Assembly (NCBI GenBank): GCA_963621145.1
Contig: CAVFDI010000001.1
Coordinates: 79,066 to 143,065, forward strand
Direction: 5' to 3'
Length of the DNA: 64,000 nt
From: Paludibacteraceae bacterium
GTDB taxonomy: Bacteria > Bacteroidota > Bacteroidia > Bacteroidales > Paludibacteraceae
The notes beneath the pieces are model-generated. The model saw only the letters and a list, made by a program, of their open reading frames with translations. It was not told the origin of the DNA and made no database searches. Shown here piece by piece: positions 1-64,000 of this stretch (within the stretch, counting starts at the first letter, position 1; each line of letters starts with the position of its first letter). Both the position numbers and the translations under genes were made by a program.

Positions 1-391
1 CAATGCTTTCGGTGCGCGACATGAATCCCATCGATTTGGTGAGCAGATAGTCGCCAACAAGCACTGCCGTTTGGTTGCCAAAGCGTGCATTCACCGATGG
101 AAGTCCGCGGCGCTGGTCGGTGCAGTCCACCACATCGTCGTGAAGCAGGCTGGCGGTGTGCAGCACTTCGAACGAGGCTGCCGCCAAATGGGTGCGAGCG
201 TTTATCTGACCTGCCACTTTTGCCGATAGCAGCGTGAGTGTTGGGCGCAGTTGTTTGCCTTTGCTTTGGGCTACATGGCTCAGTGCCGATTGCAACAGAG
301 CATCGGGCGAGTCGAACGCAGTGTCGAGCAACGCCTCGAAACGCTGCCATTCGTCGGCTAGTGGTTTGCGTATTTCATTCAAATCGGCCAT
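1..391 (-). CDS. trans-polyprenyl diphosphate synthase (IspB-like), N-terminal part; gene runs off the left edge
   Basis: Reverse translation from ATG 391..389 reads MADLNEIRKPLADEW...KGKQLRPTLTLLSAKV...ASLLHDDVVDCTDQRRG, the first Asp-rich LxHDDxxD-x4-RRG motif. There is no stop before position 1. Absent from the ORF track because it is truncated. Confidence 0.8.
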   Translation of the reverse strand, partial: MADLNEIRKPLADEWQRFEALLDTAFDSPDALLQSALSHVAQSKGKQLRPTLTLLSAKVAGQINARTHLAAASFEVLHTASLLHDDVVDCTDQRRGLPSVNARFGNQTAVLVGDYLLTKSMGFMSRTESI

Positions 392-418
392 TGGCGGCGA
401 TGGATTTTTTTCAGAGTG

Positions 419-426
419 CAAAAGTA
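419..426 (-). promoter_or_regulatory. Bacteroidota -7 box (TACTTTTG on minus strand)
   Basis: Plus-strand caaaagta is the reverse complement of TAnnTTTG, 28 nt upstream of the ATG at 391. Confidence 0.5.
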
Positions 427-471
427 CGAAAAATTTCGCTTACTTTAATTTCTCTTTAATCTGAATTTTTT

Positions 472-2484
472 TTACTTTCCGAGCAACTGTTTTTCAAGTT
501 TTAGCAATTCGTCGCGATACTGGGCTGCCTCGATGAAGTTTAGATCTTTTGCGGCTTTTTCCATCAGGCGACGAGTGTGTTCTATGGCTTTTTCAAGGGC
601 TTGTGGTGTCATCGATTTCACTACAGGGTCGGCGGCAAGGCTCGCAACTTCGGGTTCTACGTAGTAGTCGACGGGCTGCGGCTGTTTTTGTGGCGCAAGC
701 GACGAGATACCGTTTTTCACTATTGGCGTGGGAGTGATGTGATGTTCCTCGTTGTAGCGCAACTGCTTTTCGCGTCGGCGGTTGGTCTCGTCGATGGTGC
801 GCTGCATGCTCTCGGTGATGGTGTCGGCATACATGATTACTTTGCCGTTCACATTGCGTGCCGCGCGACCAGCCGTCTGTGTGAGCGAACGGTGATTTCG
901 CAAAAATCCCTCTTTGTCGGCATCGAGAATGGCAACGAGCGACACTTGCGGAAGATCTAATCCTTCGCGCAGCAGGTTGATTCCTATCAGCACATCGAAA
1001 AGTCCGTTGCGCAAGTCGTTCAAAATCTCTACGCGCTCTAGCGTTTCGATGTCGGAGTGAATGTAGCGACAGCGCACGCCCATTTTTGTGAAATATTTGT
1101 CCAACTCCTCGGCCATGCGTTTGGTGAGTGTGGTTACAAGCACGCGTTCGTCTTTTTCGGCACGCTGCGCAATCTCTTCCAGCAGATCGTCTATCTGGTT
1201 CAGACTTGGGCGCACTTCGATGATGGGGTCTAGCAGTCCTGTTGGGCGAATGACCTGTTCCACCACTACGCCTTCCGATTTTTGCAGTTCGTAGTCGGCA
1301 GGCGTGGCGCTTACGTAGATGGCTGTATGCACAAGGCTTTCGAACTCTTCGAATTTCAGTGGGCGATTGTCGAGCGCGGCAGGCAGACGAAATCCGTAGT
1401 CGACCAAATTTTGCTTGCGCGAACGGTCGCCGCCAAACATGGCGTGAACTTGCGGCAGCGTAACATGGCTCTCGTCGACAAAAAGCAGAAAATCTTTCGG
1501 AAAATAGTCGAGCAGACAGAATGGTCGCGTGCCAGGTTGTCGCCCATCGAAGTAGCGCGAATAGTTCTCCACGCCAGAGCAGTAACCCACTTCGCGTATC
1601 ATTTCGAGGTCGTAATTCACACGTTCTTCGAGACGTTTTGCTTCGTATGGTTTGCCCATTTCGCGCAGTTCTTCGGTGCGTTTTCCAAGGTCGATTGCTA
1701 TCTGGTCGATGGCGGTGTTGATGCGTTCGCGTGTGGTTACGAAAATGTTGGCAGGGTAGATGTTGAACGCGTCGAAACGTTCGATGGTGTGGTTGCTGGC
1801 AGGGTCGATGGCTTCGATGCTCTCCACCTCGTCGTCCCAAAAGATGATGCGCAAAACGTAGTCGGCGTAGGCCAAAAAAATGTCCACGGTGTCGCCTTTT
1901 GCGCGGAAATTGCCGTGGTTCAAATCTATCTCGTTGCGCGTGTAGAGTCCGTCAACCAAGCGGCGTAAAAGGTCGTCGCGAAGCAGACGTTTGCCGCACT
2001 CCACGCGAATGGCAGTGTCGTGAAAATCTTCGGGATTGCCAATGCCGTAGAGGCACGAAACCGACGAGATGACTACCACATCTCTTCGCCCCGAGAGCAG
2101 TGCCGAAGTGGTGGCAAGTCGCAGTTTTTCAATCTCGCCATTGATGGCAAGGTCTTTTTCGATGTAAGTGTCGCTGCTCGGAATGTAGGCCTCGGGTTGA
2201 TAGTAGTCGTAGTACGAGACGAAATATTCCACCGCATTTTCGGGGAAAAACGCTTTGAATTCGTCGTACAGTTGCGATGCCAGTGTCTTGTTGTGGCTCA
2301 AAATGAGCGTGGGGCGATTCAGATTTGCCACCACATTGGCCATGGTGAAAGTCTTACCCGAACCCGTAACGCCCAGCAGTGTTTGAAACGGCACACCGCT
2401 CTCGACCCCTTCGGTGAGTTGCCGAATGGCCTCGGGCTGGTCGCCTGTGGGCTTGTAGTCAGAAACGAGCTTGAATTTTCCCAT
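472..2484 (-). CDS. uvrB: excinuclease ABC subunit B
   Basis: ORF 472..2628 trimmed to the ATG at 2484 (MGKFKLVSDYKPTGDQPEAI). Has Walker A GVTGSGKT, helicase motifs and a C-terminal UVR motif (FIEAAQYRDELLKLE). Confidence 0.97.
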   Translation of the reverse strand: MGKFKLVSDYKPTGDQPEAIRQLTEGVESGVPFQTLLGVTGSGKTFTMANVVANLNRPTLILSHNKTLASQLYDEFKAFFPENAVEYFVSYYDYYQPEAYIPSSDTYIEKDLAINGEIEKLRLATTSALLSGRRDVVVISSVSCLYGIGNPEDFHDTAIRVECGKRLLRDDLLRRLVDGLYTRNEIDLNHGNFRAKGDTVDIFLAYADYVLRIIFWDDEVESIEAIDPASNHTIERFDAFNIYPANIFVTTRERINTAIDQIAIDLGKRTEELREMGKPYEAKRLEERVNYDLEMIREVGYCSGVENYSRYFDGRQPGTRPFCLLDYFPKDFLLFVDESHVTLPQVHAMFGGDRSRKQNLVDYGFRLPAALDNRPLKFEEFESLVHTAIYVSATPADYELQKSEGVVVEQVIRPTGLLDPIIEVRPSLNQIDDLLEEIAQRAEKDERVLVTTLTKRMAEELDKYFTKMGVRCRYIHSDIETLERVEILNDLRNGLFDVLIGINLLREGLDLPQVSLVAILDADKEGFLRNHRSLTQTAGRAARNVNGKVIMYADTITESMQRTIDETNRRREKQLRYNEEHHITPTPIVKNGISSLAPQKQPQPVDYYVEPEVASLAADPVVKSMTPQALEKAIEHTRRLMEKAAKDLNFIEAAQYRDELLKLEKQLLGK

Positions 2485-2569
2485 TTTCAACCGATTTTGC
2501 GAAAAAAACTGTTGATAACTTTCCAAAAAATGACGAAAATCTGACGATTTTTGCCTTTTGAAAACGCTG

Positions 2570-2577
2570 CAAAGGTA
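2570..2577 (-). promoter_or_regulatory. -7 box (TACCTTTG on minus strand) for uvrB
   Basis: Plus-strand caaaggta, 86 nt upstream of the uvrB ATG. Confidence 0.5.
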
Positions 2578-2735
2578 CAATTTTTCCGAAAAACCACCAT
2601 TTTTAGGGCAAAAGTTATCACCGTGCAAAGTTCATAAGTTGTTGATAACTTGGCACTTTTGTCGATAAAGTGTGTTTTTTGTGCGATTTTTGCAAATTTT
2701 TTCGAGAAATACACACTATATATGGAAAAAAGTGG

Positions 2736-2743
2736 TAAATTTG
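2736..2743 (+). promoter_or_regulatory. -7 box TAAATTTG, candidate promoter of the giant gene
   Basis: Matches TAnnTTTG, 81 nt upstream of ATG 2824. No clear -33 TTTG was seen. Confidence 0.4.
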
Positions 2744-2823
2744 TCCGTTATATATGTTGATAACTTGCCGAGAGTGTAATTTTTCGGCCGAAAACAAAGA
2801 AAAACAATCCAAAACCTGATATT

Positions 2824-2895
2824 ATGAAACGTTTCAGTTTGAGTTTTGCTGCTGTTGTTGTCTCGTTGTTGAGCATCGCTCCGCTCGCCAATGCG
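2824..2895 (+). other. Sec signal peptide of the giant protein
   Basis: MKRFSLSFAAVVVSLLSIAPLANA|Q has a basic N-region, a hydrophobic core and an A-x-A cleavage motif. Confidence 0.8.
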
Positions 2896-5800
2896 CAGAC
2901 AACATTTACTCCAATCGTAACACCAAGCAACGAGGTTTGCGCCAACGAAGGGGTTACTCTTTCACTTACTCCAAATGATGGCGGTACCTATCAGTACAAC
3001 TGGAAGTGGACCGATGGCACTGGGAATACGAACAACAGAAAGGATCAGCAGACGATTACCGACAATCCTTCGGCAACAACCACTTACGAGTGGTGGGCTT
3101 ACGATGAGTATAGCGACCTTGCAGGGCATGGCACGGTAAGTGTGAATGTAAATTCCGCGCCTACGGTAACAGCCGACCCATCGACCTACTACGTGGTTTC
3201 GGGCGGAAATGTTACACTCAAGGTTTCGGGTAATGCATTGGCAAAATCGTTCGAGTGGACTGCCGCCGATGGAACAGTACAGGCGTCGACCACCGACGAA
3301 CTCAATCTTACAAACGTTACTGAAGATACACAATATAGCGTTGTGGCCGTTGGAGCGAAAGGCTGCAAAAGCAAATCAGTTACTGTAAAAGTTGTTACAT
3401 TCGATGTAGAAGCGAGCAATAAAACGGTTTGCTATGGCGAACAAGTTACGCTTACTGCAAAATCGAATGGCGCTGCAAAATTCTATTGGGACGATGGTTT
3501 TGTAGGTCAAACTCACACCGTCACTCCTACTGGTACTCCTACAACAACCTACACTGTAACCATCAAAGACGCTAACGACGCTTTGATGGCAACGCAGCAG
3601 ATAGAGGTGAATGTGATTGCTAAACCTGTGGTTACTCTTACGCCAGACGAAACCAACATTTGCGCTGGCAAGACTGTAACCATTGTGGCTACAAACAACA
3701 CGGGACACAAGGGTACTTATACTTGGAGTGAAGCGAGTGTTAGTGGCAATTCGTTGACAGTTGAACCAACCATCACCACCACCTACTGGGTAAAATTTAA
3801 AGATGCTACCACGGATTGCGAGAGTGATAAGACATATTGCACCATCAATGTAAGCCAAACGGGTTCGGCCTCGATAAATGGAGCAAACTCTACTTGCGTG
3901 AATACGCCGATAGAACTCACCGTTTCGGGCGGCACGCCACAACGCTGGTTCGACGAGAATGGTATCGACATTACAATGCCATACACGCCTACTTCGGTTG
4001 GCACAAAAACCATCTATTGCATAGTGAAAGATGCCAATGGCTGCGAGGTGAAAGCACAGAAAACCATTACAGTTGCGCCTGCACTCTCGCCAACCATCTA
4101 TGGCAATTTCGAAATTTGCGTAGGCGAATCGGCCACACTGTCCGTTTCGACCGATGGCGCAACCTACTTGTGGAGCAACAACTCTACCGAACAAAGCATC
4201 ACTGTGAGCCCAACTTCGGATGCTTCGTATTGGGTTGATGTTACAAAAAATGGCTGCACAGCACGAAAGGAACAAAAAGTTACTGTCCATGCCAAACCGA
4301 CCATCAACATTACTGGCGGAACTACTATTTGCAAAGGTAGTACGGCGGTTGTTACAGCCGTAGCAACTGGCGGCAGTGGCTCATACACTTACGCTTGGAG
4401 CGACGAGCCTAGCACCATCAACGCAACATTGCGTGTGGCACCAACCACCACAACAACCTATAAAGTAACTGCTACCGATGCCGTTACTGGTTGCAGCAGC
4501 GAAAAATCGGTAACTATTGTTGTCGAAAGCAATACGCCACCAACCATTCTCGGCCCAACTACGGTTTGCAAGGGTGTAGACTTCACTCTTACCGCTTCCG
4601 ATGGTGACTCGTTTGCTTGGGACGACGACGCTAGCACCACCAAGGCAAGCATGACCGCTAGTTTGACTACCGATCGCACCTACACTCTGACGGTGAAGAA
4701 AGGCAGTTGCACCTACACCGTTCAGCACAAAGTGACGGTTGAAGATGGCCCAGTTGGCGAAATCACTGGCGAAACCAGCATTTGCAAGGGTGGCAGCACC
4801 AAGCTGACTGCACCTGCAGGCACATCGTACACTTGGAGCACTGGTTCTACCGAGCAATCAATCACTGTTACAACAGCTGGCACCTATTGGGTAGAAGTGA
4901 AGAAAGGCAACTGCACGCTGCACAAAGACATCACCATAACGGTGAACACGCCAACCGATGCCTCTATCAGCACTCCTGATGGATTGACTCTCTGCGCCAA
5001 CAACGAACTTGGACTTAAATTGGTGGCTTCGGAAGGCAAGGCCTATAAATGGAGTCCAACGGGCGAAACTTCGCAAGAGATCACTGCCAAACCAACATCA
5101 ACCACACTCTATTCGGTTACTGTAACCGACGCTCATGGTTGCGAATCGACTGCTTCTGTGCTGGTTACGGTTGTAGACGATCCTACCGAATTGGCGTTGA
5201 ACGCATCGAAAACTACAGTTTGCAAAGGTGAAAATGTGATTCTCACTGTGCTGAATGCTCCTGCGGGCAGCACTATCTCGTCGAACGATGGCAACGTAAC
5301 GGGCAATGTAGTTACTCACACCGCTTCTATTAGCAAGACAGTAACCGTGAAGGTAAAATCTGGTACATGCGAATATGTTTTGACAAAAGACATTACTGTG
5401 CTCGATGCTCCTTCGGGAACGATTACTGGCACGACATCGTTCTGCCAAGGCGGAAGTACTGTGCTGGCTGCACCTGTTGCTCCTGCTGGTCAGGTCTACA
5501 CCTATTTATGGAATACGGGCGAAACCTCGTCGACCATCACCGTATCGGCAGTGGGCGATTATTATGTAACGGTGTCGAACGGCTCGTGCGAGACAAAATT
5601 GCCAGCCGTAACTGTTACGGAGAATGTTCCTGTAGCACCAACCATCACGGCAAGTAAAACAACCATTTGCGCCGGCGAAACCATCACCCTTACGGCATCT
5701 AATTATGGTGCAATAACGGGTTGGAACGATGGCATACAAAATCTTGGCAATGCACAAGTTATATCGGTGTCGCCAACCACTACCACCAACTACGAACTTG

Positions 5801-8800
5801 TAGTAACCGATGCCAACGGTTGCGAGGCGAAGGCTTATCAGCAGATTGTGGTGAGTGCGCCTATCGATGTAACTCTTACGGGCGACAATTCGGTTTGCGA
5901 AGGTGGCAGCATCAGCGTAACCGTGAGCGGTGCGCCTAGCGGAAGCACCTATTCGTGGTCGACCGCTGGCACGTTGAGCAATGGCGATGCCACTCTCACA
6001 TTCACACCAAATGTGAACGATGCTGCAGTGTCGGTAACTGTAACTCCACCTGCTGCAAAAGGTTGCGCTGTTACTAAGACCTTCTCGTTCACTGTAACGC
6101 CTGCTCCTACGGGAAACATTACTGGTGTAACATCTATTTGCAACGGCGGTAGCACCACACTGTATGCTCCTGCTGGGCCTGCGGGAACGACCTACAAATG
6201 GAACAATGGCGCAACAACGCAATCGATTACCACACCTGCGCTGTTCAAAAATACCACCTATTCGGTCGACATTGTTTATCCAACGGGATGCACATTGTCG
6301 CCAACGCCTGTCATTGTGAAGATAAATGCTGCGCCAACTGGCACCATCACTGCTTCGAGCGATGTGGTTTGTGTGGGCGAACAGGTTGAACTCACTGTTA
6401 CTTCAGCAACCGCTACTGGCTGGAGTTGGAGCAACGGAACAACTGGCACGAACAAGGCTTACTACACACCAACCACCAGCGGCAATGTTCAATATTATGT
6501 CGACATTACTGCTAATGGCTGCACCGAGCGCGTCAGCAAAAACATCACAGTAGTTGATAAACCTGTGGCTGCCATCGATAAATCGGCATCGACCTCTTCG
6601 TTCTGCGAAGGCGAGCAGGTAACGGTTGTTGCTACGGGCGGTACGCGTTACGAATTGAACGGACAAACTAGCACCACTGGTGTATTCTTGCTCAACCCAA
6701 CAGCAACTACCACTTACACCATTTCGGTATTCAACGAAAATGGTTGCGAAAGTCTGGTAACGCACACCGTAACCAAACTCGCACCAACTGCCGAACCGAG
6801 CATTGTGGCGAATGGGTCGCTCGAACTTTGCGTAGGCGATAGTCGCACACTCTCGATCAATAATGGCACAGTAGTCAATTGGATCGACGGCACATCTACA
6901 CCGAATTATATATATACAGCAACTTCGGCCGACTTGGGAACGAAAACAATCACTGCCAAAGTGAACGATTTGAACGGATGCAGCAAGTCGGTAAGTTTGG
7001 AATTTGTTGTTACTGAAATTCCTTCGGTGGCAATCACCACAACTAACGAAACCATCTGCAAAGGCGAAAAAGTAACTTTGACTGCTACACCGGGCTTGGC
7101 TTCGTATTCGTGGGAATCGGGCGAAAAGACTCAAGAGATAATTGTATCGCCAAGCATCACCACTACTTATGTCGTAACAGGAACTAACGCTGGCGGCTGC
7201 TCGTCGACGGCAAAAATAACCATCAATGTGGCGACACCTGATGCAGTATCGATTTCTGGTCCTGTCACGGCTTGCCCAGGCGAGAGCGTAACTCTGAGTG
7301 CTGTGGGCGGCAAAGCATGGAACTGGTCGCACGGACTTGGCACAAGCAATACGGCAACATTCAACGCTGCTACCACTACTACATACACTTGCGAAATTAC
7401 CGATTCGAAAGGTTGCGTAACCAAAGTTTCGCACACGCTCACCGTGAAAGAGACGCCAACGCCAACCGTTTCGGGTAACTTGAAAGTGTGCAAAGGTTTG
7501 AATACCACACTTAGCGCAAGCACCGCCGATGCCTACGAATGGAAGAAGGGCGCAACCGTGCTCAGCACTGCATCGACATTGACATTGACCAATGTTCAAA
7601 GTTCGGAAGATTACACGTTGACCGTAACTGTGAACGGTTGCCAAGCAAGCACTTCGTTCCGTGTAACGGCTTGCGAAAATCCAACTGATGCTGCTATCGT
7701 TGGTAAAGATAAAGTTTGCGAAGGCGAATCGGTTACACTCACCGCTGTGGGCAATGGTACTTATTCGTGGAGCACTGGCGCAACAGGCAGCGAAATAACT
7801 GTAATGCCAACCGCAGCCAACCACATCTACCAACTGACTGTTACCGATATGAACGGTTGCACGCAGATGGTACAAAAGAATATCACCGTATCGCCAACAC
7901 CATCGGTAACCATCGATGGTCCGACCGAGGTTTGCGCTGGACAGTCGGTTACTCTCTCCGCTAGCGGTACTGGCACGTTCTTGTGGGACGATGGCACAAC
8001 TACTACCGCAACTCTCAAAGTAACGCCTAGCGTAACGCGCGCTTACAAAGTAACCCTTACCGATGGTTCGGGTTGCACCGTAACCGCATCGCACACTGTA
8101 ACTGTGAAGACTTTGACCGCTCCGAAAATTTCGGCTGCGAAGACCGATGTCTGCAAAGGCGACAAAGTAACTCTTACTGCCACGGGCGAAACAGGTTGCA
8201 CCTTCACTTGGCCCGATTTGGGAAGAACGGGTGCTAGTATAGAGACTTATCCAACCACAACTACCACCTATAAAGTTACGGCTACGAACGCCACTGGTTG
8301 CACTGCCGATGGCTACATCACCATCAATGTACACGAACAGCCTACGGTAGCAGTTACGGTTACTAAGGCGGCAATTTGCGCTGGCGAATCGACTACCATC
8401 ACTGTAACGGGCGGCACGGAATATACTTGCAATGGCGAGACGAATACTTCTGGTATTTTCAATGTTTCGCCAACCAAAACTACACCATATAATATAGTGG
8501 TGAAAAATTCGGCGGGTTGCACCACAACAACATCGCAAACCATCACCGTCAACGAATTGCCTACAATCAGTGTTTCGGGAGTTGATAAAGCTTGCGCTGG
8601 CGAACTCATTAGCCTTACGGCTACGGGCGGCACCGAATATTTGTGGAGCAATGGCATGACATCGCAAACTGCCACCTATACGGTTTCTGGCACAGGTACC
8701 ATGTCGGTTTGGGTGAAAGGTAAGAACGCTAGCGGCTGCTGGAGCGGTCAAGTGGCGCACAACATCACCATCAATGCAAAACCAACCATTGCCGTTTCGG

Positions 8801-11800
8801 GAACGATGGATATTTGTGTTGGCAAATCGACCACACTGACTGCTTCGGGTGCAAGCACGTACGTTTGGACATGGTTAGGCGGCTCGGCTATGGGCAACAC
8901 GCTGAATGTGAATCCAACCGCTACTACCGTTTATAAAGTCGTTGGCACCGATGCCAATGGTTGTGTAGGCGAAACTTCGGTTACCGTGAATGTTTATCCT
9001 GAACCTACGGTTACCATAACAGGTCCGACCGAGGTGTGCGAGGGTGGCGAGATTACTCTTACTGCCAACGGCACAGGCACATTCTTGTGGAACACTGGCG
9101 AATCGTCGCAGCAGATAAAAGTGTCGGCGGCTGGAACCTATTCGGTTACCCTTACGGGCGAAGGCGGTTGCATTTCGAAAGCCGAATATGTTGTGAAACA
9201 GAAGTCAATCATTGCCAAGATAAACGATGTGATAGATGGCGTATCGACCATTTGCGAAGGTAGCGACATCATTCTTACCGCATCGGGCGGCAATGCATAC
9301 AAGTGGGACAATGGTCTGGGAACGAACGCTACCGTTACTGTAAAACCGACCACATCGACCACATATTGGGTGGAAGTTACCGACGCTTCGGGTTGCAGCA
9401 AACGCGTAAGTCATACCGTGAAAGTAACGCCAAAACCAACGCTCACCGTTGTGGGTAACACCACCATTTGCTATGGCGAGACTGCCAACATTACCGTTTC
9501 GGGTGCGAAGACCTATGTTTGGAGCGATGGCATTGGCACTGGCGCAAGCATCAAAGTGTCGCCAGTATCGACATCGACCTATACCGTAACTGCTACCGAC
9601 GAAAATGGTTGCGTTGCTACGCAAGATGTTAAAATCGAAGTTATTCCAACGCCTGTGGCTTCTATCAAGGCTAGCAAAACCACAGTTTGCGAAGGCGAAT
9701 CGGTTACACTTACTGCTGATGGCGGCGACAACTATGTTTGGGGCGATGGCAGCACAGGGGCATCTATCACTGTTACGCCAACTGCGCCAAGCACCACTTA
9801 CAAAGTTACGGCTTACAAGAATGGTTGCGCAAGTGCAGAGGTTTCGCAAGTCATCACTGTGAATGCACTGCCAACGGTAACCATCAAACCATCGGCAACC
9901 ACCGTTTGCAAAGGCGAAGAGGTTACACTTACTGCTTCGGGTGCAACATCGTACGAATGGAGCACTGGCGAAAAGACGCAAGCCATCACCGTTACGGTGA
10001 ATAGCGATGCCACCTATTCGGTAATTGGTACACAAAATGGCTGCCAAGGCACTGCCTCGCAGAGCATTAAAGTGGCTACACCGCCTACTATCAACATTTC
10101 GAGCAACACTGGAAAACTCTATATCTGCAATGGCGAAAGCATTACGCTGACCGCTTCGGGTGCAAACACCTACACTTGGTCTGGCGGATTGGGCAACACT
10201 GCTTCTATCACCGTTACGCCAACCGCTGACACTGAATACGAGGTCGAAGGCGTTTCGGCAAATGGATGCAAGGCTAAAGAGAAAGTCAAAGTAATTGTTT
10301 ACGACAAACCAAATCCAAAAATTACTGGCAATACCGAAATTTGCGAAGGCGACTACACCATTCTGACTGCCGACGATGCTAACGCCGTGGCTTGGGAGTG
10401 GAACACAGGTGCTAAGACTAAGAGCATCAATGCTTATCAGGCTGGAACTTACACCGTTACGGTAACTGGCAAAGGCGGTTGCACATCTACTGCTACGGCT
10501 ATTGTCACTTACTTAACGCCTATCAATGGTTCGATTAGCGGACCAGAAATTGTTTGCAAAGGCGAAAATGTAACTCTTACGGCTAGTGGTGGTAAGACCT
10601 ATCAATGGGATGAAAACACTGCCGAAAGCGAGAAACTTGTTCTTACCAACATACAAGTGAGTGGCACGCACTGGGTTACCATTACTGGTGCCAATGGCTG
10701 CACGCAGCGTTTGGGTCATTCTATCATTGTGAACGAACCTCCAACGCTCTCTATCACTGGTAATCAAACCTTCTGCGAAGGCGGAAGCACCACTCTTACC
10801 GCAGTCGGTACGGGCGATGTGCTGTGGAACACAGGAAGTACCAATCGCTCTATCACCGTATCTGCCGAAGGTGACTATACGGCTAAATTGACCGATGCTA
10901 ATGGCTGCTCGACATCACAAACTGTGCATGTAACGCGTAATCCATTGCCAGTGGCCATAATCACTGGTCCTACAAAGACTTGCGAGGGCGAACCTGTTAC
11001 ACTTAGTGTTTCGGGTGCCGAAAGCTACACTTGGAGCACAGGCGCTACGGGTCAAAGCATTACGGTTCAGCCTACTACGACCACAACCTACACCGTTACA
11101 CCAAAGACTGGACTCTGCATTGGCGATCCCGCTTCGTTCACCATAACTGTGAACAAGAAACCTGTAATCACCTTCAGTGGCGATTTGGAGATTTGTGCTG
11201 GCACTAAAGCCGTGATCACTGCCGATGCCGATGGCGCCGATCAGTATGTTTGGGGCGATGGATCGACGGGCGCGACATACACCACCGCTGTGCTCGAGTC
11301 GAACACCACATTTACCGTAACTGCTACAAATACCACTACGAATTGCTCGGCACAAAAACAGGTTACCGTCATTGTCAATCCGAAACCGGAAATCTCCATT
11401 TCGGGTACGACATCGGTTTGCGCTGGCGAATCGACCAAACTGACGGCTTCGCCTAGTGGCGCTACTTACGCATGGAGTAATGGTTCGACCAGTCGCACCG
11501 CAACCTTTAGCAATCTGATTAGCGACGAAGACTATTGGGTTGATGTAACCTTGGCTAACGGCTGCACCAATCGTCTCAATGGCACTATCAAAGTTTATGA
11601 TATGCCTGCTGCCGAAATCACTACAAACACTGGTACGAACACCGTTTGCCGTGGCGAAAGTATTACGCTTACTGCTTCGGGCGGAAACACCTATTTGTGG
11701 ACGCACGATGGCACGCGTAGCGCATCTGTTACCGTTACACCAACAAAAGATTCAAAATATACCGTGAAAGTGATTGGCGATGGCAACTGCTCGTCGACGG

Positions 11801-14800
11801 CTAGCATCAACATTCAAGTGCTCGATGTGCCTGAGGCTGCCATTGTGGCTGATAAAACCACGGTTTGCGAAGGCGACAATGTTACACTGTCGGCCAACGA
11901 TGGTGTAAAATGGCAATGGTACAAAGGCAATGCCGAAATTGCTGGTGCTACTGGTCAGCACTACACGATAAATAGTGCTTCGTATGGCACAACAACCTAT
12001 AAAGTTGTGGTTGAAAATGCTGCTGGTTGCTCTACCACGGCATCGTATGCGCTGGCTGTTTCGCGCAAACCAGATGCCACCATTTCGGGTGATCTCGATA
12101 TTTGCAGCGGCACAAGCACGACTCTTACCGCACCGCTCTCTGATAGCTATTTGTGGAGTACGGGCGAGACTACGCGCAGCATTACTGTAACGCCAAGCGC
12201 TACGACTGATTATTCAGTAACCGTAACTGTGGGCGATTGCTCGGCTACAGGCGTTGCTACTGTGAATGTCAACCCACTACCAATGGTAACACTCACACCC
12301 GATGATCCTACCGTTTGTGTGGGCAATTCAACCATACTGCGTGCTGGCACAGGCTTCAAATATTATAAGTGGAGCACTGGCCAAGAAGGCCCGAATTTGT
12401 CGTCGATTGGCATTTCACCAACCGAAAATACCGTCTACACTGTAACTGTAACCGATGCCAAAGGCTGCACTGGCGTGGCGCAAACTACCATAGCAGTAAC
12501 GCAAGTGGCGGCTCCAACCATCACCGTGCTTTCGGGTTCTGAAACTGTTTGCGCTGGCGAAGAGGTTGTGCTGCAATCGAGCGCTGCCAAGGAATATCAG
12601 TGGAGCAGCAATGTGGAGGTATCGCAACAAAGTGAACAAACCGTAGTTGTTTACCCAACGCAAACGAGTGTCTACACTGTAACAACTACAAACAAAGCGG
12701 GTTGCCAAAGCTCGAAAGATATCACCATCAATGTAACTAAGTTGCCAACACCTACGATTACTGGTGCCGACAATATGTGCAAAGGTGATATGACGGGCGT
12801 TGAACTCACCGCTAGCAGCGATGTGCCTGGCGCAACCTTCATTTGGAGTACGGGCGACAACACCGCCAACATCATTGTTAAACCTTCGAAGACCACTACT
12901 TATAGAGTTTGGGCATCGAATGGCAAGTGCAAGAACTCAACGCCTGCCGAGTTCACGCTGAAAGTGAACGACGCTCCGGCGGCTGCTATCACAGGTAAAT
13001 CGGCCATTTGCCTTGGCGAAAGCGTTACATTGGAAGCCACTGGCGGTGTTACTTACTTGTGGCAGAATATCGAAGGTTCGGCTAAGACCTTGAGCAAGAT
13101 AACCGTATCGCCAACGCAGACTACAAAATATGTCTGCACGGTAACCGACGATCATGGTTGCACAAAAGATGCTTCGTTCGAGGTTGTTGTTAATCCGCTG
13201 CCGAAACCAAGCATTACGGGTAAGAATAAGATTTGCCGTGGCGGAAGCACCACTTTGGCTGCTACAGGTGGCAATAGCTACTTGTGGAGCACGGGCGAAA
13301 CCACCAAGGAAATCATTGTAAATCCTGCCTATACCACCACCTACACCGTGGAGGCTAGCAACGCCAATGGGTGCACGAGCGAGGCTACATTCACCGTCGA
13401 GGTTGTTCAAGAACCTAAAGTGCATATCGATGGACCGACTGTAAGTTGCTCTGGTACGCCAGTTACACTTACCGTAACGCCCGACGACAGCCGCACTTAC
13501 ACCTGCATTTGGAAACACAACAATTCTACCAAACTGGCCGAGGCTGTGAATCCAACTTCGTCTACCACTTACGAAGTAGAAGTGTTCGATGGCGAATGCT
13601 CTAAGATATTGACGCACACGGTTACAGTGAATAAACTGGAAGATCCGAAGATTGATGGTCCTGCACAAATTTGCCTGGGCGAATCTACCACACTGAGTGT
13701 GGCGAATGTGCCGAACAACTTTGTATCGTATCAATGGAGCACGGGCGAAACCACTCAAAGCATTGAGGTGAAACCTGCTGTAGTGGGCATGAGCACCTAC
13801 ACCGTTACCTGTACCGATGCTAACGAATGCACCAGCGAAGCCACCATCGACATTGTGGTTAGCGCACTGCCCGATGCTACCATCACTGCCTCGACCGACG
13901 TGCTTTGCGAAGGCGACAACAGCGTTACGCTGACCGCTTCGGGCGCCGGCATCAGTGGTAAATATAATTGGTACGAAGATGAACTCGCTACTGTGCTGTT
14001 GGCTGGCGGCGAAGGCACCCCGACCTACACATTCAACGACCTGACCTACACGAAGAAGATTTATGTAGTTGCTATCTCGAAACTTGGTTGCAAGAGCGCA
14101 CCGAAAGAGTACGAATTGGTTGTAACACCAAAACCGAACCCAACCATCACCTCGTCGGTTCCTGCCAATGTAATCTGCACTGGCGGCACGGTTGAACTGA
14201 GCGTTTCCGATCCCGATCCCGATGTAACCTTCGTTTGGAGCGATGGCACAGAGGGCGCACACATGACCGCTACGGCTCCTGGCGAATATCGCGTTACGGC
14301 TACCAATGTGGCTGGCTGCACGCAAGATGCAAGCATCACCCTCATCGAAGAAGCATTGCCTGATGCGAAGATAACGCCATCGATAATAGCCGGAACTGGC
14401 GCTGGCGTAGCAGAGGAAAATATCGCTAGAATTTGCGCTGGCACACGCTTGAAACTGACTGCCACACCGCAAGCCACACCAACACTCACCTACACCTACA
14501 AGTGGAATACTGGTTCTATTGCAAGCGAAATAATGGTGAACCCAACCGCTAGCACCACCTATTCGGTAGTGATAACAAGCGCTTCGGGTTGCGAACAGAC
14601 TGCTACAATAGAAGTGAAGGTGAACGAATTTGTAACCATCGAAGGAAAGACTGAAGTCTGCGCAGGAATGCCGTATGTATTGAATGCAATAGGCAATAAT
14701 CTGTCGTACTACGAATGGACACGCAATGGCGAGAAGTTGCCTAAATACGATGGCGTGGCTAGCATCGATTGTGTCGATTCTGTGCCTGCTGGACAGATGT

Positions 14801-17800
14801 CGGCCGAGGTTACTTATGGTGTGAAATGTATTTACGACAACAACTGCGAAACCGATACCACCATCACCGTTAAGGTTTATGCTAAACCTAGCGATCTCAC
14901 CATCAATGGCATTGGTGGCGTCGATGCAATGGATTCGGTTTGTGTAGAATCGGCAAAACAACTCTCGGTAATTCCAACGGGCGGCTCGTCGCTCACGGGC
15001 GCAACCTACAAATGGACTGGCTCGGGCATCACCGACGAAACGGCTGCTACGCAAACCATCACACCAACGACTGTTGGTCAGGAGACTTACTCTTGCCAAA
15101 TTACCATGCCTGGCGGTTGCGACACTACTGTCAACATCATATTGAAAGCCGTGGCTCTGCCAGAATTGGCCGCTTGTCCCGATACTACTATCTGCTTCGG
15201 AACAGAGGCGCAACTCTATCTTACCGCTAAGAACAATTGTCCTGATGGCACAACCATCACATGGACGAGCGACAATGGCGGCGGTGGCGCTAGTGGCGAT
15301 GTTGTTCGGGTAGCACCAACCACAACGACCACCTACACCGTTACGGCTAAAACGCCTGCACCACTTGGTTGCAGCACCACTCAAACGGTTACCGTAACTG
15401 TAATTCCGCAACAGCAGCCCACGGTTACTCCTTCGCCTGCACTCATCTGCCTCGATGCAGCGGGCATTAGCGAGGACGACCTGAATCTGACTACTGAAGA
15501 TACCGACTCGGAAGGTCGCACCTACAAGGCTTACAAGTGGTATGCCGAGGACGATCCGACCACCATTATTGGCACATCGAATGCCATCACAGTGCCGAAG
15601 GCCAACATTACTGCAACTCGCACCTATGTGGTTGAGGTTACAACGCAGGAAGGCTGCACCGCTCTTGGTAGTGTTGAAGTGCCTGTAAGCGAAAAACCAT
15701 CGGTATCGATAAAAGGTGAAACGCAAGTGTGCGAAGGTAAGTCGCTTGTGCTGCAAGCCGAAAGTCCAATAAATGTAACACGTTACGAATGGACCACCAA
15801 CGACGACCCGAACACTGTATTCGCCACAACGCAGAGTGTTACCGTTTGGCCAACTACCACGGTTAATACCTACTACTTGACCGTATACAACGATAAAGGT
15901 TGCCGCTTCGAGGTGAACCCAGGTCACAATGTAACAATTCTGAAAGCACCAAAACCGCAGATTGCTGCCGATCATAACCCAATTTGCGAAGGCGACGATG
16001 TGATACTGACTGCATCGGACCTGAACAGCGGCACTTGCACGGTTGTTTGGGACGATAACTCCACCAACCCAGTGCGTAAGATTATTGGCTTGACATCGAC
16101 CACCACCTACAATGTAACCCTCACCAACGAGAATGGTTGCGTCGAACAGGTAGAATTTACCGTCGATGTGAACCCGCTGCCAAAACTGAAGATTACGGGT
16201 AACACGCAAGTGTGCGTGGGCGACAGCGTGCTGTTGAGCGTTGAAGATGCCAATGGCGTCGACAACAAATACAGTTGGACTGGCGGCGCATGGCGCGAGG
16301 CTACCGACAAAGGCTCGGTTAACAACAGCAAAGTTTGGGTTTATCCGACCAATGTTGTAGATAGCACCGAATACTGCGTAACATCAGTCGATGTGAACTC
16401 GTGCAACAGCAAACAGGTATGTCACAAAATTTTGGCATTCGCTAAGCCGATAGCCATGATCAACGGCAAACAGATGGCTACCGACACCATTTGCGTGGGT
16501 CAAAGCCTGATACTCGAAGCCACGGGCGGCAGCAAATTCAAATGGAGTACCAATGCCGAATCGCAGCAGATTACCACGCCTATCTACAACTCGGTAAATA
16601 CCTACATATTCTGGGTTGATGTATACAACGAGGCTAACTGCGTTCAACGCGACTCCATCTGGGTTAAAGTTATGCCGAAACCAAATGCTTACATCGAAAG
16701 TGTTTCGCCTGCTACGCAAGTGTGCGAAGGCACAACTGTGACCATGCGTGCTTCTGACGCTCCTTCGGGCAGCCGCTACACCTACGCATGGACCAACAAC
16801 ACGGGCGAAACCATCGAAAATGCTAATCAGCAAGAGATTTCGGTAACGCCAACCATTACCACGGCTTACAAACTTGTGATTACCGATGTGGAGACGAAGT
16901 GCGAGAAAGAGATTTTGCAGACCATCTACATCGATCCGAAAGCGAAAGTGAACTTCACAGCAACACCCGACACCATTTGCGAAGGCGATGTGTTTAGTAT
17001 CGAGATTGAAGGCGATGTGTCGGGTCAGGCCATTGCTTGGGAACAACTGAAAAACGGCACGGCTCAAGATGTATCTTCGTGGGCTGGCATGACGTCTATT
17101 GTCGACTCGCCAACAGCTAGCGAATATATCTACCGCGCTACGCTTACCAACAAGGTTACTGGGTGCTTAACAGTGCTCGAACGCCGACTTGTGGTTGTTC
17201 GTGTGCCGAAAGCAGGTATCCAGATTGTGAATAAGACAACCAGCACCGTTTGCCAAGGCGATCCAGTAGAATTGCAAGCATGGAACGACGAAGGTAAGTA
17301 TTCAACTGCTGAAAATGTTCAGTTTGTTTGGATGATTGGTGACGACACCATCGCTCCTCTCAACCAACGGAAAATAATTGTTTATCCGCGCACCACTACC
17401 ACTTACACAGTGGTAATGCAGAGCCTTGTAAATGGTTGCACTTCGTCGCGCGACACCACCATCAATGTGCTCGAGATTCCTCATGTGAACATCGTAGAGC
17501 CTGATAATCAGGTTATTTGCGAGGACGAAGAGATCTCCTTTACGCTCGAAGGCGTTTTGGCAGAATATGGTGTAGCATGGCATAAATACGATCGCGGTAC
17601 AGAAGTCGCTTCGTGGGCTAAGAATGGCGTAACTACCGTTACCGACAAGCCAACCAAGAGCGAATACGATTACAAAGTCGTCATTTCGAACCCGCTTGGT
17701 TGCGACACCACCATTGTGCGCCACTTGCGTGTGAACTCTGTGCCACGACCAGGCATTAAGTTCCCAGGTGCTAAACAAGACACCATTTGCGAAGGCGAAG

Positions 17801-20800
17801 AGGCTTGGTTGCAGGCAACAAATACCGAAGGTAGTTGGAGCACGATGTACTACACCTACGGCTGGTTGAACCATGGCGATACGCTGACGCACGACGACTA
17901 CACTCTGAAACTGAAGCCGACTAAGACCGACAACTACACCTTCTACATCATCGACAAGGCCTCGGGTTGCCGCCGCACCATCGACACCACCGTTGTGGTT
18001 CTGCCGATACCGCGCGTCGAACTGAGCGACCCTGGCACATTGCTGTGCGAAGGCGAAATGTACACCCTCGACCTCAGCAGCGAACTGCCGCTGACCGATG
18101 CCAACATCACTTGGACTAAGACGGATAGTTACAGCGTAACGTTGGATACGAAGAGCGACATCGTTACCTATAGCGATAAACCAACGGCTGGCGACTACAC
18201 CTACACTGTAGTTGTAGCCAATGCCAACAAGTGCGACACTACCATTGTTCGCAAATTGAAAGTCAGCAGCGTGCCGCAACCTTACATCTTGATTGGCGAT
18301 GGCACTGGCGACACCATTTGCGAAGGCGATCAAGTGAAGTTGATTGGTCAAAACATGAAGAGCAACTACAACTTTACCGATTATCCTGTAGCATGGATTG
18401 TTGGCAACGATACACTTCAGAAAGACCAGACTCAACTGCTGCACAAGCCACAAAAGACCACAACCTACAAATTTGTGGTTACCAATGCGGCTACTGGTTG
18501 CTTCATAGCTGTCGACACCACCATATTTGTGAAGGCACGCCCAGCAACCAAACTGAATGTGAAATTGCCTAGTGGCTCTACCGATAACACCATCTGCAAA
18601 GGCGAATCTATCAGCATGCAGATAGTCGATACCGTGGCTAACAACACCGACGGACTGCATGTTCAGTGGAAACGCAATGGCGTGATTGTGACTGAATGGG
18701 CCAACAAGTTCGACATTGTGAACTACACGCCCGACGATGACGAAAGTTATGTGATAACAGTCGACAATGGTCGCTGCCCGATAGTGCTGAACTACGACCT
18801 AAAAGTGAACTATCTGCCCGATCCTACGGTTGAACTGCGCTCTGGTTCGCGTGTGAATTGCGCTGGTACGCGTGTCGATATTGGCGGCGCACAAAATCAA
18901 GATCTTGATTCGCGCTATGTTTACGAATGGACAACAGTGCCTGTGGGCGAAGTTATCGCAAATCCGCACGACAAGGACATTGCGGTTTATCCCTACACCA
19001 CAACCACCTATGTCTACACAGTAACCGATACGCAGACAGGTTGCTCGCGCTCCGACAGCATTGCTATCACCGTAAATCAACGGCCTAAAGTAACGCTCGA
19101 GGTTGTTTATCCAGAAGGCACCGAGGGCAATCTTATCTGCCAGACCGAGCCAGTAACGCTGCGCCTGCGTGGCGAAACCGACAGTTTGAAGACTCTGTGG
19201 TTTGTTAACCAAATTCCGCAAGCCGAATGGGCCGACAAACTCTCGATTACCGATGCGCCAAGCAACGAACGCAACGACTACACTGTGAAGGTTTACAACG
19301 CTAATTGCGAACTGCAAATAGACACAACTATTTTGGTAAGCAAAGTGGAAAATCCGAAGATCTACAGCGTAGGCGACATCACCACCATTTGCGAAGGCAC
19401 TAAAGTGGAATTGAAAGCGCTAGATCCGCAAATAACGACGATGGTAAATGGTAAGAATATCAATGACTATCGCTGGACGAGTAGCAATCCGAAGGAAGTT
19501 CTCGAAAATCCGACGAACCAAAACATTCTTGTTTACCCGAAGACGACTACAACCTACACCTACACCACTACCAACTTGCTCACAGGCTGCTCGCGTTTCG
19601 ACACGCTGCGCATTGTGGTAAATCTGAAACCAGAGGCTAAATTCGAGGTGGCTTACGGTGCAAACATCACTGCCGATAGTACCATTTGCGCTGGCGATCC
19701 TGTTACTCTGCGTGTAACTAGCAACGATTCGGGTAACCTCTACACCAAATGGTATGCCAACGAACACGAAGTGCCCGATTGGGAGAATAAACTCACCATT
19801 ACCGATGTTTGCCCCGATAGCACGGTGATCTATCGTGTAGCGGTAAGCAACGACTACTGCGAGGCCGATCGTCTAGAGCAGACTGTGAAAGTGAAGTTCG
19901 TTCCAAATCCAACGATTGACATACTTCGTGGCGGCTATACCATGTGCGAAGGCCAACAATTGCTGTTGGTTGCTAAAGCGGCTCAGCGCCAAGACCTTGG
20001 ATTCAAGTATCAGTGGTTGTCGAGCTCGCCGAACGACCAAATCAGCGACTCTACAGGTCAATCGCTCACCGTTTATCCGACAGGTATCACCACTTATACC
20101 TATGTGATTACCGATCCAGCAACGGGTTGCTCGCGCACGGGTCAAATTCAGATAAATGTGAACAAGAAACCTGATGTTCGCTTGGTTACTGGCAGCAACA
20201 CGCTGGCTAAGGATACGCTCATCTGTGGTGGTAATCCTGTGACATTGCGCGTCGATGGCGACTTGAAGAATCTGACTTTCGCTTGGTACAAGAACGACCT
20301 TGTACAGCCTGGAACTTCGTCGACCTACACCGATACGCCTGAATCGAATGCTAAGTACTATGTGATTGTTACCGATACAACCACGGGTTGCGAAACTAGT
20401 CAGGGCGATTTGGCTGTGGATGTCGAGGTGAACATCATGCCTGTTCCGACCATCGAACTTGTGGGCGCTGGAGTTACCAACCATGTTTGCAAAGGCACAA
20501 CCATCACGTTGCAGGCCAAAGAAGACCAGGCGCACGATGTGAATAAGTATCGTTATCAATGGTCGGGTGGCGGTAAGTCGAGCCTTGGTAGCACACAATC
20601 TATCAATGTGAAACCTGATGTAACGACCACCTACATGTATACTGTTCGTAATCTGATTACAGGTTGCACGCGCAGTGTCGATACCACCATCTATGTTTAC
20701 GATGTGCCGAAGGTAACGCTCTCGTCGTCGATTGAACAAGGCTACGAGGATAGTTACTGCGCAGGCGATCCTGTTACACTGAGTGTTACTGCTGGCGAAG

Positions 20801-23800
20801 GCACCAATGCCGACGATCTGCAATACACATGGCTGCGCAACAACGAGGTGATTGCTGGTGCTACTACCAACACACTCATCGACTACCCAATGGGTACTGC
20901 CGACAATGTGAACGACACCATCTACACCTACGAGGTTGTGGTTCAGAACAAATCGAGCCATTGCCAAGCCGATCCAACTGGTCTGAAGTACTCGCTCACG
21001 GTGAAACCGCTGCCTGTACCAACCATTACGGCATTCGACAACAATGGCGATGTGATAGAGAAGAACCAGACGGTTTGTCCCGATCGCGATATTCGTCTGC
21101 AAGGTACGCACTTGTCGGGTAAATTGTTCCGCTACACTTGGTATTCGCAGAACCAAACCGATCCCGACATCACCGCTACCGACAAACCGAACGAGGTTTG
21201 GGTATCGCCGTCGCAAACTACCACCTACACCCTCGAAATCGAGAATTTGGAGACTGGTTGCAAGCGCACCACCACTCACACCATCAGTGTATTGGCTACG
21301 CCGAAGATTAAGATAATCAGCACTGCCAAACAGGACGATGGCAAATCGGTTGCTTGCGTAAACGATCCCGACATCACGCTGAAAGTGGTTCAGGCCGATG
21401 GCTCCGAGATTGACGACTTCAAGTTCAACATTACTTGGCTCGACGATCTGGGCAACGACCTTGGTGGCACGGCCGACATCACACTCACTGCCGATGCAGT
21501 CTCGACACACACCTACACCGTTCAGGTTGAGAATGTGCCAGGTGCTACAGGCCTGAAGTGCCCAGTTGTGGCTACTCATGTTGTCGATATTCAAACGGCT
21601 CCGACCGACATTACTATCGATGCTTACACCAACGATGGTCGCACGCTGCTCACCGAGAAAGAGTATGTATGCGCTGGCGAACCTGTGTTGCTCGAGGCTA
21701 AGAAACAAGACAAGATGACCTACGAATGGCGCGACGAGTGGGGCACGGTTTACACTGGCGACAACAACTCGCGTACATTCACTGTAAATCCGCAGAAAAC
21801 GACAGTCTACACCGTGAAAGTTACCAACATGGGCGGTTGCTCGTACGAGGTATCGCGTAAGATTTTGGTTAATCCTAAACCTACGGTAACCATAAGCGGG
21901 CCTACTTCGTTCTGTCTCGAAGAGGTGGGCAAGTCGTTCACTCTGAAGGCCACTTCGAACCCATATTCGAAGAACTACACCACCATTGTTTGGACCTACG
22001 AGGTAGATGGCGGCACCAACACCTTCGAGGGCCAGAGCATTGAATATGCTCCGCAAAAGGCTGGTACTTACAAGTTCACCGTGGTGGCACGTCACGAGTC
22101 GAACAGCACAATTTGCGAAAGCGATCCTGTTACCTACCAAGTGATAGTGGCTGGCGTTCCGCAAGTTGGTACCAAGGACTTGAAAGTGGTTTCGTCGCTC
22201 GACTCTACGGCCAATGCTTGCGTGAATACGCGCTTCGAGATTGAAGCCACGCCTGGCTACACCAAGTATGTGTTCGGTACTACCGATAGAGTGGTTTATA
22301 CACCAAAACAAGAGAGCGATAAGAACACATTCAACGATGTGGTGAAATCGGAAGGCTCGTGGATTTACTATTGCGACTTCTATAATGCTGCTGGTTGCTA
22401 CAGCCGTCAGGAAATCGACATCGAGGTTAATCCAATGCCTGATAATGTTACGATAACGCCAACTGCGGTGAATGGTGTTCTTAACAACTATAAGTCGGAG
22501 GGTGAACAGCCCGAGGTTGTTGTTTGCGAAGGCACTTCGTTGAAACTCAATGCAAATGCGACGGGTAAAACCAACAGTTATTCGTGGATCGATTCCGATG
22601 GCAAGACTCACCCATCGCAGCAGGAGATTAGCGTAACGCCGTCGCACACAACCACTTACACAGTGTCGGTAACTAACTTGAGCGGTTGCTTGGTAACAAG
22701 TCGCTTCACTGTGAAAGTTGTGCCGATGGATAAACTCACGCTCACAGCCAACAACACGAACGACTCGCTGGCTATCTGCGCCGGCAGCAAAGACAAAGTC
22801 ACGCTGCGTGTAACTGGCTCGTCGGCAAGCACTTACGACTATCGCTGCCCATCGACTGGTGCTTACTACTTGTCGAAACCTGCAAGCATTCAGATTCCTG
22901 CTCCGCAATCGGACGAAGTGTGGTTTGTCTACGCAAGTTCGAGCGCAAACAGCAGTTATGGCACAAGTTGCCAGAGCGAAGCGAGTGTCAAGATTCATGT
23001 TTTGAATAATCCTGACAACACGAAAGGCTCTATCAAGGTGAATGGCGGCGAATCGTTCACGGTTTGCGCTGGCTCTACCGTAACGCTCACTGGCGATCAT
23101 GCCGATGCCGTTACCTACTTGTGGAGCACTGGCGAAGTGAAGCCGTCAATCCAAGTGCTGATGCCGAACTACGAGAAGGATACTACCATCACATTCTGGG
23201 CAATAGGCCGCAACGCACTTGGCTGCGACAATACGCAAGACACCATGAAGTTGCAACTGTTCGTTCGTATGCAACCTGAGCCTAAGATTGTGAGCGAAAC
23301 CATCTGCTACGAGCAGCAACCGCTCCGTCTCGAGGCTGGCGACAAAGTGCTTACCTATCGCTGGTACGACGAGAATGGCAACGAGGTATCGCGCAAGTAC
23401 TATTGCGAGATTAAGCACGATACGGCAGGTATCTATAACTACAAACTGACTGCTCGCAACGATGCTGGCTGCGAAACCACCATCACCGTTTCGGTAACAG
23501 TTCGTCCGTTCGAGGCCAACATCTCGGGTCTGACCTATCTCTGCTCAGGCAATTCTACCAAACTTTGGGTCGATGGTTGCTCGTTGGCGGCTGGTTATCA
23601 GTTCCGCTGGACATTCGCAGGCGAGATATTCAGCACTGTCGACACGGTTACCGTATCGCGCCTCGGCACCTATGGAGTAGAAGTAACAACGCCGTGGCTG
23701 ACTAGCGCAGTTGGTACCATCGAGGTTCAGCAGAGCGAAACGCCGAATGTGAAGTTCACAACGCCGCAACCTGCTTGCCAAGGCGATCGCTACGCCATGT

Positions 23801-24495
23801 TGCCGTACAAGGTTACTTCGGGCATGCCTACGCAGTACACCATCATTCCTGTGGGCAATTCGCTTACGGCTGGATTCGATAGCGTGAGCGAGGCGGCTCT
23901 TGGGTCGGAATACATCTTCGTAACTCTGCCTAACCAAGTGGCTTCGGGCAACTACGAGGTTGTGATTCGCCTGACTAACGCTAATGGTTGCGGCAGCGCC
24001 GACTATCGCGTGAAGTTCTATGTGGGTCAAGACCTGATAGAAGAGGCGTGGTCCGATGTGCTGATGTGTAAAGACTTGAACCATGAATTTACCTCGTATC
24101 AGTGGTATCGCAATGGCGACCGCATAACGGGTGCAAACTTGCAATACTATTCTGAGACGGGCGGCTTCAATGGCGACTACTACGTAGTGGCTTACCGCAG
24201 CGATAGTTCGGAGGTTACCTCCTGCTCGAAGTCGGTTACTACGAAACAGAATGTCGGCGTATCGCCTAACCCAGTGCAGCGCTATAGCAAGTTGCAGGTC
24301 GAGGCTCCGTTTACCATCGACGAGCTGTTTGGCGCACGCCTCGAGGTGGTCGATGCTATCGGACGCACCATCTATGTGGTCGATAAGGTTGAAGCCGAAA
24401 ATTCGCTCTTTGTCAGCTACCCAGCGGGCGTCTACATGGTTCGCATAAGCTTGACCAACGGCGAAGTATTCACCGAGAAGTTTGTGGTACAATAA
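2824..24495 (+). CDS. giant (7,223 aa) secreted repeat protein: signal peptide, roughly 90 two-cysteine Ig-like modules and a T9SS type-A C-terminal sorting domain; probable surface adhesin
   Basis: Uninterrupted 21,672-nt ORF. Modules recur with C-x-G...L-T-A-x-G...Y-x-W...T-T-T-Y-x-V...G-C. The C-terminus reads SPNPVQRYSKLQVE...GVYMVRISLTNGEVFTEKFVVQ. The protein is Thr/Gly/Val/Ser-rich. Confidence 0.9.
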   Translation: MKRFSLSFAAVVVSLLSIAPLANAQTTFTPIVTPSNEVCANEGVTLSLTPNDGGTYQYNWKWTDGTGNTNNRKDQQTITDNPSATTTYEWWAYDEYSDLAGHGTVSVNVNSAPTVTADPSTYYVVSGGNVTLKVSGNALAKSFEWTAADGTVQASTTDELNLTNVTEDTQYSVVAVGAKGCKSKSVTVKVVTFDVEASNKTVCYGEQVTLTAKSNGAAKFYWDDGFVGQTHTVTPTGTPTTTYTVTIKDANDALMATQQIEVNVIAKPVVTLTPDETNICAGKTVTIVATNNTGHKGTYTWSEASVSGNSLTVEPTITTTYWVKFKDATTDCESDKTYCTINVSQTGSASINGANSTCVNTPIELTVSGGTPQRWFDENGIDITMPYTPTSVGTKTIYCIVKDANGCEVKAQKTITVAPALSPTIYGNFEICVGESATLSVSTDGATYLWSNNSTEQSITVSPTSDASYWVDVTKNGCTARKEQKVTVHAKPTINITGGTTICKGSTAVVTAVATGGSGSYTYAWSDEPSTINATLRVAPTTTTTYKVTATDAVTGCSSEKSVTIVVESNTPPTILGPTTVCKGVDFTLTASDGDSFAWDDDASTTKASMTASLTTDRTYTLTVKKGSCTYTVQHKVTVEDGPVGEITGETSICKGGSTKLTAPAGTSYTWSTGSTEQSITVTTAGTYWVEVKKGNCTLHKDITITVNTPTDASISTPDGLTLCANNELGLKLVASEGKAYKWSPTGETSQEITAKPTSTTLYSVTVTDAHGCESTASVLVTVVDDPTELALNASKTTVCKGENVILTVLNAPAGSTISSNDGNVTGNVVTHTASISKTVTVKVKSGTCEYVLTKDITVLDAPSGTITGTTSFCQGGSTVLAAPVAPAGQVYTYLWNTGETSSTITVSAVGDYYVTVSNGSCETKLPAVTVTENVPVAPTITASKTTICAGETITLTASNYGAITGWNDGIQNLGNAQVISVSPTTTTNYELVVTDANGCEAKAYQQIVVSAPIDVTLTGDNSVCEGGSISVTVSGAPSGSTYSWSTAGTLSNGDATLTFTPNVNDAAVSVTVTPPAAKGCAVTKTFSFTVTPAPTGNITGVTSICNGGSTTLYAPAGPAGTTYKWNNGATTQSITTPALFKNTTYSVDIVYPTGCTLSPTPVIVKINAAPTGTITASSDVVCVGEQVELTVTSATATGWSWSNGTTGTNKAYYTPTTSGNVQYYVDITANGCTERVSKNITVVDKPVAAIDKSASTSSFCEGEQVTVVATGGTRYELNGQTSTTGVFLLNPTATTTYTISVFNENGCESLVTHTVTKLAPTAEPSIVANGSLELCVGDSRTLSINNGTVVNWIDGTSTPNYIYTATSADLGTKTITAKVNDLNGCSKSVSLEFVVTEIPSVAITTTNETICKGEKVTLTATPGLASYSWESGEKTQEIIVSPSITTTYVVTGTNAGGCSSTAKITINVATPDAVSISGPVTACPGESVTLSAVGGKAWNWSHGLGTSNTATFNAATTTTYTCEITDSKGCVTKVSHTLTVKETPTPTVSGNLKVCKGLNTTLSASTADAYEWKKGATVLSTASTLTLTNVQSSEDYTLTVTVNGCQASTSFRVTACENPTDAAIVGKDKVCEGESVTLTAVGNGTYSWSTGATGSEITVMPTAANHIYQLTVTDMNGCTQMVQKNITVSPTPSVTIDGPTEVCAGQSVTLSASGTGTFLWDDGTTTTATLKVTPSVTRAYKVTLTDGSGCTVTASHTVTVKTLTAPKISAAKTDVCKGDKVTLTATGETGCTFTWPDLGRTGASIETYPTTTTTYKVTATNATGCTADGYITINVHEQPTVAVTVTKAAICAGESTTITVTGGTEYTCNGETNTSGIFNVSPTKTTPYNIVVKNSAGCTTTTSQTITVNELPTISVSGVDKACAGELISLTATGGTEYLWSNGMTSQTATYTVSGTGTMSVWVKGKNASGCWSGQVAHNITINAKPTIAVSGTMDICVGKSTTLTASGASTYVWTWLGGSAMGNTLNVNPTATTVYKVVGTDANGCVGETSVTVNVYPEPTVTITGPTEVCEGGEITLTANGTGTFLWNTGESSQQIKVSAAGTYSVTLTGEGGCISKAEYVVKQKSIIAKINDVIDGVSTICEGSDIILTASGGNAYKWDNGLGTNATVTVKPTTSTTYWVEVTDASGCSKRVSHTVKVTPKPTLTVVGNTTICYGETANITVSGAKTYVWSDGIGTGASIKVSPVSTSTYTVTATDENGCVATQDVKIEVIPTPVASIKASKTTVCEGESVTLTADGGDNYVWGDGSTGASITVTPTAPSTTYKVTAYKNGCASAEVSQVITVNALPTVTIKPSATTVCKGEEVTLTASGATSYEWSTGEKTQAITVTVNSDATYSVIGTQNGCQGTASQSIKVATPPTINISSNTGKLYICNGESITLTASGANTYTWSGGLGNTASITVTPTADTEYEVEGVSANGCKAKEKVKVIVYDKPNPKITGNTEICEGDYTILTADDANAVAWEWNTGAKTKSINAYQAGTYTVTVTGKGGCTSTATAIVTYLTPINGSISGPEIVCKGENVTLTASGGKTYQWDENTAESEKLVLTNIQVSGTHWVTITGANGCTQRLGHSIIVNEPPTLSITGNQTFCEGGSTTLTAVGTGDVLWNTGSTNRSITVSAEGDYTAKLTDANGCSTSQTVHVTRNPLPVAIITGPTKTCEGEPVTLSVSGAESYTWSTGATGQSITVQPTTTTTYTVTPKTGLCIGDPASFTITVNKKPVITFSGDLEICAGTKAVITADADGADQYVWGDGSTGATYTTAVLESNTTFTVTATNTTTNCSAQKQVTVIVNPKPEISISGTTSVCAGESTKLTASPSGATYAWSNGSTSRTATFSNLISDEDYWVDVTLANGCTNRLNGTIKVYDMPAAEITTNTGTNTVCRGESITLTASGGNTYLWTHDGTRSASVTVTPTKDSKYTVKVIGDGNCSSTASINIQVLDVPEAAIVADKTTVCEGDNVTLSANDGVKWQWYKGNAEIAGATGQHYTINSASYGTTTYKVVVENAAGCSTTASYALAVSRKPDATISGDLDICSGTSTTLTAPLSDSYLWSTGETTRSITVTPSATTDYSVTVTVGDCSATGVATVNVNPLPMVTLTPDDPTVCVGNSTILRAGTGFKYYKWSTGQEGPNLSSIGISPTENTVYTVTVTDAKGCTGVAQTTIAVTQVAAPTITVLSGSETVCAGEEVVLQSSAAKEYQWSSNVEVSQQSEQTVVVYPTQTSVYTVTTTNKAGCQSSKDITINVTKLPTPTITGADNMCKGDMTGVELTASSDVPGATFIWSTGDNTANIIVKPSKTTTYRVWASNGKCKNSTPAEFTLKVNDAPAAAITGKSAICLGESVTLEATGGVTYLWQNIEGSAKTLSKITVSPTQTTKYVCTVTDDHGCTKDASFEVVVNPLPKPSITGKNKICRGGSTTLAATGGNSYLWSTGETTKEIIVNPAYTTTYTVEASNANGCTSEATFTVEVVQEPKVHIDGPTVSCSGTPVTLTVTPDDSRTYTCIWKHNNSTKLAEAVNPTSSTTYEVEVFDGECSKILTHTVTVNKLEDPKIDGPAQICLGESTTLSVANVPNNFVSYQWSTGETTQSIEVKPAVVGMSTYTVTCTDANECTSEATIDIVVSALPDATITASTDVLCEGDNSVTLTASGAGISGKYNWYEDELATVLLAGGEGTPTYTFNDLTYTKKIYVVAISKLGCKSAPKEYELVVTPKPNPTITSSVPANVICTGGTVELSVSDPDPDVTFVWSDGTEGAHMTATAPGEYRVTATNVAGCTQDASITLIEEALPDAKITPSIIAGTGAGVAEENIARICAGTRLKLTATPQATPTLTYTYKWNTGSIASEIMVNPTASTTYSVVITSASGCEQTATIEVKVNEFVTIEGKTEVCAGMPYVLNAIGNNLSYYEWTRNGEKLPKYDGVASIDCVDSVPAGQMSAEVTYGVKCIYDNNCETDTTITVKVYAKPSDLTINGIGGVDAMDSVCVESAKQLSVIPTGGSSLTGATYKWTGSGITDETAATQTITPTTVGQETYSCQITMPGGCDTTVNIILKAVALPELAACPDTTICFGTEAQLYLTAKNNCPDGTTITWTSDNGGGGASGDVVRVAPTTTTTYTVTAKTPAPLGCSTTQTVTVTVIPQQQPTVTPSPALICLDAAGISEDDLNLTTEDTDSEGRTYKAYKWYAEDDPTTIIGTSNAITVPKANITATRTYVVEVTTQEGCTALGSVEVPVSEKPSVSIKGETQVCEGKSLVLQAESPINVTRYEWTTNDDPNTVFATTQSVTVWPTTTVNTYYLTVYNDKGCRFEVNPGHNVTILKAPKPQIAADHNPICEGDDVILTASDLNSGTCTVVWDDNSTNPVRKIIGLTSTTTYNVTLTNENGCVEQVEFTVDVNPLPKLKITGNTQVCVGDSVLLSVEDANGVDNKYSWTGGAWREATDKGSVNNSKVWVYPTNVVDSTEYCVTSVDVNSCNSKQVCHKILAFAKPIAMINGKQMATDTICVGQSLILEATGGSKFKWSTNAESQQITTPIYNSVNTYIFWVDVYNEANCVQRDSIWVKVMPKPNAYIESVSPATQVCEGTTVTMRASDAPSGSRYTYAWTNNTGETIENANQQEISVTPTITTAYKLVITDVETKCEKEILQTIYIDPKAKVNFTATPDTICEGDVFSIEIEGDVSGQAIAWEQLKNGTAQDVSSWAGMTSIVDSPTASEYIYRATLTNKVTGCLTVLERRLVVVRVPKAGIQIVNKTTSTVCQGDPVELQAWNDEGKYSTAENVQFVWMIGDDTIAPLNQRKIIVYPRTTTTYTVVMQSLVNGCTSSRDTTINVLEIPHVNIVEPDNQVICEDEEISFTLEGVLAEYGVAWHKYDRGTEVASWAKNGVTTVTDKPTKSEYDYKVVISNPLGCDTTIVRHLRVNSVPRPGIKFPGAKQDTICEGEEAWLQATNTEGSWSTMYYTYGWLNHGDTLTHDDYTLKLKPTKTDNYTFYIIDKASGCRRTIDTTVVVLPIPRVELSDPGTLLCEGEMYTLDLSSELPLTDANITWTKTDSYSVTLDTKSDIVTYSDKPTAGDYTYTVVVANANKCDTTIVRKLKVSSVPQPYILIGDGTGDTICEGDQVKLIGQNMKSNYNFTDYPVAWIVGNDTLQKDQTQLLHKPQKTTTYKFVVTNAATGCFIAVDTTIFVKARPATKLNVKLPSGSTDNTICKGESISMQIVDTVANNTDGLHVQWKRNGVIVTEWANKFDIVNYTPDDDESYVITVDNGRCPIVLNYDLKVNYLPDPTVELRSGSRVNCAGTRVDIGGAQNQDLDSRYVYEWTTVPVGEVIANPHDKDIAVYPYTTTTYVYTVTDTQTGCSRSDSIAITVNQRPKVTLEVVYPEGTEGNLICQTEPVTLRLRGETDSLKTLWFVNQIPQAEWADKLSITDAPSNERNDYTVKVYNANCELQIDTTILVSKVENPKIYSVGDITTICEGTKVELKALDPQITTMVNGKNINDYRWTSSNPKEVLENPTNQNILVYPKTTTTYTYTTTNLLTGCSRFDTLRIVVNLKPEAKFEVAYGANITADSTICAGDPVTLRVTSNDSGNLYTKWYANEHEVPDWENKLTITDVCPDSTVIYRVAVSNDYCEADRLEQTVKVKFVPNPTIDILRGGYTMCEGQQLLLVAKAAQRQDLGFKYQWLSSSPNDQISDSTGQSLTVYPTGITTYTYVITDPATGCSRTGQIQINVNKKPDVRLVTGSNTLAKDTLICGGNPVTLRVDGDLKNLTFAWYKNDLVQPGTSSTYTDTPESNAKYYVIVTDTTTGCETSQGDLAVDVEVNIMPVPTIELVGAGVTNHVCKGTTITLQAKEDQAHDVNKYRYQWSGGGKSSLGSTQSINVKPDVTTTYMYTVRNLITGCTRSVDTTIYVYDVPKVTLSSSIEQGYEDSYCAGDPVTLSVTAGEGTNADDLQYTWLRNNEVIAGATTNTLIDYPMGTADNVNDTIYTYEVVVQNKSSHCQADPTGLKYSLTVKPLPVPTITAFDNNGDVIEKNQTVCPDRDIRLQGTHLSGKLFRYTWYSQNQTDPDITATDKPNEVWVSPSQTTTYTLEIENLETGCKRTTTHTISVLATPKIKIISTAKQDDGKSVACVNDPDITLKVVQADGSEIDDFKFNITWLDDLGNDLGGTADITLTADAVSTHTYTVQVENVPGATGLKCPVVATHVVDIQTAPTDITIDAYTNDGRTLLTEKEYVCAGEPVLLEAKKQDKMTYEWRDEWGTVYTGDNNSRTFTVNPQKTTVYTVKVTNMGGCSYEVSRKILVNPKPTVTISGPTSFCLEEVGKSFTLKATSNPYSKNYTTIVWTYEVDGGTNTFEGQSIEYAPQKAGTYKFTVVARHESNSTICESDPVTYQVIVAGVPQVGTKDLKVVSSLDSTANACVNTRFEIEATPGYTKYVFGTTDRVVYTPKQESDKNTFNDVVKSEGSWIYYCDFYNAAGCYSRQEIDIEVNPMPDNVTITPTAVNGVLNNYKSEGEQPEVVVCEGTSLKLNANATGKTNSYSWIDSDGKTHPSQQEISVTPSHTTTYTVSVTNLSGCLVTSRFTVKVVPMDKLTLTANNTNDSLAICAGSKDKVTLRVTGSSASTYDYRCPSTGAYYLSKPASIQIPAPQSDEVWFVYASSSANSSYGTSCQSEASVKIHVLNNPDNTKGSIKVNGGESFTVCAGSTVTLTGDHADAVTYLWSTGEVKPSIQVLMPNYEKDTTITFWAIGRNALGCDNTQDTMKLQLFVRMQPEPKIVSETICYEQQPLRLEAGDKVLTYRWYDENGNEVSRKYYCEIKHDTAGIYNYKLTARNDAGCETTITVSVTVRPFEANISGLTYLCSGNSTKLWVDGCSLAAGYQFRWTFAGEIFSTVDTVTVSRLGTYGVEVTTPWLTSAVGTIEVQQSETPNVKFTTPQPACQGDRYAMLPYKVTSGMPTQYTIIPVGNSLTAGFDSVSEAALGSEYIFVTLPNQVASGNYEVVIRLTNANGCGSADYRVKFYVGQDLIEEAWSDVLMCKDLNHEFTSYQWYRNGDRITGANLQYYSETGGFNGDYYVVAYRSDSSEVTSCSKSVTTKQNVGVSPNPVQRYSKLQVEAPFTIDELFGARLEVVDAIGRTIYVVDKVEAENSLFVSYPAGVYMVRISLTNGEVFTEKFVVQ
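2900..23740 (+). repeat. array of diverged ~75-80-aa (~230-240 nt) Ig-like modules; boundaries approximate
   Basis: Protein-level periodicity read from the translation. Copies are strongly diverged at the nucleotide level, and I noticed no long exact DNA repeats. Confidence 0.8.
16939..21890 (+). repeat. supra-repeat zone of about nine alternating A/B module pairs
   Basis: A type: ICEGD..W....W..K..I.D.P....Y.Y.V.V.N..C...L.V..VP.P, without T-T-T-Y. B type: C.G..V.L.A...Y.W....I.VYP.TTTY.Y...D..TGC.R.D. They alternate from KAKVNFTATPDTICEGD onward. Confidence 0.7.
24253..24492 (+). other. T9SS type-A C-terminal sorting domain (Por_Secre_tail-like)
   Basis: VGVSPNPVQRYSKLQVEAPFTIDELFGARLEVVDAIGRTIYVV...YPAGVYMVRISLTNGEVFTEKFVVQ has the typical xPNP start, G-x-Y-hydrophobic strand and K-hydrophobic terminal strand. 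Confidence 0.8.
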
Positions 24496-24521
24496 TGCTA
24501 AAAGGAAATTTTCGATAAGAT

Positions 24522-25427
24522 ATGAAAATTCAGAAGAAAAGAATGGCGCTTGCCGCTTGCCTATTGGTGGCGGCAAGCATAGCCGCTCCAGCCAAAACAC
24601 CAGCCTACATCGACCTTGAATTGGGCGGCGGTGCAGTGATGATGCCTTATAGCAATACTGATTATGGTATTTTTTCGGGCGGTAATTTCGATTTAGGAGC
24701 AAAATACTCGTTGCTTTTCCACCCGCGCAAAGGTTGGGGCGCAAGTTTTGGATTGAATTTTAGCACTTTTCAGGGAACGAAGGTGCTGAATGCAAGCCTC
24801 ACCTCGCCTGCTATCGACGACCAAGGACGCAGTTATGTGCTTTTTGCCGATGTGGCCAACTGGACCGAGCGTCAGCAGCAGTATTCCATCTCCATTCCAA
24901 TTAGCATCTTCTATCAGCATCAGCGTCCGCGTCACTCGGGCTGGTTCACATCGTTTGGTGTGAAACTCTATCTGCCGTTCTACACCGATTATCGCGTTAC
25001 GCAGGGCGACATTGTTACTAAGGGCTTCTACACGCAGTGGGGTGGCACTTACGACTACAATGGCGAACAGGGAGTGCTGATACAGTCGCTGCCGCAGCAC
25101 GGTTTCGGACAATACAACACGCTGCTGCCCAAAGGCGAAAATAAGGCCAATTTCTTGCTAACTGGTCAGGTGATGTTTGGCGCCATTCTGCGTCTCGACA
25201 AGAAAAACGAGATGTATTTGGCACTCTACATCGAGCATGGCTTCTACGACATGTACATCAATCGCGATGCGAAGGGCTTGTTCTCAACGATTCAGAGCCT
25301 CAATTCGTATCAGTACAACGGCTACTATTCGAGCCTTGCTACCAAAACCATACCAGCAATGTTTGGCTTGAAAGTGGGTTGGCGCTTCAAAGACGTGCAC
25401 GATTGTAACTGCATACGCCAACAGTAA
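24522..25427 (+). CDS. outer-membrane beta-barrel protein (porin-family-like), probably co-transcribed with the giant gene
   Basis: Signal peptide MKIQKKRMALAACLLVAASIAAPA, alternating amphipathic strands and a near-terminal GLKVGWRF strand. It starts 26 nt after the giant-gene stop, and a terminator follows. Confidence 0.7.
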   Translation: MKIQKKRMALAACLLVAASIAAPAKTPAYIDLELGGGAVMMPYSNTDYGIFSGGNFDLGAKYSLLFHPRKGWGASFGLNFSTFQGTKVLNASLTSPAIDDQGRSYVLFADVANWTERQQQYSISIPISIFYQHQRPRHSGWFTSFGVKLYLPFYTDYRVTQGDIVTKGFYTQWGGTYDYNGEQGVLIQSLPQHGFGQYNTLLPKGENKANFLLTGQVMFGAILRLDKKNEMYLALYIEHGFYDMYINRDAKGLFSTIQSLNSYQYNGYYSSLATKTIPAMFGLKVGWRFKDVHDCNCIRQQ

Positions 25428-25447
25428 GATTGTAGGCGATAAAACCA

Positions 25448-25483
25448 AAAAGAGAGCAGGCTTGTGATGGCTTGCTCTCTTTG
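25448..25483. terminator. bidirectional hairpin terminator between convergent genes
   Basis: aaaagagagca / tgctctcttt stem (~10 bp) with T-rich flanks on both strands. Confidence 0.6.
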
Positions 25484-25519
25484 AATATTTGGCATTTGTC
25501 TATTCCGCTGGACTCATTA

Positions 25520-25861
25520 CTACCCGATTTTACCAACGTGCGCTGTGCCGTTAGAAGCCTTCAGAATGTCTGCATCGTTGGCATAGTTGCGCGTGAGTTT
25601 GTTGTTGGTTGTGCCATAATCGCTGTCGTCGCAGTATTTTGTCATGGCATTGTAGGTGGTGCCGTATTTGTAACTGCTCCACGAATAGGTACTTTTCGTG
25701 TACTTTTCGCCCCATGCATAACGGTTGCCAGTGCCTTCGGGCTGCGATGCGCCCACATTGCAGGTTGCCCACCGAACGCTCAAACCAAGGTCGACCGAAG
25801 TTGCCGCCTGTGCAGCGACCGACAGCGCAATTGCGGTAAAAAGTGTAGTGATTTTTCTCAT
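25520..25861 (-). CDS. small secreted protein, possibly a 3'-truncated remnant
   Basis: Signal peptide MRKITTLFTAIALSVAAQA, then DLGLSVRWATCNVGA...YAWGE. From memory this motif pair begins larger Bacteroidales secreted proteins. The ORF stops at ...TAHVGKIG followed by two stops. Confidence 0.5.
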   Translation of the reverse strand: MRKITTLFTAIALSVAAQAATSVDLGLSVRWATCNVGASQPEGTGNRYAWGEKYTKSTYSWSSYKYGTTYNAMTKYCDDSDYGTTNNKLTRNYANDADILKASNGTAHVGKIG

Positions 25862-25974
25862 GACAAAAAGGGAAAAATGGTTACAACAAATCTTCGCCCG
25901 TGTTTTTGCGAGGCGCTCCCAAAAGATTCTGAACTACGTTTTCGGTGTTTTTTTATTGCCGAAAAGATTGACAA

Positions 25975-26391
25975 TTACTCTTTGTAGGTGTACGGTAGCG
26001 TTACCTTTTCGTCATCCACATTTGTGTATGTAACGATGATTTTGAGCATGGTAATTCCAGAGCTAAGTTTCTCAGGAACGCCCAATTCGTCTCTAACACG
26101 TTGGTCCGCACTTTGGGCAGCATGTTCTACTTTCTGTTTGACCTCCTTCGCATTGCTTTGCTGACGCATAATTACTGCGTTGTTCAACTCCTGTGGGCGT
26201 GTGCCAATTTTGGAGAGTTCTTCCATGAATAGTTCTTGCACATCGTACAACGTTACGCCTGTAGAACCTGAACCATTGGTGCTAGAATAATTAATTTCTG
26301 ATGTCATGCTCACTACAATGTCTTTCGATATGGTCTCCTCGCATGCAGTGAAACCAATCAACGCTGCGCAGCACACGGCCGCAAAAATCAT
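25975..26391 (-). CDS. hypothetical lipoprotein
   Basis: MIFAAVCCAALIGFTAC lipobox-like signal. No family recognised. Confidence 0.55.
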   Translation of the reverse strand: MIFAAVCCAALIGFTACEETISKDIVVSMTSEINYSSTNGSGSTGVTLYDVQELFMEELSKIGTRPQELNNAVIMRQQSNAKEVKQKVEHAAQSADQRVRDELGVPEKLSSGITMLKIIVTYTNVDDEKVTLPYTYKE

Positions 26392-26478
26392 CTTTTTTAT
26401 GTCGTAAAAAATTAAGGGGTTAATAATAGAATGAACACTATCTAAAATCGTGTTGATATAGTTTTATTTTTCTGCTGA

Positions 26479-26486
26479 CAAAGTTA
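26479..26486 (-). promoter_or_regulatory. -7 box (TAACTTTG on minus strand)
   Basis: Plus-strand caaagtta, 88 nt upstream of ATG 26391. Confidence 0.45.
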
Positions 26487-26548
26487 GAGAAAAATTTCAT
26501 TTATCCAAGAGATTGAGCAAAAAAGTGTAGTTTTTAACTTTTCACTCC

Positions 26549-28609
26549 TCAAAACTTATACTGCACATACACTCTGAAATCGGTTTTGTGGCAACCTGCT
26601 ATTTGGTTAAGACCAGAACCGATTTGCGTGCGGCCGTCGGTGTAGTAGGTCTGAGCCACACGCAGATAGAATTTCAAATCGCGAATTGGCTCGTAGTCGA
26701 TGTTCAAGTACCAACGATTGCCCACGCCATACATCGATGGCGAAAAGCCTGCGCTCGGCACATCGCGCTCGAACAGCGAAAAACGGTTGTCGTAGACTGT
26801 CGCGTCGAAATAGGCGTAGCGTGCGCTCAAGGTCATGTCGATTTTTTTGAAGGTGTAAGCCACATCTTGCGCTATCAGAAAACCATGCGAAGGCCGCTCT
26901 TTTTCAATGCGCACACGATTCCATTCCACCACGCTCTTCAAATCGAACCCCAGCACAGTGTAGTTCATGCAATAGCGCAGCGAGAGTTTGCGACTATCGG
27001 CCAGAAAAGTGGTTGCCTCGTGGCTTAGCGCTGCCGCCTTTGCCTCTTTGTAGCGATAGCGCATGCGCAGATACATCGCCAGGCGACTGTTTTTCATGTA
27101 ATCGACCTGAAGTAGGGTGGCGTAACCTTGCGTTGGGCGTGGCATGCTGTAGGTTACCCACGGTGTTTTGTAGAGATCGGCATATGCCGCAATTTTCCAA
27201 TTTTTGACGGGTTTTATCTCGCTTCCAATGTAGATGCCGTGTTCGTTGCGTGTGGCGGTCTGACCGAATGCATTGGCAAAAAATAGGTCGTAGTTGCGGC
27301 TGTAGTAACGGTGCGAAAGTACAAAATTCACCACCGAGGCTGGCGCAAAAGTCAGTCCGTTGATGGTGGCAACAGCACCGCGCCCCGTTACAGCCGTCTC
27401 GCCAAAAATGCCAAATCCGCGCCACGAAAACAGATAATCGACGCTGGCGGCAAATTGCTTATCTCCTCGGAAATAGAATTGCTGATAAGGCTTCGGGTCG
27501 TAGTCGAGCGGCACGCCCAGCCAAGTCTGCACAGCGGTGGCTCCAATGCGGAAAAATTTGTGCCGATAGCTCACGTTAGCACCCAAAACGTGCATTCCAA
27601 CGGTGCGACGACGCGCATATTCGTTGGGCGTGCGGTGGTAGCCATCTTTTTTGAACGATGAAAATGCTCCTCCGCTAGTGTCGGCGTCCATTTTTCGGTA
27701 CGAATAGAAGGCCGAAACATCGAAATTGCCAAATTGAGCGGTTGCGCCCACGCCTCGCAGAAAATTGTATTCGTCGGTCGACGAGTGGCGCTTCAGGCCG
27801 CGTGTGCGTGCCGAAACATTCGTGGCCATGGCGGTTGCGCCCATGTTCATGTCTTGCCTGATGACGAGTCCTTGACCAAAATTTGCCCGATAATCGCCCA
27901 AGACGATGGTGGAGAATTTCCACAATTTTTTCATCTGAATGAATCCTGAATAGGAATCGAACAATTTTTTGTTGTACGCGCCAACCCACTGTTCGCCAGC
28001 GTCTTTCTCCATGGTCAGTCCCACTTCGAGCTTGTCGCTGCTGCGCAATCGGTATTTCAGCGAAGTGTAGAACGGATCGCCCACGTAGCGCGCATTCGGA
28101 TTGGCGGCCAATTCCTCATCGGAAATGGAAGTGTAGCCTTTTCGGCGTTCGAAAGTGCCATCGAAACGCAGCGTGAATTCGTGTTTGCTCTCTTTCAAAA
28201 TGTCGCGCAAGTGCCATTCTGTTTCGGCATCGGGCGGCTCCACGCGCACAAATGGCAACAACATCTGAATGGTGAAAATGTCGAGTCCTTCGACCAACTG
28301 CAGTTCGTAGATGGTTTGCATGCGACCAGCTTTGTAGATGTAGTACATCAAATTTTCAATCTGAATGTCGCTCAAAAAACGCAACTGCGCCAAGTCGTCG
28401 GGCGTGGCGGTGTTCAGATTGATGGGCGAAAGATAGATGGCTTCGAGGTCGTCGTACAAATCGCCGTAGTCAATTTCGCCATCTTCGGCATCCTCCATCA
28501 GAAAATCGTAGATGCGCTCTATCACGCGGTCGATAGCTACCTCGTCTTGCGCTGCTGCCGAGCCAACAGTGAGCAACGCCGCCAACGCTATGGTTGCGAG
28601 GCGTTTCAT
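26549..28609 (-). CDS. outer-membrane beta-barrel protein with an N-terminal ComEA-like tandem helix-hairpin-helix module
   Basis: ORF trimmed to MKRLATIALAALLTVGSAAAQ (ATG 28609). INLNTATPDDLAQLRFLSDIQIENLMYYI...IYELQLVEGLDIFTIQMLLPFV gives two HhH motifs. About 560 aa of barrel-like sequence follow, ending ...DFRVYVQYKF. Confidence 0.75.
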   Translation of the reverse strand: MKRLATIALAALLTVGSAAAQDEVAIDRVIERIYDFLMEDAEDGEIDYGDLYDDLEAIYLSPINLNTATPDDLAQLRFLSDIQIENLMYYIYKAGRMQTIYELQLVEGLDIFTIQMLLPFVRVEPPDAETEWHLRDILKESKHEFTLRFDGTFERRKGYTSISDEELAANPNARYVGDPFYTSLKYRLRSSDKLEVGLTMEKDAGEQWVGAYNKKLFDSYSGFIQMKKLWKFSTIVLGDYRANFGQGLVIRQDMNMGATAMATNVSARTRGLKRHSSTDEYNFLRGVGATAQFGNFDVSAFYSYRKMDADTSGGAFSSFKKDGYHRTPNEYARRRTVGMHVLGANVSYRHKFFRIGATAVQTWLGVPLDYDPKPYQQFYFRGDKQFAASVDYLFSWRGFGIFGETAVTGRGAVATINGLTFAPASVVNFVLSHRYYSRNYDLFFANAFGQTATRNEHGIYIGSEIKPVKNWKIAAYADLYKTPWVTYSMPRPTQGYATLLQVDYMKNSRLAMYLRMRYRYKEAKAAALSHEATTFLADSRKLSLRYCMNYTVLGFDLKSVVEWNRVRIEKERPSHGFLIAQDVAYTFKKIDMTLSARYAYFDATVYDNRFSLFERDVPSAGFSPSMYGVGNRWYLNIDYEPIRDLKFYLRVAQTYYTDGRTQIGSGLNQIAGCHKTDFRVYVQYKF

Positions 28610-29445
28610 CGGCCAAAACGGTATTGAAGTGCGCCGAGCATGGTCACGCCCAGCGGATTGCGGTATTCGCAGTGCAGATGAAAACGGAAGCCGCCCCAGC
28701 CGCAGCCCACGCCAAGGGTTGGCACCACATAGTCGCTGCCGTAGCAACCAATGCGCACGTCGAACACGTCGAATGGTGCGTATTCAAAGCCTGTGGCCCA
28801 CCGCAGCGGCGAATGTACCTCTTTGTCTATTTGCACCAGCCACGCCACTTTCTCGTGAATTTTGTAGTTCGTTCCCAGACTGAAAACCGATGGCAGGCGT
28901 TTTTCGGTGAGGTCGCTTTTTATTTTCGAAAAGATGGGGTTGAACGCACTAAAACCGATGGTGAGCGATGGAATCACTTGTACCTGAAAACCCACTTGCA
29001 CGGTGGCTGTGCTGCGGTAGCGTTCTGTCGGCGAAAGGTAAACTGCGTAGTAGTCGCACTCCACGCCAAGGTGGAAAATTTCGCCAAAAGTGCGTGCAAA
29101 GGTTACGGCTGCCAGCATTTCGTTGTATTCGGCATAGCCAAAATACGAAAATTGTGCGCCAATGTTGATGTATTTCGTTGGAATGGCCACGCTTGCTGCG
29201 GCATTCGATAGTTCGGCTGTGATGTAGCGATTTTCGTAGAGTAGCGAAACGGCATATTGCTTTTCGCAAGCCAATGCAGCTGGATTTTGGAACGGTTGCC
29301 ACTCGGCTGTGTAGGCCACCGAGGCATTGCCTGCCGTGTACGAACTTGGTACGATGGTGGCTATTTGCGCCTGCATTGTGCCGCTTGTGCAGGTTGCAAA
29401 AACGAGCAGTACGATGTTTGCAAATTGTCTTACGGAGCGATGCAT
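28606..29445 (-). CDS. PorV/PorQ- or PorP/SprF-like outer-membrane beta-barrel
   Basis: Signal peptide ...ATCTSGTMQAQ. The AGNASVAYTAEWQPFQNPAALA motif resembles the G-x-A...NPAgLA signature of T9SS barrel families. Ends in LGALQYRFGR. Its stop overlaps the next ATG (ATGA at 28606..28609). Confidence 0.5.
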   Translation of the reverse strand: MHRSVRQFANIVLLVFATCTSGTMQAQIATIVPSSYTAGNASVAYTAEWQPFQNPAALACEKQYAVSLLYENRYITAELSNAAASVAIPTKYINIGAQFSYFGYAEYNEMLAAVTFARTFGEIFHLGVECDYYAVYLSPTERYRSTATVQVGFQVQVIPSLTIGFSAFNPIFSKIKSDLTEKRLPSVFSLGTNYKIHEKVAWLVQIDKEVHSPLRWATGFEYAPFDVFDVRIGCYGSDYVVPTLGVGCGWGGFRFHLHCEYRNPLGVTMLGALQYRFGR

Positions 29446-29473
29446 TTTTGGCAGTTGATAGGTTAGTTGCCGT

Positions 29474-29481
29474 CAAAAATA
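29474..29481 (-). promoter_or_regulatory. -7 box (TATTTTTG on minus strand)
   Basis: Plus-strand caaaaata, 29 nt upstream of ATG 29445. Confidence 0.5.
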
Positions 29482-29781
29482 GGCAAAAACTGTTTAATTT
29501 GCAAATTTTCGCTCCAAAAAATTGTTCATAGGCTCAAAACGATGTACGAAAACAGTCGAAAATGCCGATGAGTAGGGTGTTTGTTACGATTTGGAAAAAT
29601 GGCGATTGTGGACTGATTTTGAAGATTTTTGGTGAATTTTGTCAGGATTTTTGCGTTTTTCGTCGAGAAAATAGCGCCATTTTTGCGTAAAAATCAGAAA
29701 AATGCGTGCAAAGATGAAAAAACTGGGAATGATTTTCGGTGAAAATGGTAAGTCTTATACTTCAATTTTTGCAGTGCCCCG

Positions 29782-29805
29782 TCTTTACTCCTTACTCCTT
29801 ACTCA
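29782..29805 (-). repeat. heptad tract (GGAGTAA)n overlapping the HD-gene stop
   Basis: The sense strand reads TAA GGAGTAA GGAGTAA AGACGG. Confidence 0.8.
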
Positions 29806-30341
29806 AATTTCTCTACCCATTCGTCGAAGCGTTCTACCGACGAATCGCCGAAACGGGCAAGTTTTTCGCGGGCTTGGTCGATGGTTAGCTCTTGGTCGAG
29901 GTGCGATTTGGAATAGAATTTATCGGCATAGCAAATCAGCTGCTCTTCGAGGCTAATAGGGCGCATATCGCGGTGCGGCAGCGGCAGGTCTTGCTCCAAA
30001 ATCTGCTCGAGCGAAATGCCCGTGCCAGTGTGACGCTCGCACACAAGAGCGTGGCGCGGCAGACCTTCGCGACGCATCAATTCGGCACCAAGGTAACCAT
30101 GCTCGATGTAGCGATGAGATCCCACGCAGAAAATTTTTGGCGCTTCGGTCATAAAAATGCCAATGTCGTGCAGCATGGCGGCTTCGGCCACAAAATCGGT
30201 GTCGATACCGAGTTCGGGGTGGCGGCTGGCCAACAGCAACGCCTTGTTGCAAACCGACTGACTGTGCTTCACAAGCGTGTCGTAGAGCGGCGTGCCTGGC
30301 AGATAATAGTGCGTGATTATGTCGAATACGTCAACTTTCAT
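29799..30341 (-). CDS. HD-domain phosphohydrolase
   Basis: H...HD motif (AAMLHDIGIF), 180 aa. Starts 27 nt after the upstream nuclease stop. Confidence 0.85.
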   Translation of the reverse strand: MKVDVFDIITHYYLPGTPLYDTLVKHSQSVCNKALLLASRHPELGIDTDFVAEAAMLHDIGIFMTEAPKIFCVGSHRYIEHGYLGAELMRREGLPRHALVCERHTGTGISLEQILEQDLPLPHRDMRPISLEEQLICYADKFYSKSHLDQELTIDQAREKLARFGDSSVERFDEWVEKFE

Positions 30342-30368
30342 AAACTCTGATTTTTCTGACGTGAATGA

Positions 30369-32291
30369 TTATTTCATCACTATTTTTTGAGTGATTGTTT
30401 TGCCGCTTTCGTTTTTCAATTGCAAAATAACAATGCCCGATGCCCCAAAATTGGCAGTGCTGAGTGTGGCGCTATCGTCGCTGATTTCTATCGAGTAGAG
30501 TGTGCGTCCGAGCATGTCGTAAACCGTGGCGGTGAAGCCTTGAGCGCGCTCTATGCGCACCAATCCATCGTGCGAAATGGTCTGCACAAATGGCGCGTCG
30601 TCGTTGCTGATATTTGGCACGGGCGTGTCGTCGTGGTAAGTGCCGAGGCTCAAACCCACAACCACCGCATCGTGGTCTGAATAGCGATACATCAACTCGT
30701 CGGTGTCGCTCTCGTAGCCAAAAATTGTCGGCTCATCGGCACTGAAATGAGCCACTCTGGCACCGGTAACTTGCGCCGTCATAGTGCTGTTGCCCAGCGC
30801 GTGGTCGAGCAGCCCGAAACGTCCGTTGTAGACATACGAATAGGCGTTTGCATCGTATTTTCTGAGCAGATTCCGGTAGCCTGCGCTCACAAATTTCTGT
30901 ACAGGATCTTCCATCGAATGGGCATTCATATCGCCCATTATCAGCACATCAGGGTCGAGGGTTTGCGCTGCACATTTATTGATAATCGATTCCGCCTCGG
31001 CCACGCGTGTGGCGTTGTAAGCACCCTGACCATCGTTCTGGTCTTGGTCGCTGCCCGAAGCCGACGACGAACCGCTTTTCGACTTTAAGTGATTGAGCGA
31101 CAGCACAAAAGCCTCTCCATTTTCGTTCAGTTTGAAAGCCTGAATCACCTTTCGATAATAGGTTTTCAGATTGTTCATTTGCAGACTGCCGAGCGGCGTC
31201 ACGCGGTCGTTGCGGTAGATGATGGCGCTTTTGGTGTACGACGAATAGACCGATGTTCCATCGTTGATGTACGAATAGATTTGACTGCCAGCGGCTTCGT
31301 TCATTGCGTTGCAAAGGTAGGCAATGGCGTCTTGCCCCTGTTGCATTTCGAGCAATCCGTAGATGTCGGCATCGATGGCGCGCAGGGCTTTCACTATTTT
31401 GGCGTGCTGACGATTGGCAAGCGTCTCGTTAGCGGCTCCATAGCCTGTGCCAAAATCGCTTCGCAAATAGTATTGAAGATTGGCAGCGCATACCACCAGA
31501 TTGCATTCGCCAAGGTCGGGGCGCGCGGCCGGACGCTCGTTGCTGTGCCATGCTGGCGTGGTAGCGGTCTGCAGACGGTGACTATTTCCGCTCGACGAAA
31601 CCACCGTTGCTACCAAATCATCAACCTGATAACCCGTTCGTAGCGTGCCGTTGGCATCGGCAAAAGGCCTGTTTTGCGATGTGGCTGGCGCAAGAATCAG
31701 ATAGTTGCGGCTGTTCTCATTCACCACGGTTTGATATTCGCTGCTGCTGGGCAATGCCACCTCGGTGGGCGTCATCAGCAGACCATTCGACAGCGTGATG
31801 GTGCTGTTTGTGCCGCTGTTCCAATAGCGGTTGTTGGTTACGGTGAGCGTGTTGGCAAATTGCACCGACATGCCCACATAGTTGCTGCCTTTGCCATCTG
31901 CAAAATCATCTGGAAAAGTTACTTTTGTAGTATTAACTTGTTGATGTTCAGCGGTTTTTTCTATGCTTGAAACATTGTGCAGTGTGTCGTCGGAGCAAAA
32001 AGCCGTCAGAGTTATGCCGTTGCCGAGGCGGATATTGGCAGTGTCGGTCAATACAAAAATGGCATCACGCGTCGAGTCGTCGCCATCGCCCGTGGCATCT
32101 TGAATGAAAAATCCATCGCCCAAAATGGCAGTTACCACGCCCGATGTTTTCACTTCGTTTGCAGCGATTTTGGTGGTTGATTTTGCCGTTTTTCGTTGAT
32201 TGCATGGCAATTCGTAGATGCGCATGGCGGTCTGCGCTGTGGCAAAAATAGCTATGGTTAGCGCAAAAATGAGCGAGTAGGTGCGTTTCAT
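30369..32291 (-). CDS. extracellular endonuclease/exonuclease/phosphatase-fold nuclease (ExeM/NucH-like) with a T9SS C-terminal sorting domain
   Basis: ORF trimmed to MKRTYSLIFALTIAIFATAQ (ATG 32291). Has a GDGFFIQDATGDGDDSTRDAIFV OB-like region, the EEP motif YSDHDAVVVGLSL, and a C-terminus TVYDMLGRTLYSIE...GIVILQLKNESGKTITQKIVMK. Confidence 0.75.
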   Translation of the reverse strand: MKRTYSLIFALTIAIFATAQTAMRIYELPCNQRKTAKSTTKIAANEVKTSGVVTAILGDGFFIQDATGDGDDSTRDAIFVLTDTANIRLGNGITLTAFCSDDTLHNVSSIEKTAEHQQVNTTKVTFPDDFADGKGSNYVGMSVQFANTLTVTNNRYWNSGTNSTITLSNGLLMTPTEVALPSSSEYQTVVNENSRNYLILAPATSQNRPFADANGTLRTGYQVDDLVATVVSSSGNSHRLQTATTPAWHSNERPAARPDLGECNLVVCAANLQYYLRSDFGTGYGAANETLANRQHAKIVKALRAIDADIYGLLEMQQGQDAIAYLCNAMNEAAGSQIYSYINDGTSVYSSYTKSAIIYRNDRVTPLGSLQMNNLKTYYRKVIQAFKLNENGEAFVLSLNHLKSKSGSSSASGSDQDQNDGQGAYNATRVAEAESIINKCAAQTLDPDVLIMGDMNAHSMEDPVQKFVSAGYRNLLRKYDANAYSYVYNGRFGLLDHALGNSTMTAQVTGARVAHFSADEPTIFGYESDTDELMYRYSDHDAVVVGLSLGTYHDDTPVPNISNDDAPFVQTISHDGLVRIERAQGFTATVYDMLGRTLYSIEISDDSATLSTANFGASGIVILQLKNESGKTITQKIVMK

Positions 32292-32362
32292 TGCTGATTT
32301 GATTTTCAAACCTGCAAATTTACTCACATTTGACCGATTTTGCAAATTTGCTGAAAAAGTAC

Positions 32363-32370
32363 TACTTTTG
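32363..32370 (+). promoter_or_regulatory. -7 box TACTTTTG for smpB
   Basis: Consensus TAnnTTTG that ends 5 nt before ATG 32376. Confidence 0.55.
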
Positions 32371-32375
32371 CACTC

Positions 32376-32837
32376 TTGATGAAAACGAAAGTCGACATAA
32401 AAAATCGTCGCGCCTCGTTCGACTACGAGTTGCTCGATCGCTACACGGCTGGCATTGTGCTTTGCGGAACAGAGATTAAGTCCATTCGCGAGGGGCATGC
32501 CGCTCTTACCGACGCCTTTTGCACTTTTACCGATGGCGAGTTGTGGGTTCGCAACATGCATATCAGCGAATATCGGCTTGGCACTTGCTACAACCACGAT
32601 GCGCAGCGGGTGCGTAAATTGCTACTCACACGGCGCGAACTGCGCAAATTGCAGCGAGCAGTGAAAGAGAGCGGACTCACCATTGTGCCGACTTCGCTCT
32701 ACATCAACGAAAAGGGCTTGGCGAAACTTAATATTGCTCTTGCGCGAGGCAAAAAAAACTACGACAAGCGCGATTCCCTGCGCGAAAAAGCCGACCGCCG
32801 CGAGATGGACAGAGTTCGTAAAGTGAAAAGTTTGTAA
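32376..32837 (+). CDS. smpB: SsrA-binding protein
   Basis: [32 protein letters not shown]...[11 protein letters not shown]...[28 protein letters not shown]. Confidence 0.95.
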
Positions 32838-32947
32838 AATCGACGATTGCGAAAGAATTAGAATGATGCGTTTGCAGATTTTCTGGAGCAAAAAATCTTG
32901 CGCGTCACTTTTTTCTTGAAAAATTTTGTCAATTCGACAAAAAACAC

Positions 32948-32955
32948 TACTTTTG
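32948..32955 (+). promoter_or_regulatory. -7 box TACTTTTG for tRNA-Thr
   Basis: Consensus box 14 nt upstream of tRNA position 1. Confidence 0.6.
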
Positions 32956-32969
32956 CAGCCGAAAAAATT

Positions 32970-33042
<73 letters not shown>

Positions 33043-33050
33043 CACAAAAC

Positions 33051-33091
33051 AAGCGCAGTACCTCGTTGGGGGGCTGCGCTTGATGTTTTTT
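33051..33091 (+). terminator. rho-independent terminator after tRNA-Thr
   Basis: aagcgcag / ctgcgctt 8-bp stem followed by a TTTTTT run. Confidence 0.7.
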
Positions 33092-33104
33092 GTCGATAAA
33101 ATCG

Positions 33105-33112
33105 TATCTTTG
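33105..33112 (+). promoter_or_regulatory. -7 box TATCTTTG
   Basis: Consensus box 16 nt upstream of ATG 33128. Confidence 0.5.
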
Positions 33113-33127
33113 CAACAATAAATATCC

Positions 33128-33628
33128 ATGCTCACGCCCTACACCTCCACCATCGACCAAGAGACGCTTCGCGAACGATACATCGCTGAGGCTGCTGAAT
33201 TTTATCGACAAAAGATGTAAAGCATTATTGGCGGCGATTCGAGTCGGCGGCTCGAACTGCGCGGCTACATTCCCGATGGCGTGGGTGGCACGCGCGTAGA
33301 ATTGCCCGCCACGCTGATGTACCGCATCGATACGCTGCATAGCAACGATGGCCATCGCCTGTACGAGTTTCTTATCGAGTGCGACATCGACACGCCAAGC
33401 ACTGGCATCTACTACGGCTGCCGCGGCGTAACAGTCGATGGTTTCGACCACACGCGCGAGATTGAGCAATATCGCAAGGATCGCGAAATCATTCTCCCCG
33501 AAATCTGCCAAATACTCAACAACACCTTTCCGCTGAAGGATTCCTCGCACCGATTCAAACTGACCGACAATGCGCAAGACGGCACTTATTGGCTGTCATG
33601 TAATGTTTGGGGATTGAGTAAGGAGTAA
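33128..33628 (+). pseudogene. hypothetical gene interrupted by an in-frame TAA (33218..33220); alternatively a shorter CDS from GTG 33281
   Basis: ATG 33128 gives MLTPYTSTIDQETLRERYIAEAAEFYRQKM*. The same frame continues SIIGGDSSRRLELRGYIPDGVGGTRVELPATLMYRIDTLH... to 33628. I checked the frame codon by codon. Confidence 0.4.
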
Positions 33629-33664
33629 AGAATAAGGATAAAGGACAAAAGACGGAGGACTGGG
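33616..33664 (+). repeat. heptad tract of seven GA-initiated 7-mers
   Basis: GAGTAAG GAGTAAA GAATAAG GATAAAG GACAAAA GACGGAG GACTGGG, with GA at 33616, 23, 30, 37, 44, 51 and 58. It spans the ORF stop at 33626..33628. Confidence 0.85.
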
Positions 33665-33707
33665 CGCTGCAATTGGTCATGATTGTTGCTTTGTCATAGT
33701 CAATTGC

Positions 33708-33756
33708 CAAAGCTCACCATCGTAATGGAAAGAAGTTTACTATCGTAGTGGAAACT
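33708..33756 (+). repeat. 49-bp direct repeat, copy 1
   Basis: caaagCtcaccatcgtaatggaaagaagtttactatcgtagtggaaact. Contains the internal half-sites ATCGTAATGGAAA and ATCGTAGTGGAAA, 23 nt apart. Confidence 0.9.
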
Positions 33757-33781
33757 ATTTGTGTAATTCAAAATAAGTGTG

Positions 33782-33789
33782 TATCTTTG
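33782..33789 (+). promoter_or_regulatory. -7 box TATCTTTG for the ATPase gene
   Basis: Consensus box 26 nt upstream of ATG 33815. Confidence 0.55.
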
Positions 33790-33814
33790 CCGGCGAAATA
33801 AATTTCAATTCGCT

Positions 33815-35041
33815 ATGATACTGCAAAACGTCATCGAACAAGTATCCAAAAAACAGTGGCAACAGTTGTCGAAACGCCGTGTGTATAATCGTCGACTGCT
33901 CGAAAAAATACATTTTCCAATCACTGACTTTGTGATTGTGATATCGGGAGTTCGTCGCTGTGGCAAAAGCACGCTAATGGCGCAAATTGCTGCTCAAAAT
34001 TCAGATCAGGCCTTGTTCTACCTCAATTTTGATACGCCGCAACTCTATGGTTTTAGCATGGATGATTACCAGCGCATCGATGAGATATTACGTGGCTATG
34101 CCGAACAACCTTTGCTATTTTTCGACGAAGTGCAAGTGGTGGAAGGTTGGGAACTTTATGTGCGCGGCAAACTCGACGAGGGCTATCAAGTGGTAGTGAG
34201 TGGTAGCAATGCCGCTATGTTAAGTCGCGAGCTTGGCACACGGCTCACTGGGCGGCATTTGTCGTACGAACTTTTCCCATTCTCGTTTAGCGAATTTTGT
34301 GGCTTTTTGCGCTGTCCTACCGACTACAAGTCGCAACTTGCCTACATGGAACGTGGCGGATTTCCGCTCTATTTGCAACTGCACGATACCGATATTCTCA
34401 ACAATCTGCTTTCGGATATTCTTTATCGCGATGTAGCCACACGTTATGCCATACGCGACTACGACAAGTTAAAAGAACTTGCCATGTTGCTGTTGAATAA
34501 CGTTGGAAATTTGGTAACTGCAAATAAACTGCGCCAAGCACTGGGAATAAATAGCTCGACTACTGTAAGCGAGTATTTTTCGCACCTTCGACAGAGCTAT
34601 TTGTTCGATTTTGTGCCGATTTATTCATCGTCGGACAAGGTGCGTATTGTAAATCCGCGCAAGATCTATTGCATAGATACGGGATTGGTTAGCGTTTGTA
34701 GCACTGCCATGTCGAATAATGTTGGCCATCGTCTAGAAAATATGGTTTACTGCGAATTACGACGAAAGTATAGCGAACTCTACTATTTTAGTAAAAATGG
34801 TCATGAGTGCGATTTTGTTGCGATGGAAAAAGGCAAATGTGCCCAATTGGTGCAGGTTTGTGCTGATTTTAATCCTGATACTTACCAGCGCGAGGTGCAG
34901 GGTCTGTTAGCTGCCATGACTGCCATCGACGTTCAGCAAGGAACTATCGTTACTATGCGCCAGTACGACAGATTGCTCGAGGGTAAGAATCGCATCGATA
35001 TTTTGCCTTTCTACCGCTGGGCAAGCGAGAATGATTTTTAA
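33815..35041 (+). CDS. AAA+ ATPase of the AAA_14/DUF4143 type (COG1373-like)
   Basis: ORF trimmed to MILQNVIEQV. Has Walker A GVRRCGKST, Walker B LLFFDEVQ and a C-terminal DUF4143-like region. Confidence 0.85.
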   Translation: MILQNVIEQVSKKQWQQLSKRRVYNRRLLEKIHFPITDFVIVISGVRRCGKSTLMAQIAAQNSDQALFYLNFDTPQLYGFSMDDYQRIDEILRGYAEQPLLFFDEVQVVEGWELYVRGKLDEGYQVVVSGSNAAMLSRELGTRLTGRHLSYELFPFSFSEFCGFLRCPTDYKSQLAYMERGGFPLYLQLHDTDILNNLLSDILYRDVATRYAIRDYDKLKELAMLLLNNVGNLVTANKLRQALGINSSTTVSEYFSHLRQSYLFDFVPIYSSSDKVRIVNPRKIYCIDTGLVSVCSTAMSNNVGHRLENMVYCELRRKYSELYYFSKNGHECDFVAMEKGKCAQLVQVCADFNPDTYQREVQGLLAAMTAIDVQQGTIVTMRQYDRLLEGKNRIDILPFYRWASENDF

Positions 35042-35076
35042 GGACATGGTTTAAAACACTGACGATTTTTTACAGT

Positions 35077-35125
35077 CAAAGTTCACCATCGTAATGGAAA
35101 GAAGTTTACTATCGTAGTGGAAACT
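35077..35125 (+). repeat. 49-bp direct repeat, copy 2 (48/49 identical to copy 1)
   Basis: caaagTtcaccatcgtaatggaaagaagtttactatcgtagtggaaact. It lies 1,369 bp from copy 1. Confidence 0.9.
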
Positions 35126-35139
35126 CTAATTGATTAAAA

Positions 35140-36072
35140 TTGAAAGCAAATAACCAAACTATCCTTCGCGGACGCTTTGCACCGTCGCCTACGGGGCGCA
35201 TGCACTTGGGAAATGTGTACACGGCACTACTCTCGTGGCTGGCAGCGAAAGCCGAGGGCGGCGAGTGGATTTTGCGCATCGAAGACCTCGACCCACAACG
35301 CAGTAAAGCGGTATTCGCCGAGCAGATCGAAGACGACCTGCACTGGCTCGGGCTCGATTGGGATGCGGGTGGCAACTGCAGTGGATTTCGCCAGAGCGAG
35401 CGCACCGAAATCTATGCGCAATACTATCAGATTCTGAAAGATAAAGGGCTGATTTATCCCTGTTTTTGCAGTCGCGCCGACATAGCCGCAGCGCAAGCAC
35501 CTCACGCCACCGACCATCACGGCGTGTATGTTGGCACTTGCCGAAATCTTACGGAAACGGAGCGTGCCGCGCGCGCTGATAAGCGTCAACCTGCCATGCG
35601 ATTGATGGTTCCAGACGAAGAAATTGCATTTCTCGATGGACATTACGGGGCGCAGCGTGCCAATCTGCAGCAGGCGTGCGGCGACTTTGTGGTGCGCCGA
35701 GCCGATGGTGTGTTTGCCTACCAACTGGCAGTGGTGGTGGACGATGCGCTGATGGGCGTGAACCAAGTGGTGCGCGGCAACGACCTGCTAGCCTCTACAC
35801 CGCAGCAAATCTATCTCTATCGACTTTTGGGTTTCGACGAGCCGCAATTCTTTCACTTGCCTTTGCTTTGCAATGCCACTGGCGCGCGCCTCTGCAAACG
35901 CGACCGCAGCCTCGACCTTGGCGAGTTGCGCAAAAACTATTCAGCCGAAGAGATTATTGGACGTTTGGCATTTGTCGCAAATCTGATTGACCGCCCAGAA
36001 CCAATCACTCCGCGCGAACTTGTGCCGCTGTTCAGCTGGCCGAAAATTCCGAAGGAAAATGTCATAGTATAA
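35140..36072 (+). CDS. gluQ: glutamyl-Q tRNA(Asp) synthetase (GluQRS)
   Basis: RFAPSPTGRMHLGN (HIGH-type), a truncated GluRS catalytic domain of ~310 aa, and VVDDALMGVNQVVRGNDL. A TTG start is the only in-frame option. Confidence 0.85.
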   Translation: MKANNQTILRGRFAPSPTGRMHLGNVYTALLSWLAAKAEGGEWILRIEDLDPQRSKAVFAEQIEDDLHWLGLDWDAGGNCSGFRQSERTEIYAQYYQILKDKGLIYPCFCSRADIAAAQAPHATDHHGVYVGTCRNLTETERAARADKRQPAMRLMVPDEEIAFLDGHYGAQRANLQQACGDFVVRRADGVFAYQLAVVVDDALMGVNQVVRGNDLLASTPQQIYLYRLLGFDEPQFFHLPLLCNATGARLCKRDRSLDLGELRKNYSAEEIIGRLAFVANLIDRPEPITPRELVPLFSWPKIPKENVIV

Positions 36073-36075
36073 AAC

Positions 36076-36116
36076 AAGCGATGCCGCCCAAATGAGCAGC
36101 ATCGCTTCTGTTTTCG
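36076..36116. terminator. bidirectional hairpin between convergent genes
   Basis: aagcgatgc / gcatcgctt 9-bp stem followed by ctgtttt. Confidence 0.6.
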
Positions 36117-36130
36117 GAGAAATTTGCCGA

Positions 36131-37093
36131 TTAGATGTTCAGCAAATCAATCTCTTTCGATTCGTATATATTTTCTTCTTGAGTTTTGAAGTCGATGTAA
36201 GGTATTTGTACTTTGGCCTTGTTGTTACCCGTGAAGATAAGCGTAAACTTGAAATTTATTGGGTAAGACATTTTAACCAACTCAGCATATTCAAAATTTG
36301 GGAAGAACTCGTCGATGGCGCGTGTGTCGTCGACATAAATTTCGAGCGAACCACTGAGTGGGAAACGTGTGCCAACGTTCACAACCATTGGGTCGGCTTC
36401 TACAAAATCCACCTTGTAATCGTATTTGCCGGCAGTTTTACCCTCTTGGTCTCCCGTAATAGAATAGGTGTGTTTGGTAACATCTTTATTGCCTTCGCCT
36501 TCTATCCAAGTGCGAAAGGTCTGCTCAGAAAACTCAAACGATTTTTCGCCCGAAATCAGAGTAAATTTGCCATCGACTATAAACATGCAGTGGTTCAGGC
36601 TGTCGCGACCACCATTTTCGATATACATGGTGTCGTTGCACTCGAGTTTCACGTCGTCTACATACCAATCGGTAAAAGTGGCTGCCATTTTTGTGCCTTC
36701 GCTTTCGTAAGCGCCATCGGCCCAGACTTTCAGCACACCGCGGTGGTTGCGGCCATCTTTGCCAAGCACATTCTTGGTGCCATAGTCGATGGTTACAATT
36801 ACTGGGAAGTTGTAATCGTGGTCTACAAACTGCACATCAATTTTTGGGAATGTGTCGACTTCGGCAGCAGCAGGAGCAGCAGCAGGAGCAGCAGCCGTTT
36901 TTGTTTGTACCGTAGCCACACCATTGGCCGATTCGGTAACAGCGTTGGTAACCAAAGCCGAAGCAGTGAGATACTGCGTGAGAGCGGAACCTGTGGTAAG
37001 TTTGTCCTGAGTCTCAGTTTTTGGCTCATCTTTTTTGTTGCAGCCAACCAAAACTACGGCCAGTATTGCAACTGCATAAAGCATTTTTTTCAT
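36131..37093 (-). CDS. hypothetical lipoprotein with an Ala/Pro linker
   Basis: ORF trimmed to MKKMLYAVAILAVVLVGC (lipobox). Has a TAAAPAAAPAAAE linker. No family recognised. Confidence 0.6.
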   Translation of the reverse strand: MKKMLYAVAILAVVLVGCNKKDEPKTETQDKLTTGSALTQYLTASALVTNAVTESANGVATVQTKTAAAPAAAPAAAEVDTFPKIDVQFVDHDYNFPVIVTIDYGTKNVLGKDGRNHRGVLKVWADGAYESEGTKMAATFTDWYVDDVKLECNDTMYIENGGRDSLNHCMFIVDGKFTLISGEKSFEFSEQTFRTWIEGEGNKDVTKHTYSITGDQEGKTAGKYDYKVDFVEADPMVVNVGTRFPLSGSLEIYVDDTRAIDEFFPNFEYAELVKMSYPINFKFTLIFTGNNKAKVQIPYIDFKTQEENIYESKEIDLLNI

Positions 37094-37218
37094 TGTCGTA
37101 TGAATTTTAAAAATTATTTTATCCTCGAATTTCGTTGCAAAGTTACTCACTTAAGTGTAAATGAGCAAAATTATTTGTGTTAATTTTTCGTTGATGAATT
37201 TTTATGGCAAAAAATTCG

Positions 37219-38130
37219 TCAGTTTTCCCCGATTAAAAGGCGGTTTCGGTCAATTTCAATTTGATGTTCAAGTTCGGTAAGCGAGGCAAATTTTTGCTCA
37301 TCGCGCAGGCGGTGTTGTACTTTTATTGTCAGATTTTTCCCGTAAATGTCGCCATCGAAGTCGATGATGTGCGCCTCCACGGTCTGTTCGTTGCCCGAAA
37401 TGGTCGGTCGCGTGCCAATGTTGAGAAGTCCGCTGTGTTTTTTTTCAAAAATGTCTGTTTCGATGGCATAAACACCGCCGCGAGGTAACAATTTGCGTGG
37501 CGCAACAGCCAAATTTGCCGTTGGAAAACCAATGGTGCGCCCAATGGCCTGCCCGTGCTGCACTGTGCCCGACAGCGTGTAGTCGTAGCCCAACAGCGCG
37601 TTGGCTTGCTCTATTTTTCCTTCTGCCAAAAGTTGACGAATGATGCGCGAACCAACGATTTTTCCATCCATTTTCAATGGTTCGGCTTGCGCTATTTCTA
37701 CGCCAATTGTTTCTCCAATTTTCTGATAATCAGACAGTTCGTTCAATCCGTCGCTGCCAAAGTGGTGATCGTAGCCCAGCAGCAAATGACGCACGCCAAA
37801 GTGCCGATGCAGCAGCGAAAGAAAATCGCCAGCGGTGAGTTTCACCAGATTTTCGTCGAAATTGAGCATCAGGCAATAGTCGATGCACATTTTTTCGAGA
37901 AGCGTAATTTTTTCGGTGGGAGTGGTGAGCAGTTTTACCTGCGAATTTGGTGAAAGCAGTTGTGCGGGCGAATCGGCAAAAGTTATCACCAAAGTGGGCA
38001 GATTTTTCTCGCTAGCGCAGCGTTTCAGCCTCTCCAACAAAAACTGATGCCCACGGTGCACGCCATCGAAAAAGCCGATGGTAGCGCAAGTTTGGCACTG
38101 CAGCGAATTGATGTTGGAGAGAAGTTGCAT
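37219..38130 (-). CDS. ribF: bifunctional riboflavin kinase / FAD synthetase
   Basis: GFFDGVHRGHQFLL and the C-terminal kinase region GFPTANL...G.Y, 303 aa. Confidence 0.93.
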   Translation of the reverse strand: MQLLSNINSLQCQTCATIGFFDGVHRGHQFLLERLKRCASEKNLPTLVITFADSPAQLLSPNSQVKLLTTPTEKITLLEKMCIDYCLMLNFDENLVKLTAGDFLSLLHRHFGVRHLLLGYDHHFGSDGLNELSDYQKIGETIGVEIAQAEPLKMDGKIVGSRIIRQLLAEGKIEQANALLGYDYTLSGTVQHGQAIGRTIGFPTANLAVAPRKLLPRGGVYAIETDIFEKKHSGLLNIGTRPTISGNEQTVEAHIIDFDGDIYGKNLTIKVQHRLRDEQKFASLTELEHQIEIDRNRLLIGEN

Positions 38131-38262
38131 GAATTTAGTTCGTAAAGTTTATGAAAAAGTGGGTTGATTAGTTGATCAGAAGTTGGAGTTGTTTGCCCAA
38201 TTCTAATTAGATAATTGGGTAATTAAATAATTGGATAATTATTCTGTCATGCTCTCCCCAAA

Positions 38263-38294
38263 ATTCTTAATTCTTAATTCAAAATTCATAATTA
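38263..38294 (-). repeat. heptad tract (GAATTNN)n abutting a stop codon
   Basis: The sense strand reads TAA TTAT GAATTTT GAATTAA GAATTAA GAATTTT GG. Confidence 0.85.
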
Positions 38295-38885
38295 CAATTG
38301 CCCTGCTTCTACCAAAAAGATGATGCGTTCGATGACTTTGTCTTCGCTGCTGTCGCCGAATTTCTTTTTCAGATCGGCACCGAGTAGTTTGGCGAACATC
38401 TGGTAAAATCCAGCCGAAAAACTGCCTCGATAGGCGCGTATGAGTTCGTACGAGCTTGTCTGGCACTCGCGGTCGACTAGCCGAATGAGCAATTTGCCCT
38501 GATTTAGAGTCATCTGCGTGAACTCTTTGTAGTATTTTTTGTAGGTCGACTTTTCCCATTGCCGCATGTAGCGGTCGCGTGCTTTCTTGTCGGGCAGGCG
38601 CATCAGCGTGTCGTTCACCTCTTGCACCAAGCCGCTAATCATCTTCGAATAGGGCAAAACTTTTTTCACGTCGCGCACGGTTCGCCAATAGAAACGTTCT
38701 TCGCGCTTGTTTTTGAACTTCATCGGCGGAAAAACATAGACCGTCGGCAGCTGAAACACCGTGTCGCCGTTGATTATGTGCATCGGCACCACATTGGCAG
38801 CCAAGGGTTGCGTGGCAGGCACTGTGGCGCTCGCCGAAACGGCAAAGATGCACGAAGTGGCTAATATGAGCGAAAGGCGTTTCAT
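38292..38885 (-). CDS. DUF4294-like secreted protein
   Basis: Signal peptide MKRLSLILATSCIFAVSASA. GKLLIRLVDRECQTSSYELIRAYRGSFSAGFYQ...EDKVIERIIFLVEAGQL resembles DUF4294 from memory. Confidence 0.65.
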   Translation of the reverse strand: MKRLSLILATSCIFAVSASATVPATQPLAANVVPMHIINGDTVFQLPTVYVFPPMKFKNKREERFYWRTVRDVKKVLPYSKMISGLVQEVNDTLMRLPDKKARDRYMRQWEKSTYKKYYKEFTQMTLNQGKLLIRLVDRECQTSSYELIRAYRGSFSAGFYQMFAKLLGADLKKKFGDSSEDKVIERIIFLVEAGQL

Positions 38886-38915
38886 GAAAACAGATTGTAG
38901 GTAGATTCTAAAAAT

Positions 38916-38923
38916 TATCTTTG
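38916..38923 (+). promoter_or_regulatory. -7 box TATCTTTG just inside the left IR, reading rightward
   Basis: Consensus TAnnTTTG on the plus strand, which is the strand opposite to all neighbouring genes. Confidence 0.5.
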
Positions 38924-39012
38924 CAAGAATTTTTGAATTATAATCGAGCAGGTTTGATAAAATAGGCTGCGTCTCAGCAATTAAAGTGAACTTTATTGTA
39001 TTCGACTTGCAC

Positions 39013-39020
39013 TATTTTTG
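39013..39020 (+). promoter_or_regulatory. second plus-strand -7 box TATTTTTG inside the IR-bounded segment
   Basis: Consensus TAnnTTTG, 53 nt upstream of a 28-codon ORF (39073..39159). Confidence 0.45.
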
Positions 39021-39226
39021 AAAGAGCTTTTGGAGGCGCAAGGTGGCTTGTAACTGAAAAAACTCGAAAAAGATGCAGATTAGAAACGAAAATTCGCAAA
39101 GAGCAATCAAAACCGCAAAAGCATTTAGAAACTTACCAAAGAAAACAATAAAAGCGTAGAATTTTTAGAATCTACCTGTAGGTAGGTTGAACGCTACAAT
39201 TGTTTGAAAATCAAATTTCGTACCAA

Positions 39227-39724
39227 TCACAAATCGAGCAATCCTTCGGGCAGATTGGTGTGCAGAATTTTGCGTTTGTGGTCGATGTCGGTAATGAACT
39301 CTTCGCACACGGGCATCAGGCGGTCGCCAATGGCAAAAAGCGCATTTGCGGTGCTTTCGTCCACCGCGTCGATGGCACCAATGGTACCAAGCGTTTCGTC
39401 GATCACCGTGAAACCGACAAAATAGTCGAGCGCCAACTGGTCGCTATCTTCTGCCAACGATTTCGGAACAAAAAATTGTTTGTTTGTGAGTATTCTGGCG
39501 GCAGGCTCATTGTCGATGTCGAGAAATTTCACCAACCAAGTGGTGTCGTTCTTCGGTCGCACCGAATCGATAAAAAACGGCACGAAAATGCCATCAATAT
39601 CGAACACAAGGTAGCGGCACGCGTCCCAATCGAGGTCGATGTCGAGCGTGAGAGCCACTTCGCCGCGCACGCCGTGAGTTTTGCCGGTGGCCCCAGCCTG
39701 CATTATTTCGTCTGCTGAAATCAC
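39227..39724 (-). CDS. rimM: 16S rRNA processing protein RimM
   Basis: GKTHGVRGEVALT (RimM N-terminal barrel) and a PRC-barrel-like C-terminus. The GTG start at 39724 overlaps the lgt stop; an alternative ATG is at 39703. Confidence 0.85.
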   Translation of the reverse strand: MISADEIMQAGATGKTHGVRGEVALTLDIDLDWDACRYLVFDIDGIFVPFFIDSVRPKNDTTWLVKFLDIDNEPAARILTNKQFFVPKSLAEDSDQLALDYFVGFTVIDETLGTIGAIDAVDESTANALFAIGDRLMPVCEEFITDIDHKRKILHTNLPEGLLDL

Positions 39725-40623
39725 TTCTTATGTTTTACTGTTTTGTCGTCTGCTAGCACAAACTCCTGTTTGCCACGTTTCAGCGCGCGAACAATGAGCC
39801 AAACGCCCAAAATAACGAACGGTACGCTGAGCCATTGTCCCATGTTGAAAGTCATGTTGGCTTCGAACGCCGATTGGTCGTTTTTGAGCAACTCTATGAT
39901 TTGTCGCGCCAGAAAAATGCCCGTGAAACCAATGCCCGACAGCAGTCCGTAGTATTTTCCGCCCTCTTTGCGCCAATAGAGCCAAATGAGCAGCACTGCC
40001 ACTAAGAGATAAGCCGCTGCTTCGTACAGTTGCGTGGGGTGACAGGGCAGCCATTCGCTCTGCGGACAGCACACTTGTGGCGCAAGGCACTCTTCAAAAT
40101 TGTCGAATGTACCGCAAAATTGCTCTTGTCCGCGTTTGAAGATGAAACCCCACGGCATATCGGTTGGTGTGCCGTAGATTTCGGAGTTCATTAGGTTGCC
40201 AAGGCGAATCATGCAAGCCACGGGCGCGCAACCTATGAAAAGTCGGTCGCCGAGCCACCACATGGGCTGTTTTGTTAGGTAGCGCGACAGCAAATAGCAG
40301 CAAAGCACTATGGCGATGGCGCCGCCGTGACTAGCCAAGCCGCCGTGCCAAATCATGGGTATTTCGGCAAGATTCTCGCGATAATAGTCCCAATCGTAGA
40401 AAAAGACATGCCCCAAGCGCGCGCCAACAATCACGGCCACTACCATCCAGATGAATACTTTATCGAGCCACTCTTCGGGCGCTCCGTCGTGTTTGAAAGT
40501 CTTGCCAATGAGCGTGATGCCCAAGAAAAAGCCAAGTGCGTAAAGCACTCCATACCAGCGCACCTGAATGGGGCCGATGCTAAAAAATACGGGATCGATA
40601 TCCCAAATTATGTTTAACAACAT
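39721..40623 (-). CDS. lgt: prolipoprotein diacylglyceryl transferase
   Basis: VRWYGVLYALGF...GARLGHVFFY...HGGLASHGGAIA...LGNLMNSEIYG. Polytopic membrane protein. Confidence 0.93.
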   Translation of the reverse strand: MLLNIIWDIDPVFFSIGPIQVRWYGVLYALGFFLGITLIGKTFKHDGAPEEWLDKVFIWMVVAVIVGARLGHVFFYDWDYYRENLAEIPMIWHGGLASHGGAIAIVLCCYLLSRYLTKQPMWWLGDRLFIGCAPVACMIRLGNLMNSEIYGTPTDMPWGFIFKRGQEQFCGTFDNFEECLAPQVCCPQSEWLPCHPTQLYEAAAYLLVAVLLIWLYWRKEGGKYYGLLSGIGFTGIFLARQIIELLKNDQSAFEANMTFNMGQWLSVPFVILGVWLIVRALKRGKQEFVLADDKTVKHKK

Positions 40624-40671
40624 CTTTTTTAGTTTGAGTTTAGTGTTTTCAGAAGAACTCGTTTAACCTTG

Positions 40672-40679
40672 CAAAGTTA
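40672..40679 (-). promoter_or_regulatory. -7 box (TAACTTTG on minus strand) for lgt-rimM
   Basis: Plus-strand caaagtta, 49 nt upstream of ATG 40623. Confidence 0.5.
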
Positions 40680-40805
40680 CACTTTTTATTCCAATCGCCG
40701 TGCAAGAGATTTTTGATTTGATGTTATTTTATTGATTATTAGGCAGTTATGTGCTGATGTGCAAATGTTTTTTGATAAAAGTGTGGTCGGCTTAAAAAAA
40801 AGTCG

Positions 40806-40813
40806 TACCTTTG
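40806..40813 (+). promoter_or_regulatory. -7 box TACCTTTG for acpP-fabF
   Basis: Consensus box 66 nt upstream of ATG 40879. Confidence 0.5.
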
Positions 40814-40878
40814 CCGCGGTTTTTGCAAAAATGCGAAACCATTTTTATCGGAAATAATTTATCAAAACCTTTTTAACT

Positions 40879-41118
40879 ATGTCAGAAATAGAAGAAAAAG
40901 CAAAAGCAATCATTGCTGAAAAACTTGGTAAAAAAATCGAAGAAGTGACCAACGAAGCTAGCTTCACTGGCGATCTTGGCGCTGACTCGCTCGACACCGT
41001 TGAGCTGATTATGGACTTCGAGAAACAATTTGGCGTAACTATTCCCGAAGAGGAACAGGAGAAAATCGTTACCGTAGGTGACGCTATTGCCAAAATTGAA
41101 GAGGCCGTCAAGGGCTAA
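40879..41118 (+). CDS. acpP: acyl carrier protein
   Basis: [17 protein letters not shown] phosphopantetheine-attachment motif, 79 aa. Confidence 0.95.
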
Positions 41119-41156
41119 ACTCCACACAGCCCTCGAAAGGGGAAAAATTATCTTTC

Positions 41157-42422
41157 ATGGAATTAAAACGAGTTGTAGTAACGGGACTTGGTGCCGTCAC
41201 TCCTCTTGGCAATACTGTCCCCGAATTGTGGGACAGTGTTGTTAATGGGTGTAGCGGTGCTGCACGCATCACACTGTTCGACCCCGAAAAATTCAGAACG
41301 CAATTTGCCTGCGAAGTCAAAAATTTCGATGCCTCGCAGTTCATCGACCGCAAAGAGTTGCGCAAGATGGAACGCTACGAACAATTTGCCATGGTGGCGG
41401 CCGAACAGGCCATTGCCGACTGCGGCATTGCGCTCGAGCAGGCCAACCGTGACCGCATCGGCGTGATTTTTGGCGTGGGCATTGGCGGACTGAAAGCCTA
41501 CGAAGAGGAGGTGCTCAGTTATGCCGAAACGAGCAAAACCATCGGACCGCGCTTCAATCCTTTTTTGATGACAAAACTCATTCCGAATATGGCGGCTGGG
41601 TTTGTGTCGATAAAATATGGTCTGCGCGGACCAAACTTCACTACTACGGCTGCTTGCGCCTCGTCGAATCTTGCCATGGCCGAAGCCGCTAACTACATTC
41701 GTCTTGGCAAAGTCGATGCCATGGTCGTTGGCGGCGCCGAAGCAGTCATTACCGAGTCGTGCATTGGAGCATTCAATTCCATGAAGGCGCTATCGACCAA
41801 CAACGAAAATGCTGCTACTGCGTCGCGACCATTCAGCCGCAGCCGCGATGGATTTGTGCTGGGCGAGGGTAGCGCAGTGCTCATTCTCGAAGAGTACGAA
41901 CATGCTGTGGCGCGCGGAGCGAAAATCTATGCTGAATTGGCGGGCTACGGACTCAGTGCCGATGCTTACCACATGACTGCTCCCGAACCCGAAGGCGAAG
42001 GCGCTGCACTGGTTATGCGCAATGCCTTGGACGACGCCAACCTTACCACTGCCGACATCGACTACATCAATCTGCACGGCACCTCTACGCCGCTTGGCGA
42101 TGTGGCCGAAATGCGCGCTGTGAAAGCCGTGTTTGGCGACGATGCCTACCGCCTGAACTTGAGTTCTACCAAATCGATGACGGGTCACCTGCTTGGTGGC
42201 GCAGGCGCATTGGAAGCGGTAATCAGCATTTTGGCGATGAACAACAACACAGTGCCGCCAACCATCAACTTCGCCGAGGGTGACGAAGATCCAGACGTCG
42301 ACTACAAACTCAATTTCACATTCAATCACGCTCAAAAACGCGAAATTCGCGCCGTGCTGTCGAACACCTTTGGCTTCGGCGGACACAATGCGTCGGTAAT
42401 ATTTAAGAAAATTAGGAGTTAG
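41157..42422 (+). CDS. fabF: beta-ketoacyl-ACP synthase II
   Basis: TTAACASSNLAM (active-site Cys), INLHGTSTPLGD, KSMTGHLLGGAG and NTFGFGGHNASV. Confidence 0.95.
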   Translation: MELKRVVVTGLGAVTPLGNTVPELWDSVVNGCSGAARITLFDPEKFRTQFACEVKNFDASQFIDRKELRKMERYEQFAMVAAEQAIADCGIALEQANRDRIGVIFGVGIGGLKAYEEEVLSYAETSKTIGPRFNPFLMTKLIPNMAAGFVSIKYGLRGPNFTTTAACASSNLAMAEAANYIRLGKVDAMVVGGAEAVITESCIGAFNSMKALSTNNENAATASRPFSRSRDGFVLGEGSAVLILEEYEHAVARGAKIYAELAGYGLSADAYHMTAPEPEGEGAALVMRNALDDANLTTADIDYINLHGTSTPLGDVAEMRAVKAVFGDDAYRLNLSSTKSMTGHLLGGAGALEAVISILAMNNNTVPPTINFAEGDEDPDVDYKLNFTFNHAQKREIRAVLSNTFGFGGHNASVIFKKIRS

Positions 42423-42453
42423 GAATCATTTGGTGGTGATGACTAAACGACTA

Positions 42454-42488
42454 TTTTTCATTGCTCATTTTTCACTATTCATTTCAGG
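42454..42488 (+). repeat. heptad tract (NNNNTCA)n just upstream of the rnhB ATG
   Basis: TTTTTCA TTGCTCA TTTTTCA CTATTCA TTTCAGG. The TCA ends fall at 42460, 67, 74 and 81. Confidence 0.75.
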
Positions 42489-42491
42489 AAA

Positions 42492-43106
42492 ATGAAGGAA
42501 CATTCGCCTTTGCTGCATTTTTTTAAGCCCGATTGTATCGAAGCGGGCTGCGACGAGGCGGGGCGAGGTTGTTTGGCTGGACCAGTTTTTGCTGCAGCGG
42601 TTATTCTTCCGCCCGATTTCGACCATCCGCTGCTGAATGATAGTAAGCAACTTACTGAGCATCAGCGCGATATGCTGCGCCCAATCATCGAAAAAGAGGC
42701 TGTGGCGTGGGCTGTGGCGCAAGTCTCTGCCAAAGAAATCGACGAGATAAACATTCTCTCGGCCAGCATTTTGGCCATGCACCGCGCCATCGATGCGCTG
42801 AAAGTGCGCCCCGAACATCTCATCATCGACGGCAATCGTTTTCGTCCTTATCACGACATTCCGCATACCACCATTGTGAAAGGCGATGGCAAATATCTGT
42901 CGATTGCCGCTGCTTCGGTGCTTGCCAAAACTCACCGCGACGAATATATGCGCAGCATCGATGCCGATTTTCCGCAATATGCTTGGCGTGTGAACAAGGG
43001 CTACCCAACGGCGGCTCACCGTCGCGCCATCGAACAATATGGCACCACACCGCATCATAGGCTCACTTTTCGACTGCTCGACACACAACTAAAATTCGAT
43101 TTTTAG
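42492..43106 (+). CDS. rnhB: ribonuclease HII
   Basis: [26 protein letters not shown] and [10 protein letters not shown] motifs. Confidence 0.93.
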
Positions 43107-43180
43107 TCCGATTTCGGGCTGTTTTGTGTCAATTCCGCCCTTTTTGGTCGATTTATTGCCTGAATTTCAATAAAAAACAC

Positions 43181-43188
43181 TATTTTTG
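43181..43188 (+). promoter_or_regulatory. -7 box TATTTTTG
   Basis: Consensus box 52 nt upstream of ATG 43240. Confidence 0.5.
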
Positions 43189-43239
43189 CAGCAATTTTTG
43201 AGGCATTCGTGCGTTATATCAACGGCGAATTGTGTATTT

Positions 43240-43917
43240 ATGCTCAAAAATCGACATAGATTGTTAGTTTGTGTGCTTCTCTGCTCGGCTCTCACGACCA
43301 TGGCGCAGCGCAATCCCGACCTTGTGAAATACTATCTGGAGTTCGGGTTGAATGGCGGCAGCGCGTTCTATTTGGGCGACCTGAACACAAAACCGTTTGC
43401 AAACCTTGGTGCTTCGTTTGGCGCGTTTGGTAAATACAAATTTACGGGTCATCACGAATTGGGCATGGAGGTGCGTGGCGGTTGGTCGGGCATAGAAAAG
43501 GTCGATGGGCAGCAGCGCAACACCGATTTTGTAGATGTGAGCGTGCTTTACACCTTCAACTTTTGGAACTATGGCGCGCGACGCTACGAAGAGAATGCTT
43601 CGATAGTTACGCCGTATGTTTTTCTGGGCGTTGGGGCGACCATCTACGATCTCGAGCATACGAAAGTGTGTCCTGCTTTTCCGTTTGGACTCGGCGTGAA
43701 AGTGAAACTCGGTCGTCGCTGGAACATTGGCGCTGCGTGGACAATGCACAAACTTTTCACCGATAATTTCGATGGCGTGGACGACCCCTATCGGCTGAAC
43801 AAAGGCATTTTTAGCAATCGCGATTGGCTATCGACATTTGGACTGTGCCTCTCGTGCGACTTTTTGCAAATATGTGCTCCGTGCCGCAAAATTGAGAAGA
43901 TAAAATCGAAAAGATAA
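43240..43917 (+). CDS. small outer-membrane beta-barrel protein (DUF6089-like)
   Basis: ORF trimmed to MLKNRHRLLVCVLLCSALTTMAQ. YYLEFGLNGGSAFYLGDLN and alternating strands. The position upstream of uppS-bamA matches my recollection of this family's conserved synteny. Confidence 0.55.
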   Translation: MLKNRHRLLVCVLLCSALTTMAQRNPDLVKYYLEFGLNGGSAFYLGDLNTKPFANLGASFGAFGKYKFTGHHELGMEVRGGWSGIEKVDGQQRNTDFVDVSVLYTFNFWNYGARRYEENASIVTPYVFLGVGATIYDLEHTKVCPAFPFGLGVKVKLGRRWNIGAAWTMHKLFTDNFDGVDDPYRLNKGIFSNRDWLSTFGLCLSCDFLQICAPCRKIEKIKSKR

Positions 43918-43929
43918 AATCGAAAAAAT

Positions 43930-43959
43930 ATAAAAGCGTAGAATTTTTAGAACCTACCT
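43930..43959 (+). repeat. solo copy (29/30 identical) of the right end of the 38899..39177 element
   Basis: ataaaagcgtagaatttttagaaCctacct here versus ataaaagcgtagaatttttagaaTctacct at 39148..39177. Confidence 0.85.
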
Positions 43960-43975
43960 AAAACTGAATCCCACC

Positions 43976-44728
43976 GTGGAATCGTATAAAAATCAAATCG
44001 ACATAGAAAAACTGCCTGCGCACATAGCCATAATAATGGACGGTAACGGGCGTTGGGCCAAGGAGCGTGGTCTGAGCCGATTGGTGGGGCACCAAAATGG
44101 TGTGGAGTCGGTGCGCAAAGTTACCGAAGCCGCTACCGAAATTGGCATAAAATATCTGACGCTCTACACTTTCAGCACCGAAAACTGGAACCGTCCGCAA
44201 GCCGAAGTGGACGCACTGATGGAACTTTTGGTGGAAAATATAGTGAAAGAGACGCCCACTTTCCACAAAAATAATGTGCGCCTCGAAGCCATTGGCGACC
44301 TCGAACGCATGCCCGCCAATGTGCTGGCGCGATTGCGTGCTTGCATTGCCGAAACCTCGGTGAATACTGGACTGACGCTGGTTTTGGCGCTCAGCTATTC
44401 GTCGCGCTGGGAACTGACCGACGCCATGCGCAAAATTGCCAAAAAAGTGGCAGCAGGCGAAATTTCTGCCGATGAAATAACGGAAGAGACCGTGTCGCGG
44501 CACTTAACCACGGCCGCCATTCCCGATCCCGATCTGCTCATTCGCACTAGCGGCGAAGTGAGAATAAGCAACTTCTTGCTGTGGCAAATTGCTTACAGCG
44601 AACTCTATTTCACGCCAACGCACTGGCCCGATTTTCGCGAAGAGGAGCTCTACAAAGCCATTGTGGACTATCAACATCGCGAACGCCGTTTTGGCAAGAC
44701 TAGCGAACAATTGGCAAACGACAAATGA
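43976..44728 (+). CDS. uppS: undecaprenyl diphosphate synthase (isoprenyl transferase)
   Basis: [27 protein letters not shown] and [27 protein letters not shown] start. Confidence 0.93.
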
Positions 44729-47424
44729 TGCGCAAAAAAGCGACAAAATACGGAATTTTTCTGCTTGCAGTGGCATTTGGCTCGCTGCCCGTGGCGGCAC
44801 AGACCGCGGTTGACAGCACGCTGGCTGCTCAGCCCGACACGCTTTTTGCCATTCAAGCCGACTCTATTGCCGACGATTCGCTGGCATCGCTTCCGCTGGC
44901 CGCCAAACCTGTGGTAGATTACAGCATGACTGCGCAAGAGTACACCATTGCCGACATTCGCGTGACTGGCACCGACACCTACGAGGATTTTGTGATTATT
45001 GGTTTTTCGGGCTTGACAAAAGGTCAGAAAATAAAAGTGCCTGGCAACGAAATAAGCAGTGCCGTGAAACGCTTTTGGAAACAAGGCTATTTCTCGGATG
45101 TGAAAATTCTTGCCGACAAAATCGAAGGCGATAAAATCTGGCTCGAAATTGCGCTGAAACAGCGTCCGCGCATTTCGCAAGTGAATTACTACGGACTGAA
45201 AAAATCGGAAGAGGAAGATGTTGCGCCCAAAGTGGAACTCAGTCGCGGCAGCCAAATTACACCCGACCTTATCGATCGTGCCAAAATAGCCATTCAGAAA
45301 GCCATGGCCGCCAAAGGTTACCACAATGCCGCCGTGGTGATTTATCAGAAGCCCGATCCTGCACAGCCGGGCTCGGTTATTTTGGATATCAATGTCGATA
45401 AAAAATCGAAAGTGAGAGTTCACGAAATCTATGTCGAAGGCAACAAAGCGCTGTCGCTCAACAAGATAGATTTGGCGATGAAGAAGACCAATCGCCCGAA
45501 AAACATTCTCACGCTTTTCCGAAGCAAAAAATTCATCGCTTCCGAATTTGAAAACGATAAAAAATTGCTCATCGAAAAATACAACGAAATTGGCTATCGC
45601 GATGCGGTGATAACCTACGACAGCGTGGGCAAATACGACGAAAATCATGTAGACGTGTACCTCACCATCGACGAGGGTAAAAAATACTATTTTCGCAATA
45701 TCACTTGGGCAGGAAACACTGTCTATCCGAGCGAATATCTGAGCCGTGTGCTGGGCATTCATCGTGGCGATGTGTACAATTTGAAGCAACTGAACAAACG
45801 CTTGAGCGAAGACGACGATGCCGTGTCGAAACTCTATCAGGACAATGGCTACCTGTTTTTCAACCTCGACCCTGTGGAGATAAACATCGAAGGCGACAGC
45901 ATCGACTACGAAATGCGCATCTACGAGGGCAAACAAGCCACCATCAACAACATCACAATCAAGGGCAACACGCGGCTCTACGAGCATGTCATTCGTCGTG
46001 AATTGCGCATTAAGCCTGGCAATCTCTACAGTCAGTCCGACCTTGTGCGTACGCTGCGCGAATTGGCACAAATGAAGCAGTTCGACGAAGAAAAACTTTT
46101 CTCGGGCATCGATATTCAGCCAAATCCTGAAGATGGCACGGTAGATATAGGATTAAATCTCGAAACAAAATCGAGCGACCAAATCGAATTTTCGGCTGGC
46201 TACGGACAGTCGGGCGTGGTGCTGTCGCTGTCGCTCAAATTCACCAACTTTGCCATTCAAAACCTTTTCAAAAAGGAGATGTACCGCATTTTGCCACAAG
46301 GCGAAGGTCAAACCCTAAGTCTGCGTGCGCAAACCAACGGCATTTATTACCAAAACTATGGCATCTCGTTCTACGAACCGTGGCTCGGCGGCAAACGACC
46401 AAATTCGCTCTCGGTGAGCGTCTATTACTCCATTCAAACGGGCTACAGCAAACGTTTTGCGCAAAACTATAGCAACTACATCAACAACTATTACAACAAC
46501 AACTACGGCTACAACTACGGCTCGAGTTATTACAACAATTACTACTCTGGCGCATCGGAATACGACCGCAATGTGTATCTGCGCACATTGGGCATTTCGG
46601 TGGGCATTGGCACGCGTCTGAACTGGCCCGACGACTATTTCAGCCTCTACACCGAACTGTCGTATCAACGCTATCACCTGAAAGATTGGTCGTATTCGTA
46701 CCTGTTTGCGGGTCTTACCAATGCCGTGTCGAACAACTTGGCAATTGGCATCACATGGTCGCGCAACTCCATTTTTAACCCGATTTACACGCGCCGTGGC
46801 TCGTCGTTTGCGCTGTCGGTGAAAGCTACTTTCCCGTACTCGTTGGTCGATGGCAAAGACTACAGCACCGTGCCGCTCGAGGAGCAGGTAAAATTGCTCG
46901 AATATCACAAATGGAAATTTACCGCCAAGATGTTTACTCCGCTCACCCACGACGAAAAACTTGTGTTGATGACGCGCGCCGAATACGGATTCCTTGGCTA
47001 TTACAACAAAAATAAACGCTCGCCGTTCGAGAAATTCACCCTTGGTGGCGATGGCATGTCGGGCTACACCACGGCTGGCACCGAAACGGTGGGTTTGCGT
47101 GGCTACGAAAATCTATCGCTCACGCCAAGCGACAAAAATGGTTACTACGACGGCAACCTCTACACGCGCTTGACCATGGAGTTGCGCTATCCAATCTTGC
47201 TGAAAGGACAAACCAACATTTGGGCACTTGCGTTTGTCGAGGCTGGTAACTGCTGGAGCGAGTTCAAAGACTTCAATCCATTCGACCTGAAACGCTCGGC
47301 TGGCGTGGGTGTGCGTGTCTACTTGCCAATGTTCGGCTTGCTGGGCGTCGATTGGGGCTACGGCTTCGACGACTCGACTAACGGCGGCAGTCAGTTCCAC
47401 TTTGTGCTCGGACAAGAGTTTTAA
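44725..47424 (+). CDS. bamA: outer membrane protein assembly factor BamA
   Basis: Signal peptide, a POTRA-repeat N-terminal half and a C-terminal barrel ending ...[17 protein letters not shown] overlap with uppS. Confidence 0.93.
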
Positions 47425-47486
47425 GTGAGAGCAAAGAGCATGGAACAAAGAGCATAGATTTTTTGGTACAAGATTTGCACCTCCTA

Positions 47487-47518
47487 ATTTGAAATTTGAA
47501 ATTTGAAATCTGAAATCT
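47487..47518 (+). repeat. heptad tract (GAAAT[TC]T)n upstream of the ompH ATG
   Basis: ATTTGAA ATTTGAA ATTTGAA ATCTGAA ATCT. It ends 8 nt before ATG 47527. Confidence 0.85.
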
Positions 47519-47526
47519 ATACGACT

Positions 47527-48042
47527 ATGAAAAAAATTGCCTTAACACTTGCATTGGCGCTTGGCGTAACATTCGTTGCAAGCGCGCAGAAATTCGCTTT
47601 GGTCGACATGGACTACATTCTGAAAGCCATCCCAGCCTACGAAACTGCCAACGAACAACTCGATCAACTATCGAAAAAATGGCAGAAAGAGGTGGAAGCC
47701 AAAATCAGCGAAACTCAAGCACTCTACAAAAACTACCAGACCGAACTCGTGTTCCTTTCGGACGAAATGAAAGCCCAGCGCGAAGCCGAAGTGGTAGCAA
47801 AAGAGAAAGAAGCTAACGAACTGAAACGCAAATACTTTGGTGTAGATGGCGAACTCTACAAAAAGCGCGAAAGTCTGATGAAACCAATTCACGAAGAGAT
47901 TTTCACTGCGGTGCAAGCCGTTGCTACAGAAAAAGGCTACCAACTCATCATCGACAAATCGTCGGATATGAGCCTTGTGTTTGCCGCTCCAAAAATTGAC
48001 GTGAGCGACGAAGTACTCGAAAAACTCGGTTATTCCAAATAA
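47527..48042 (+). CDS. OmpH/Skp-family periplasmic chaperone
   Basis: ORF trimmed to MKKIALTLALALGVTFVASAQ. Coiled-coil-rich and ~170 aa. The position after bamA is typical. Confidence 0.85.
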   Translation: MKKIALTLALALGVTFVASAQKFALVDMDYILKAIPAYETANEQLDQLSKKWQKEVEAKISETQALYKNYQTELVFLSDEMKAQREAEVVAKEKEANELKRKYFGVDGELYKKRESLMKPIHEEIFTAVQAVATEKGYQLIIDKSSDMSLVFAAPKIDVSDEVLEKLGYSK

Positions 48043-48082
48043 AATCACTAATTTTGCAAATCAATAAAAACAGATCAAAAAA

Positions 48083-48583
48083 ATGAAAAAATTAGCACTT
48101 ATCATCGCTGCCATCGTGCCAATGATGGCTTTCGCACAAGAGATTAAAATAGGCTACGTCAACACCAACGAGGTGATGATGCTGATGCCCGAAATCAGCG
48201 ACATAGAAAAACAGATGGCCGATTTCAACGAACAAAACGGTAAATATCTGCAAGACATGCAAACCGAGTTTCAGACCAAATACAAAGCCTACGAGGCCGA
48301 AAAAGCCAATCTTTCGGAGTCCATTCGTGCGGCTCGCGAGGAGGAACTCTACAGCATGCAGGAACGCATTCAAACTACTTATCAAACACTGCAACAAGAG
48401 TCGCAAACCAAACAACAGGATTTGCTGAAACCCATTCAAGAAAAATTGATGAAGGCCATCGAAACGGTGGGTCAGAAAAACAATTTCTTCCTTATCCTCG
48501 AGTCGCAGGCTGGGTTGCTCTACAAATCGCCCAAAGCCGTTGACGCAACTCCACTGGTAAAAAAAGAACTCGGAATTATCTAA
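48083..48583 (+). CDS. OmpH/Skp-family periplasmic chaperone (second paralog)
   Basis: Signal peptide MKKLALIIAAIVPMMAFAQ, IGYVNTNEVMMLMPE, Gln/Glu-rich coiled coil. Confidence 0.85.
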   Translation: MKKLALIIAAIVPMMAFAQEIKIGYVNTNEVMMLMPEISDIEKQMADFNEQNGKYLQDMQTEFQTKYKAYEAEKANLSESIRAAREEELYSMQERIQTTYQTLQQESQTKQQDLLKPIQEKLMKAIETVGQKNNFFLILESQAGLLYKSPKAVDATPLVKKELGII

Positions 48584-48650
48584 AAAAGTTAGAAATGAGG
48601 AGTGTTCGCACAAATAATGGTTAGTGCGGTCATTCTGGAAAAAATAGTAA

Positions 48651-48682
48651 AAAAGAGGCTGCCGTTGGGTCGTCTCTTTTTT
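48651..48682 (+). terminator. hairpin plus T-run after the second ompH
   Basis: aaaagaggc / gtctctttt stem (one G-U pair) running into TTTTTT. Confidence 0.55.
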
Positions 48683-48699
48683 ATTTCGAAAAAATGTTG

Positions 48700-48707
48700 T
48701 ATTTTTG
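48700..48707 (+). promoter_or_regulatory. -7 box TATTTTTG for the third ompH-like gene and murI
   Basis: Consensus box 66 nt upstream of ATG 48773. Confidence 0.5.
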
Positions 48708-48735
48708 TGGATTGATTGTTTCTTTATGGGCTTTA

Positions 48736-48768
48736 TTAACCTTTAACCTTAAACTTGAAACCTGAAAC
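48736..48768 (+). repeat. heptad-like tract TTAACCT TTAACCT TAAACTT GAAACCT GAAAC
   Basis: Ends 5 nt before ATG 48773. It shares CTTTAACCTT and AACCTGAAAC with 50089..50116. Confidence 0.75.
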
Positions 48769-48772
48769 ATTT

Positions 48773-49285
48773 ATGAATCGTATATTTTTTGTGCTTTCGC
48801 TTTTTCTCGCCACTTCGCTCGCTGTCTTGGCGCAGGACACGCTGCGCATTGGCTACATCGATTTTGAACTGACGCTTGCCGAAATGGACAGTTACACGCA
48901 GGCTGAGAGTGTGGTAGACGAACTTGCTGCCAACTACGAGGCTGAATATGCCCGCATGGAGACCGAATATAACGCCAAAGTGAAAGATTATGTGCAGAAC
49001 AGCAAGACGCTGAGCGAGCCGATAAAACTTGCGCGTCAGGCCGAAATTACCGAATGCGAAGATCGTATGGATCTGTTCAAGCAGCGCTACACCAGCGATA
49101 TTGCGCGTCAGCGCGAGGCACTTTTGCAACCATTGCGCGATACATTGGCTGCCGCCATTCGCAGTGTGGCCGAAACGCAACACATCGCTCTAGTGCTCGA
49201 CGGGCGCACGCCGCTCTATGTCTCGGGGCTTTGCATCGATATGACTGATGCCGTGAAAGCGTTGCTAAAATCATCGGAAAAATGA
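48773..49285 (+). CDS. OmpH-like protein (third paralog)
   Basis: ORF trimmed to MNRIFFVLSLFLATSLAVLAQ. IGYIDFELTLAEM start and coiled-coil middle. ATGA overlap with murI. Confidence 0.6.
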   Translation: MNRIFFVLSLFLATSLAVLAQDTLRIGYIDFELTLAEMDSYTQAESVVDELAANYEAEYARMETEYNAKVKDYVQNSKTLSEPIKLARQAEITECEDRMDLFKQRYTSDIARQREALLQPLRDTLAAAIRSVAETQHIALVLDGRTPLYVSGLCIDMTDAVKALLKSSEK

Positions 49286-50094
49286 AAATTGGTGTTTTCG
49301 ATAGTGGCTTTGGTGGACTGACAATTTTGGAGAAAATTCGTCGTCGCTTGCCGCAGTACGACTATATTTTTCTGGGCGACAATGCCCGCACGCCTTATGG
49401 TACGCGCTCGTTCGAGACGGTCTACGCCTACACGCTGCAGTGTGTCGAGAAACTTTTTGCCATGGATTGCCAAATGGTTATTTTGGCTTGCAACACGGCA
49501 TCGGCCGAGGCTTTGCGCACCATTCAGCAAAACGATTTGCCGCACATTGCGCCCGAGCGCAGAGTTTTGGGCGTCATTCGTCCGACCGTGGAGGCTGTGG
49601 GCGACCTTACGCAATCGCGCGTGGTGGGACTGCTTGCCACCGAAGCCACAGTGCGTTCGAATTCTTATCCGCTCGAAATTGCCAAACTTTTTCCCGATAT
49701 CGAAGTGGTGAGCCAAGCCTGTCCCATGTGGGTGCCGCTCATCGAAAATGGCGAACATACGAGCGCAGGAGCCGACTATTTTGTGCAGAAATATATCGAC
49801 AAACTGATGGCGCAAAACAGCCGCATCGATACGCTGATACTCGGCTGCACGCACTATCCGCTGATGATCGAAAAAATACGCCATTTTGCCCCGCAAGACG
49901 TGCGCATAGTGGTTCAAGGCGATATTGTGGCAGAGAGTCTGGCCGACTATTTGAAACGCCACCCAGAGCAGGAAATTCATTGCTCGAAAGGCGGTACAGT
50001 GCGCTATCTCACAACCGAATCGGCCGAAAAATTCCAATCGTCTGCCTCAATTTTTCTGAAAGAGAAAATTTTTGCCGAAAAAATCGAACTTTAA
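49282..50094 (+). CDS. murI: glutamate racemase
   Basis: IGVFDSGFGGLT, ACNTASAEAL and LGCTHYPLM catalytic-Cys motifs. Confidence 0.93.
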   Translation: MKIGVFDSGFGGLTILEKIRRRLPQYDYIFLGDNARTPYGTRSFETVYAYTLQCVEKLFAMDCQMVILACNTASAEALRTIQQNDLPHIAPERRVLGVIRPTVEAVGDLTQSRVVGLLATEATVRSNSYPLEIAKLFPDIEVVSQACPMWVPLIENGEHTSAGADYFVQKYIDKLMAQNSRIDTLILGCTHYPLMIEKIRHFAPQDVRIVVQGDIVAESLADYLKRHPEQEIHCSKGGTVRYLTTESAEKFQSSASIFLKEKIFAEKIEL

Positions 50095-50132
50095 CCTTCT
50101 ACTTTTAACCTGAAACTTGATACTTTTTTACT

Positions 50133-50900
50133 ATGGAACTTAACCTAAAACGCCCGCTGGTGTTTCTCGATCTCGAAACCACTGGCACCAACGCAAGCAA
50201 AGATCGCATTGTGGAGATTTCGTACCTGAAAATCTTCCCCGATGGTCATCGCGAGAGCAAAAACATGCGCATCAACCCCGAATGCCACATTCCCGAAGGG
50301 TCGACCGAAGTGCATGGCATTACCGACCAAGATGTGGCAAACAGCCCGAAATTCAAAGAGGTGGCGCGCACTGTGGCGCAGGATCTGCAGGGTAGCGACA
50401 TTGCTGGCTTCAACTCGAACCGATTCGATATTCCGCTGCTGGCCGAAGAGTTTGAGCGTGCCCAAGTAGACATCGACCTGAAAAAACGCCATTTCATCGA
50501 TGTGCAGACCATTTTTCACAAGATGGAACCACGCACGCTGGTGGCTGCTTACAAATTCTATTGCGGCAAATCGCTCGAAAATGCACACGCTGCCGCCGCT
50601 GATGCCGAAGCCACTTACGAGGTTCTGAAGGCGCAACTCGATCGCTATCCAGAGTTGCAAAACGATGTCGATTTCTTGGAAAAATTCACCGCATTCACTC
50701 GCTCGGCCGACTTTGCTGGCGTGATTGTGTACAACGACAAGAACGAGGAGGTTTTCAACCTTGGCAAACACAAAGGCGAGCGCGTGGAAGATGTGCTGGT
50801 TAACGACCCAGGCTACTACAGCTGGATGATGAACGCCGATTTTACACAGTATACCAAGCGTGTGCTGACGCAGATAAAGCTCCGCACCAGAGATAAGTGA
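50133..50900 (+). CDS. DnaQ-like 3'-5' exonuclease
   Basis: ExoI VFLDLETTG, ExoII GFNSNRFDIPLL and ExoIII HAAAADAEATYEV. Confidence 0.85.
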   Translation: MELNLKRPLVFLDLETTGTNASKDRIVEISYLKIFPDGHRESKNMRINPECHIPEGSTEVHGITDQDVANSPKFKEVARTVAQDLQGSDIAGFNSNRFDIPLLAEEFERAQVDIDLKKRHFIDVQTIFHKMEPRTLVAAYKFYCGKSLENAHAAAADAEATYEVLKAQLDRYPELQNDVDFLEKFTAFTRSADFAGVIVYNDKNEEVFNLGKHKGERVEDVLVNDPGYYSWMMNADFTQYTKRVLTQIKLRTRDK

Positions 50901-50921
50901 GTCTGACGGTGGAATGCCAGA

Positions 50922-52070
50922 TCAAATAAGGAAATCGAGCCAGTTTTCTGGCGTTACCACATGTGTTTCCTTTATTTGGTATGCATTTACGAAAGTACTC
51001 GGAATGGTGGCGTTGGCTTTCTTGGCATTCCATTTCATTTCGAAAGCGGTCATTGTGCCATCTGCTTCCTCTATGTAATCAATCTCTTGTTGCTGCGTGG
51101 TGCGCCAAAAATACATGTTCACATAGTGCCCACTATAGTGATTGTATTTCATGCGCTCGCTAATGAAGAAATTCTCCCACAAAGCGCCATTATCTTGACG
51201 AATTGATAGTGGGTTGAGATTGTGTATTAGCGCATTGCGTATTCCGTTGTCGTAAAAATAAATCTTGCGGCTCTTTTTCAGTTCAGTTCGCACGTTACGA
51301 CTCAAAGCCGATAGGCGGAATACTACAAAACATTTTTCGAGCAAATCGATGTACTTTTCCACCGTTCGACTGTCGGTGCCAATGGTTTGTGCCAACTCGT
51401 TGTACGACACTTCGCTGCCAACTTGCAATGCCAACGCCACAAGCAATTTTTCGAGCATCACAGGTTTGCGAATGCCCTCCATCGAGAGCAAATCTTGGTA
51501 CATATAACTGCTCGAAAGGTTCATCAAAAGTTCTTTTGCATCGCCTGCATTGCAAACCACGTCGGGATATGAGCCGTAAATCAGTCGTGTCTCGAGCGTA
51601 CTTTTTACGCGAATTAAGCCACCATTTTCATACAATTCTGCCGTCGAAATTGGGTAAAGATGATATTCGAATTTACGTCCTGTGAGTGGTTCGTTCAGTT
51701 GTCCCTGTAGCAGTAGCGATGATGAGCCAGTAACCAATAATTGCACATCGCGAAAATTGTCGGTTAGCAATTTAAGCGTCATTCCAATGCCAGCAATGCG
51801 CTGTGCCTCGTCTATCAGCACAATGCGTTTGTTGTGAACAAGGTACGCCAGTTGGTCAAGGTTTGGATTGGTAAGCGCAAGACGCACCTCGGGATCGTCG
51901 CAATCGAGCGTAAGAATTTGCTCTGAAGTACACGGTAGGTCGCTTTCGGCGAGCACTTGACGAAATAGTGTCGATTTCCCCACTTGTCGTGCGCCGATAA
52001 GTACAATGGCTTTTCCAGCGAATAGGCGGTTGTGAATAACCGATTGCAGTTGTCTGTGAATCAAATCCAT
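50922..52070 (-). CDS. AAA+ ATPase of the AAA_14/DUF4143 type
   Basis: Walker A GARQVGKSTL, Walker B VLIDEAQ and a winged-helix/DUF4143-like C-terminal half. Confidence 0.85.
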   Translation of the reverse strand: MDLIHRQLQSVIHNRLFAGKAIVLIGARQVGKSTLFRQVLAESDLPCTSEQILTLDCDDPEVRLALTNPNLDQLAYLVHNKRIVLIDEAQRIAGIGMTLKLLTDNFRDVQLLVTGSSSLLLQGQLNEPLTGRKFEYHLYPISTAELYENGGLIRVKSTLETRLIYGSYPDVVCNAGDAKELLMNLSSSYMYQDLLSMEGIRKPVMLEKLLVALALQVGSEVSYNELAQTIGTDSRTVEKYIDLLEKCFVVFRLSALSRNVRTELKKSRKIYFYDNGIRNALIHNLNPLSIRQDNGALWENFFISERMKYNHYSGHYVNMYFWRTTQQQEIDYIEEADGTMTAFEMKWNAKKANATIPSTFVNAYQIKETHVVTPENWLDFLI

Positions 52071-52090
52071 GGCCTGATATTTTTACCCTG

Positions 52091-52098
52091 CAAAATTA
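52091..52098 (-). promoter_or_regulatory. -7 box (TAATTTTG on minus strand)
   Basis: Plus-strand caaaatta, 21 nt upstream of ATG 52070. Confidence 0.5.
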
Positions 52099-52111
52099 CA
52101 AAAAAAATCGC

Positions 52112-52144
52112 TAATCCAAAAAAATAGCCTGATTTTTTGGATTA
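52112..52144. terminator. perfect 12-bp hairpin between the tandem ATPase genes
   Basis: taatccaaaaaa / ttttttggatta with a 9-nt loop. A second hairpin, aatgcaaaaa / tttttgcatt (52146..52176), overlaps the upstream stop. Confidence 0.55.
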
Positions 52145-52174
52145 TAATGCAAAAAGTTAGTGCGATTTTTTGCA

Positions 52175-53527
52175 TTAGGGGCGATTTTGTGCGTTTGTTT
52201 GGTTGTGTGGAAACTCTTTAATTTTTTCTGAAAGGAACTCGCGCACTGCAAACAGCGGAACATTTTCCATCCAATCTTGGTCGTCGAAACCAAGCATCGA
52301 AAAACGCACGCCTTTCAGGTGATATTGTGCAAAATCGTTTTTTATAAATGCCGCCAACGATTTCGATTTCACATTTATCTCGGCTTTCACCTCTATCGGT
52401 ATTATGCCATTTGTGGCTTGAACCATAAAATCGATTTCTTGCGTCGAATTCTCTTTGCTGTAGTAGTAGATGGGCAGATCGGGAACGACTTTCATCTGTT
52501 GCAGCACATAATTTTCGGTGAATGCGCCTTTGTATTCGCTGAAAACATTGTCGCCAATCAGAATTTGTGCAGGTGGTGTTTCGGTGAGTGCACCGAGTAG
52601 TCCCACATCGAGCAGATAGAGTTTGAATGCATTGAAGTCGGCATAAAATTTCAGCGGAATTTTGGCATCTTTTGTTCGTTCTACTTTATGCACCAATCCT
52701 GCGTCGATGAGCCATTGAATGGCAATCTCAAATTCTTTTGCTCGCGCACCCTTTTTTATCGCCCCGTAGATGAATTTCTTGTTTTCGCGCGCCAATTGTG
52801 CGGGGATTGACTGCCACACCATTCTCACTCGTTGTGTCTGCTCGCCAGTGTGTTTGCTGATGTCGGCTTCGTAGGCTGCCAAAATGTTTCGCTGTATGCG
52901 ACGAACCGCTTGTGGATTGTGATTTTGGCTAAAATGCAGCACTGCTTCGGGCATTCCGCCAACAAAATAGTATTCTCGAAGATATTCGATGAATTTGCTT
53001 GAAAGGCTGTTAATCAGCATTCTATCGCCTCTTCGCAGTAAGCCGACTAGCCGCTCTTCGCCGTTTGCTTGCAGAAATTCTTCGAAGGTCATAGGGTAGA
53101 GATGCACAATGTCGACCTTGCCAACTGGGAACGATTCGCCTTTCATATTCGTCACACCAAGCAACGAACCTGCCACCACAATGTGCAATGCTGGTCTCTC
53201 TTCGTAGAAGTATTTCAATGCCGAAAGCACCGCTGGAATCTCTTGCACCTCGTCGAAAAACAGAAGTGTTCGCCCTTGGATTATTGTCTTTTTCGAGAAT
53301 GCCGAAAGTCCAATTAAAATTCTATCGATGTCGACATCGCCTTGAAAAAGTCGTGAAATCACCTCGTTTTTGTAGCAGTTGATGTAGACAAAATTGTCGA
53401 ATTCCTGTTCGCCGAACTGCCTAAGAATGTAAGTTTTCCCTACTTGCCGTGCGCCGTACATTATGAGAGGTTTTCTGTTCCTTTGTAACTTCCACATTTT
53501 TAGCGCATTGTAGATTTCTCTTTTCAT
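52175..53527 (-). CDS. AAA+ ATPase with DUF4143-like C-terminal domain
   Basis: ORF trimmed to MKREIYNALKMWK (ATG 53527). Has Walker A GARQVGKTYIL and Walker B LLFFDEVQ. Confidence 0.85.
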   Translation of the reverse strand: MKREIYNALKMWKLQRNRKPLIMYGARQVGKTYILRQFGEQEFDNFVYINCYKNEVISRLFQGDVDIDRILIGLSAFSKKTIIQGRTLLFFDEVQEIPAVLSALKYFYEERPALHIVVAGSLLGVTNMKGESFPVGKVDIVHLYPMTFEEFLQANGEERLVGLLRRGDRMLINSLSSKFIEYLREYYFVGGMPEAVLHFSQNHNPQAVRRIQRNILAAYEADISKHTGEQTQRVRMVWQSIPAQLARENKKFIYGAIKKGARAKEFEIAIQWLIDAGLVHKVERTKDAKIPLKFYADFNAFKLYLLDVGLLGALTETPPAQILIGDNVFSEYKGAFTENYVLQQMKVVPDLPIYYYSKENSTQEIDFMVQATNGIIPIEVKAEINVKSKSLAAFIKNDFAQYHLKGVRFSMLGFDDQDWMENVPLFAVREFLSEKIKEFPHNQTNAQNRP

Positions 53528-53533
53528 GCTAAT

Positions 53534-53620
53534 TACATTTTTATGAGGGAATAATTGTCTTCTGATTACACTTTTATGTGGGAATAACCGCTGCAAAGAT
53601 ACATTTTTATGTGGGAATGA
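53534..53620 (-). promoter_or_regulatory. three 21-bp direct repeats phased 33 bp apart (53534..53554, 53567..53587, 53600..53620)
   Basis: Plus strand: tacatttttatgagggaataa, tacacttttatgtgggaataa, tacatttttatgtgggaatga. Sense-strand consensus TYATTCCCWCATAAAARTGTA. Confidence 0.8.
53594..53601 (-). promoter_or_regulatory. -7 box (TATCTTTG on minus strand) between repeats 2 and 3
   Basis: Plus-strand caaagata, 67 nt upstream of ATG 53527. Confidence 0.55.
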
Positions 53621-53766
53621 GCAAATAATTATGGAATTAATTCTTGCAACTCACTATTCGCATCTTGCAACTAATTAGAAATTTTCTTGAAAAAAGTTTG
53701 GTTGGTTCAAAATTATGCGTCATCTTTGCAACCGTTATGATGGCAATAACCAATGCACATATTATA

Positions 53767-53856
53767 ATGCGTGGCACGAAGATTTTGGCGCTTGGCGTGA
53801 TTGCTATTCTGCTGATTGCTCTTATCGGTGGACTAGTTTTCAAAATGTTTGCCTAA
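53767..53856 (+). CDS. possible small single-pass membrane protein (29 aa, or 39 aa from ATG 53737)
   Basis: MRGTKILALGVIAILLIALIGGLVFKMFA. A near-consensus box CATCTTTG lies at 53721..53728. Weak call. Confidence 0.3.
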   Translation: MRGTKILALGVIAILLIALIGGLVFKMFA

Positions 53857-53866
53857 GAGTACCCTT

Positions 53867-54208
53867 ATGCTACGCGGAACAACAACATTCGTCTGCGATG
53901 AGTGCGGCCACAAGTTCGAAGGCTTGGATATGGAGTGGAATGCCACTGCGGCTTCTACTCCGCAAAAATGCCCGAACTGTGGCAGCATGCATACCTCTCC
54001 GTCTGGATTGCTTGCATTGCTGAATAAAGGAATTTATCGCAAGATTTGGAAACATCTAGACGAAAGGAATGATAAGTTGCGCAGAAATCCGCTAAATCTC
54101 CGCTCTTGCACACAAAATGAAAAAATTTTTCTTTTTCGCTTGTGCATTCAAAAAAAATGCGTACCTTTGCAGCGCATTTGCGAGAGCAAGATTGGTGGAT
54201 TAGTCTAG
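53867..54208 (+). CDS. small zinc-ribbon protein (CxxC...CxxC) with a suspicious 3' extension
   Basis: MLRGTTTFVCDECGHKFEGLDMEW...QKCPNCGSMH. The ORF has no stop until 54206..54208, after crossing the tRNA-Glu promoter and the first 15 nt of the tRNA. Confidence 0.4.
   Translation: MLRGTTTFVCDECGHKFEGLDMEWNATAASTPQKCPNCGSMHTSPSGLLALLNKGIYRKIWKHLDERNDKLRRNPLNLRSCTQNEKIFLFRLCIQKKCVPLQRICESKIGGLV
54162..54169 (+). promoter_or_regulatory. -7 box TACCTTTG for tRNA-Glu
   Basis: Consensus box 24 nt upstream of tRNA position 1. Confidence 0.55.
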
Positions 54209-54266
54209 CGGTCTAGGACACCGGCCTCTCACGCCGGGAACACGGGTTCGAGTCCCGTATCCACTA
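54194..54266 (+). tRNA. tRNA-Glu (anticodon CTC)
   Basis: Hand-folded cloverleaf: acceptor ggtggat/atccact (G1-U72 wobble), D stem gtct/agac-like, anticodon stem ccggc/gccgg with loop ctCTCac, T arm acggg-ttcgagt-cccgt. 73 nt. Confidence 0.88.
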
Positions 54267-54272
54267 CAAATT

Positions 54273-54311
54273 TAGCCGATTTTCTGAAAAAGAAAATCGG
54301 CTATTTTTTTT
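54273..54311 (+). terminator. rho-independent terminator after tRNA-Glu
   Basis: Perfect 12-bp stem tagccgattttc / gaaaatcggcta followed by TTTTTTTT. Confidence 0.8.
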
Positions 54312-54340
54312 CGGAATATACGCCAAAACACCATTGTAGG

Positions 54341-54372
54341 AAAAAATAGGGACGTGCCATGGCGCGTCCCTA
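54341..54372 (-). terminator. terminator for dcp (minus strand)
   Basis: tagggacg / cgtcccta stem with a T-run on the minus strand (plus-strand aaaaaa at 54341..54346). Confidence 0.55.
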
Positions 54373-54418
54373 AAATGTAGTTATTCGGCTAGAAATCAGA
54401 ATTTTAACCGCACAGTCT

Positions 54419-54446
54419 TAATTCATAATTCATAATTCAAAATTTA
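54419..54446 (-). repeat. heptad tract (GAATTNN)n abutting the dcp stop
   Basis: The sense strand reads TAA ATTTT GAATTAT GAATTAT GAATTAA G. Confidence 0.85.
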
Positions 54447-56537
54447 CTTCAGTCCGCGTCCGCGCAGCATGGCGTCGGGGTTGGGCTGTGCGCCACGGAA
54501 ACGGGTGAAGAGCAGCATCGGGTCTTCGCTGCCACCTTTCTCCAAGCAGTTGGTGCGGAACGAGTGCGCTGTGGCTTCGTCGAAAATGCCGTTCTGGCGG
54601 AATAGCTCGAAGGCGTCCTTGTCCAACACTTCGGCCCAGAGGTAACTGTAGTAGCCAGCGCAGTAGCCGTTGTTGAACACATGATTGAAGTTGGTGGTGG
54701 TGTAGCGCGGCGCAATCTCAGGAATCAAGCCAATTTCGCCCATCACTACACGCTCGAATGTCTGCGAGTCGATGTCGTCGATCGATGTGAGCTCGTGCCA
54801 TTTCATGTCGAGAATGGCGGCGGCAGTGAGTTCGGTGGTGGCAAATCCTTGGTTGAATTTCGACGAACGATTTATCTTCTCGACCAGCGAATCGGGAATG
54901 ACCTCGCCAGTCTGATAGTGGTGCGCATACATGGCCAAGACTTCGGGTTGGAATGCCCAATTTTCGTTTATCTGGCTCATCATCTCCACAAAATCGCGCG
55001 GTACATTGGTTCCGCTCACGCTTGGGTAGTGGCATTGCGACAGCAGGCTGTGCAGTGCGTGTCCAAACTCGTGGAAGAGCGTTTCAACCTCGTCGATGGT
55101 GAGCAGCGAAGGCGTGTTGGCAGTGGGTTTTGTGAAATTGCCCACATTCACCACCACGGGGCGCACCATGTTGCCATCGATGTTTTGCTGACTGCGGAAA
55201 TCGTTCATCCAAGCGCCACCGCGTTTGCTTGCGCGAGGATAATAATCGGTGTAGAACAGTCCGATGAGCGAGCCATCGGCATCGGTCACTTTGAATGCCT
55301 CCACATCGGGGTGATAGATTGGCACCGAGTCGAGTTTTTCGAAATTCAAACCGTAGAGTTTGTGAGCGCAGGCAAAAGCACCTTCGCGCACACGTTCCAT
55401 TTGGAAATATGGCTTTATTTCGTCTTCGTTCAGCGCATATTTTTCGCGGCGAAGCAGTTCGGTGTAGTAGTCCCAATCCCATGCCTCGAGTTTGAAACCG
55501 CCGTGGTTGCGGTCGATGAGTGCTTGCAGTTCGGCGCGCTCGGCTTTGGCGCAGTTGTTGGCTGCCTCGAAAATCTCGCCGAGGAATTTATCCACTGCTT
55601 TGGCATTTTTCGCCATTGTCTCTTCCAAAATGAAGTCGGCTGGCGTGTCGAATCCGAGCAGTTGCGCTTTCTCGATGCGCAGACGCATGATGTTCAGCAC
55701 AATTTTGTTGTTGTCGTTCTCGTTGCCGTTGTTGCCGCGGTTGATGTAGGCTTTGTAGACCTGTTCGCGCAGGTCGCGGCGTTGGCTGTATTGCAGGAAC
55801 GGAATGCGGCTTGGAGCGTGCAGCGTAATCAGGTATTTGCCCTCGTGACCAGCTTCGGTAGCGGCTTCGGCGGCAGCGGTGCGCACAGCTTCGGGCAGAC
55901 CAGTAAGGTCGGTCTCGTCGAGCAGCAGTTGGAAGGCGTTGTTTTCGGCCAAGAGGTTTGTACCAAATTTCTGTTCGAGTGCCGAAAGTTGTTTGTTTAT
56001 TTCGCGCAGACGAGCCTGCGAGTCAGCGTCGAGAGCGATGCCATTGCGCACAAAATTGCGGTTCATATTCTCCAAAACGGTGGCTTGCTCGGGCGTGAGT
56101 TGCAGCGAGTCTTTTTGTGCATAAATGGTGGCCACGCGCTTGTAGAGGTCGGCATTCATAAAGATGTTGTCGCTGTTTTCGGAGATGAGCGGCAGTGCCT
56201 CTTCTACAATGGCATTCAGGTGGTCGTTGCCATCGGTTTCGACTATGTTGAATAGCACGCCAACCACGCGTGTGAGCAGGCTACCCGATTTCTCATAAGC
56301 CTCGATGGTGTTGGCAAAAGTTGGGGCGGCAGTGTCGGCCACGATGGCAGCAATTTCGGCCTGTTGTTGTGCAATTCCTTCGCGAATGGCAGGCAGATAA
56401 TCGTCCTCTTCTATCTGGTCGAATGGCGGCAAACCGTAGGGCGTGTCCCACTCGGCAATGAACGGATTTTTGTGATTGTCGCAAGCAGTAAGCATAAGCG
56501 TTGCAATTAGTGTTAAAGTGATTCCAAAGTGTTTCAT
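54444..56537 (-). CDS. dcp: M3-family peptidyl-dipeptidase (Dcp-like) lipoprotein
   Basis: HEFGHALH zinc motif, ~700 aa, lipoprotein signal MKHFGITLTLIATLMLTAC. Confidence 0.92.
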   Translation of the reverse strand: MKHFGITLTLIATLMLTACDNHKNPFIAEWDTPYGLPPFDQIEEDDYLPAIREGIAQQQAEIAAIVADTAAPTFANTIEAYEKSGSLLTRVVGVLFNIVETDGNDHLNAIVEEALPLISENSDNIFMNADLYKRVATIYAQKDSLQLTPEQATVLENMNRNFVRNGIALDADSQARLREINKQLSALEQKFGTNLLAENNAFQLLLDETDLTGLPEAVRTAAAEAATEAGHEGKYLITLHAPSRIPFLQYSQRRDLREQVYKAYINRGNNGNENDNNKIVLNIMRLRIEKAQLLGFDTPADFILEETMAKNAKAVDKFLGEIFEAANNCAKAERAELQALIDRNHGGFKLEAWDWDYYTELLRREKYALNEDEIKPYFQMERVREGAFACAHKLYGLNFEKLDSVPIYHPDVEAFKVTDADGSLIGLFYTDYYPRASKRGGAWMNDFRSQQNIDGNMVRPVVVNVGNFTKPTANTPSLLTIDEVETLFHEFGHALHSLLSQCHYPSVSGTNVPRDFVEMMSQINENWAFQPEVLAMYAHHYQTGEVIPDSLVEKINRSSKFNQGFATTELTAAAILDMKWHELTSIDDIDSQTFERVVMGEIGLIPEIAPRYTTTNFNHVFNNGYCAGYYSYLWAEVLDKDAFELFRQNGIFDEATAHSFRTNCLEKGGSEDPMLLFTRFRGAQPNPDAMLRGRGLK

Positions 56538-56693
56538 ATTTCAAATTGGGTTGATAAGTTGATTAGTTTAACGCATTGGTGTTGGTCTGTGAAATTTATT
56601 TCTAATTTCTGGTTTCTAGTTGTTGGTAGCCGAAGAGCCGTAATCTTCAAATAATTAAATAATTGGGAATTAGATAATTGGGTAATTAAGAAG

Positions 56694-56770
56694 TCTTTCG
56701 TCTTTACTCTTTTGTCTTTACTCTTTCGTCTTTATTCTTTATTCTATAACCTATAACTTCTCACCTATTC
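56694..56770 (-). repeat. heptad tract of 11 consecutive 7-nt units 3' of yidC
   Basis: Plus strand: TCTTTCG TCTTTAC TCTTTTG TCTTTAC TCTTTCG TCTTTAT TCTTTAT TCTATAA CCTATAA CTTCTCA CCTATTC. Confidence 0.85.
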
Positions 56771-56774
56771 AGAT

Positions 56775-58652
56775 TTAGCGTCGTTTCTGCTGTTGTTGCA
56801 TAGCTTTCATCTGTTCGCGCTGGGCGGCTTCGAGGCGTGCAAGGAAACCTTTCTTTTTCGATGGTTTGGCTTTCTTAGCTTCGAGTTTTGCAAGCAACTT
56901 TTTCTCGTCGATGCAGAGGCGGAAAATGTAGGTTTGCAGAATGGTGAACAGCAGCGAGATGAAATAGTAGTAGCTCAAGCCCGATGCATAATCGTTGAAG
57001 ATGAATAGGAACATGAGCGGCATCAGATACATCATCCATTTCATCATTTTCATCTGGTCGGCAGCGCCAGCTTGGCTCGACATGTTTATCTTGGTGTAGA
57101 CAATGTTGGTGATGGTCATCAGTAAGCAGAACAGACTGATGTGGTTGCCAAAATATGGCGTGATGAATGGAATGTAGGCGTCCCAACTAACTATGGCATC
57201 GTAACTCGAAAGGTCGTGCGCCCAAAGAAAACTCTGTTGGCGCAACTCGATAGCCGTTGGGAAGAAAGCGAACATGGCAAACAGAATTGGCATCTGCAGC
57301 AGCATTGGCAGGCAGCCGCTCATTGGACTGACGCCCACTTTGTTGTACAATGCCATGGTGGCTTGCTGGCGTTCTAGCGCTTTTTCGGGCGGATATTTGG
57401 CATTTATCTCGTCTATTTGCGGTTTCAGCACACGCATTTTGGCGGTCGACATGTACGATTTGTAGGTGAACGGCAGCAAAACCAATTTCACCACAATGGT
57501 CATCAGCAAAATGATGATGCCAAAATTGGCGATGTAGCGGTTCAGGAAGTTGAACAGCGGAATCACAAGCCATTCGCTCACCCAGCGGAAAATGGCCCAG
57601 CCCAATGGAATGATTTTTTCGAGGCGCAGACGGTTGTCGCTGTTCTCTATTTCGTCGTCGTAACTGCGCAAAATTTTGTACTGGTTCGGACCCATGTAGA
57701 GGCGGAAGTTGGTTGCTTTGTTGCCTTTGGGGTCGAACGCTACCGATGTTTCGGCTTTGTAGTGTTTCAGATAACCAACGCGCGCATTCTCCATTTTGCT
57801 GTCGAGCGTGGGCGAAATGAACGACTCGTCGGCAATGAAAATGGTGCTGAAGAATTGATCTTTGAAGGCAATCCACTGCACGCGTCCCGAGGTTTTCTCG
57901 CTGTCGTTTTTCGATTCGCTCATCTGCTCCACATCGTCGCCTGTGTAGCGATAGGTGAGGGTAGTGTAGCGGCTCTCGAACTTGCGGCTCTTCTCTTGCT
58001 GACGAATATCTTGTTCCCAAAGCATGTTCAGCGAGGTCATTTGCGGACTCAAATACGCCTGCATGTTGTGCGCCTCGATGTCGAAATGCAGCATATATTC
58101 GTTGCGTGGCAGCGTGTAGCGAAAATCGATGTAACTCTCGTCGTTCACCGCCAAACGCATGGCCAGCGTGGTGTCGTTCAGCACTACTGGCTTGAAAAAC
58201 AGATCTTGCGTATCGATTACACGGTTGTTGCTCGTCAGCAGTGTGAAACCTAGTCGGCTCTCGTCGCCCTGAAATAGATAGAGCGGCAACGAATCGGTGG
58301 TAACGTAGTTTTTGAGTCGTGCTTCGCTTATGCGTCCGCCTTTGTTGCTGATGGTGAGTTGCAGGCGATCGTTTTCGAGCGTGGTGAACTGCTCTTCGCC
58401 CTCGGCTGCAGCGGCAAAATCGCCATAAATGGCTGTGTTGCTACGCATTTCGGCCGCGGCTTTTTCGGCAGCTTCTTGCGCCATTTGTGCCTCGAGCATG
58501 GCGGCAGCGCGCTCGGCTTCGCGCACGGCAGCAATGGAGTCGCGACGGTGTTTGGCGGCGGCTTGTTGTTCCGCACTCGGACGAATGTACCAACTGTAGC
58601 CAATCAGAATCAGGCCAATAAGCACAAATCCAGTGATGGTTTTCTTATCCAT
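56775..58652 (-). CDS. yidC: membrane protein insertase YidC
   Basis: N-terminal TM segment, large periplasmic domain, and conserved C-terminal TM core (GCLPMLLQMPILFAMF...) with a basic tail. Confidence 0.93.
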   Translation of the reverse strand: MDKKTITGFVLIGLILIGYSWYIRPSAEQQAAAKHRRDSIAAVREAERAAAMLEAQMAQEAAEKAAAEMRSNTAIYGDFAAAAEGEEQFTTLENDRLQLTISNKGGRISEARLKNYVTTDSLPLYLFQGDESRLGFTLLTSNNRVIDTQDLFFKPVVLNDTTLAMRLAVNDESYIDFRYTLPRNEYMLHFDIEAHNMQAYLSPQMTSLNMLWEQDIRQQEKSRKFESRYTTLTYRYTGDDVEQMSESKNDSEKTSGRVQWIAFKDQFFSTIFIADESFISPTLDSKMENARVGYLKHYKAETSVAFDPKGNKATNFRLYMGPNQYKILRSYDDEIENSDNRLRLEKIIPLGWAIFRWVSEWLVIPLFNFLNRYIANFGIIILLMTIVVKLVLLPFTYKSYMSTAKMRVLKPQIDEINAKYPPEKALERQQATMALYNKVGVSPMSGCLPMLLQMPILFAMFAFFPTAIELRQQSFLWAHDLSSYDAIVSWDAYIPFITPYFGNHISLFCLLMTITNIVYTKINMSSQAGAADQMKMMKWMMYLMPLMFLFIFNDYASGLSYYYFISLLFTILQTYIFRLCIDEKKLLAKLEAKKAKPSKKKGFLARLEAAQREQMKAMQQQQKRR

Positions 58653-58705
58653 AATGAAGGTTTTTATCGATTTTTAGGAAAAATAATGCGCCATTTTTTG
58701 GACTG

Positions 58706-58713
58706 CAAAGTTA
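58706..58713 (-). promoter_or_regulatory. -7 box (TAACTTTG on minus strand) for yidC
   Basis: Plus-strand caaagtta, 54 nt upstream of ATG 58652. Confidence 0.5.
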
Positions 58714-58772
58714 CGATTTTTTTCTGGCGATTGCAAGGGCGAATAATGGGTGTTTGCTCGCCCAATTAAAAC

Positions 58773-58802
58773 AAAAAAAGAGCGACATTTTGCGTGCCGC
58801 TC
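58773..58802 (-). terminator. terminator after xseB (minus strand)
   Basis: gagcggc / gtcgctc stem (one mismatch) followed by TTTTTTT on the minus strand. Confidence 0.5.
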
Positions 58803-58840
58803 CGTTTGTCTATGGTGAATTTATTTCACAAAAAACGCCG

Positions 58841-59029
58841 TTACAGATTTTCGAGCAGTTTTTCTATGGCTTTGTCGGTCTCTTGAAGACGTTTTTTGCA
58901 GATTTTTACCAGTTCGGTGGCCTCTTTCACCTTGGTCGAAAGGTCGTCGAGACTGAGTGTGCCAGCCTCTATCTGCTGAACTATCTGTTCGAGACGCTCA
59001 GCCGCCTGCGTGTAAGTTAGTTGTTCCAT
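58841..59029 (-). CDS. xseB: exodeoxyribonuclease VII small subunit
   Basis: MEQLTYTQAAERLEQIVQQIEAGTLSLDDL...C.KRL, 62 aa helical hairpin. Confidence 0.85.
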   Translation of the reverse strand: MEQLTYTQAAERLEQIVQQIEAGTLSLDDLSTKVKEATELVKICKKRLQETDKAIEKLLENL

Positions 59030-59042
59030 ATTTCTTAAAAGT

Positions 59043-59071
59043 TTCAGATTTCAGATTTCAAATTTCAGATT
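59043..59071 (-). repeat. heptad tract (GAAAT[CT]T)n upstream of the xseB ATG
   Basis: The sense strand reads AATCTGA AATTTGA AATCTGA AATCTGA AAC. It ends ~12 nt before ATG 59029 and belongs to the same word family as 47487..47518. Confidence 0.85.
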
Positions 59072-59280
59072 AGTAGCAAGTAGCAAGATATGAGTCGCAA
59101 GAAAAAGTCGATGCAGTTGAACAATAAATTCTTTTTAATTTCCTAATTCTTCTAAACTCTAACTTCTCACCTATTTGGTTTTGCACTCGCTTATCGCAAA
59201 AATTCAAATTTCAAATTGGCTGTAGTCAGTTTATCGAATCGTACACAAAAAATGTAATTAAGTAATTGGAAATTAAAAAA

Positions 59281-60525
59281 TTAGACAATTTTTGATTTGA
59301 TTGTTCCGTCTGCAAAGTGCGTTTCGATGGTTTCGCCAGCTTTTAGTTCGGTGACCGATTTCACTATTTTGCCGTTTTTCGTTGTCAGTGTGTAGCCGCG
59401 ATTGAGCAGTGTCTTTGGATCAGAAAGTTCGAGCGATTTTTCGATCAGCGATAGGGCATTTTTTGCCGATGAAATGGCGTTTTTTGCCGATTTGTCCAGT
59501 CTGAAAACAATGGTCGAAAGCACATTTTCTTGACGCAAAATTTGCTGTCGTGCGTTGCCCAATCGCGACACGCAGTGTTGCAGCGTCTGCTCATTTTCAT
59601 TCATTATTTCGCCAACAAGTTCGCTCAACTGATTGGCTGCATTTTCGATGCGTTCGTCGTATTGGCGCATGCAATCAATCAAAAATTCGGCTGCAGCGGT
59701 GGGCGTTTTCACGCGTGTGTGAGCCACAAGGTCCACAATGCTGTCGTCGCGCTGGTGACCAATGCCGCTGATTATCGGCAACGGAAATTGTGCGCAGTGC
59801 AACGCTATGTTGTAGTTGTCGAACGCTGCAAGGTCGCTCGTGGCACCGCCTCCGCGAATTATCGCCACGGCATCGAACAGCTCGATGTGGTCGTTTATCT
59901 GGTCGAGAGCCGCTATCACCGATTGTTCGGTGCGGTCGCCTTGCATGGTGGCGGCAAACAGTTTCACATAGAAATGGTAGCCGAAGCGATTGCCTTGCAG
60001 TTGGTCGCAAAAATCGCCAAAACCCGCTGCTGTGGCCGACGAAATCACAGCAATGCGTTGCGGCACAATCGGCATCTCGAGTTCTTTGTTCATATCCACC
60101 ACGCCCTCGTCGGTCAGTCGGTGGATAATCTCGGCGCGACGCATGGCCATGTCGCCAATGGTGAATGCAGGGTCGATGTCGCTAACCTCGAGGCTCAAAC
60201 CATAGACCGAATGGAACGAAGGCTCTACGGCTAGCAGCACTTTCATGCCCACAGCCAATGCCATTCCTGTCGATTCTTCGAAATAGGGCTTCAGCAAATT
60301 GTAGGTATTTTTCCAGATGGTGGCTTTCTGCTTTGCCACTACGGTATCGTTTTCGGGCGATTTTTCAATCAGTTCCAAATAGCAGTGACCGTTGCGATTT
60401 TCGTGCAGTTCGCTAATCTCGGCACGCACCCACACAACGTCCAAAAACGCCGATTTAATCGACATTTTTAGCACCTCGTTCAACTCCGAAAGCGCCAAAG
60501 AATTTATGTGAGCATTTTCGTTCAT
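59281..60525 (-). CDS. xseA: exodeoxyribonuclease VII large subunit
   Basis: ORF trimmed to MNENAHINSLALSELNEVLK (ATG 60525). Has the OB-fold region VWVRAEISELHENRNGHCYLELIEK and the catalytic region IIRGGGATSDLAAFD. Confidence 0.9.
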   Translation of the reverse strand: MNENAHINSLALSELNEVLKMSIKSAFLDVVWVRAEISELHENRNGHCYLELIEKSPENDTVVAKQKATIWKNTYNLLKPYFEESTGMALAVGMKVLLAVEPSFHSVYGLSLEVSDIDPAFTIGDMAMRRAEIIHRLTDEGVVDMNKELEMPIVPQRIAVISSATAAGFGDFCDQLQGNRFGYHFYVKLFAATMQGDRTEQSVIAALDQINDHIELFDAVAIIRGGGATSDLAAFDNYNIALHCAQFPLPIISGIGHQRDDSIVDLVAHTRVKTPTAAAEFLIDCMRQYDERIENAANQLSELVGEIMNENEQTLQHCVSRLGNARQQILRQENVLSTIVFRLDKSAKNAISSAKNALSLIEKSLELSDPKTLLNRGYTLTTKNGKIVKSVTELKAGETIETHFADGTIKSKIV

Positions 60526-60528
60526 GAA

Positions 60529-60563
60529 CTTCTCACTTTTCACTCCTAATTCCTCACTAATCA
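60529..60563 (-). repeat. heptad tract spanning the mnmA stop and the xseA leader
   Basis: Plus strand: CTTCTCA CTTTTCA CTCCTAA TTCCTCA CTAATCA. Sense strand: GATTAGT GAGGAAT TAGGAGT GAAAAGT GAGAAGT. Confidence 0.8.
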
Positions 60564-61630
60564 ATGATTCCTCCGCCCACAACTTTTCCGTCCTGATAAA
60601 GCACTAGCGATTGTCCTGGCGTGATGCCCCAAACGGGTTCGTCGAAATGCAAAGTGCAGTGGTTTCCATCAATTTCGATGGTGGCTGGCGTGGCGGCAGT
60701 TTTGTAGCGTATACGAGCCAAAACCCGCGGATTCATCGAGAGTTTTTTGGCATCAACAAACCTACAATTCGACGCCGAAAGTGTGTTGCTCAGCAAGTCG
60801 TCGCGGTCGCCAAGGGTTACGCGATTGTTCTCGGCATCAATTTTCGTAACATATTTCGGAGTTCCAAAAGCCACTTTTAGCCCTTTTCGCTGACCGATGG
60901 TGTAGTTCGGGAAACCTTCGTGCGTGCCAACCACCATGCCATTTTTGTCGATGAAATCGCCATTTTTGCACCTCTCGGCAAAGTCGGGAACCTGTTCGGC
61001 AAGGAATGTGCGATAGTCGTTGTTTGGCACAAAACAGATCTCTTGGCTCTCGGTTTTTTGCGATAGTTTCACAAATCCGCGCTCGGCTGCCATCTGGCGC
61101 ACTTGCTGCTTGGTGTAGCCGCCCAAAGGGAAAATGGTTCGTGCCAAATTCTGCTCGGTCAGCATCCACAGAAAATAGGTCTGATCTTTGTGCGCATCGG
61201 CGGCGTTGGCAAGGTAGTGATGCCCGTCGCACTGAACAATCTGCGCATAATGTCCCGTAGCGATTTTTTCGCAGCCCATCTCGTCGGCCAAATCGAGCAA
61301 TTTGCCCCATTTAATCGACGAATTGCAAAGCACGCATGGGTTTGGTGTGCGACCACGCATATATTCGTCCACAAAATTGCCGATGACATGCTCACGGAAT
61401 GTGTCGCGCAAGTCGAGAATGTGATGCTCGAAGCCGAGCGTTTGCGCCATTTTTTTGGCTTCCATTATCGAGTCGATGCTGCAACAGCCCTTTTCGCGTG
61501 CAAGGCAACTTTCGCGAATGCTGTCGAACGTACGAAATGTGACGCCCACCAGTTCGTATCCTTGCTCGCGCAACAGCATAGCCGATACCGTGCTGTCGAT
61601 GCCGCCGCTCATGGCCATTAATATCTTCAT
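60557..61630 (-). CDS. mnmA: tRNA 2-thiouridine(34) synthase
   Basis: ORF trimmed to MKILMAMSGGIDSTV (PP-loop SGGxDS). Also NPCVLCN and KDQTYFL. Confidence 0.93.
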   Translation of the reverse strand: MKILMAMSGGIDSTVSAMLLREQGYELVGVTFRTFDSIRESCLAREKGCCSIDSIMEAKKMAQTLGFEHHILDLRDTFREHVIGNFVDEYMRGRTPNPCVLCNSSIKWGKLLDLADEMGCEKIATGHYAQIVQCDGHHYLANAADAHKDQTYFLWMLTEQNLARTIFPLGGYTKQQVRQMAAERGFVKLSQKTESQEICFVPNNDYRTFLAEQVPDFAERCKNGDFIDKNGMVVGTHEGFPNYTIGQRKGLKVAFGTPKYVTKIDAENNRVTLGDRDDLLSNTLSASNCRFVDAKKLSMNPRVLARIRYKTAATPATIEIDGNHCTLHFDEPVWGITPGQSLVLYQDGKVVGGGIID

Positions 61631-61731
61631 AAGTTGAAAAGTTGACGAGTTGAAAAGCCTGTTTTCTGATTTGTAAGAACGCACTGCATGCGTCCGTGTT
61701 CGTTTTGCAGTTTGCTGTGGTTGCGCCCTAT

Positions 61732-61765
61732 TTCTTAATTCATAATTCTAAATTCTTAATTATCA
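61732..61765 (-). repeat. heptad tract (GAATTNN)n abutting a stop codon
   Basis: The sense strand reads TGA TAATTAA GAATTTA GAATTAT GAATTAA GAAA. Confidence 0.85.
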
Positions 61766-64000
61766 GAGTCCCAGTTCTATGCGAAACCTCATTCCCCACT
61801 TGATGGCGTCGGGCGCATCGCGGTAGGTGAGTCGCCAAATGGATTGCACCGAAAGAATGCGCAAAATGTTGCAAATGCCCACACCAGCCTCTATGTAGGG
61901 CATTTTCTTCATGTTTGTGGCGGTTTCGGGCAGCGCCAAAATGCCACTGTGACCCGAACGCAACCCGCCGTAGGCTATTTTGAACACAAAATCTTCGCGC
62001 AGATTCAGTTTTTTGATGCCTGGAATGTAGTTGAACAGCCAACCGCTGGTCACGTAGCGCATATTGCCCATCACATAGGCGTCGGTCATGAATTCCATGG
62101 GCGAGAGCAGACCAAAATCGTACTGCGACCAGAAATTTCGCGCCGTGCGTGGCACTTCGAGCAGCGGCCATGGCACATCGCCAAAAATGTAGCCGCCTTC
62201 AACGCCGTAACTCAATCGACCCGACCACAACGGCACATCTTGTTTCAGCGTGAGGCGCAACTGACCATAATGATTCGTGGCGTCGCCCACAGCGTAGTAG
62301 CCGTATTCGCCCATCAGACTGACAATCGGGTATTTTGTGCGCAAATGCTGACGATGAAAAAATCGTTCGAGCGTGCGCTCGTCGTGGGCAAAACGCAGCG
62401 TGGCAGCCACCGATGTGGTTTTCACATGCTGCAAATTTACATCATTTTGCACAAATGTCATCGCATCGTTGGCAAAAAAATCGACTCCGCGCCAATCGAG
62501 CGTAAAAGTCCAATCTTTTTCGTGAAAACGATAGCGTGCCGCCAGCCGATGGGCTTGACACAGATTTTTGTAATGCACCACATGCGAAGCGGTAGTCAGC
62601 AGGTTTTCGGGACTGCCGTACATGTTTTCGTTCAACATCTCGGCACTGCGATAGCCGTAGCGAATCACATCGTTATCGTAAAAAATACCGATGGAATGGG
62701 CGTTTTCGTTGCCCCAGCGTGCCTGAATTTCGCCACCGTATTTCCACTGCTTGTCGCGCACGCCATAGCCAAAATATCCGCCAATGGCGAAATGCTCCAT
62801 CATTTTTTCGCCAGTGCGCAGTTGCAATGTGGGCCGAAATCCCTCCAATTCGTTGTAGCGAAACCAGTTGATTATCGGCCCCAAATCGAATTTCCACGCG
62901 TGAATGTAGCCGGTGAGCGCAAAATCGACTATGTTGTAGGCAATGCGTTGCAGTTTGCTCTGGTTCAGACTGTCGATGGCGGCGCGAAATTCCTGATTTT
63001 CAGCGGCTGCCGAATCGCGAATTTCCTCGATGAAATCGGGCTTTTTTTCATTTTCTGCATCGATGGTGGTAACTTCGTTTTCTATTGTTTGTAGATAGAA
63101 TGCCGACAAGCCATGTTGCGCGTTTTTGTCGAACAAATTGAACGAAAACGACATGGCATATTCGCGCGAATTGTAATAAAATCGTCCATCTTTACCGCGC
63201 TCGAAAATCTGTTCTATGGTCAGACCGTTCAGAAAATTGATGGCTGCGTAGGGCGACAGCGATGCTTTGATGTGCGTGAGTGCCAACGTGGCCGAATCAA
63301 TCCACATCTCGCCGCGGAATGCTAACTCTTTGTCATTTTTCGGGCGAAAACGAATGTAGTAAGTCTTGCCGTCGGGCGTGGCGGTGCTATCTATCAAAAA
63401 ATATTGGTAGTAGATGTTGCCTTGCACGCTGAGTGGACTGATGAAATTGGTTTGCAGCAACGTCACATTGTTGCGATAGAAATTGACATGCGGTGTGTAG
63501 TTGGCCACAAAAGTGCCGATTTGTTCGGGCGGAAGCACCTGCAACGCTTTCTGGTCGAGCAGCAGATTTGTGCGCTGAATGTCGCCACTGTTTGCCTCTA
63601 TTTTGTCCGATTGTTGCGCATAATAAATCGGCACAAACATCGTACTGTCGTCGAGCGCGAGTTGCCCCGACATGGCATCGCCAAGCAGGCGTCGCTGCGT
63701 CTTTTTGCGGCGAATGTTCGCCATGCTCAACTGTATGTTTTGATGCTCTATGGCACTGAAATCGGCGAAACGCTCGGGATCGTTTTGTGCGGCGGCGGTT
63801 CGCACGCGTTTGAGCAATGGTAGCGCCTCATTTTCGCCTGGCATAGCCACAACCTCGCTCAGCATGTTGCGTTCTTCGCGTAGTGCGATGTTCAGCACTT
63901 GGTCGCTGCCAGTCAGTTTCACCTCTTTGCGGCGGTAGCCCAGCACCGAAATGCAGAGCGTTTTGTATGGCTCGTTTGTGCGCAAAATAAAGTAGCCCTC
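61763..64000 (-). CDS. CarboxypepD_reg-like plus DUF5686-like large protein; N-terminus beyond the right edge
   Basis: The frame stays open to position 64000 (EGYFILRTNEPYKTLCISVLGYRRKEVKL is the end of a carboxypeptidase-regulatory-like fold). The C-terminal ~650 aa are barrel-like and end ...RFRIELGL. Family assigned from memory. Confidence 0.7.
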   Translation of the reverse strand, partial: EGYFILRTNEPYKTLCISVLGYRRKEVKLTGSDQVLNIALREERNMLSEVVAMPGENEALPLLKRVRTAAAQNDPERFADFSAIEHQNIQLSMANIRRKKTQRRLLGDAMSGQLALDDSTMFVPIYYAQQSDKIEANSGDIQRTNLLLDQKALQVLPPEQIGTFVANYTPHVNFYRNNVTLLQTNFISPLSVQGNIYYQYFLIDSTATPDGKTYYIRFRPKNDKELAFRGEMWIDSATLALTHIKASLSPYAAINFLNGLTIEQIFERGKDGRFYYNSREYAMSFSFNLFDKNAQHGLSAFYLQTIENEVTTIDAENEKKPDFIEEIRDSAAAENQEFRAAIDSLNQSKLQRIAYNIVDFALTGYIHAWKFDLGPIINWFRYNELEGFRPTLQLRTGEKMMEHFAIGGYFGYGVRDKQWKYGGEIQARWGNENAHSIGIFYDNDVIRYGYRSAEMLNENMYGSPENLLTTASHVVHYKNLCQAHRLAARYRFHEKDWTFTLDWRGVDFFANDAMTFVQNDVNLQHVKTTSVAATLRFAHDERTLERFFHRQHLRTKYPIVSLMGEYGYYAVGDATNHYGQLRLTLKQDVPLWSGRLSYGVEGGYIFGDVPWPLLEVPRTARNFWSQYDFGLLSPMEFMTDAYVMGNMRYVTSGWLFNYIPGIKKLNLREDFVFKIAYGGLRSGHSGILALPETATNMKKMPYIEAGVGICNILRILSVQSIWRLTYRDAPDAIKWGMRFRIELGL

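Follow-up and report, generated by a model that had tools for sequence, protein, structure and literature searches.

Heptanucleotide tandem arrays in the intergenic spacers of an uncultured Paludibacteraceae lineage

What are the tracts of exact 7-nucleotide (nt) period that recur between the genes of this uncultured gut Bacteroidales (family Paludibacteraceae), and are they functional elements or filler? We addressed this question in the whole 64-kb stretch of DNA that was analysed (the window), in related loci and in metagenomes. It is raised by the following tract, 3' of yidC:

56694..56770, minus strand: class-1 array of 11 heptads; the first heptad lies 4 nt past the yidC stop codon, and copy number is polymorphic

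The reverse complement of this tract is GAATAGG TGAGAAG TTATAGG TTATAGA ATAAAGA ATAAAGA CGAAAGA GTAAAGA CAAAAGA GTAAAGA CGAAAGA, and its final seven heptads have the form NNAAAGA with a 14-nt superperiod. TRF reported 7.7 copies at period 7 and 3.4 copies at period 14 (90% matches) and, together with direct reading, confirmed the 11 consecutive heptads described in a sequence-only reading of the window.

That spacers are heptad-periodic, as the same reading claimed, held when autocorrelation was run on the window spacers: compared with 500 dinucleotide shuffles, identity was in excess at lags of 7, 14 and 21 nt (z = 4.88, 3.36 and 5.38), and neighbouring lags were lower. A tolerant scan of 33 spacers (4505 bp) found 12 period-7 tracts against 0.16 expected (maximum of 2 among 200 dinucleotide shuffles) and 2 period-8 tracts against 0.2 expected, with every other period at background. 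With about 12 arrays in 4.5 kb of spacer, period-7 sequence makes up about 8% of the spacer DNA. In a stringent scan, all seven period-7 tracts lay mostly in spacers (5 kb) and none mostly within the 59 kb of coding DNA; unrelated heptad-rich metagenome contigs had 52 tracts in 24 kb of non-coding DNA versus 6 in 123 kb of coding DNA. Confinement to non-coding DNA is expected of LSSR-type arrays, since their unit length is not a multiple of 3. Repeats do trouble assemblers, as an N-gap at an array in one assembly (L085) indicates, and this could suggest an assembly artefact or chance. The shuffled controls, however, rule out a chance origin, and the same arrays recur in five more NCBI assemblies and a Logan assembly, in sister species and in metagenomes, leaving next to no probability for either.

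The other arrays and associated elements of the window are as follows.

29782..29805, minus strand: heptad array GAGTAAG GAGTAAG GAGTAAA GA, terminating in AAAGACGG; the first unit includes the stop codon (GAG TAA) of an HD-domain gene
33616..33664, plus strand: seven class-1 heptads, each GA-initial, in the divergent spacer upstream of an AAA_14 gene; terminates in AAAGACGG
38262..38293, minus strand: (AATTNNG)n array overlapping the stop codon of the gene at 38292-38885
42454..42488, plus strand: array of 7- or 14-nt units ending 3 nt ahead of the RNase HII start
47428..47458, plus strand: (AGAGCAA)n array beginning 3 nt past the bamA stop codon
47486..47518, plus strand: (AATYTGA)n array ending 8 nt ahead of the ompH start; strain differences of 0, 7 or 14 nt
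48736..48768, plus strand: (AACYTGA/TTAACCT)n array ending 4 nt ahead of the third ompH start; 14-nt polymorphism among strains, and site of the N-gap in L085
50090..50125, plus strand: heptads across the entire 38-nt murI-to-rnt spacer, the first unit containing the murI stop codon
54345..54372, minus strand: hairpin GGGACGCGCCATGGCACGTCCC and then a T-run, the terminator-like end of the pepM3 trailer
54416..54444, minus strand: (GAATTAW)n array overlapping the pepM3 stop codon; strain differences of 0, 7 or 14 nt
56550..56592, minus strand: dispersed leader module made up of GACCAACACCAATGCGTTAAAC and a (TNATCAAC)n octad array, ahead of the pepM3 start
56598..56627, minus strand: heptad array CTAGAAA CCAGAAA TTAGAAA in the yidC-to-pepM3 spacer
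56649..56689, minus strand: array of 8- or 16-nt units of AATTGGGTAATTAAAT type; the word recurs at 38204-38241 and 59255-59280
59042..59071, minus strand: (AATYTGA)n array ending 12 nt ahead of the xseB start
59072..59087, plus strand: (AGTAGCA)n array on the strand opposite to the flanking genes; in sister species, a composite module begins with this word
59137..59217, minus strand: two arrays (GTGAGAA GTTAGAG TTTAGAA ... and AATTTGA x 2.7) flanking the dispersed 22-nt segment TGCACTCGCTTATCGCAAAAAT
60529..60556, minus strand: TGAGGAA TTAGGAG TGAAAAG TGAGAAG, filling the 31-nt mnmA-to-xseA spacer
61631..61657, minus strand: octad array of TTCAACTT type upstream of the mnmA start
61729..61761, minus strand: (AATTWWG)n array beginning 1 nt past the DUF5686 stop codon, kept in place in the sister species L002

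TRF and direct reading recovered all of the tracts that had been pointed out at 33616-33664, 29782-29805, 42454-42488, 48736-48768, 50089-50125 and 60529-60563; another, at 26537-26549, is present yet weak, with only about 2 units. The tract at 33616 had been placed after an open reading frame at 33281-33628 (plus strand), which differs from the gene assigned to this place by the public calls; according to these calls, the tract occupies a divergent spacer, ahead of the AAA_14 gene at 33815. The array at 42454..42488 does run in the opposite sense, as described, its sense strand being pyrimidine-rich, which is the minority orientation. The open reading frame at 36092-37183 (plus strand) is not among the called genes; the actual gene at this position lies on the opposite (minus) strand.

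Several established classes of element were considered and rejected. Predicted folding of the arrays gave minimum free energies (MFE) of 0 to -1.7 kcal/mol (mean z of 0.08 versus shuffles), in agreement with the earlier suggestion that the tracts could be unstructured, and array-bearing spacers of the window contained no inverted repeats. Rfam, a search proposed together with that suggestion, returned only two tRNAs at the gathering threshold and nothing credible at E <= 1 across 54200-61800, and no family matched the tracts. On these results, with nothing but tRNAs and noise in Rfam, a structured RNA or known RNA family was rejected. CRISPRs consist of 20-50-nt repeats parted by unique spacers of similar length; the units here are 7 nt long and contiguous, with no spacers between them. 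TRAP targets consist of 9-11 NAG triplets with 2-3 nt between them and are served by a cognate ring protein, whereas the exact 7-nt period here places GA cores 4-5 nt apart. Coding potential and CsrA-type sites were rejected on anatomy, and anatomy and a dyad search support the view that the tracts are non-coding, not CRISPR and not palindromic.

Nor does any one word appear to be special. In a viral collection, the TGAAAT word formed 42 arrays and two permuted control words formed 41 and 48, so TGAAAT is not special globally, and a universal special heptad word was rejected. Inside the window, word sharing was only marginal (5 of 36 pairs within 1 mismatch versus 1.7 expected, P = 0.056), and a restricted vocabulary was likewise rejected. 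A taxonomy-free metagenome scan with GAGTAAGGAGTAAAGA returned a heterogeneous mix in which many matches are chance or coding; it served only to show that many lineages have arrays of the GAGTAAGGAGTAAAGA word, as well as inverted pairs of arrays. A search with the A-rich class-1 pattern was too permissive to inform.

The sequence-only reading knew of no description of such DNA, which proved wrong, as intergenic heptanucleotide tandem repeats have been published. According to the summaries in PMC4679880 and PMC4692102, Mrazek 2007 reported an excess of heptameric SSRs in many bacteria; PMC2670836 mentions the 7-bp STRRs of cyanobacteria; and arrays of TAACTGA and other heptamers have been described from Beggiatoaceae, Cyanobacteria and five members of the Bacteroidetes, Paludibacter propionicigenes among them (MacGregor 2015, PMC4679880). 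A close match is to the LSSRs of Mrazek, Guo & Shah (2007), which the same two summaries present as tandem 7-nt units over-represented intergenically, sporadic in phylogeny, variable in length and sequence between close relatives and ascribed to polymerase slippage; a slippage reading of heptanucleotide repeats has precedent in PMC4679880 and PMC4692102, both citing Mrazek 2007. Our tracts are likewise head-to-tail 7-nt units in at least 3 copies (TRF, scans and direct reading), more frequent than composition predicts (12 versus 0.16; lag-7 z of 4.9) and sporadic and lineage-restricted in their spread. They differ from LSSRs in being denser, in having many A/T-rich words per genome and in their sense-strand bias and stop-codon abutment.

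Like our arrays, TAACTGA repeats are intergenic, mostly 'forward' and near start or stop codons, lack predicted structure and differ between strains by indels that are multiples of 7 nt (PMC4679880); the TAACTGA repeats have stops in all frames, as do 14 of 28 arrays here on the sense strand. In contrast, the window has a multiple vocabulary rather than one dominant word, with TAACTGA itself present as 3 single copies and never in tandem, and most of its arrays follow stop codons, whereas TAACTGA arrays in the BOGUAY genome precede start codons (PMC4679880). The GGGAATC / GGGGAYT repeats of Xanthomonas and Nostoc are G-rich and G-quadruplex-prone (Rehm 2015, PMC4692102), unlike the A/T-rich window arrays, which have no G-runs. 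STRRs are 7-bp tandem repeats in intergenic or intercistronic positions, for which roles in transcript stability or translational coupling have been proposed (PMC2670836). Their hosts are cyanobacteria and their words differ from those of the Paludibacteraceae host studied here. The STRR heptamers CCCCAGT, TTGGTCA and CAACAGT have no tandem copy in the window, and while STRRs often form hairpins, the window arrays form none; inverted array pairs occur in other metagenome lineages. To our knowledge, neither the function of bacterial heptanucleotide arrays nor the preference for 7 nt has been explained since the cyanobacterial STRRs.

Evidence on the origin of the arrays comes from seven near-identical strains (the window and L081-L086), which have identical YidC and 193 SNP columns in 21.9 kb (<1% divergence). 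The strains differ by 11 indel blocks: five of 7 or 14 nt in heptad arrays, one of 8 nt in an octad array and five of 1 nt. All six multi-base indels are whole 7-, 14- or 8-nt units within arrays, and none of the 11 blocks is a multi-base indel outside arrays. The yidC tract has a 7-nt indel at 56751-56757 and a +14-nt one around 56713; the +14-nt alleles, carried by L083 and L086, agree with the 14-nt superperiod of this tract, which we count in favour of slippage. Between strains <1% apart, array length steps by complete units of 7 nt or by pairs of units (14 nt), the signature of strand slippage or unequal exchange on tandem repeats. Hypervariability between near-identical strains, with no effect on expression, had been singled out in advance as the mark of neutral slippage; such hypervariability is what we observed, and the data support the last option of the sequence-only reading, slippage-generated filler. 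Since the multi-base strain indels are whole units inside arrays, we read the arrays as slippage-type VNTRs, and we consider it probable that they are heptanucleotide simple-sequence arrays of the LSSR/STRR kind that have proliferated in the spacers of one genus-level uncultured Paludibacteraceae lineage.

Copy-number polymorphism in 5' and 3' untranslated spacers would also be expected of contingency loci, in which copy-number changes switch the expression of the adjacent gene (phase variation). In Moraxella, the number of repeats in 5' UTRs has known effects (summary in PMC4679880), and phase-variable SSRs share with our arrays the gain and loss of repeat units by slippage. The neighbours here, however, are housekeeping genes (yidC, pepM3, xseA/B, mnmA, bamA, ompH, murI and rnt) rather than surface or restriction-modification genes, and the arrays lie outside ORFs and recognisable TAnnTTTG promoter cores, most of them 3' of stop codons. 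Classical contingency SSRs have units of 1-5 nt and lie in ORFs or in promoter spacers of surface or restriction-modification genes, whereas the window units are 7 nt long and lie between housekeeping genes. We consider phase variation highly improbable.

Comparison with relatives showed turnover of the arrays. In the sister species L002 (~91% nucleotide identity in genes), spacer promoters, terminators and a tRNA are conserved, while arrays have been resized, replaced or inserted; orthologous spacers carry different words, and array-plus-hairpin insertions of about 80 to 180 bp separate L002 from the window. Arrays are present in the clade with at least 86% YidC identity and are patchy elsewhere in Bacteroidales, and no period-7 tracts were found in the clades with 74-75% or 61-66% YidC identity. 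The unit length in some related lineages is 8 or 11 nt rather than 7. Co-directional spacers have medians of 24-36 nt in the array-free L007, L009 and L010 versus 102-153 nt in the window host and L002, making spacers 3-5 times shorter in the nearest array-free relatives. Among the window and 71 of the YidC loci, 72 loci that are each 10 kb or longer, non-coding DNA made up 11.4% of the 24 array-rich loci and 7.9% of the 33 array-free loci (P = 0.014). The arrays are extra DNA, and close relatives do without them and have much shorter spacers.

Placement and orientation relative to genes are not random. The statement that tracts stand right after stop codons holds, as 8 of 16 arrays begin within 4 nt of a stop codon versus 2.2 expected by random placement (P < 5e-5); six of the 16 end at most 12 nt ahead of a start codon. 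Words had also been described as mostly GA-initiated on the sense strand, which applies as a bias and not as a rule: of the 28 arrays in this genus whose flanking genes are co-directional, 22 have a purine-rich sense strand, and all three frames contain stop codons in 14 of these 28 when the sense strand is read, versus 2 for the antisense strand. Cytosine makes up 11.5% of the sense strand in arrays and 18% in the remaining spacer DNA. Replication-strand bias was rejected as the cause because, within 35 kb of the window, array orientation tracks gene direction through several strand switches. Word classes also hold preferred places at several non-orthologous loci, where (AATYTGA)n precedes start codons and (GAATTAW)n or (NNAAAGA)n follows stop codons, and class-1 arrays at four loci have a common 3' boundary, AAAGACGG.

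These regularities, together with the absence of predicted structure, are what one would expect if the arrays were functional RNA-level cis-elements of polycistronic mRNAs in a bacterium without Shine-Dalgarno pairing, that is, unstructured, A-rich and C-poor trailers and leaders serving in ribosome loading or re-initiation, in Rho exclusion or as a platform for an S1-, Csp- or RRM-type protein with a 7-nt footprint. Initiation in Bacteroidia is tuned by mRNA structure and upstream nucleotides and not by Shine-Dalgarno pairing (PMC6847099, PMC7797042), which favours such a role, as does MacGregor's proposal that S1, Csp or CsrA binds TAACTGA arrays (PMC4679880). However, copy number is free to vary beside housekeeping genes in near-identical strains, sister species differ in the words of orthologous spacers, and arrays are absent from close relatives. 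About 20% of arrays are in the opposite orientation, shuffles of the same composition are equally unstructured, and the many different words make a single sequence-specific binder unlikely. On balance, we regard cis-elements of this kind as unlikely.

A stronger form of this idea would make the arrays positioned functional parts of mRNAs, with purine-rich (NNAAAGA / GAATTAW)n at stop codons and (AATYTGA)n before starts, either read in 7-nt register by an oligomerising single-strand RNA-binding protein or acting as ribosome landing pads that exclude Rho, and with the composite modules copied by a novel mechanism. This appears distinctly unlikely; we keep it alive because purine-rich arrays also abut stop codons in unrelated metagenome lineages (roughly 8 of 17, versus 2 of 10 pyrimidine-rich arrays, by hand count). 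These lineages, of GC 0.38-0.65, were picked up by a GTAAAGA-type pattern search, and across this mixture, orientation showed no significant bias (17 versus 11, P = 0.34).

A further set of observations concerns modules larger than single arrays. Composite modules of the form [GTAGCAAG]n - AGATTTTRAGAA - [NATAGAN]3 - ... - GTAGGGACG...CGTCCCTA, comprising an array, a unique linker, a second array and a hairpin, occur in L002, L004, L005 (twice), L055 and L106 (twice), where they follow stop codons of different genes. The GTAGGGACG...CGTCCCTA hairpins are separate from the arrays and are the only palindromic parts, and the hairpin GGGACGCGCCATGGCACGTCCC of the pepM3 trailer closes composite array modules in sister species. 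Modules with non-repetitive linkers occur in at least five unrelated spacers, and slippage cannot create them. The leader module GACCAACRCCAAYGCGYTAAAC plus octads is found upstream of four different genes, copies of GACCAACACCAATGCGTTAAAC plus (TNATCAAC)n lie upstream of other genes in L055 and L106, and the 22-nt segment TGCACTCGCTTATCGCAAAAAT is common to two unrelated spacers.

Such sharing could mean that the arrays are parts of small dispersed mosaic elements (compare BIME/REP and MITEs), copied between spacers by a dedicated, putative mobility system and altered by slippage only later. Besides the shared composite and leader modules and the 22-nt segment, this fits the common class-1 boundary AAAGACGG, the array-plus-hairpin insertions in L002 and the GTAG with which the hairpins of composite modules begin, as REPs do. 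Enterobacterial BIME/REP are likewise modular and scattered between genes, in transcribed spacers and 3' trailers, as are the composite modules here, which recur at unrelated loci. The building blocks here, however, are direct heptad arrays and not palindromic units, having no dyad symmetry and an MFE of about 0; no RAYT-type gene was seen within the 64-kb window, and we do not claim membership. Against mosaic elements, moreover, neither terminal inverted repeats nor target-site duplications nor a transposase gene was seen, many arrays are solitary with differing words, word sharing in the window is marginal, and ectopic conversion between same-word arrays could yield the same picture without any element. 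We therefore regard a mobile origin as rather unlikely.

Returning to slippage, we propose that small duplications would seed new arrays, which would then expand, drift by point mutation and eventually be lost; such birth, drift and loss would leave orthologous spacers of sister species with different words. Selection may act mainly as a filter, letting arrays persist in transcribed spacers up to the nearest functional boundary (a stop codon, start-codon region, promoter or terminator) and mostly where their orientation makes the RNA A-rich, C-poor and unstructured, with stops in all three frames. RNA of this kind would neither extend nor start a protein; it would do no harm, or would slightly favour the Shine-Dalgarno-independent initiation of Bacteroidia. 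For the composite modules, ectopic conversion between arrays with a common word is the probable route of spread, and a dedicated mobility mechanism a possible one. An account of this kind would require no sequence-specific function of the heptads, and the arrays would be neutral. It explains stop-codon abutment only indirectly, via deletion bias up to functional boundaries, and it is also strained by the position-specific word classes, by linker modules beyond the reach of slippage and by a unit of 7 nt here and of 8 or 11 nt elsewhere.

Relative to the published LSSRs, what sets these arrays apart is the high density, the many words, the sense-strand bias, the stop-codon abutment and the uncultured Paludibacteraceae host. 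The lineage offers a dense natural system, with copy-number alleles beside housekeeping genes in many near-identical gut-metagenome strains, array birth and death between sister species and closest relatives that are free of arrays. Two regularities go beyond a purely neutral model, namely that arrays begin at stop codons and that one strand is favoured relative to transcription; the composite modules common to unrelated spacers are a third contribution of this lineage. In practical terms, the arrays break assemblies (an N-gap in one) and make spacers 3-5 times as long as in the nearest relatives without arrays; for uncultured Bacteroidales, they could provide strain markers of high resolution (VNTR typing).

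Direct reading bears out the tract described 3' of yidC: on the minus strand, the stop codon and the next four bases (TAA ATCT) are followed by 11 heptads without gaps, in the order GAATAGG TGAGAAG TTATAGG TTATAGA ATAAAGA ATAAAGA CGAAAGA GTAAAGA CAAAAGA GTAAAGA CGAAAGA. The final seven heptads have a constant AAAGA core and a 14-nt superperiod, and TRF assigns the tract a period of 14 with 3.4 copies and 90% matches. The yidC-to-pepM3 spacer is 279 nt long, and the remainder of it is also mostly repeats:

yidC-to-pepM3 spacer: array of 8- or 16-nt units, AATTGGGTAATTAAAT type
yidC-to-pepM3 spacer: heptad array, CTAGAAA/CCAGAAA/TTAGAAA
yidC-to-pepM3 spacer: octad array, CTAATCAA type

The further tracts listed in the sequence-only reading are present in the window too. 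Octad arrays (AATTGGGT/AATTAAAT, TTCAACTT and CTAATCAA) occur alongside the heptad arrays:

38204-38241: octad array
56649-56689: octad array
59255-59280: octad array
61631-61657: octad array
56550-56568: octad array

Using a gene map that combines public gene calls (taken from identical contigs), Pfam and ORFs, we found self-identity of spacer DNA to be raised at lags of 7, 14 and 21 (z = 4.9, 3.4 and 5.4, respectively; 500 dinucleotide-preserving shuffles). A stringent scan returned seven period-7 tracts, all mostly in spacer (5 kb); coding DNA (59 kb) had none lying mostly inside it. A tolerant scan, run over 33 spacers (4505 bp), detected 12 period-7 tracts totaling 375 bp (expected 0.16, maximum 2 in 200 shuffles) and two period-8 tracts (0.2 expected), with only background levels at periods 4-6 and 9-12. 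Heptad-periodic intergenic tracts are confirmed as a whole, with the period-7 excess over dinucleotide-shuffled controls present in the window spacers. Assembly artifact was ruled out, the arrays being found again in five further NCBI assemblies and one Logan assembly. One ORF of 7223 aa (2824-24495) makes up a third of the window.

The YidC protein identifies the window as uncultured Paludibacteraceae (Bacteroidales). Among the loci compared with the window (L-numbers), YidC amino acid identity to it is 98% for L001 and L002 (the latter a sister species) and 86-87% for L003, L004, L005 and L055. Heptad arrays fill spacers in every member of this genus-level group, and none were found in clades at 74-75% (L006, L007, L021) or 61-66% (L008-L010) YidC identity; in the three loci at 74-75% identity, yidC has an ordinary hairpin and T-run terminator downstream. 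Across the rest of Bacteroidales the trait is patchy. Median non-coding DNA is 11.4% in array-bearing versus 7.9% in array-free loci (P = 0.014), and median co-directional spacer length is 102-153 nt (window, L002) versus 24-36 nt in the closest relatives that lack arrays, so the arrays are added DNA. Units are 7 nt long in the window's genus, and 8 or 11 nt long in some of the other lineages. Short tandem arrays of period 11 (L013, L015, L027, L032, L037) or period 8 (L041, L062, L066) replace 7-nt arrays in loci assigned to Bacteroidales by YidC, and the favored unit length appears to be lineage-specific within the order. YidC and synteny place L002-L005, L013, L014 and L055 in Paludibacteraceae or other Bacteroidales despite their bin names (Flexilinea, Leyella stercorea, Erysipelotrichaceae, Acutalibacteraceae, Segatella copri and Firmicutes), and these bins appear to be misassigned.

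An alignment of seven strains with identical YidC protein (193 SNP columns in 21.9 kb) contained 11 indel blocks, five of which are 7 or 14 nt within heptad arrays (positions approximate):

~56751-56757: 7- or 14-nt strain indel
56713: 7- or 14-nt strain indel
54432-54438: 7- or 14-nt strain indel
48756-48769: 7- or 14-nt strain indel
47503-47509: 7- or 14-nt strain indel

Another is 8 nt, in an octad array just beyond the window, and the other five are single bases; an N-gap in one assembly coincides with an array. Hypervariability among near-identical strains, named beforehand in the sequence-only reading as the mark of neutral slippage, was thus observed and favors its option of slippage-generated filler. 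Between the window and L002, which share ~91% nucleotide identity in genes, the promoter region 5' of yidC, terminator hairpins and tRNA are well kept. Arrays at 47486, 48736 and 61729 lie in the same place in L002 with copy number or words changed; others are replaced, or lie inside ~80 to 180 bp insertions joining arrays and small hairpins. The yidC-to-pepM3 spacer cannot be aligned among the window, L001 and L002, yet consists of heptad arrays in all three. The arrays act like slippage-prone tandem repeats with fast birth and death. Separately, a 1-nt indel at ~33498 distinguishes the window from the otherwise near-identical L087 within called ORF 32981-33570 (minus strand); this 196-aa hypothetical overlaps tRNA-Thr on the opposite strand and is doubtful or a pseudogene.

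Sense-strand RNA of 15 arrays folds at 0 to -1.7 kcal/mol (minimum free energy), the same as shuffles (mean z = 0.08), and the entire yidC spacer has less structure than its own shuffles (z = +2.1). Array spacers yielded neither significant inverted repeats nor an Rfam match. For the 28 arrays in co-directional spacers genus-wide, the sense strand is purine-rich in 22 and has G > C in 22, and stop codons fall in all three frames in 14 on the sense versus 2 on the antisense strand. Sense-strand composition of arrays is A 43% and C 11.5%, compared with A 34% and C 18% in other co-directional spacer DNA. Orientation follows gene direction through several strand switches and is therefore tied to transcription, not replication. 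The array start is at most 4 nt from a stop codon in 8 of 16 cases (2.2 expected, P < 5e-5), several arrays including the stop, and the array end is no more than 12 nt from a start codon in 6 of 16 (3.5 expected, P = 0.05); the short murI-rnt and mnmA-xseA spacers are occupied entirely by arrays. (GAATTAW)n and (NNAAAGA)n sit after stop codons, and (AATYTGA)n before the start codons of ompH, xseB and pepM3 (the last in four species).

Some arrays belong to composite modules. The module (GTAGCAAG)n-AGATTTTRAGAA-(NATAGAN)3 lies after the stop codon of a number of different genes at non-orthologous loci (L004, L005 twice, L055, L106 twice); L002 has a partial copy without the GTAGCAAG array, and in L005 and L055 the module runs on into a GTAGGGACG...CGTCCCTA hairpin. 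A leader module, GACCAACRCCAAYGCGYTAAAC plus (TNATCAAC)n, precedes four different genes, including window pepM3. A 22-nt unique segment, TGCACTCGCTTATCGCAAAAAT, is common to the window xseA-xseB spacer and the L002 yidC spacer, and class-1 (NNAAAGA-type) arrays at four loci have the 3' boundary AAAGACGG in common; word sharing within the window alone is only marginally over chance (P = 0.056). Slippage alone could not make these modules; some copying takes place between spacers. We consider ectopic conversion between arrays with a common word the simplest route, the alternative being copying by an unknown mobility system.

Other elements were also seen. The REP-like hairpins here open with GTAG and close with CTAC: GCGTAGAATTTTTAGAAYCTACCT is present twice (39148-39177, 43930-43959), and (T/G)TAGGGACGYGCCATGGCRCGTCCCTA with a T-run (54345-54372), also found at other loci in sister species, looks like the pepM3 terminator. 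The 49-nt element CAAAGYTCACCATCGTAATGGAAAGAAGTTTACTATCGTAGTGGAAACT (33708-33756 and 35077-35125, 98% identity between sites) is built of two 23-nt direct repeats, each with CCATCGTAATGG-like dyads, and lies 59 nt 5' of an AAA_14 gene and 15 nt 5' of a GluRS-like gene; it is probably a common regulator-binding site.

In a viral collection, (AATYTGA)n matched 42 loci and two permuted control words 41 and 48; many words therefore form arrays, and (AATYTGA)n is not special. TAACTGA arrays were fairly common there (67 loci, no degeneracy allowed), in agreement with PMC4679880. One of the hits, L106 (IMG/VR 3300001528_000829, GC 0.52), has the heptad vocabulary of the window's genus, as well as its stop-proximal module (in two copies) and leader module; this contig, filed as viral, belongs to a phage or prophage of the lineage, or else is a piece of chromosome filed wrongly. 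IMG/VR contig 3300029268_000020 (57.6 kb, GC ~0.64; L105, L109, L119, L123, L128) carries dense arrays of ATTTCAG, AAGGACA, ATTGTAG and AATGGAG. In unrelated heptad-rich metagenome contigs picked up with GAGTAAGGAGTAAAGA, 52 arrays were non-coding versus 6 coding, and purine-rich arrays tended to adjoin stop codons (hand count); overall orientation bias in this mixed set was not significant (17 versus 11). Inverted array pairs, which would fold into long hairpins, are frequent in these contigs. GTAAAGA-type pairs (array, loop, reverse-complement array; L415, L419, L436, L440, L447, L449, L466) would form long hairpins of heptads, and lie directly 3' of stop codons in L440 and L447, those with gene calls.

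Published intergenic heptamer arrays mean that the kind is already known, and the novelty claim of the sequence-only reading was wrong (PMC4679880, PMC4692102, PMC2670836). Mrazek 2007, as cited in PMC4679880 and PMC4692102, is credited with heptanucleotide repeats as the commonest long-SSR class in many prokaryotic genomes and with a suggested origin by slippage linked to the polymerase-contacted DNA segment. Cyanobacterial STRRs are intergenic 7-bp repeats of unknown function (PMC2670836), and GGGAATC and GGGGAYT arrays in Xanthomonas and Nostoc differ among close relatives (PMC4692102). MacGregor reported TAACTGA arrays between genes of Beggiatoaceae, Cyanobacteria and five Bacteroidetes, Paludibacter propionicigenes among them; these arrays have a forward orientation, stops in every frame, no predicted structure and strain indels in 7-nt steps, and other heptamer arrays in Bacteroidetes spacers were remarked on as well (PMC4679880). 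Our literature search for tandem heptamers in the spacers of Bacteroides yielded no further description. The window has no tandem copies of the published words. What is new here is dense, multi-word heptad arrays in an uncultured Paludibacteraceae genus.

The earlier interpretation thus has partial support: slippage-generated, unstructured, non-coding filler is supported, the specific RNA functions it raised are hypotheses, and the novelty claim falls to the published arrays. On balance, we favor the view that these are slippage-driven, VNTR-type heptanucleotide arrays: strand slippage would drive changes in heptad copy number, the arrays would lengthen spacers as far as functional boundaries, what a transcribed spacer tolerates would act as the filter on them, and composite modules would have spread to some extent between spacers.
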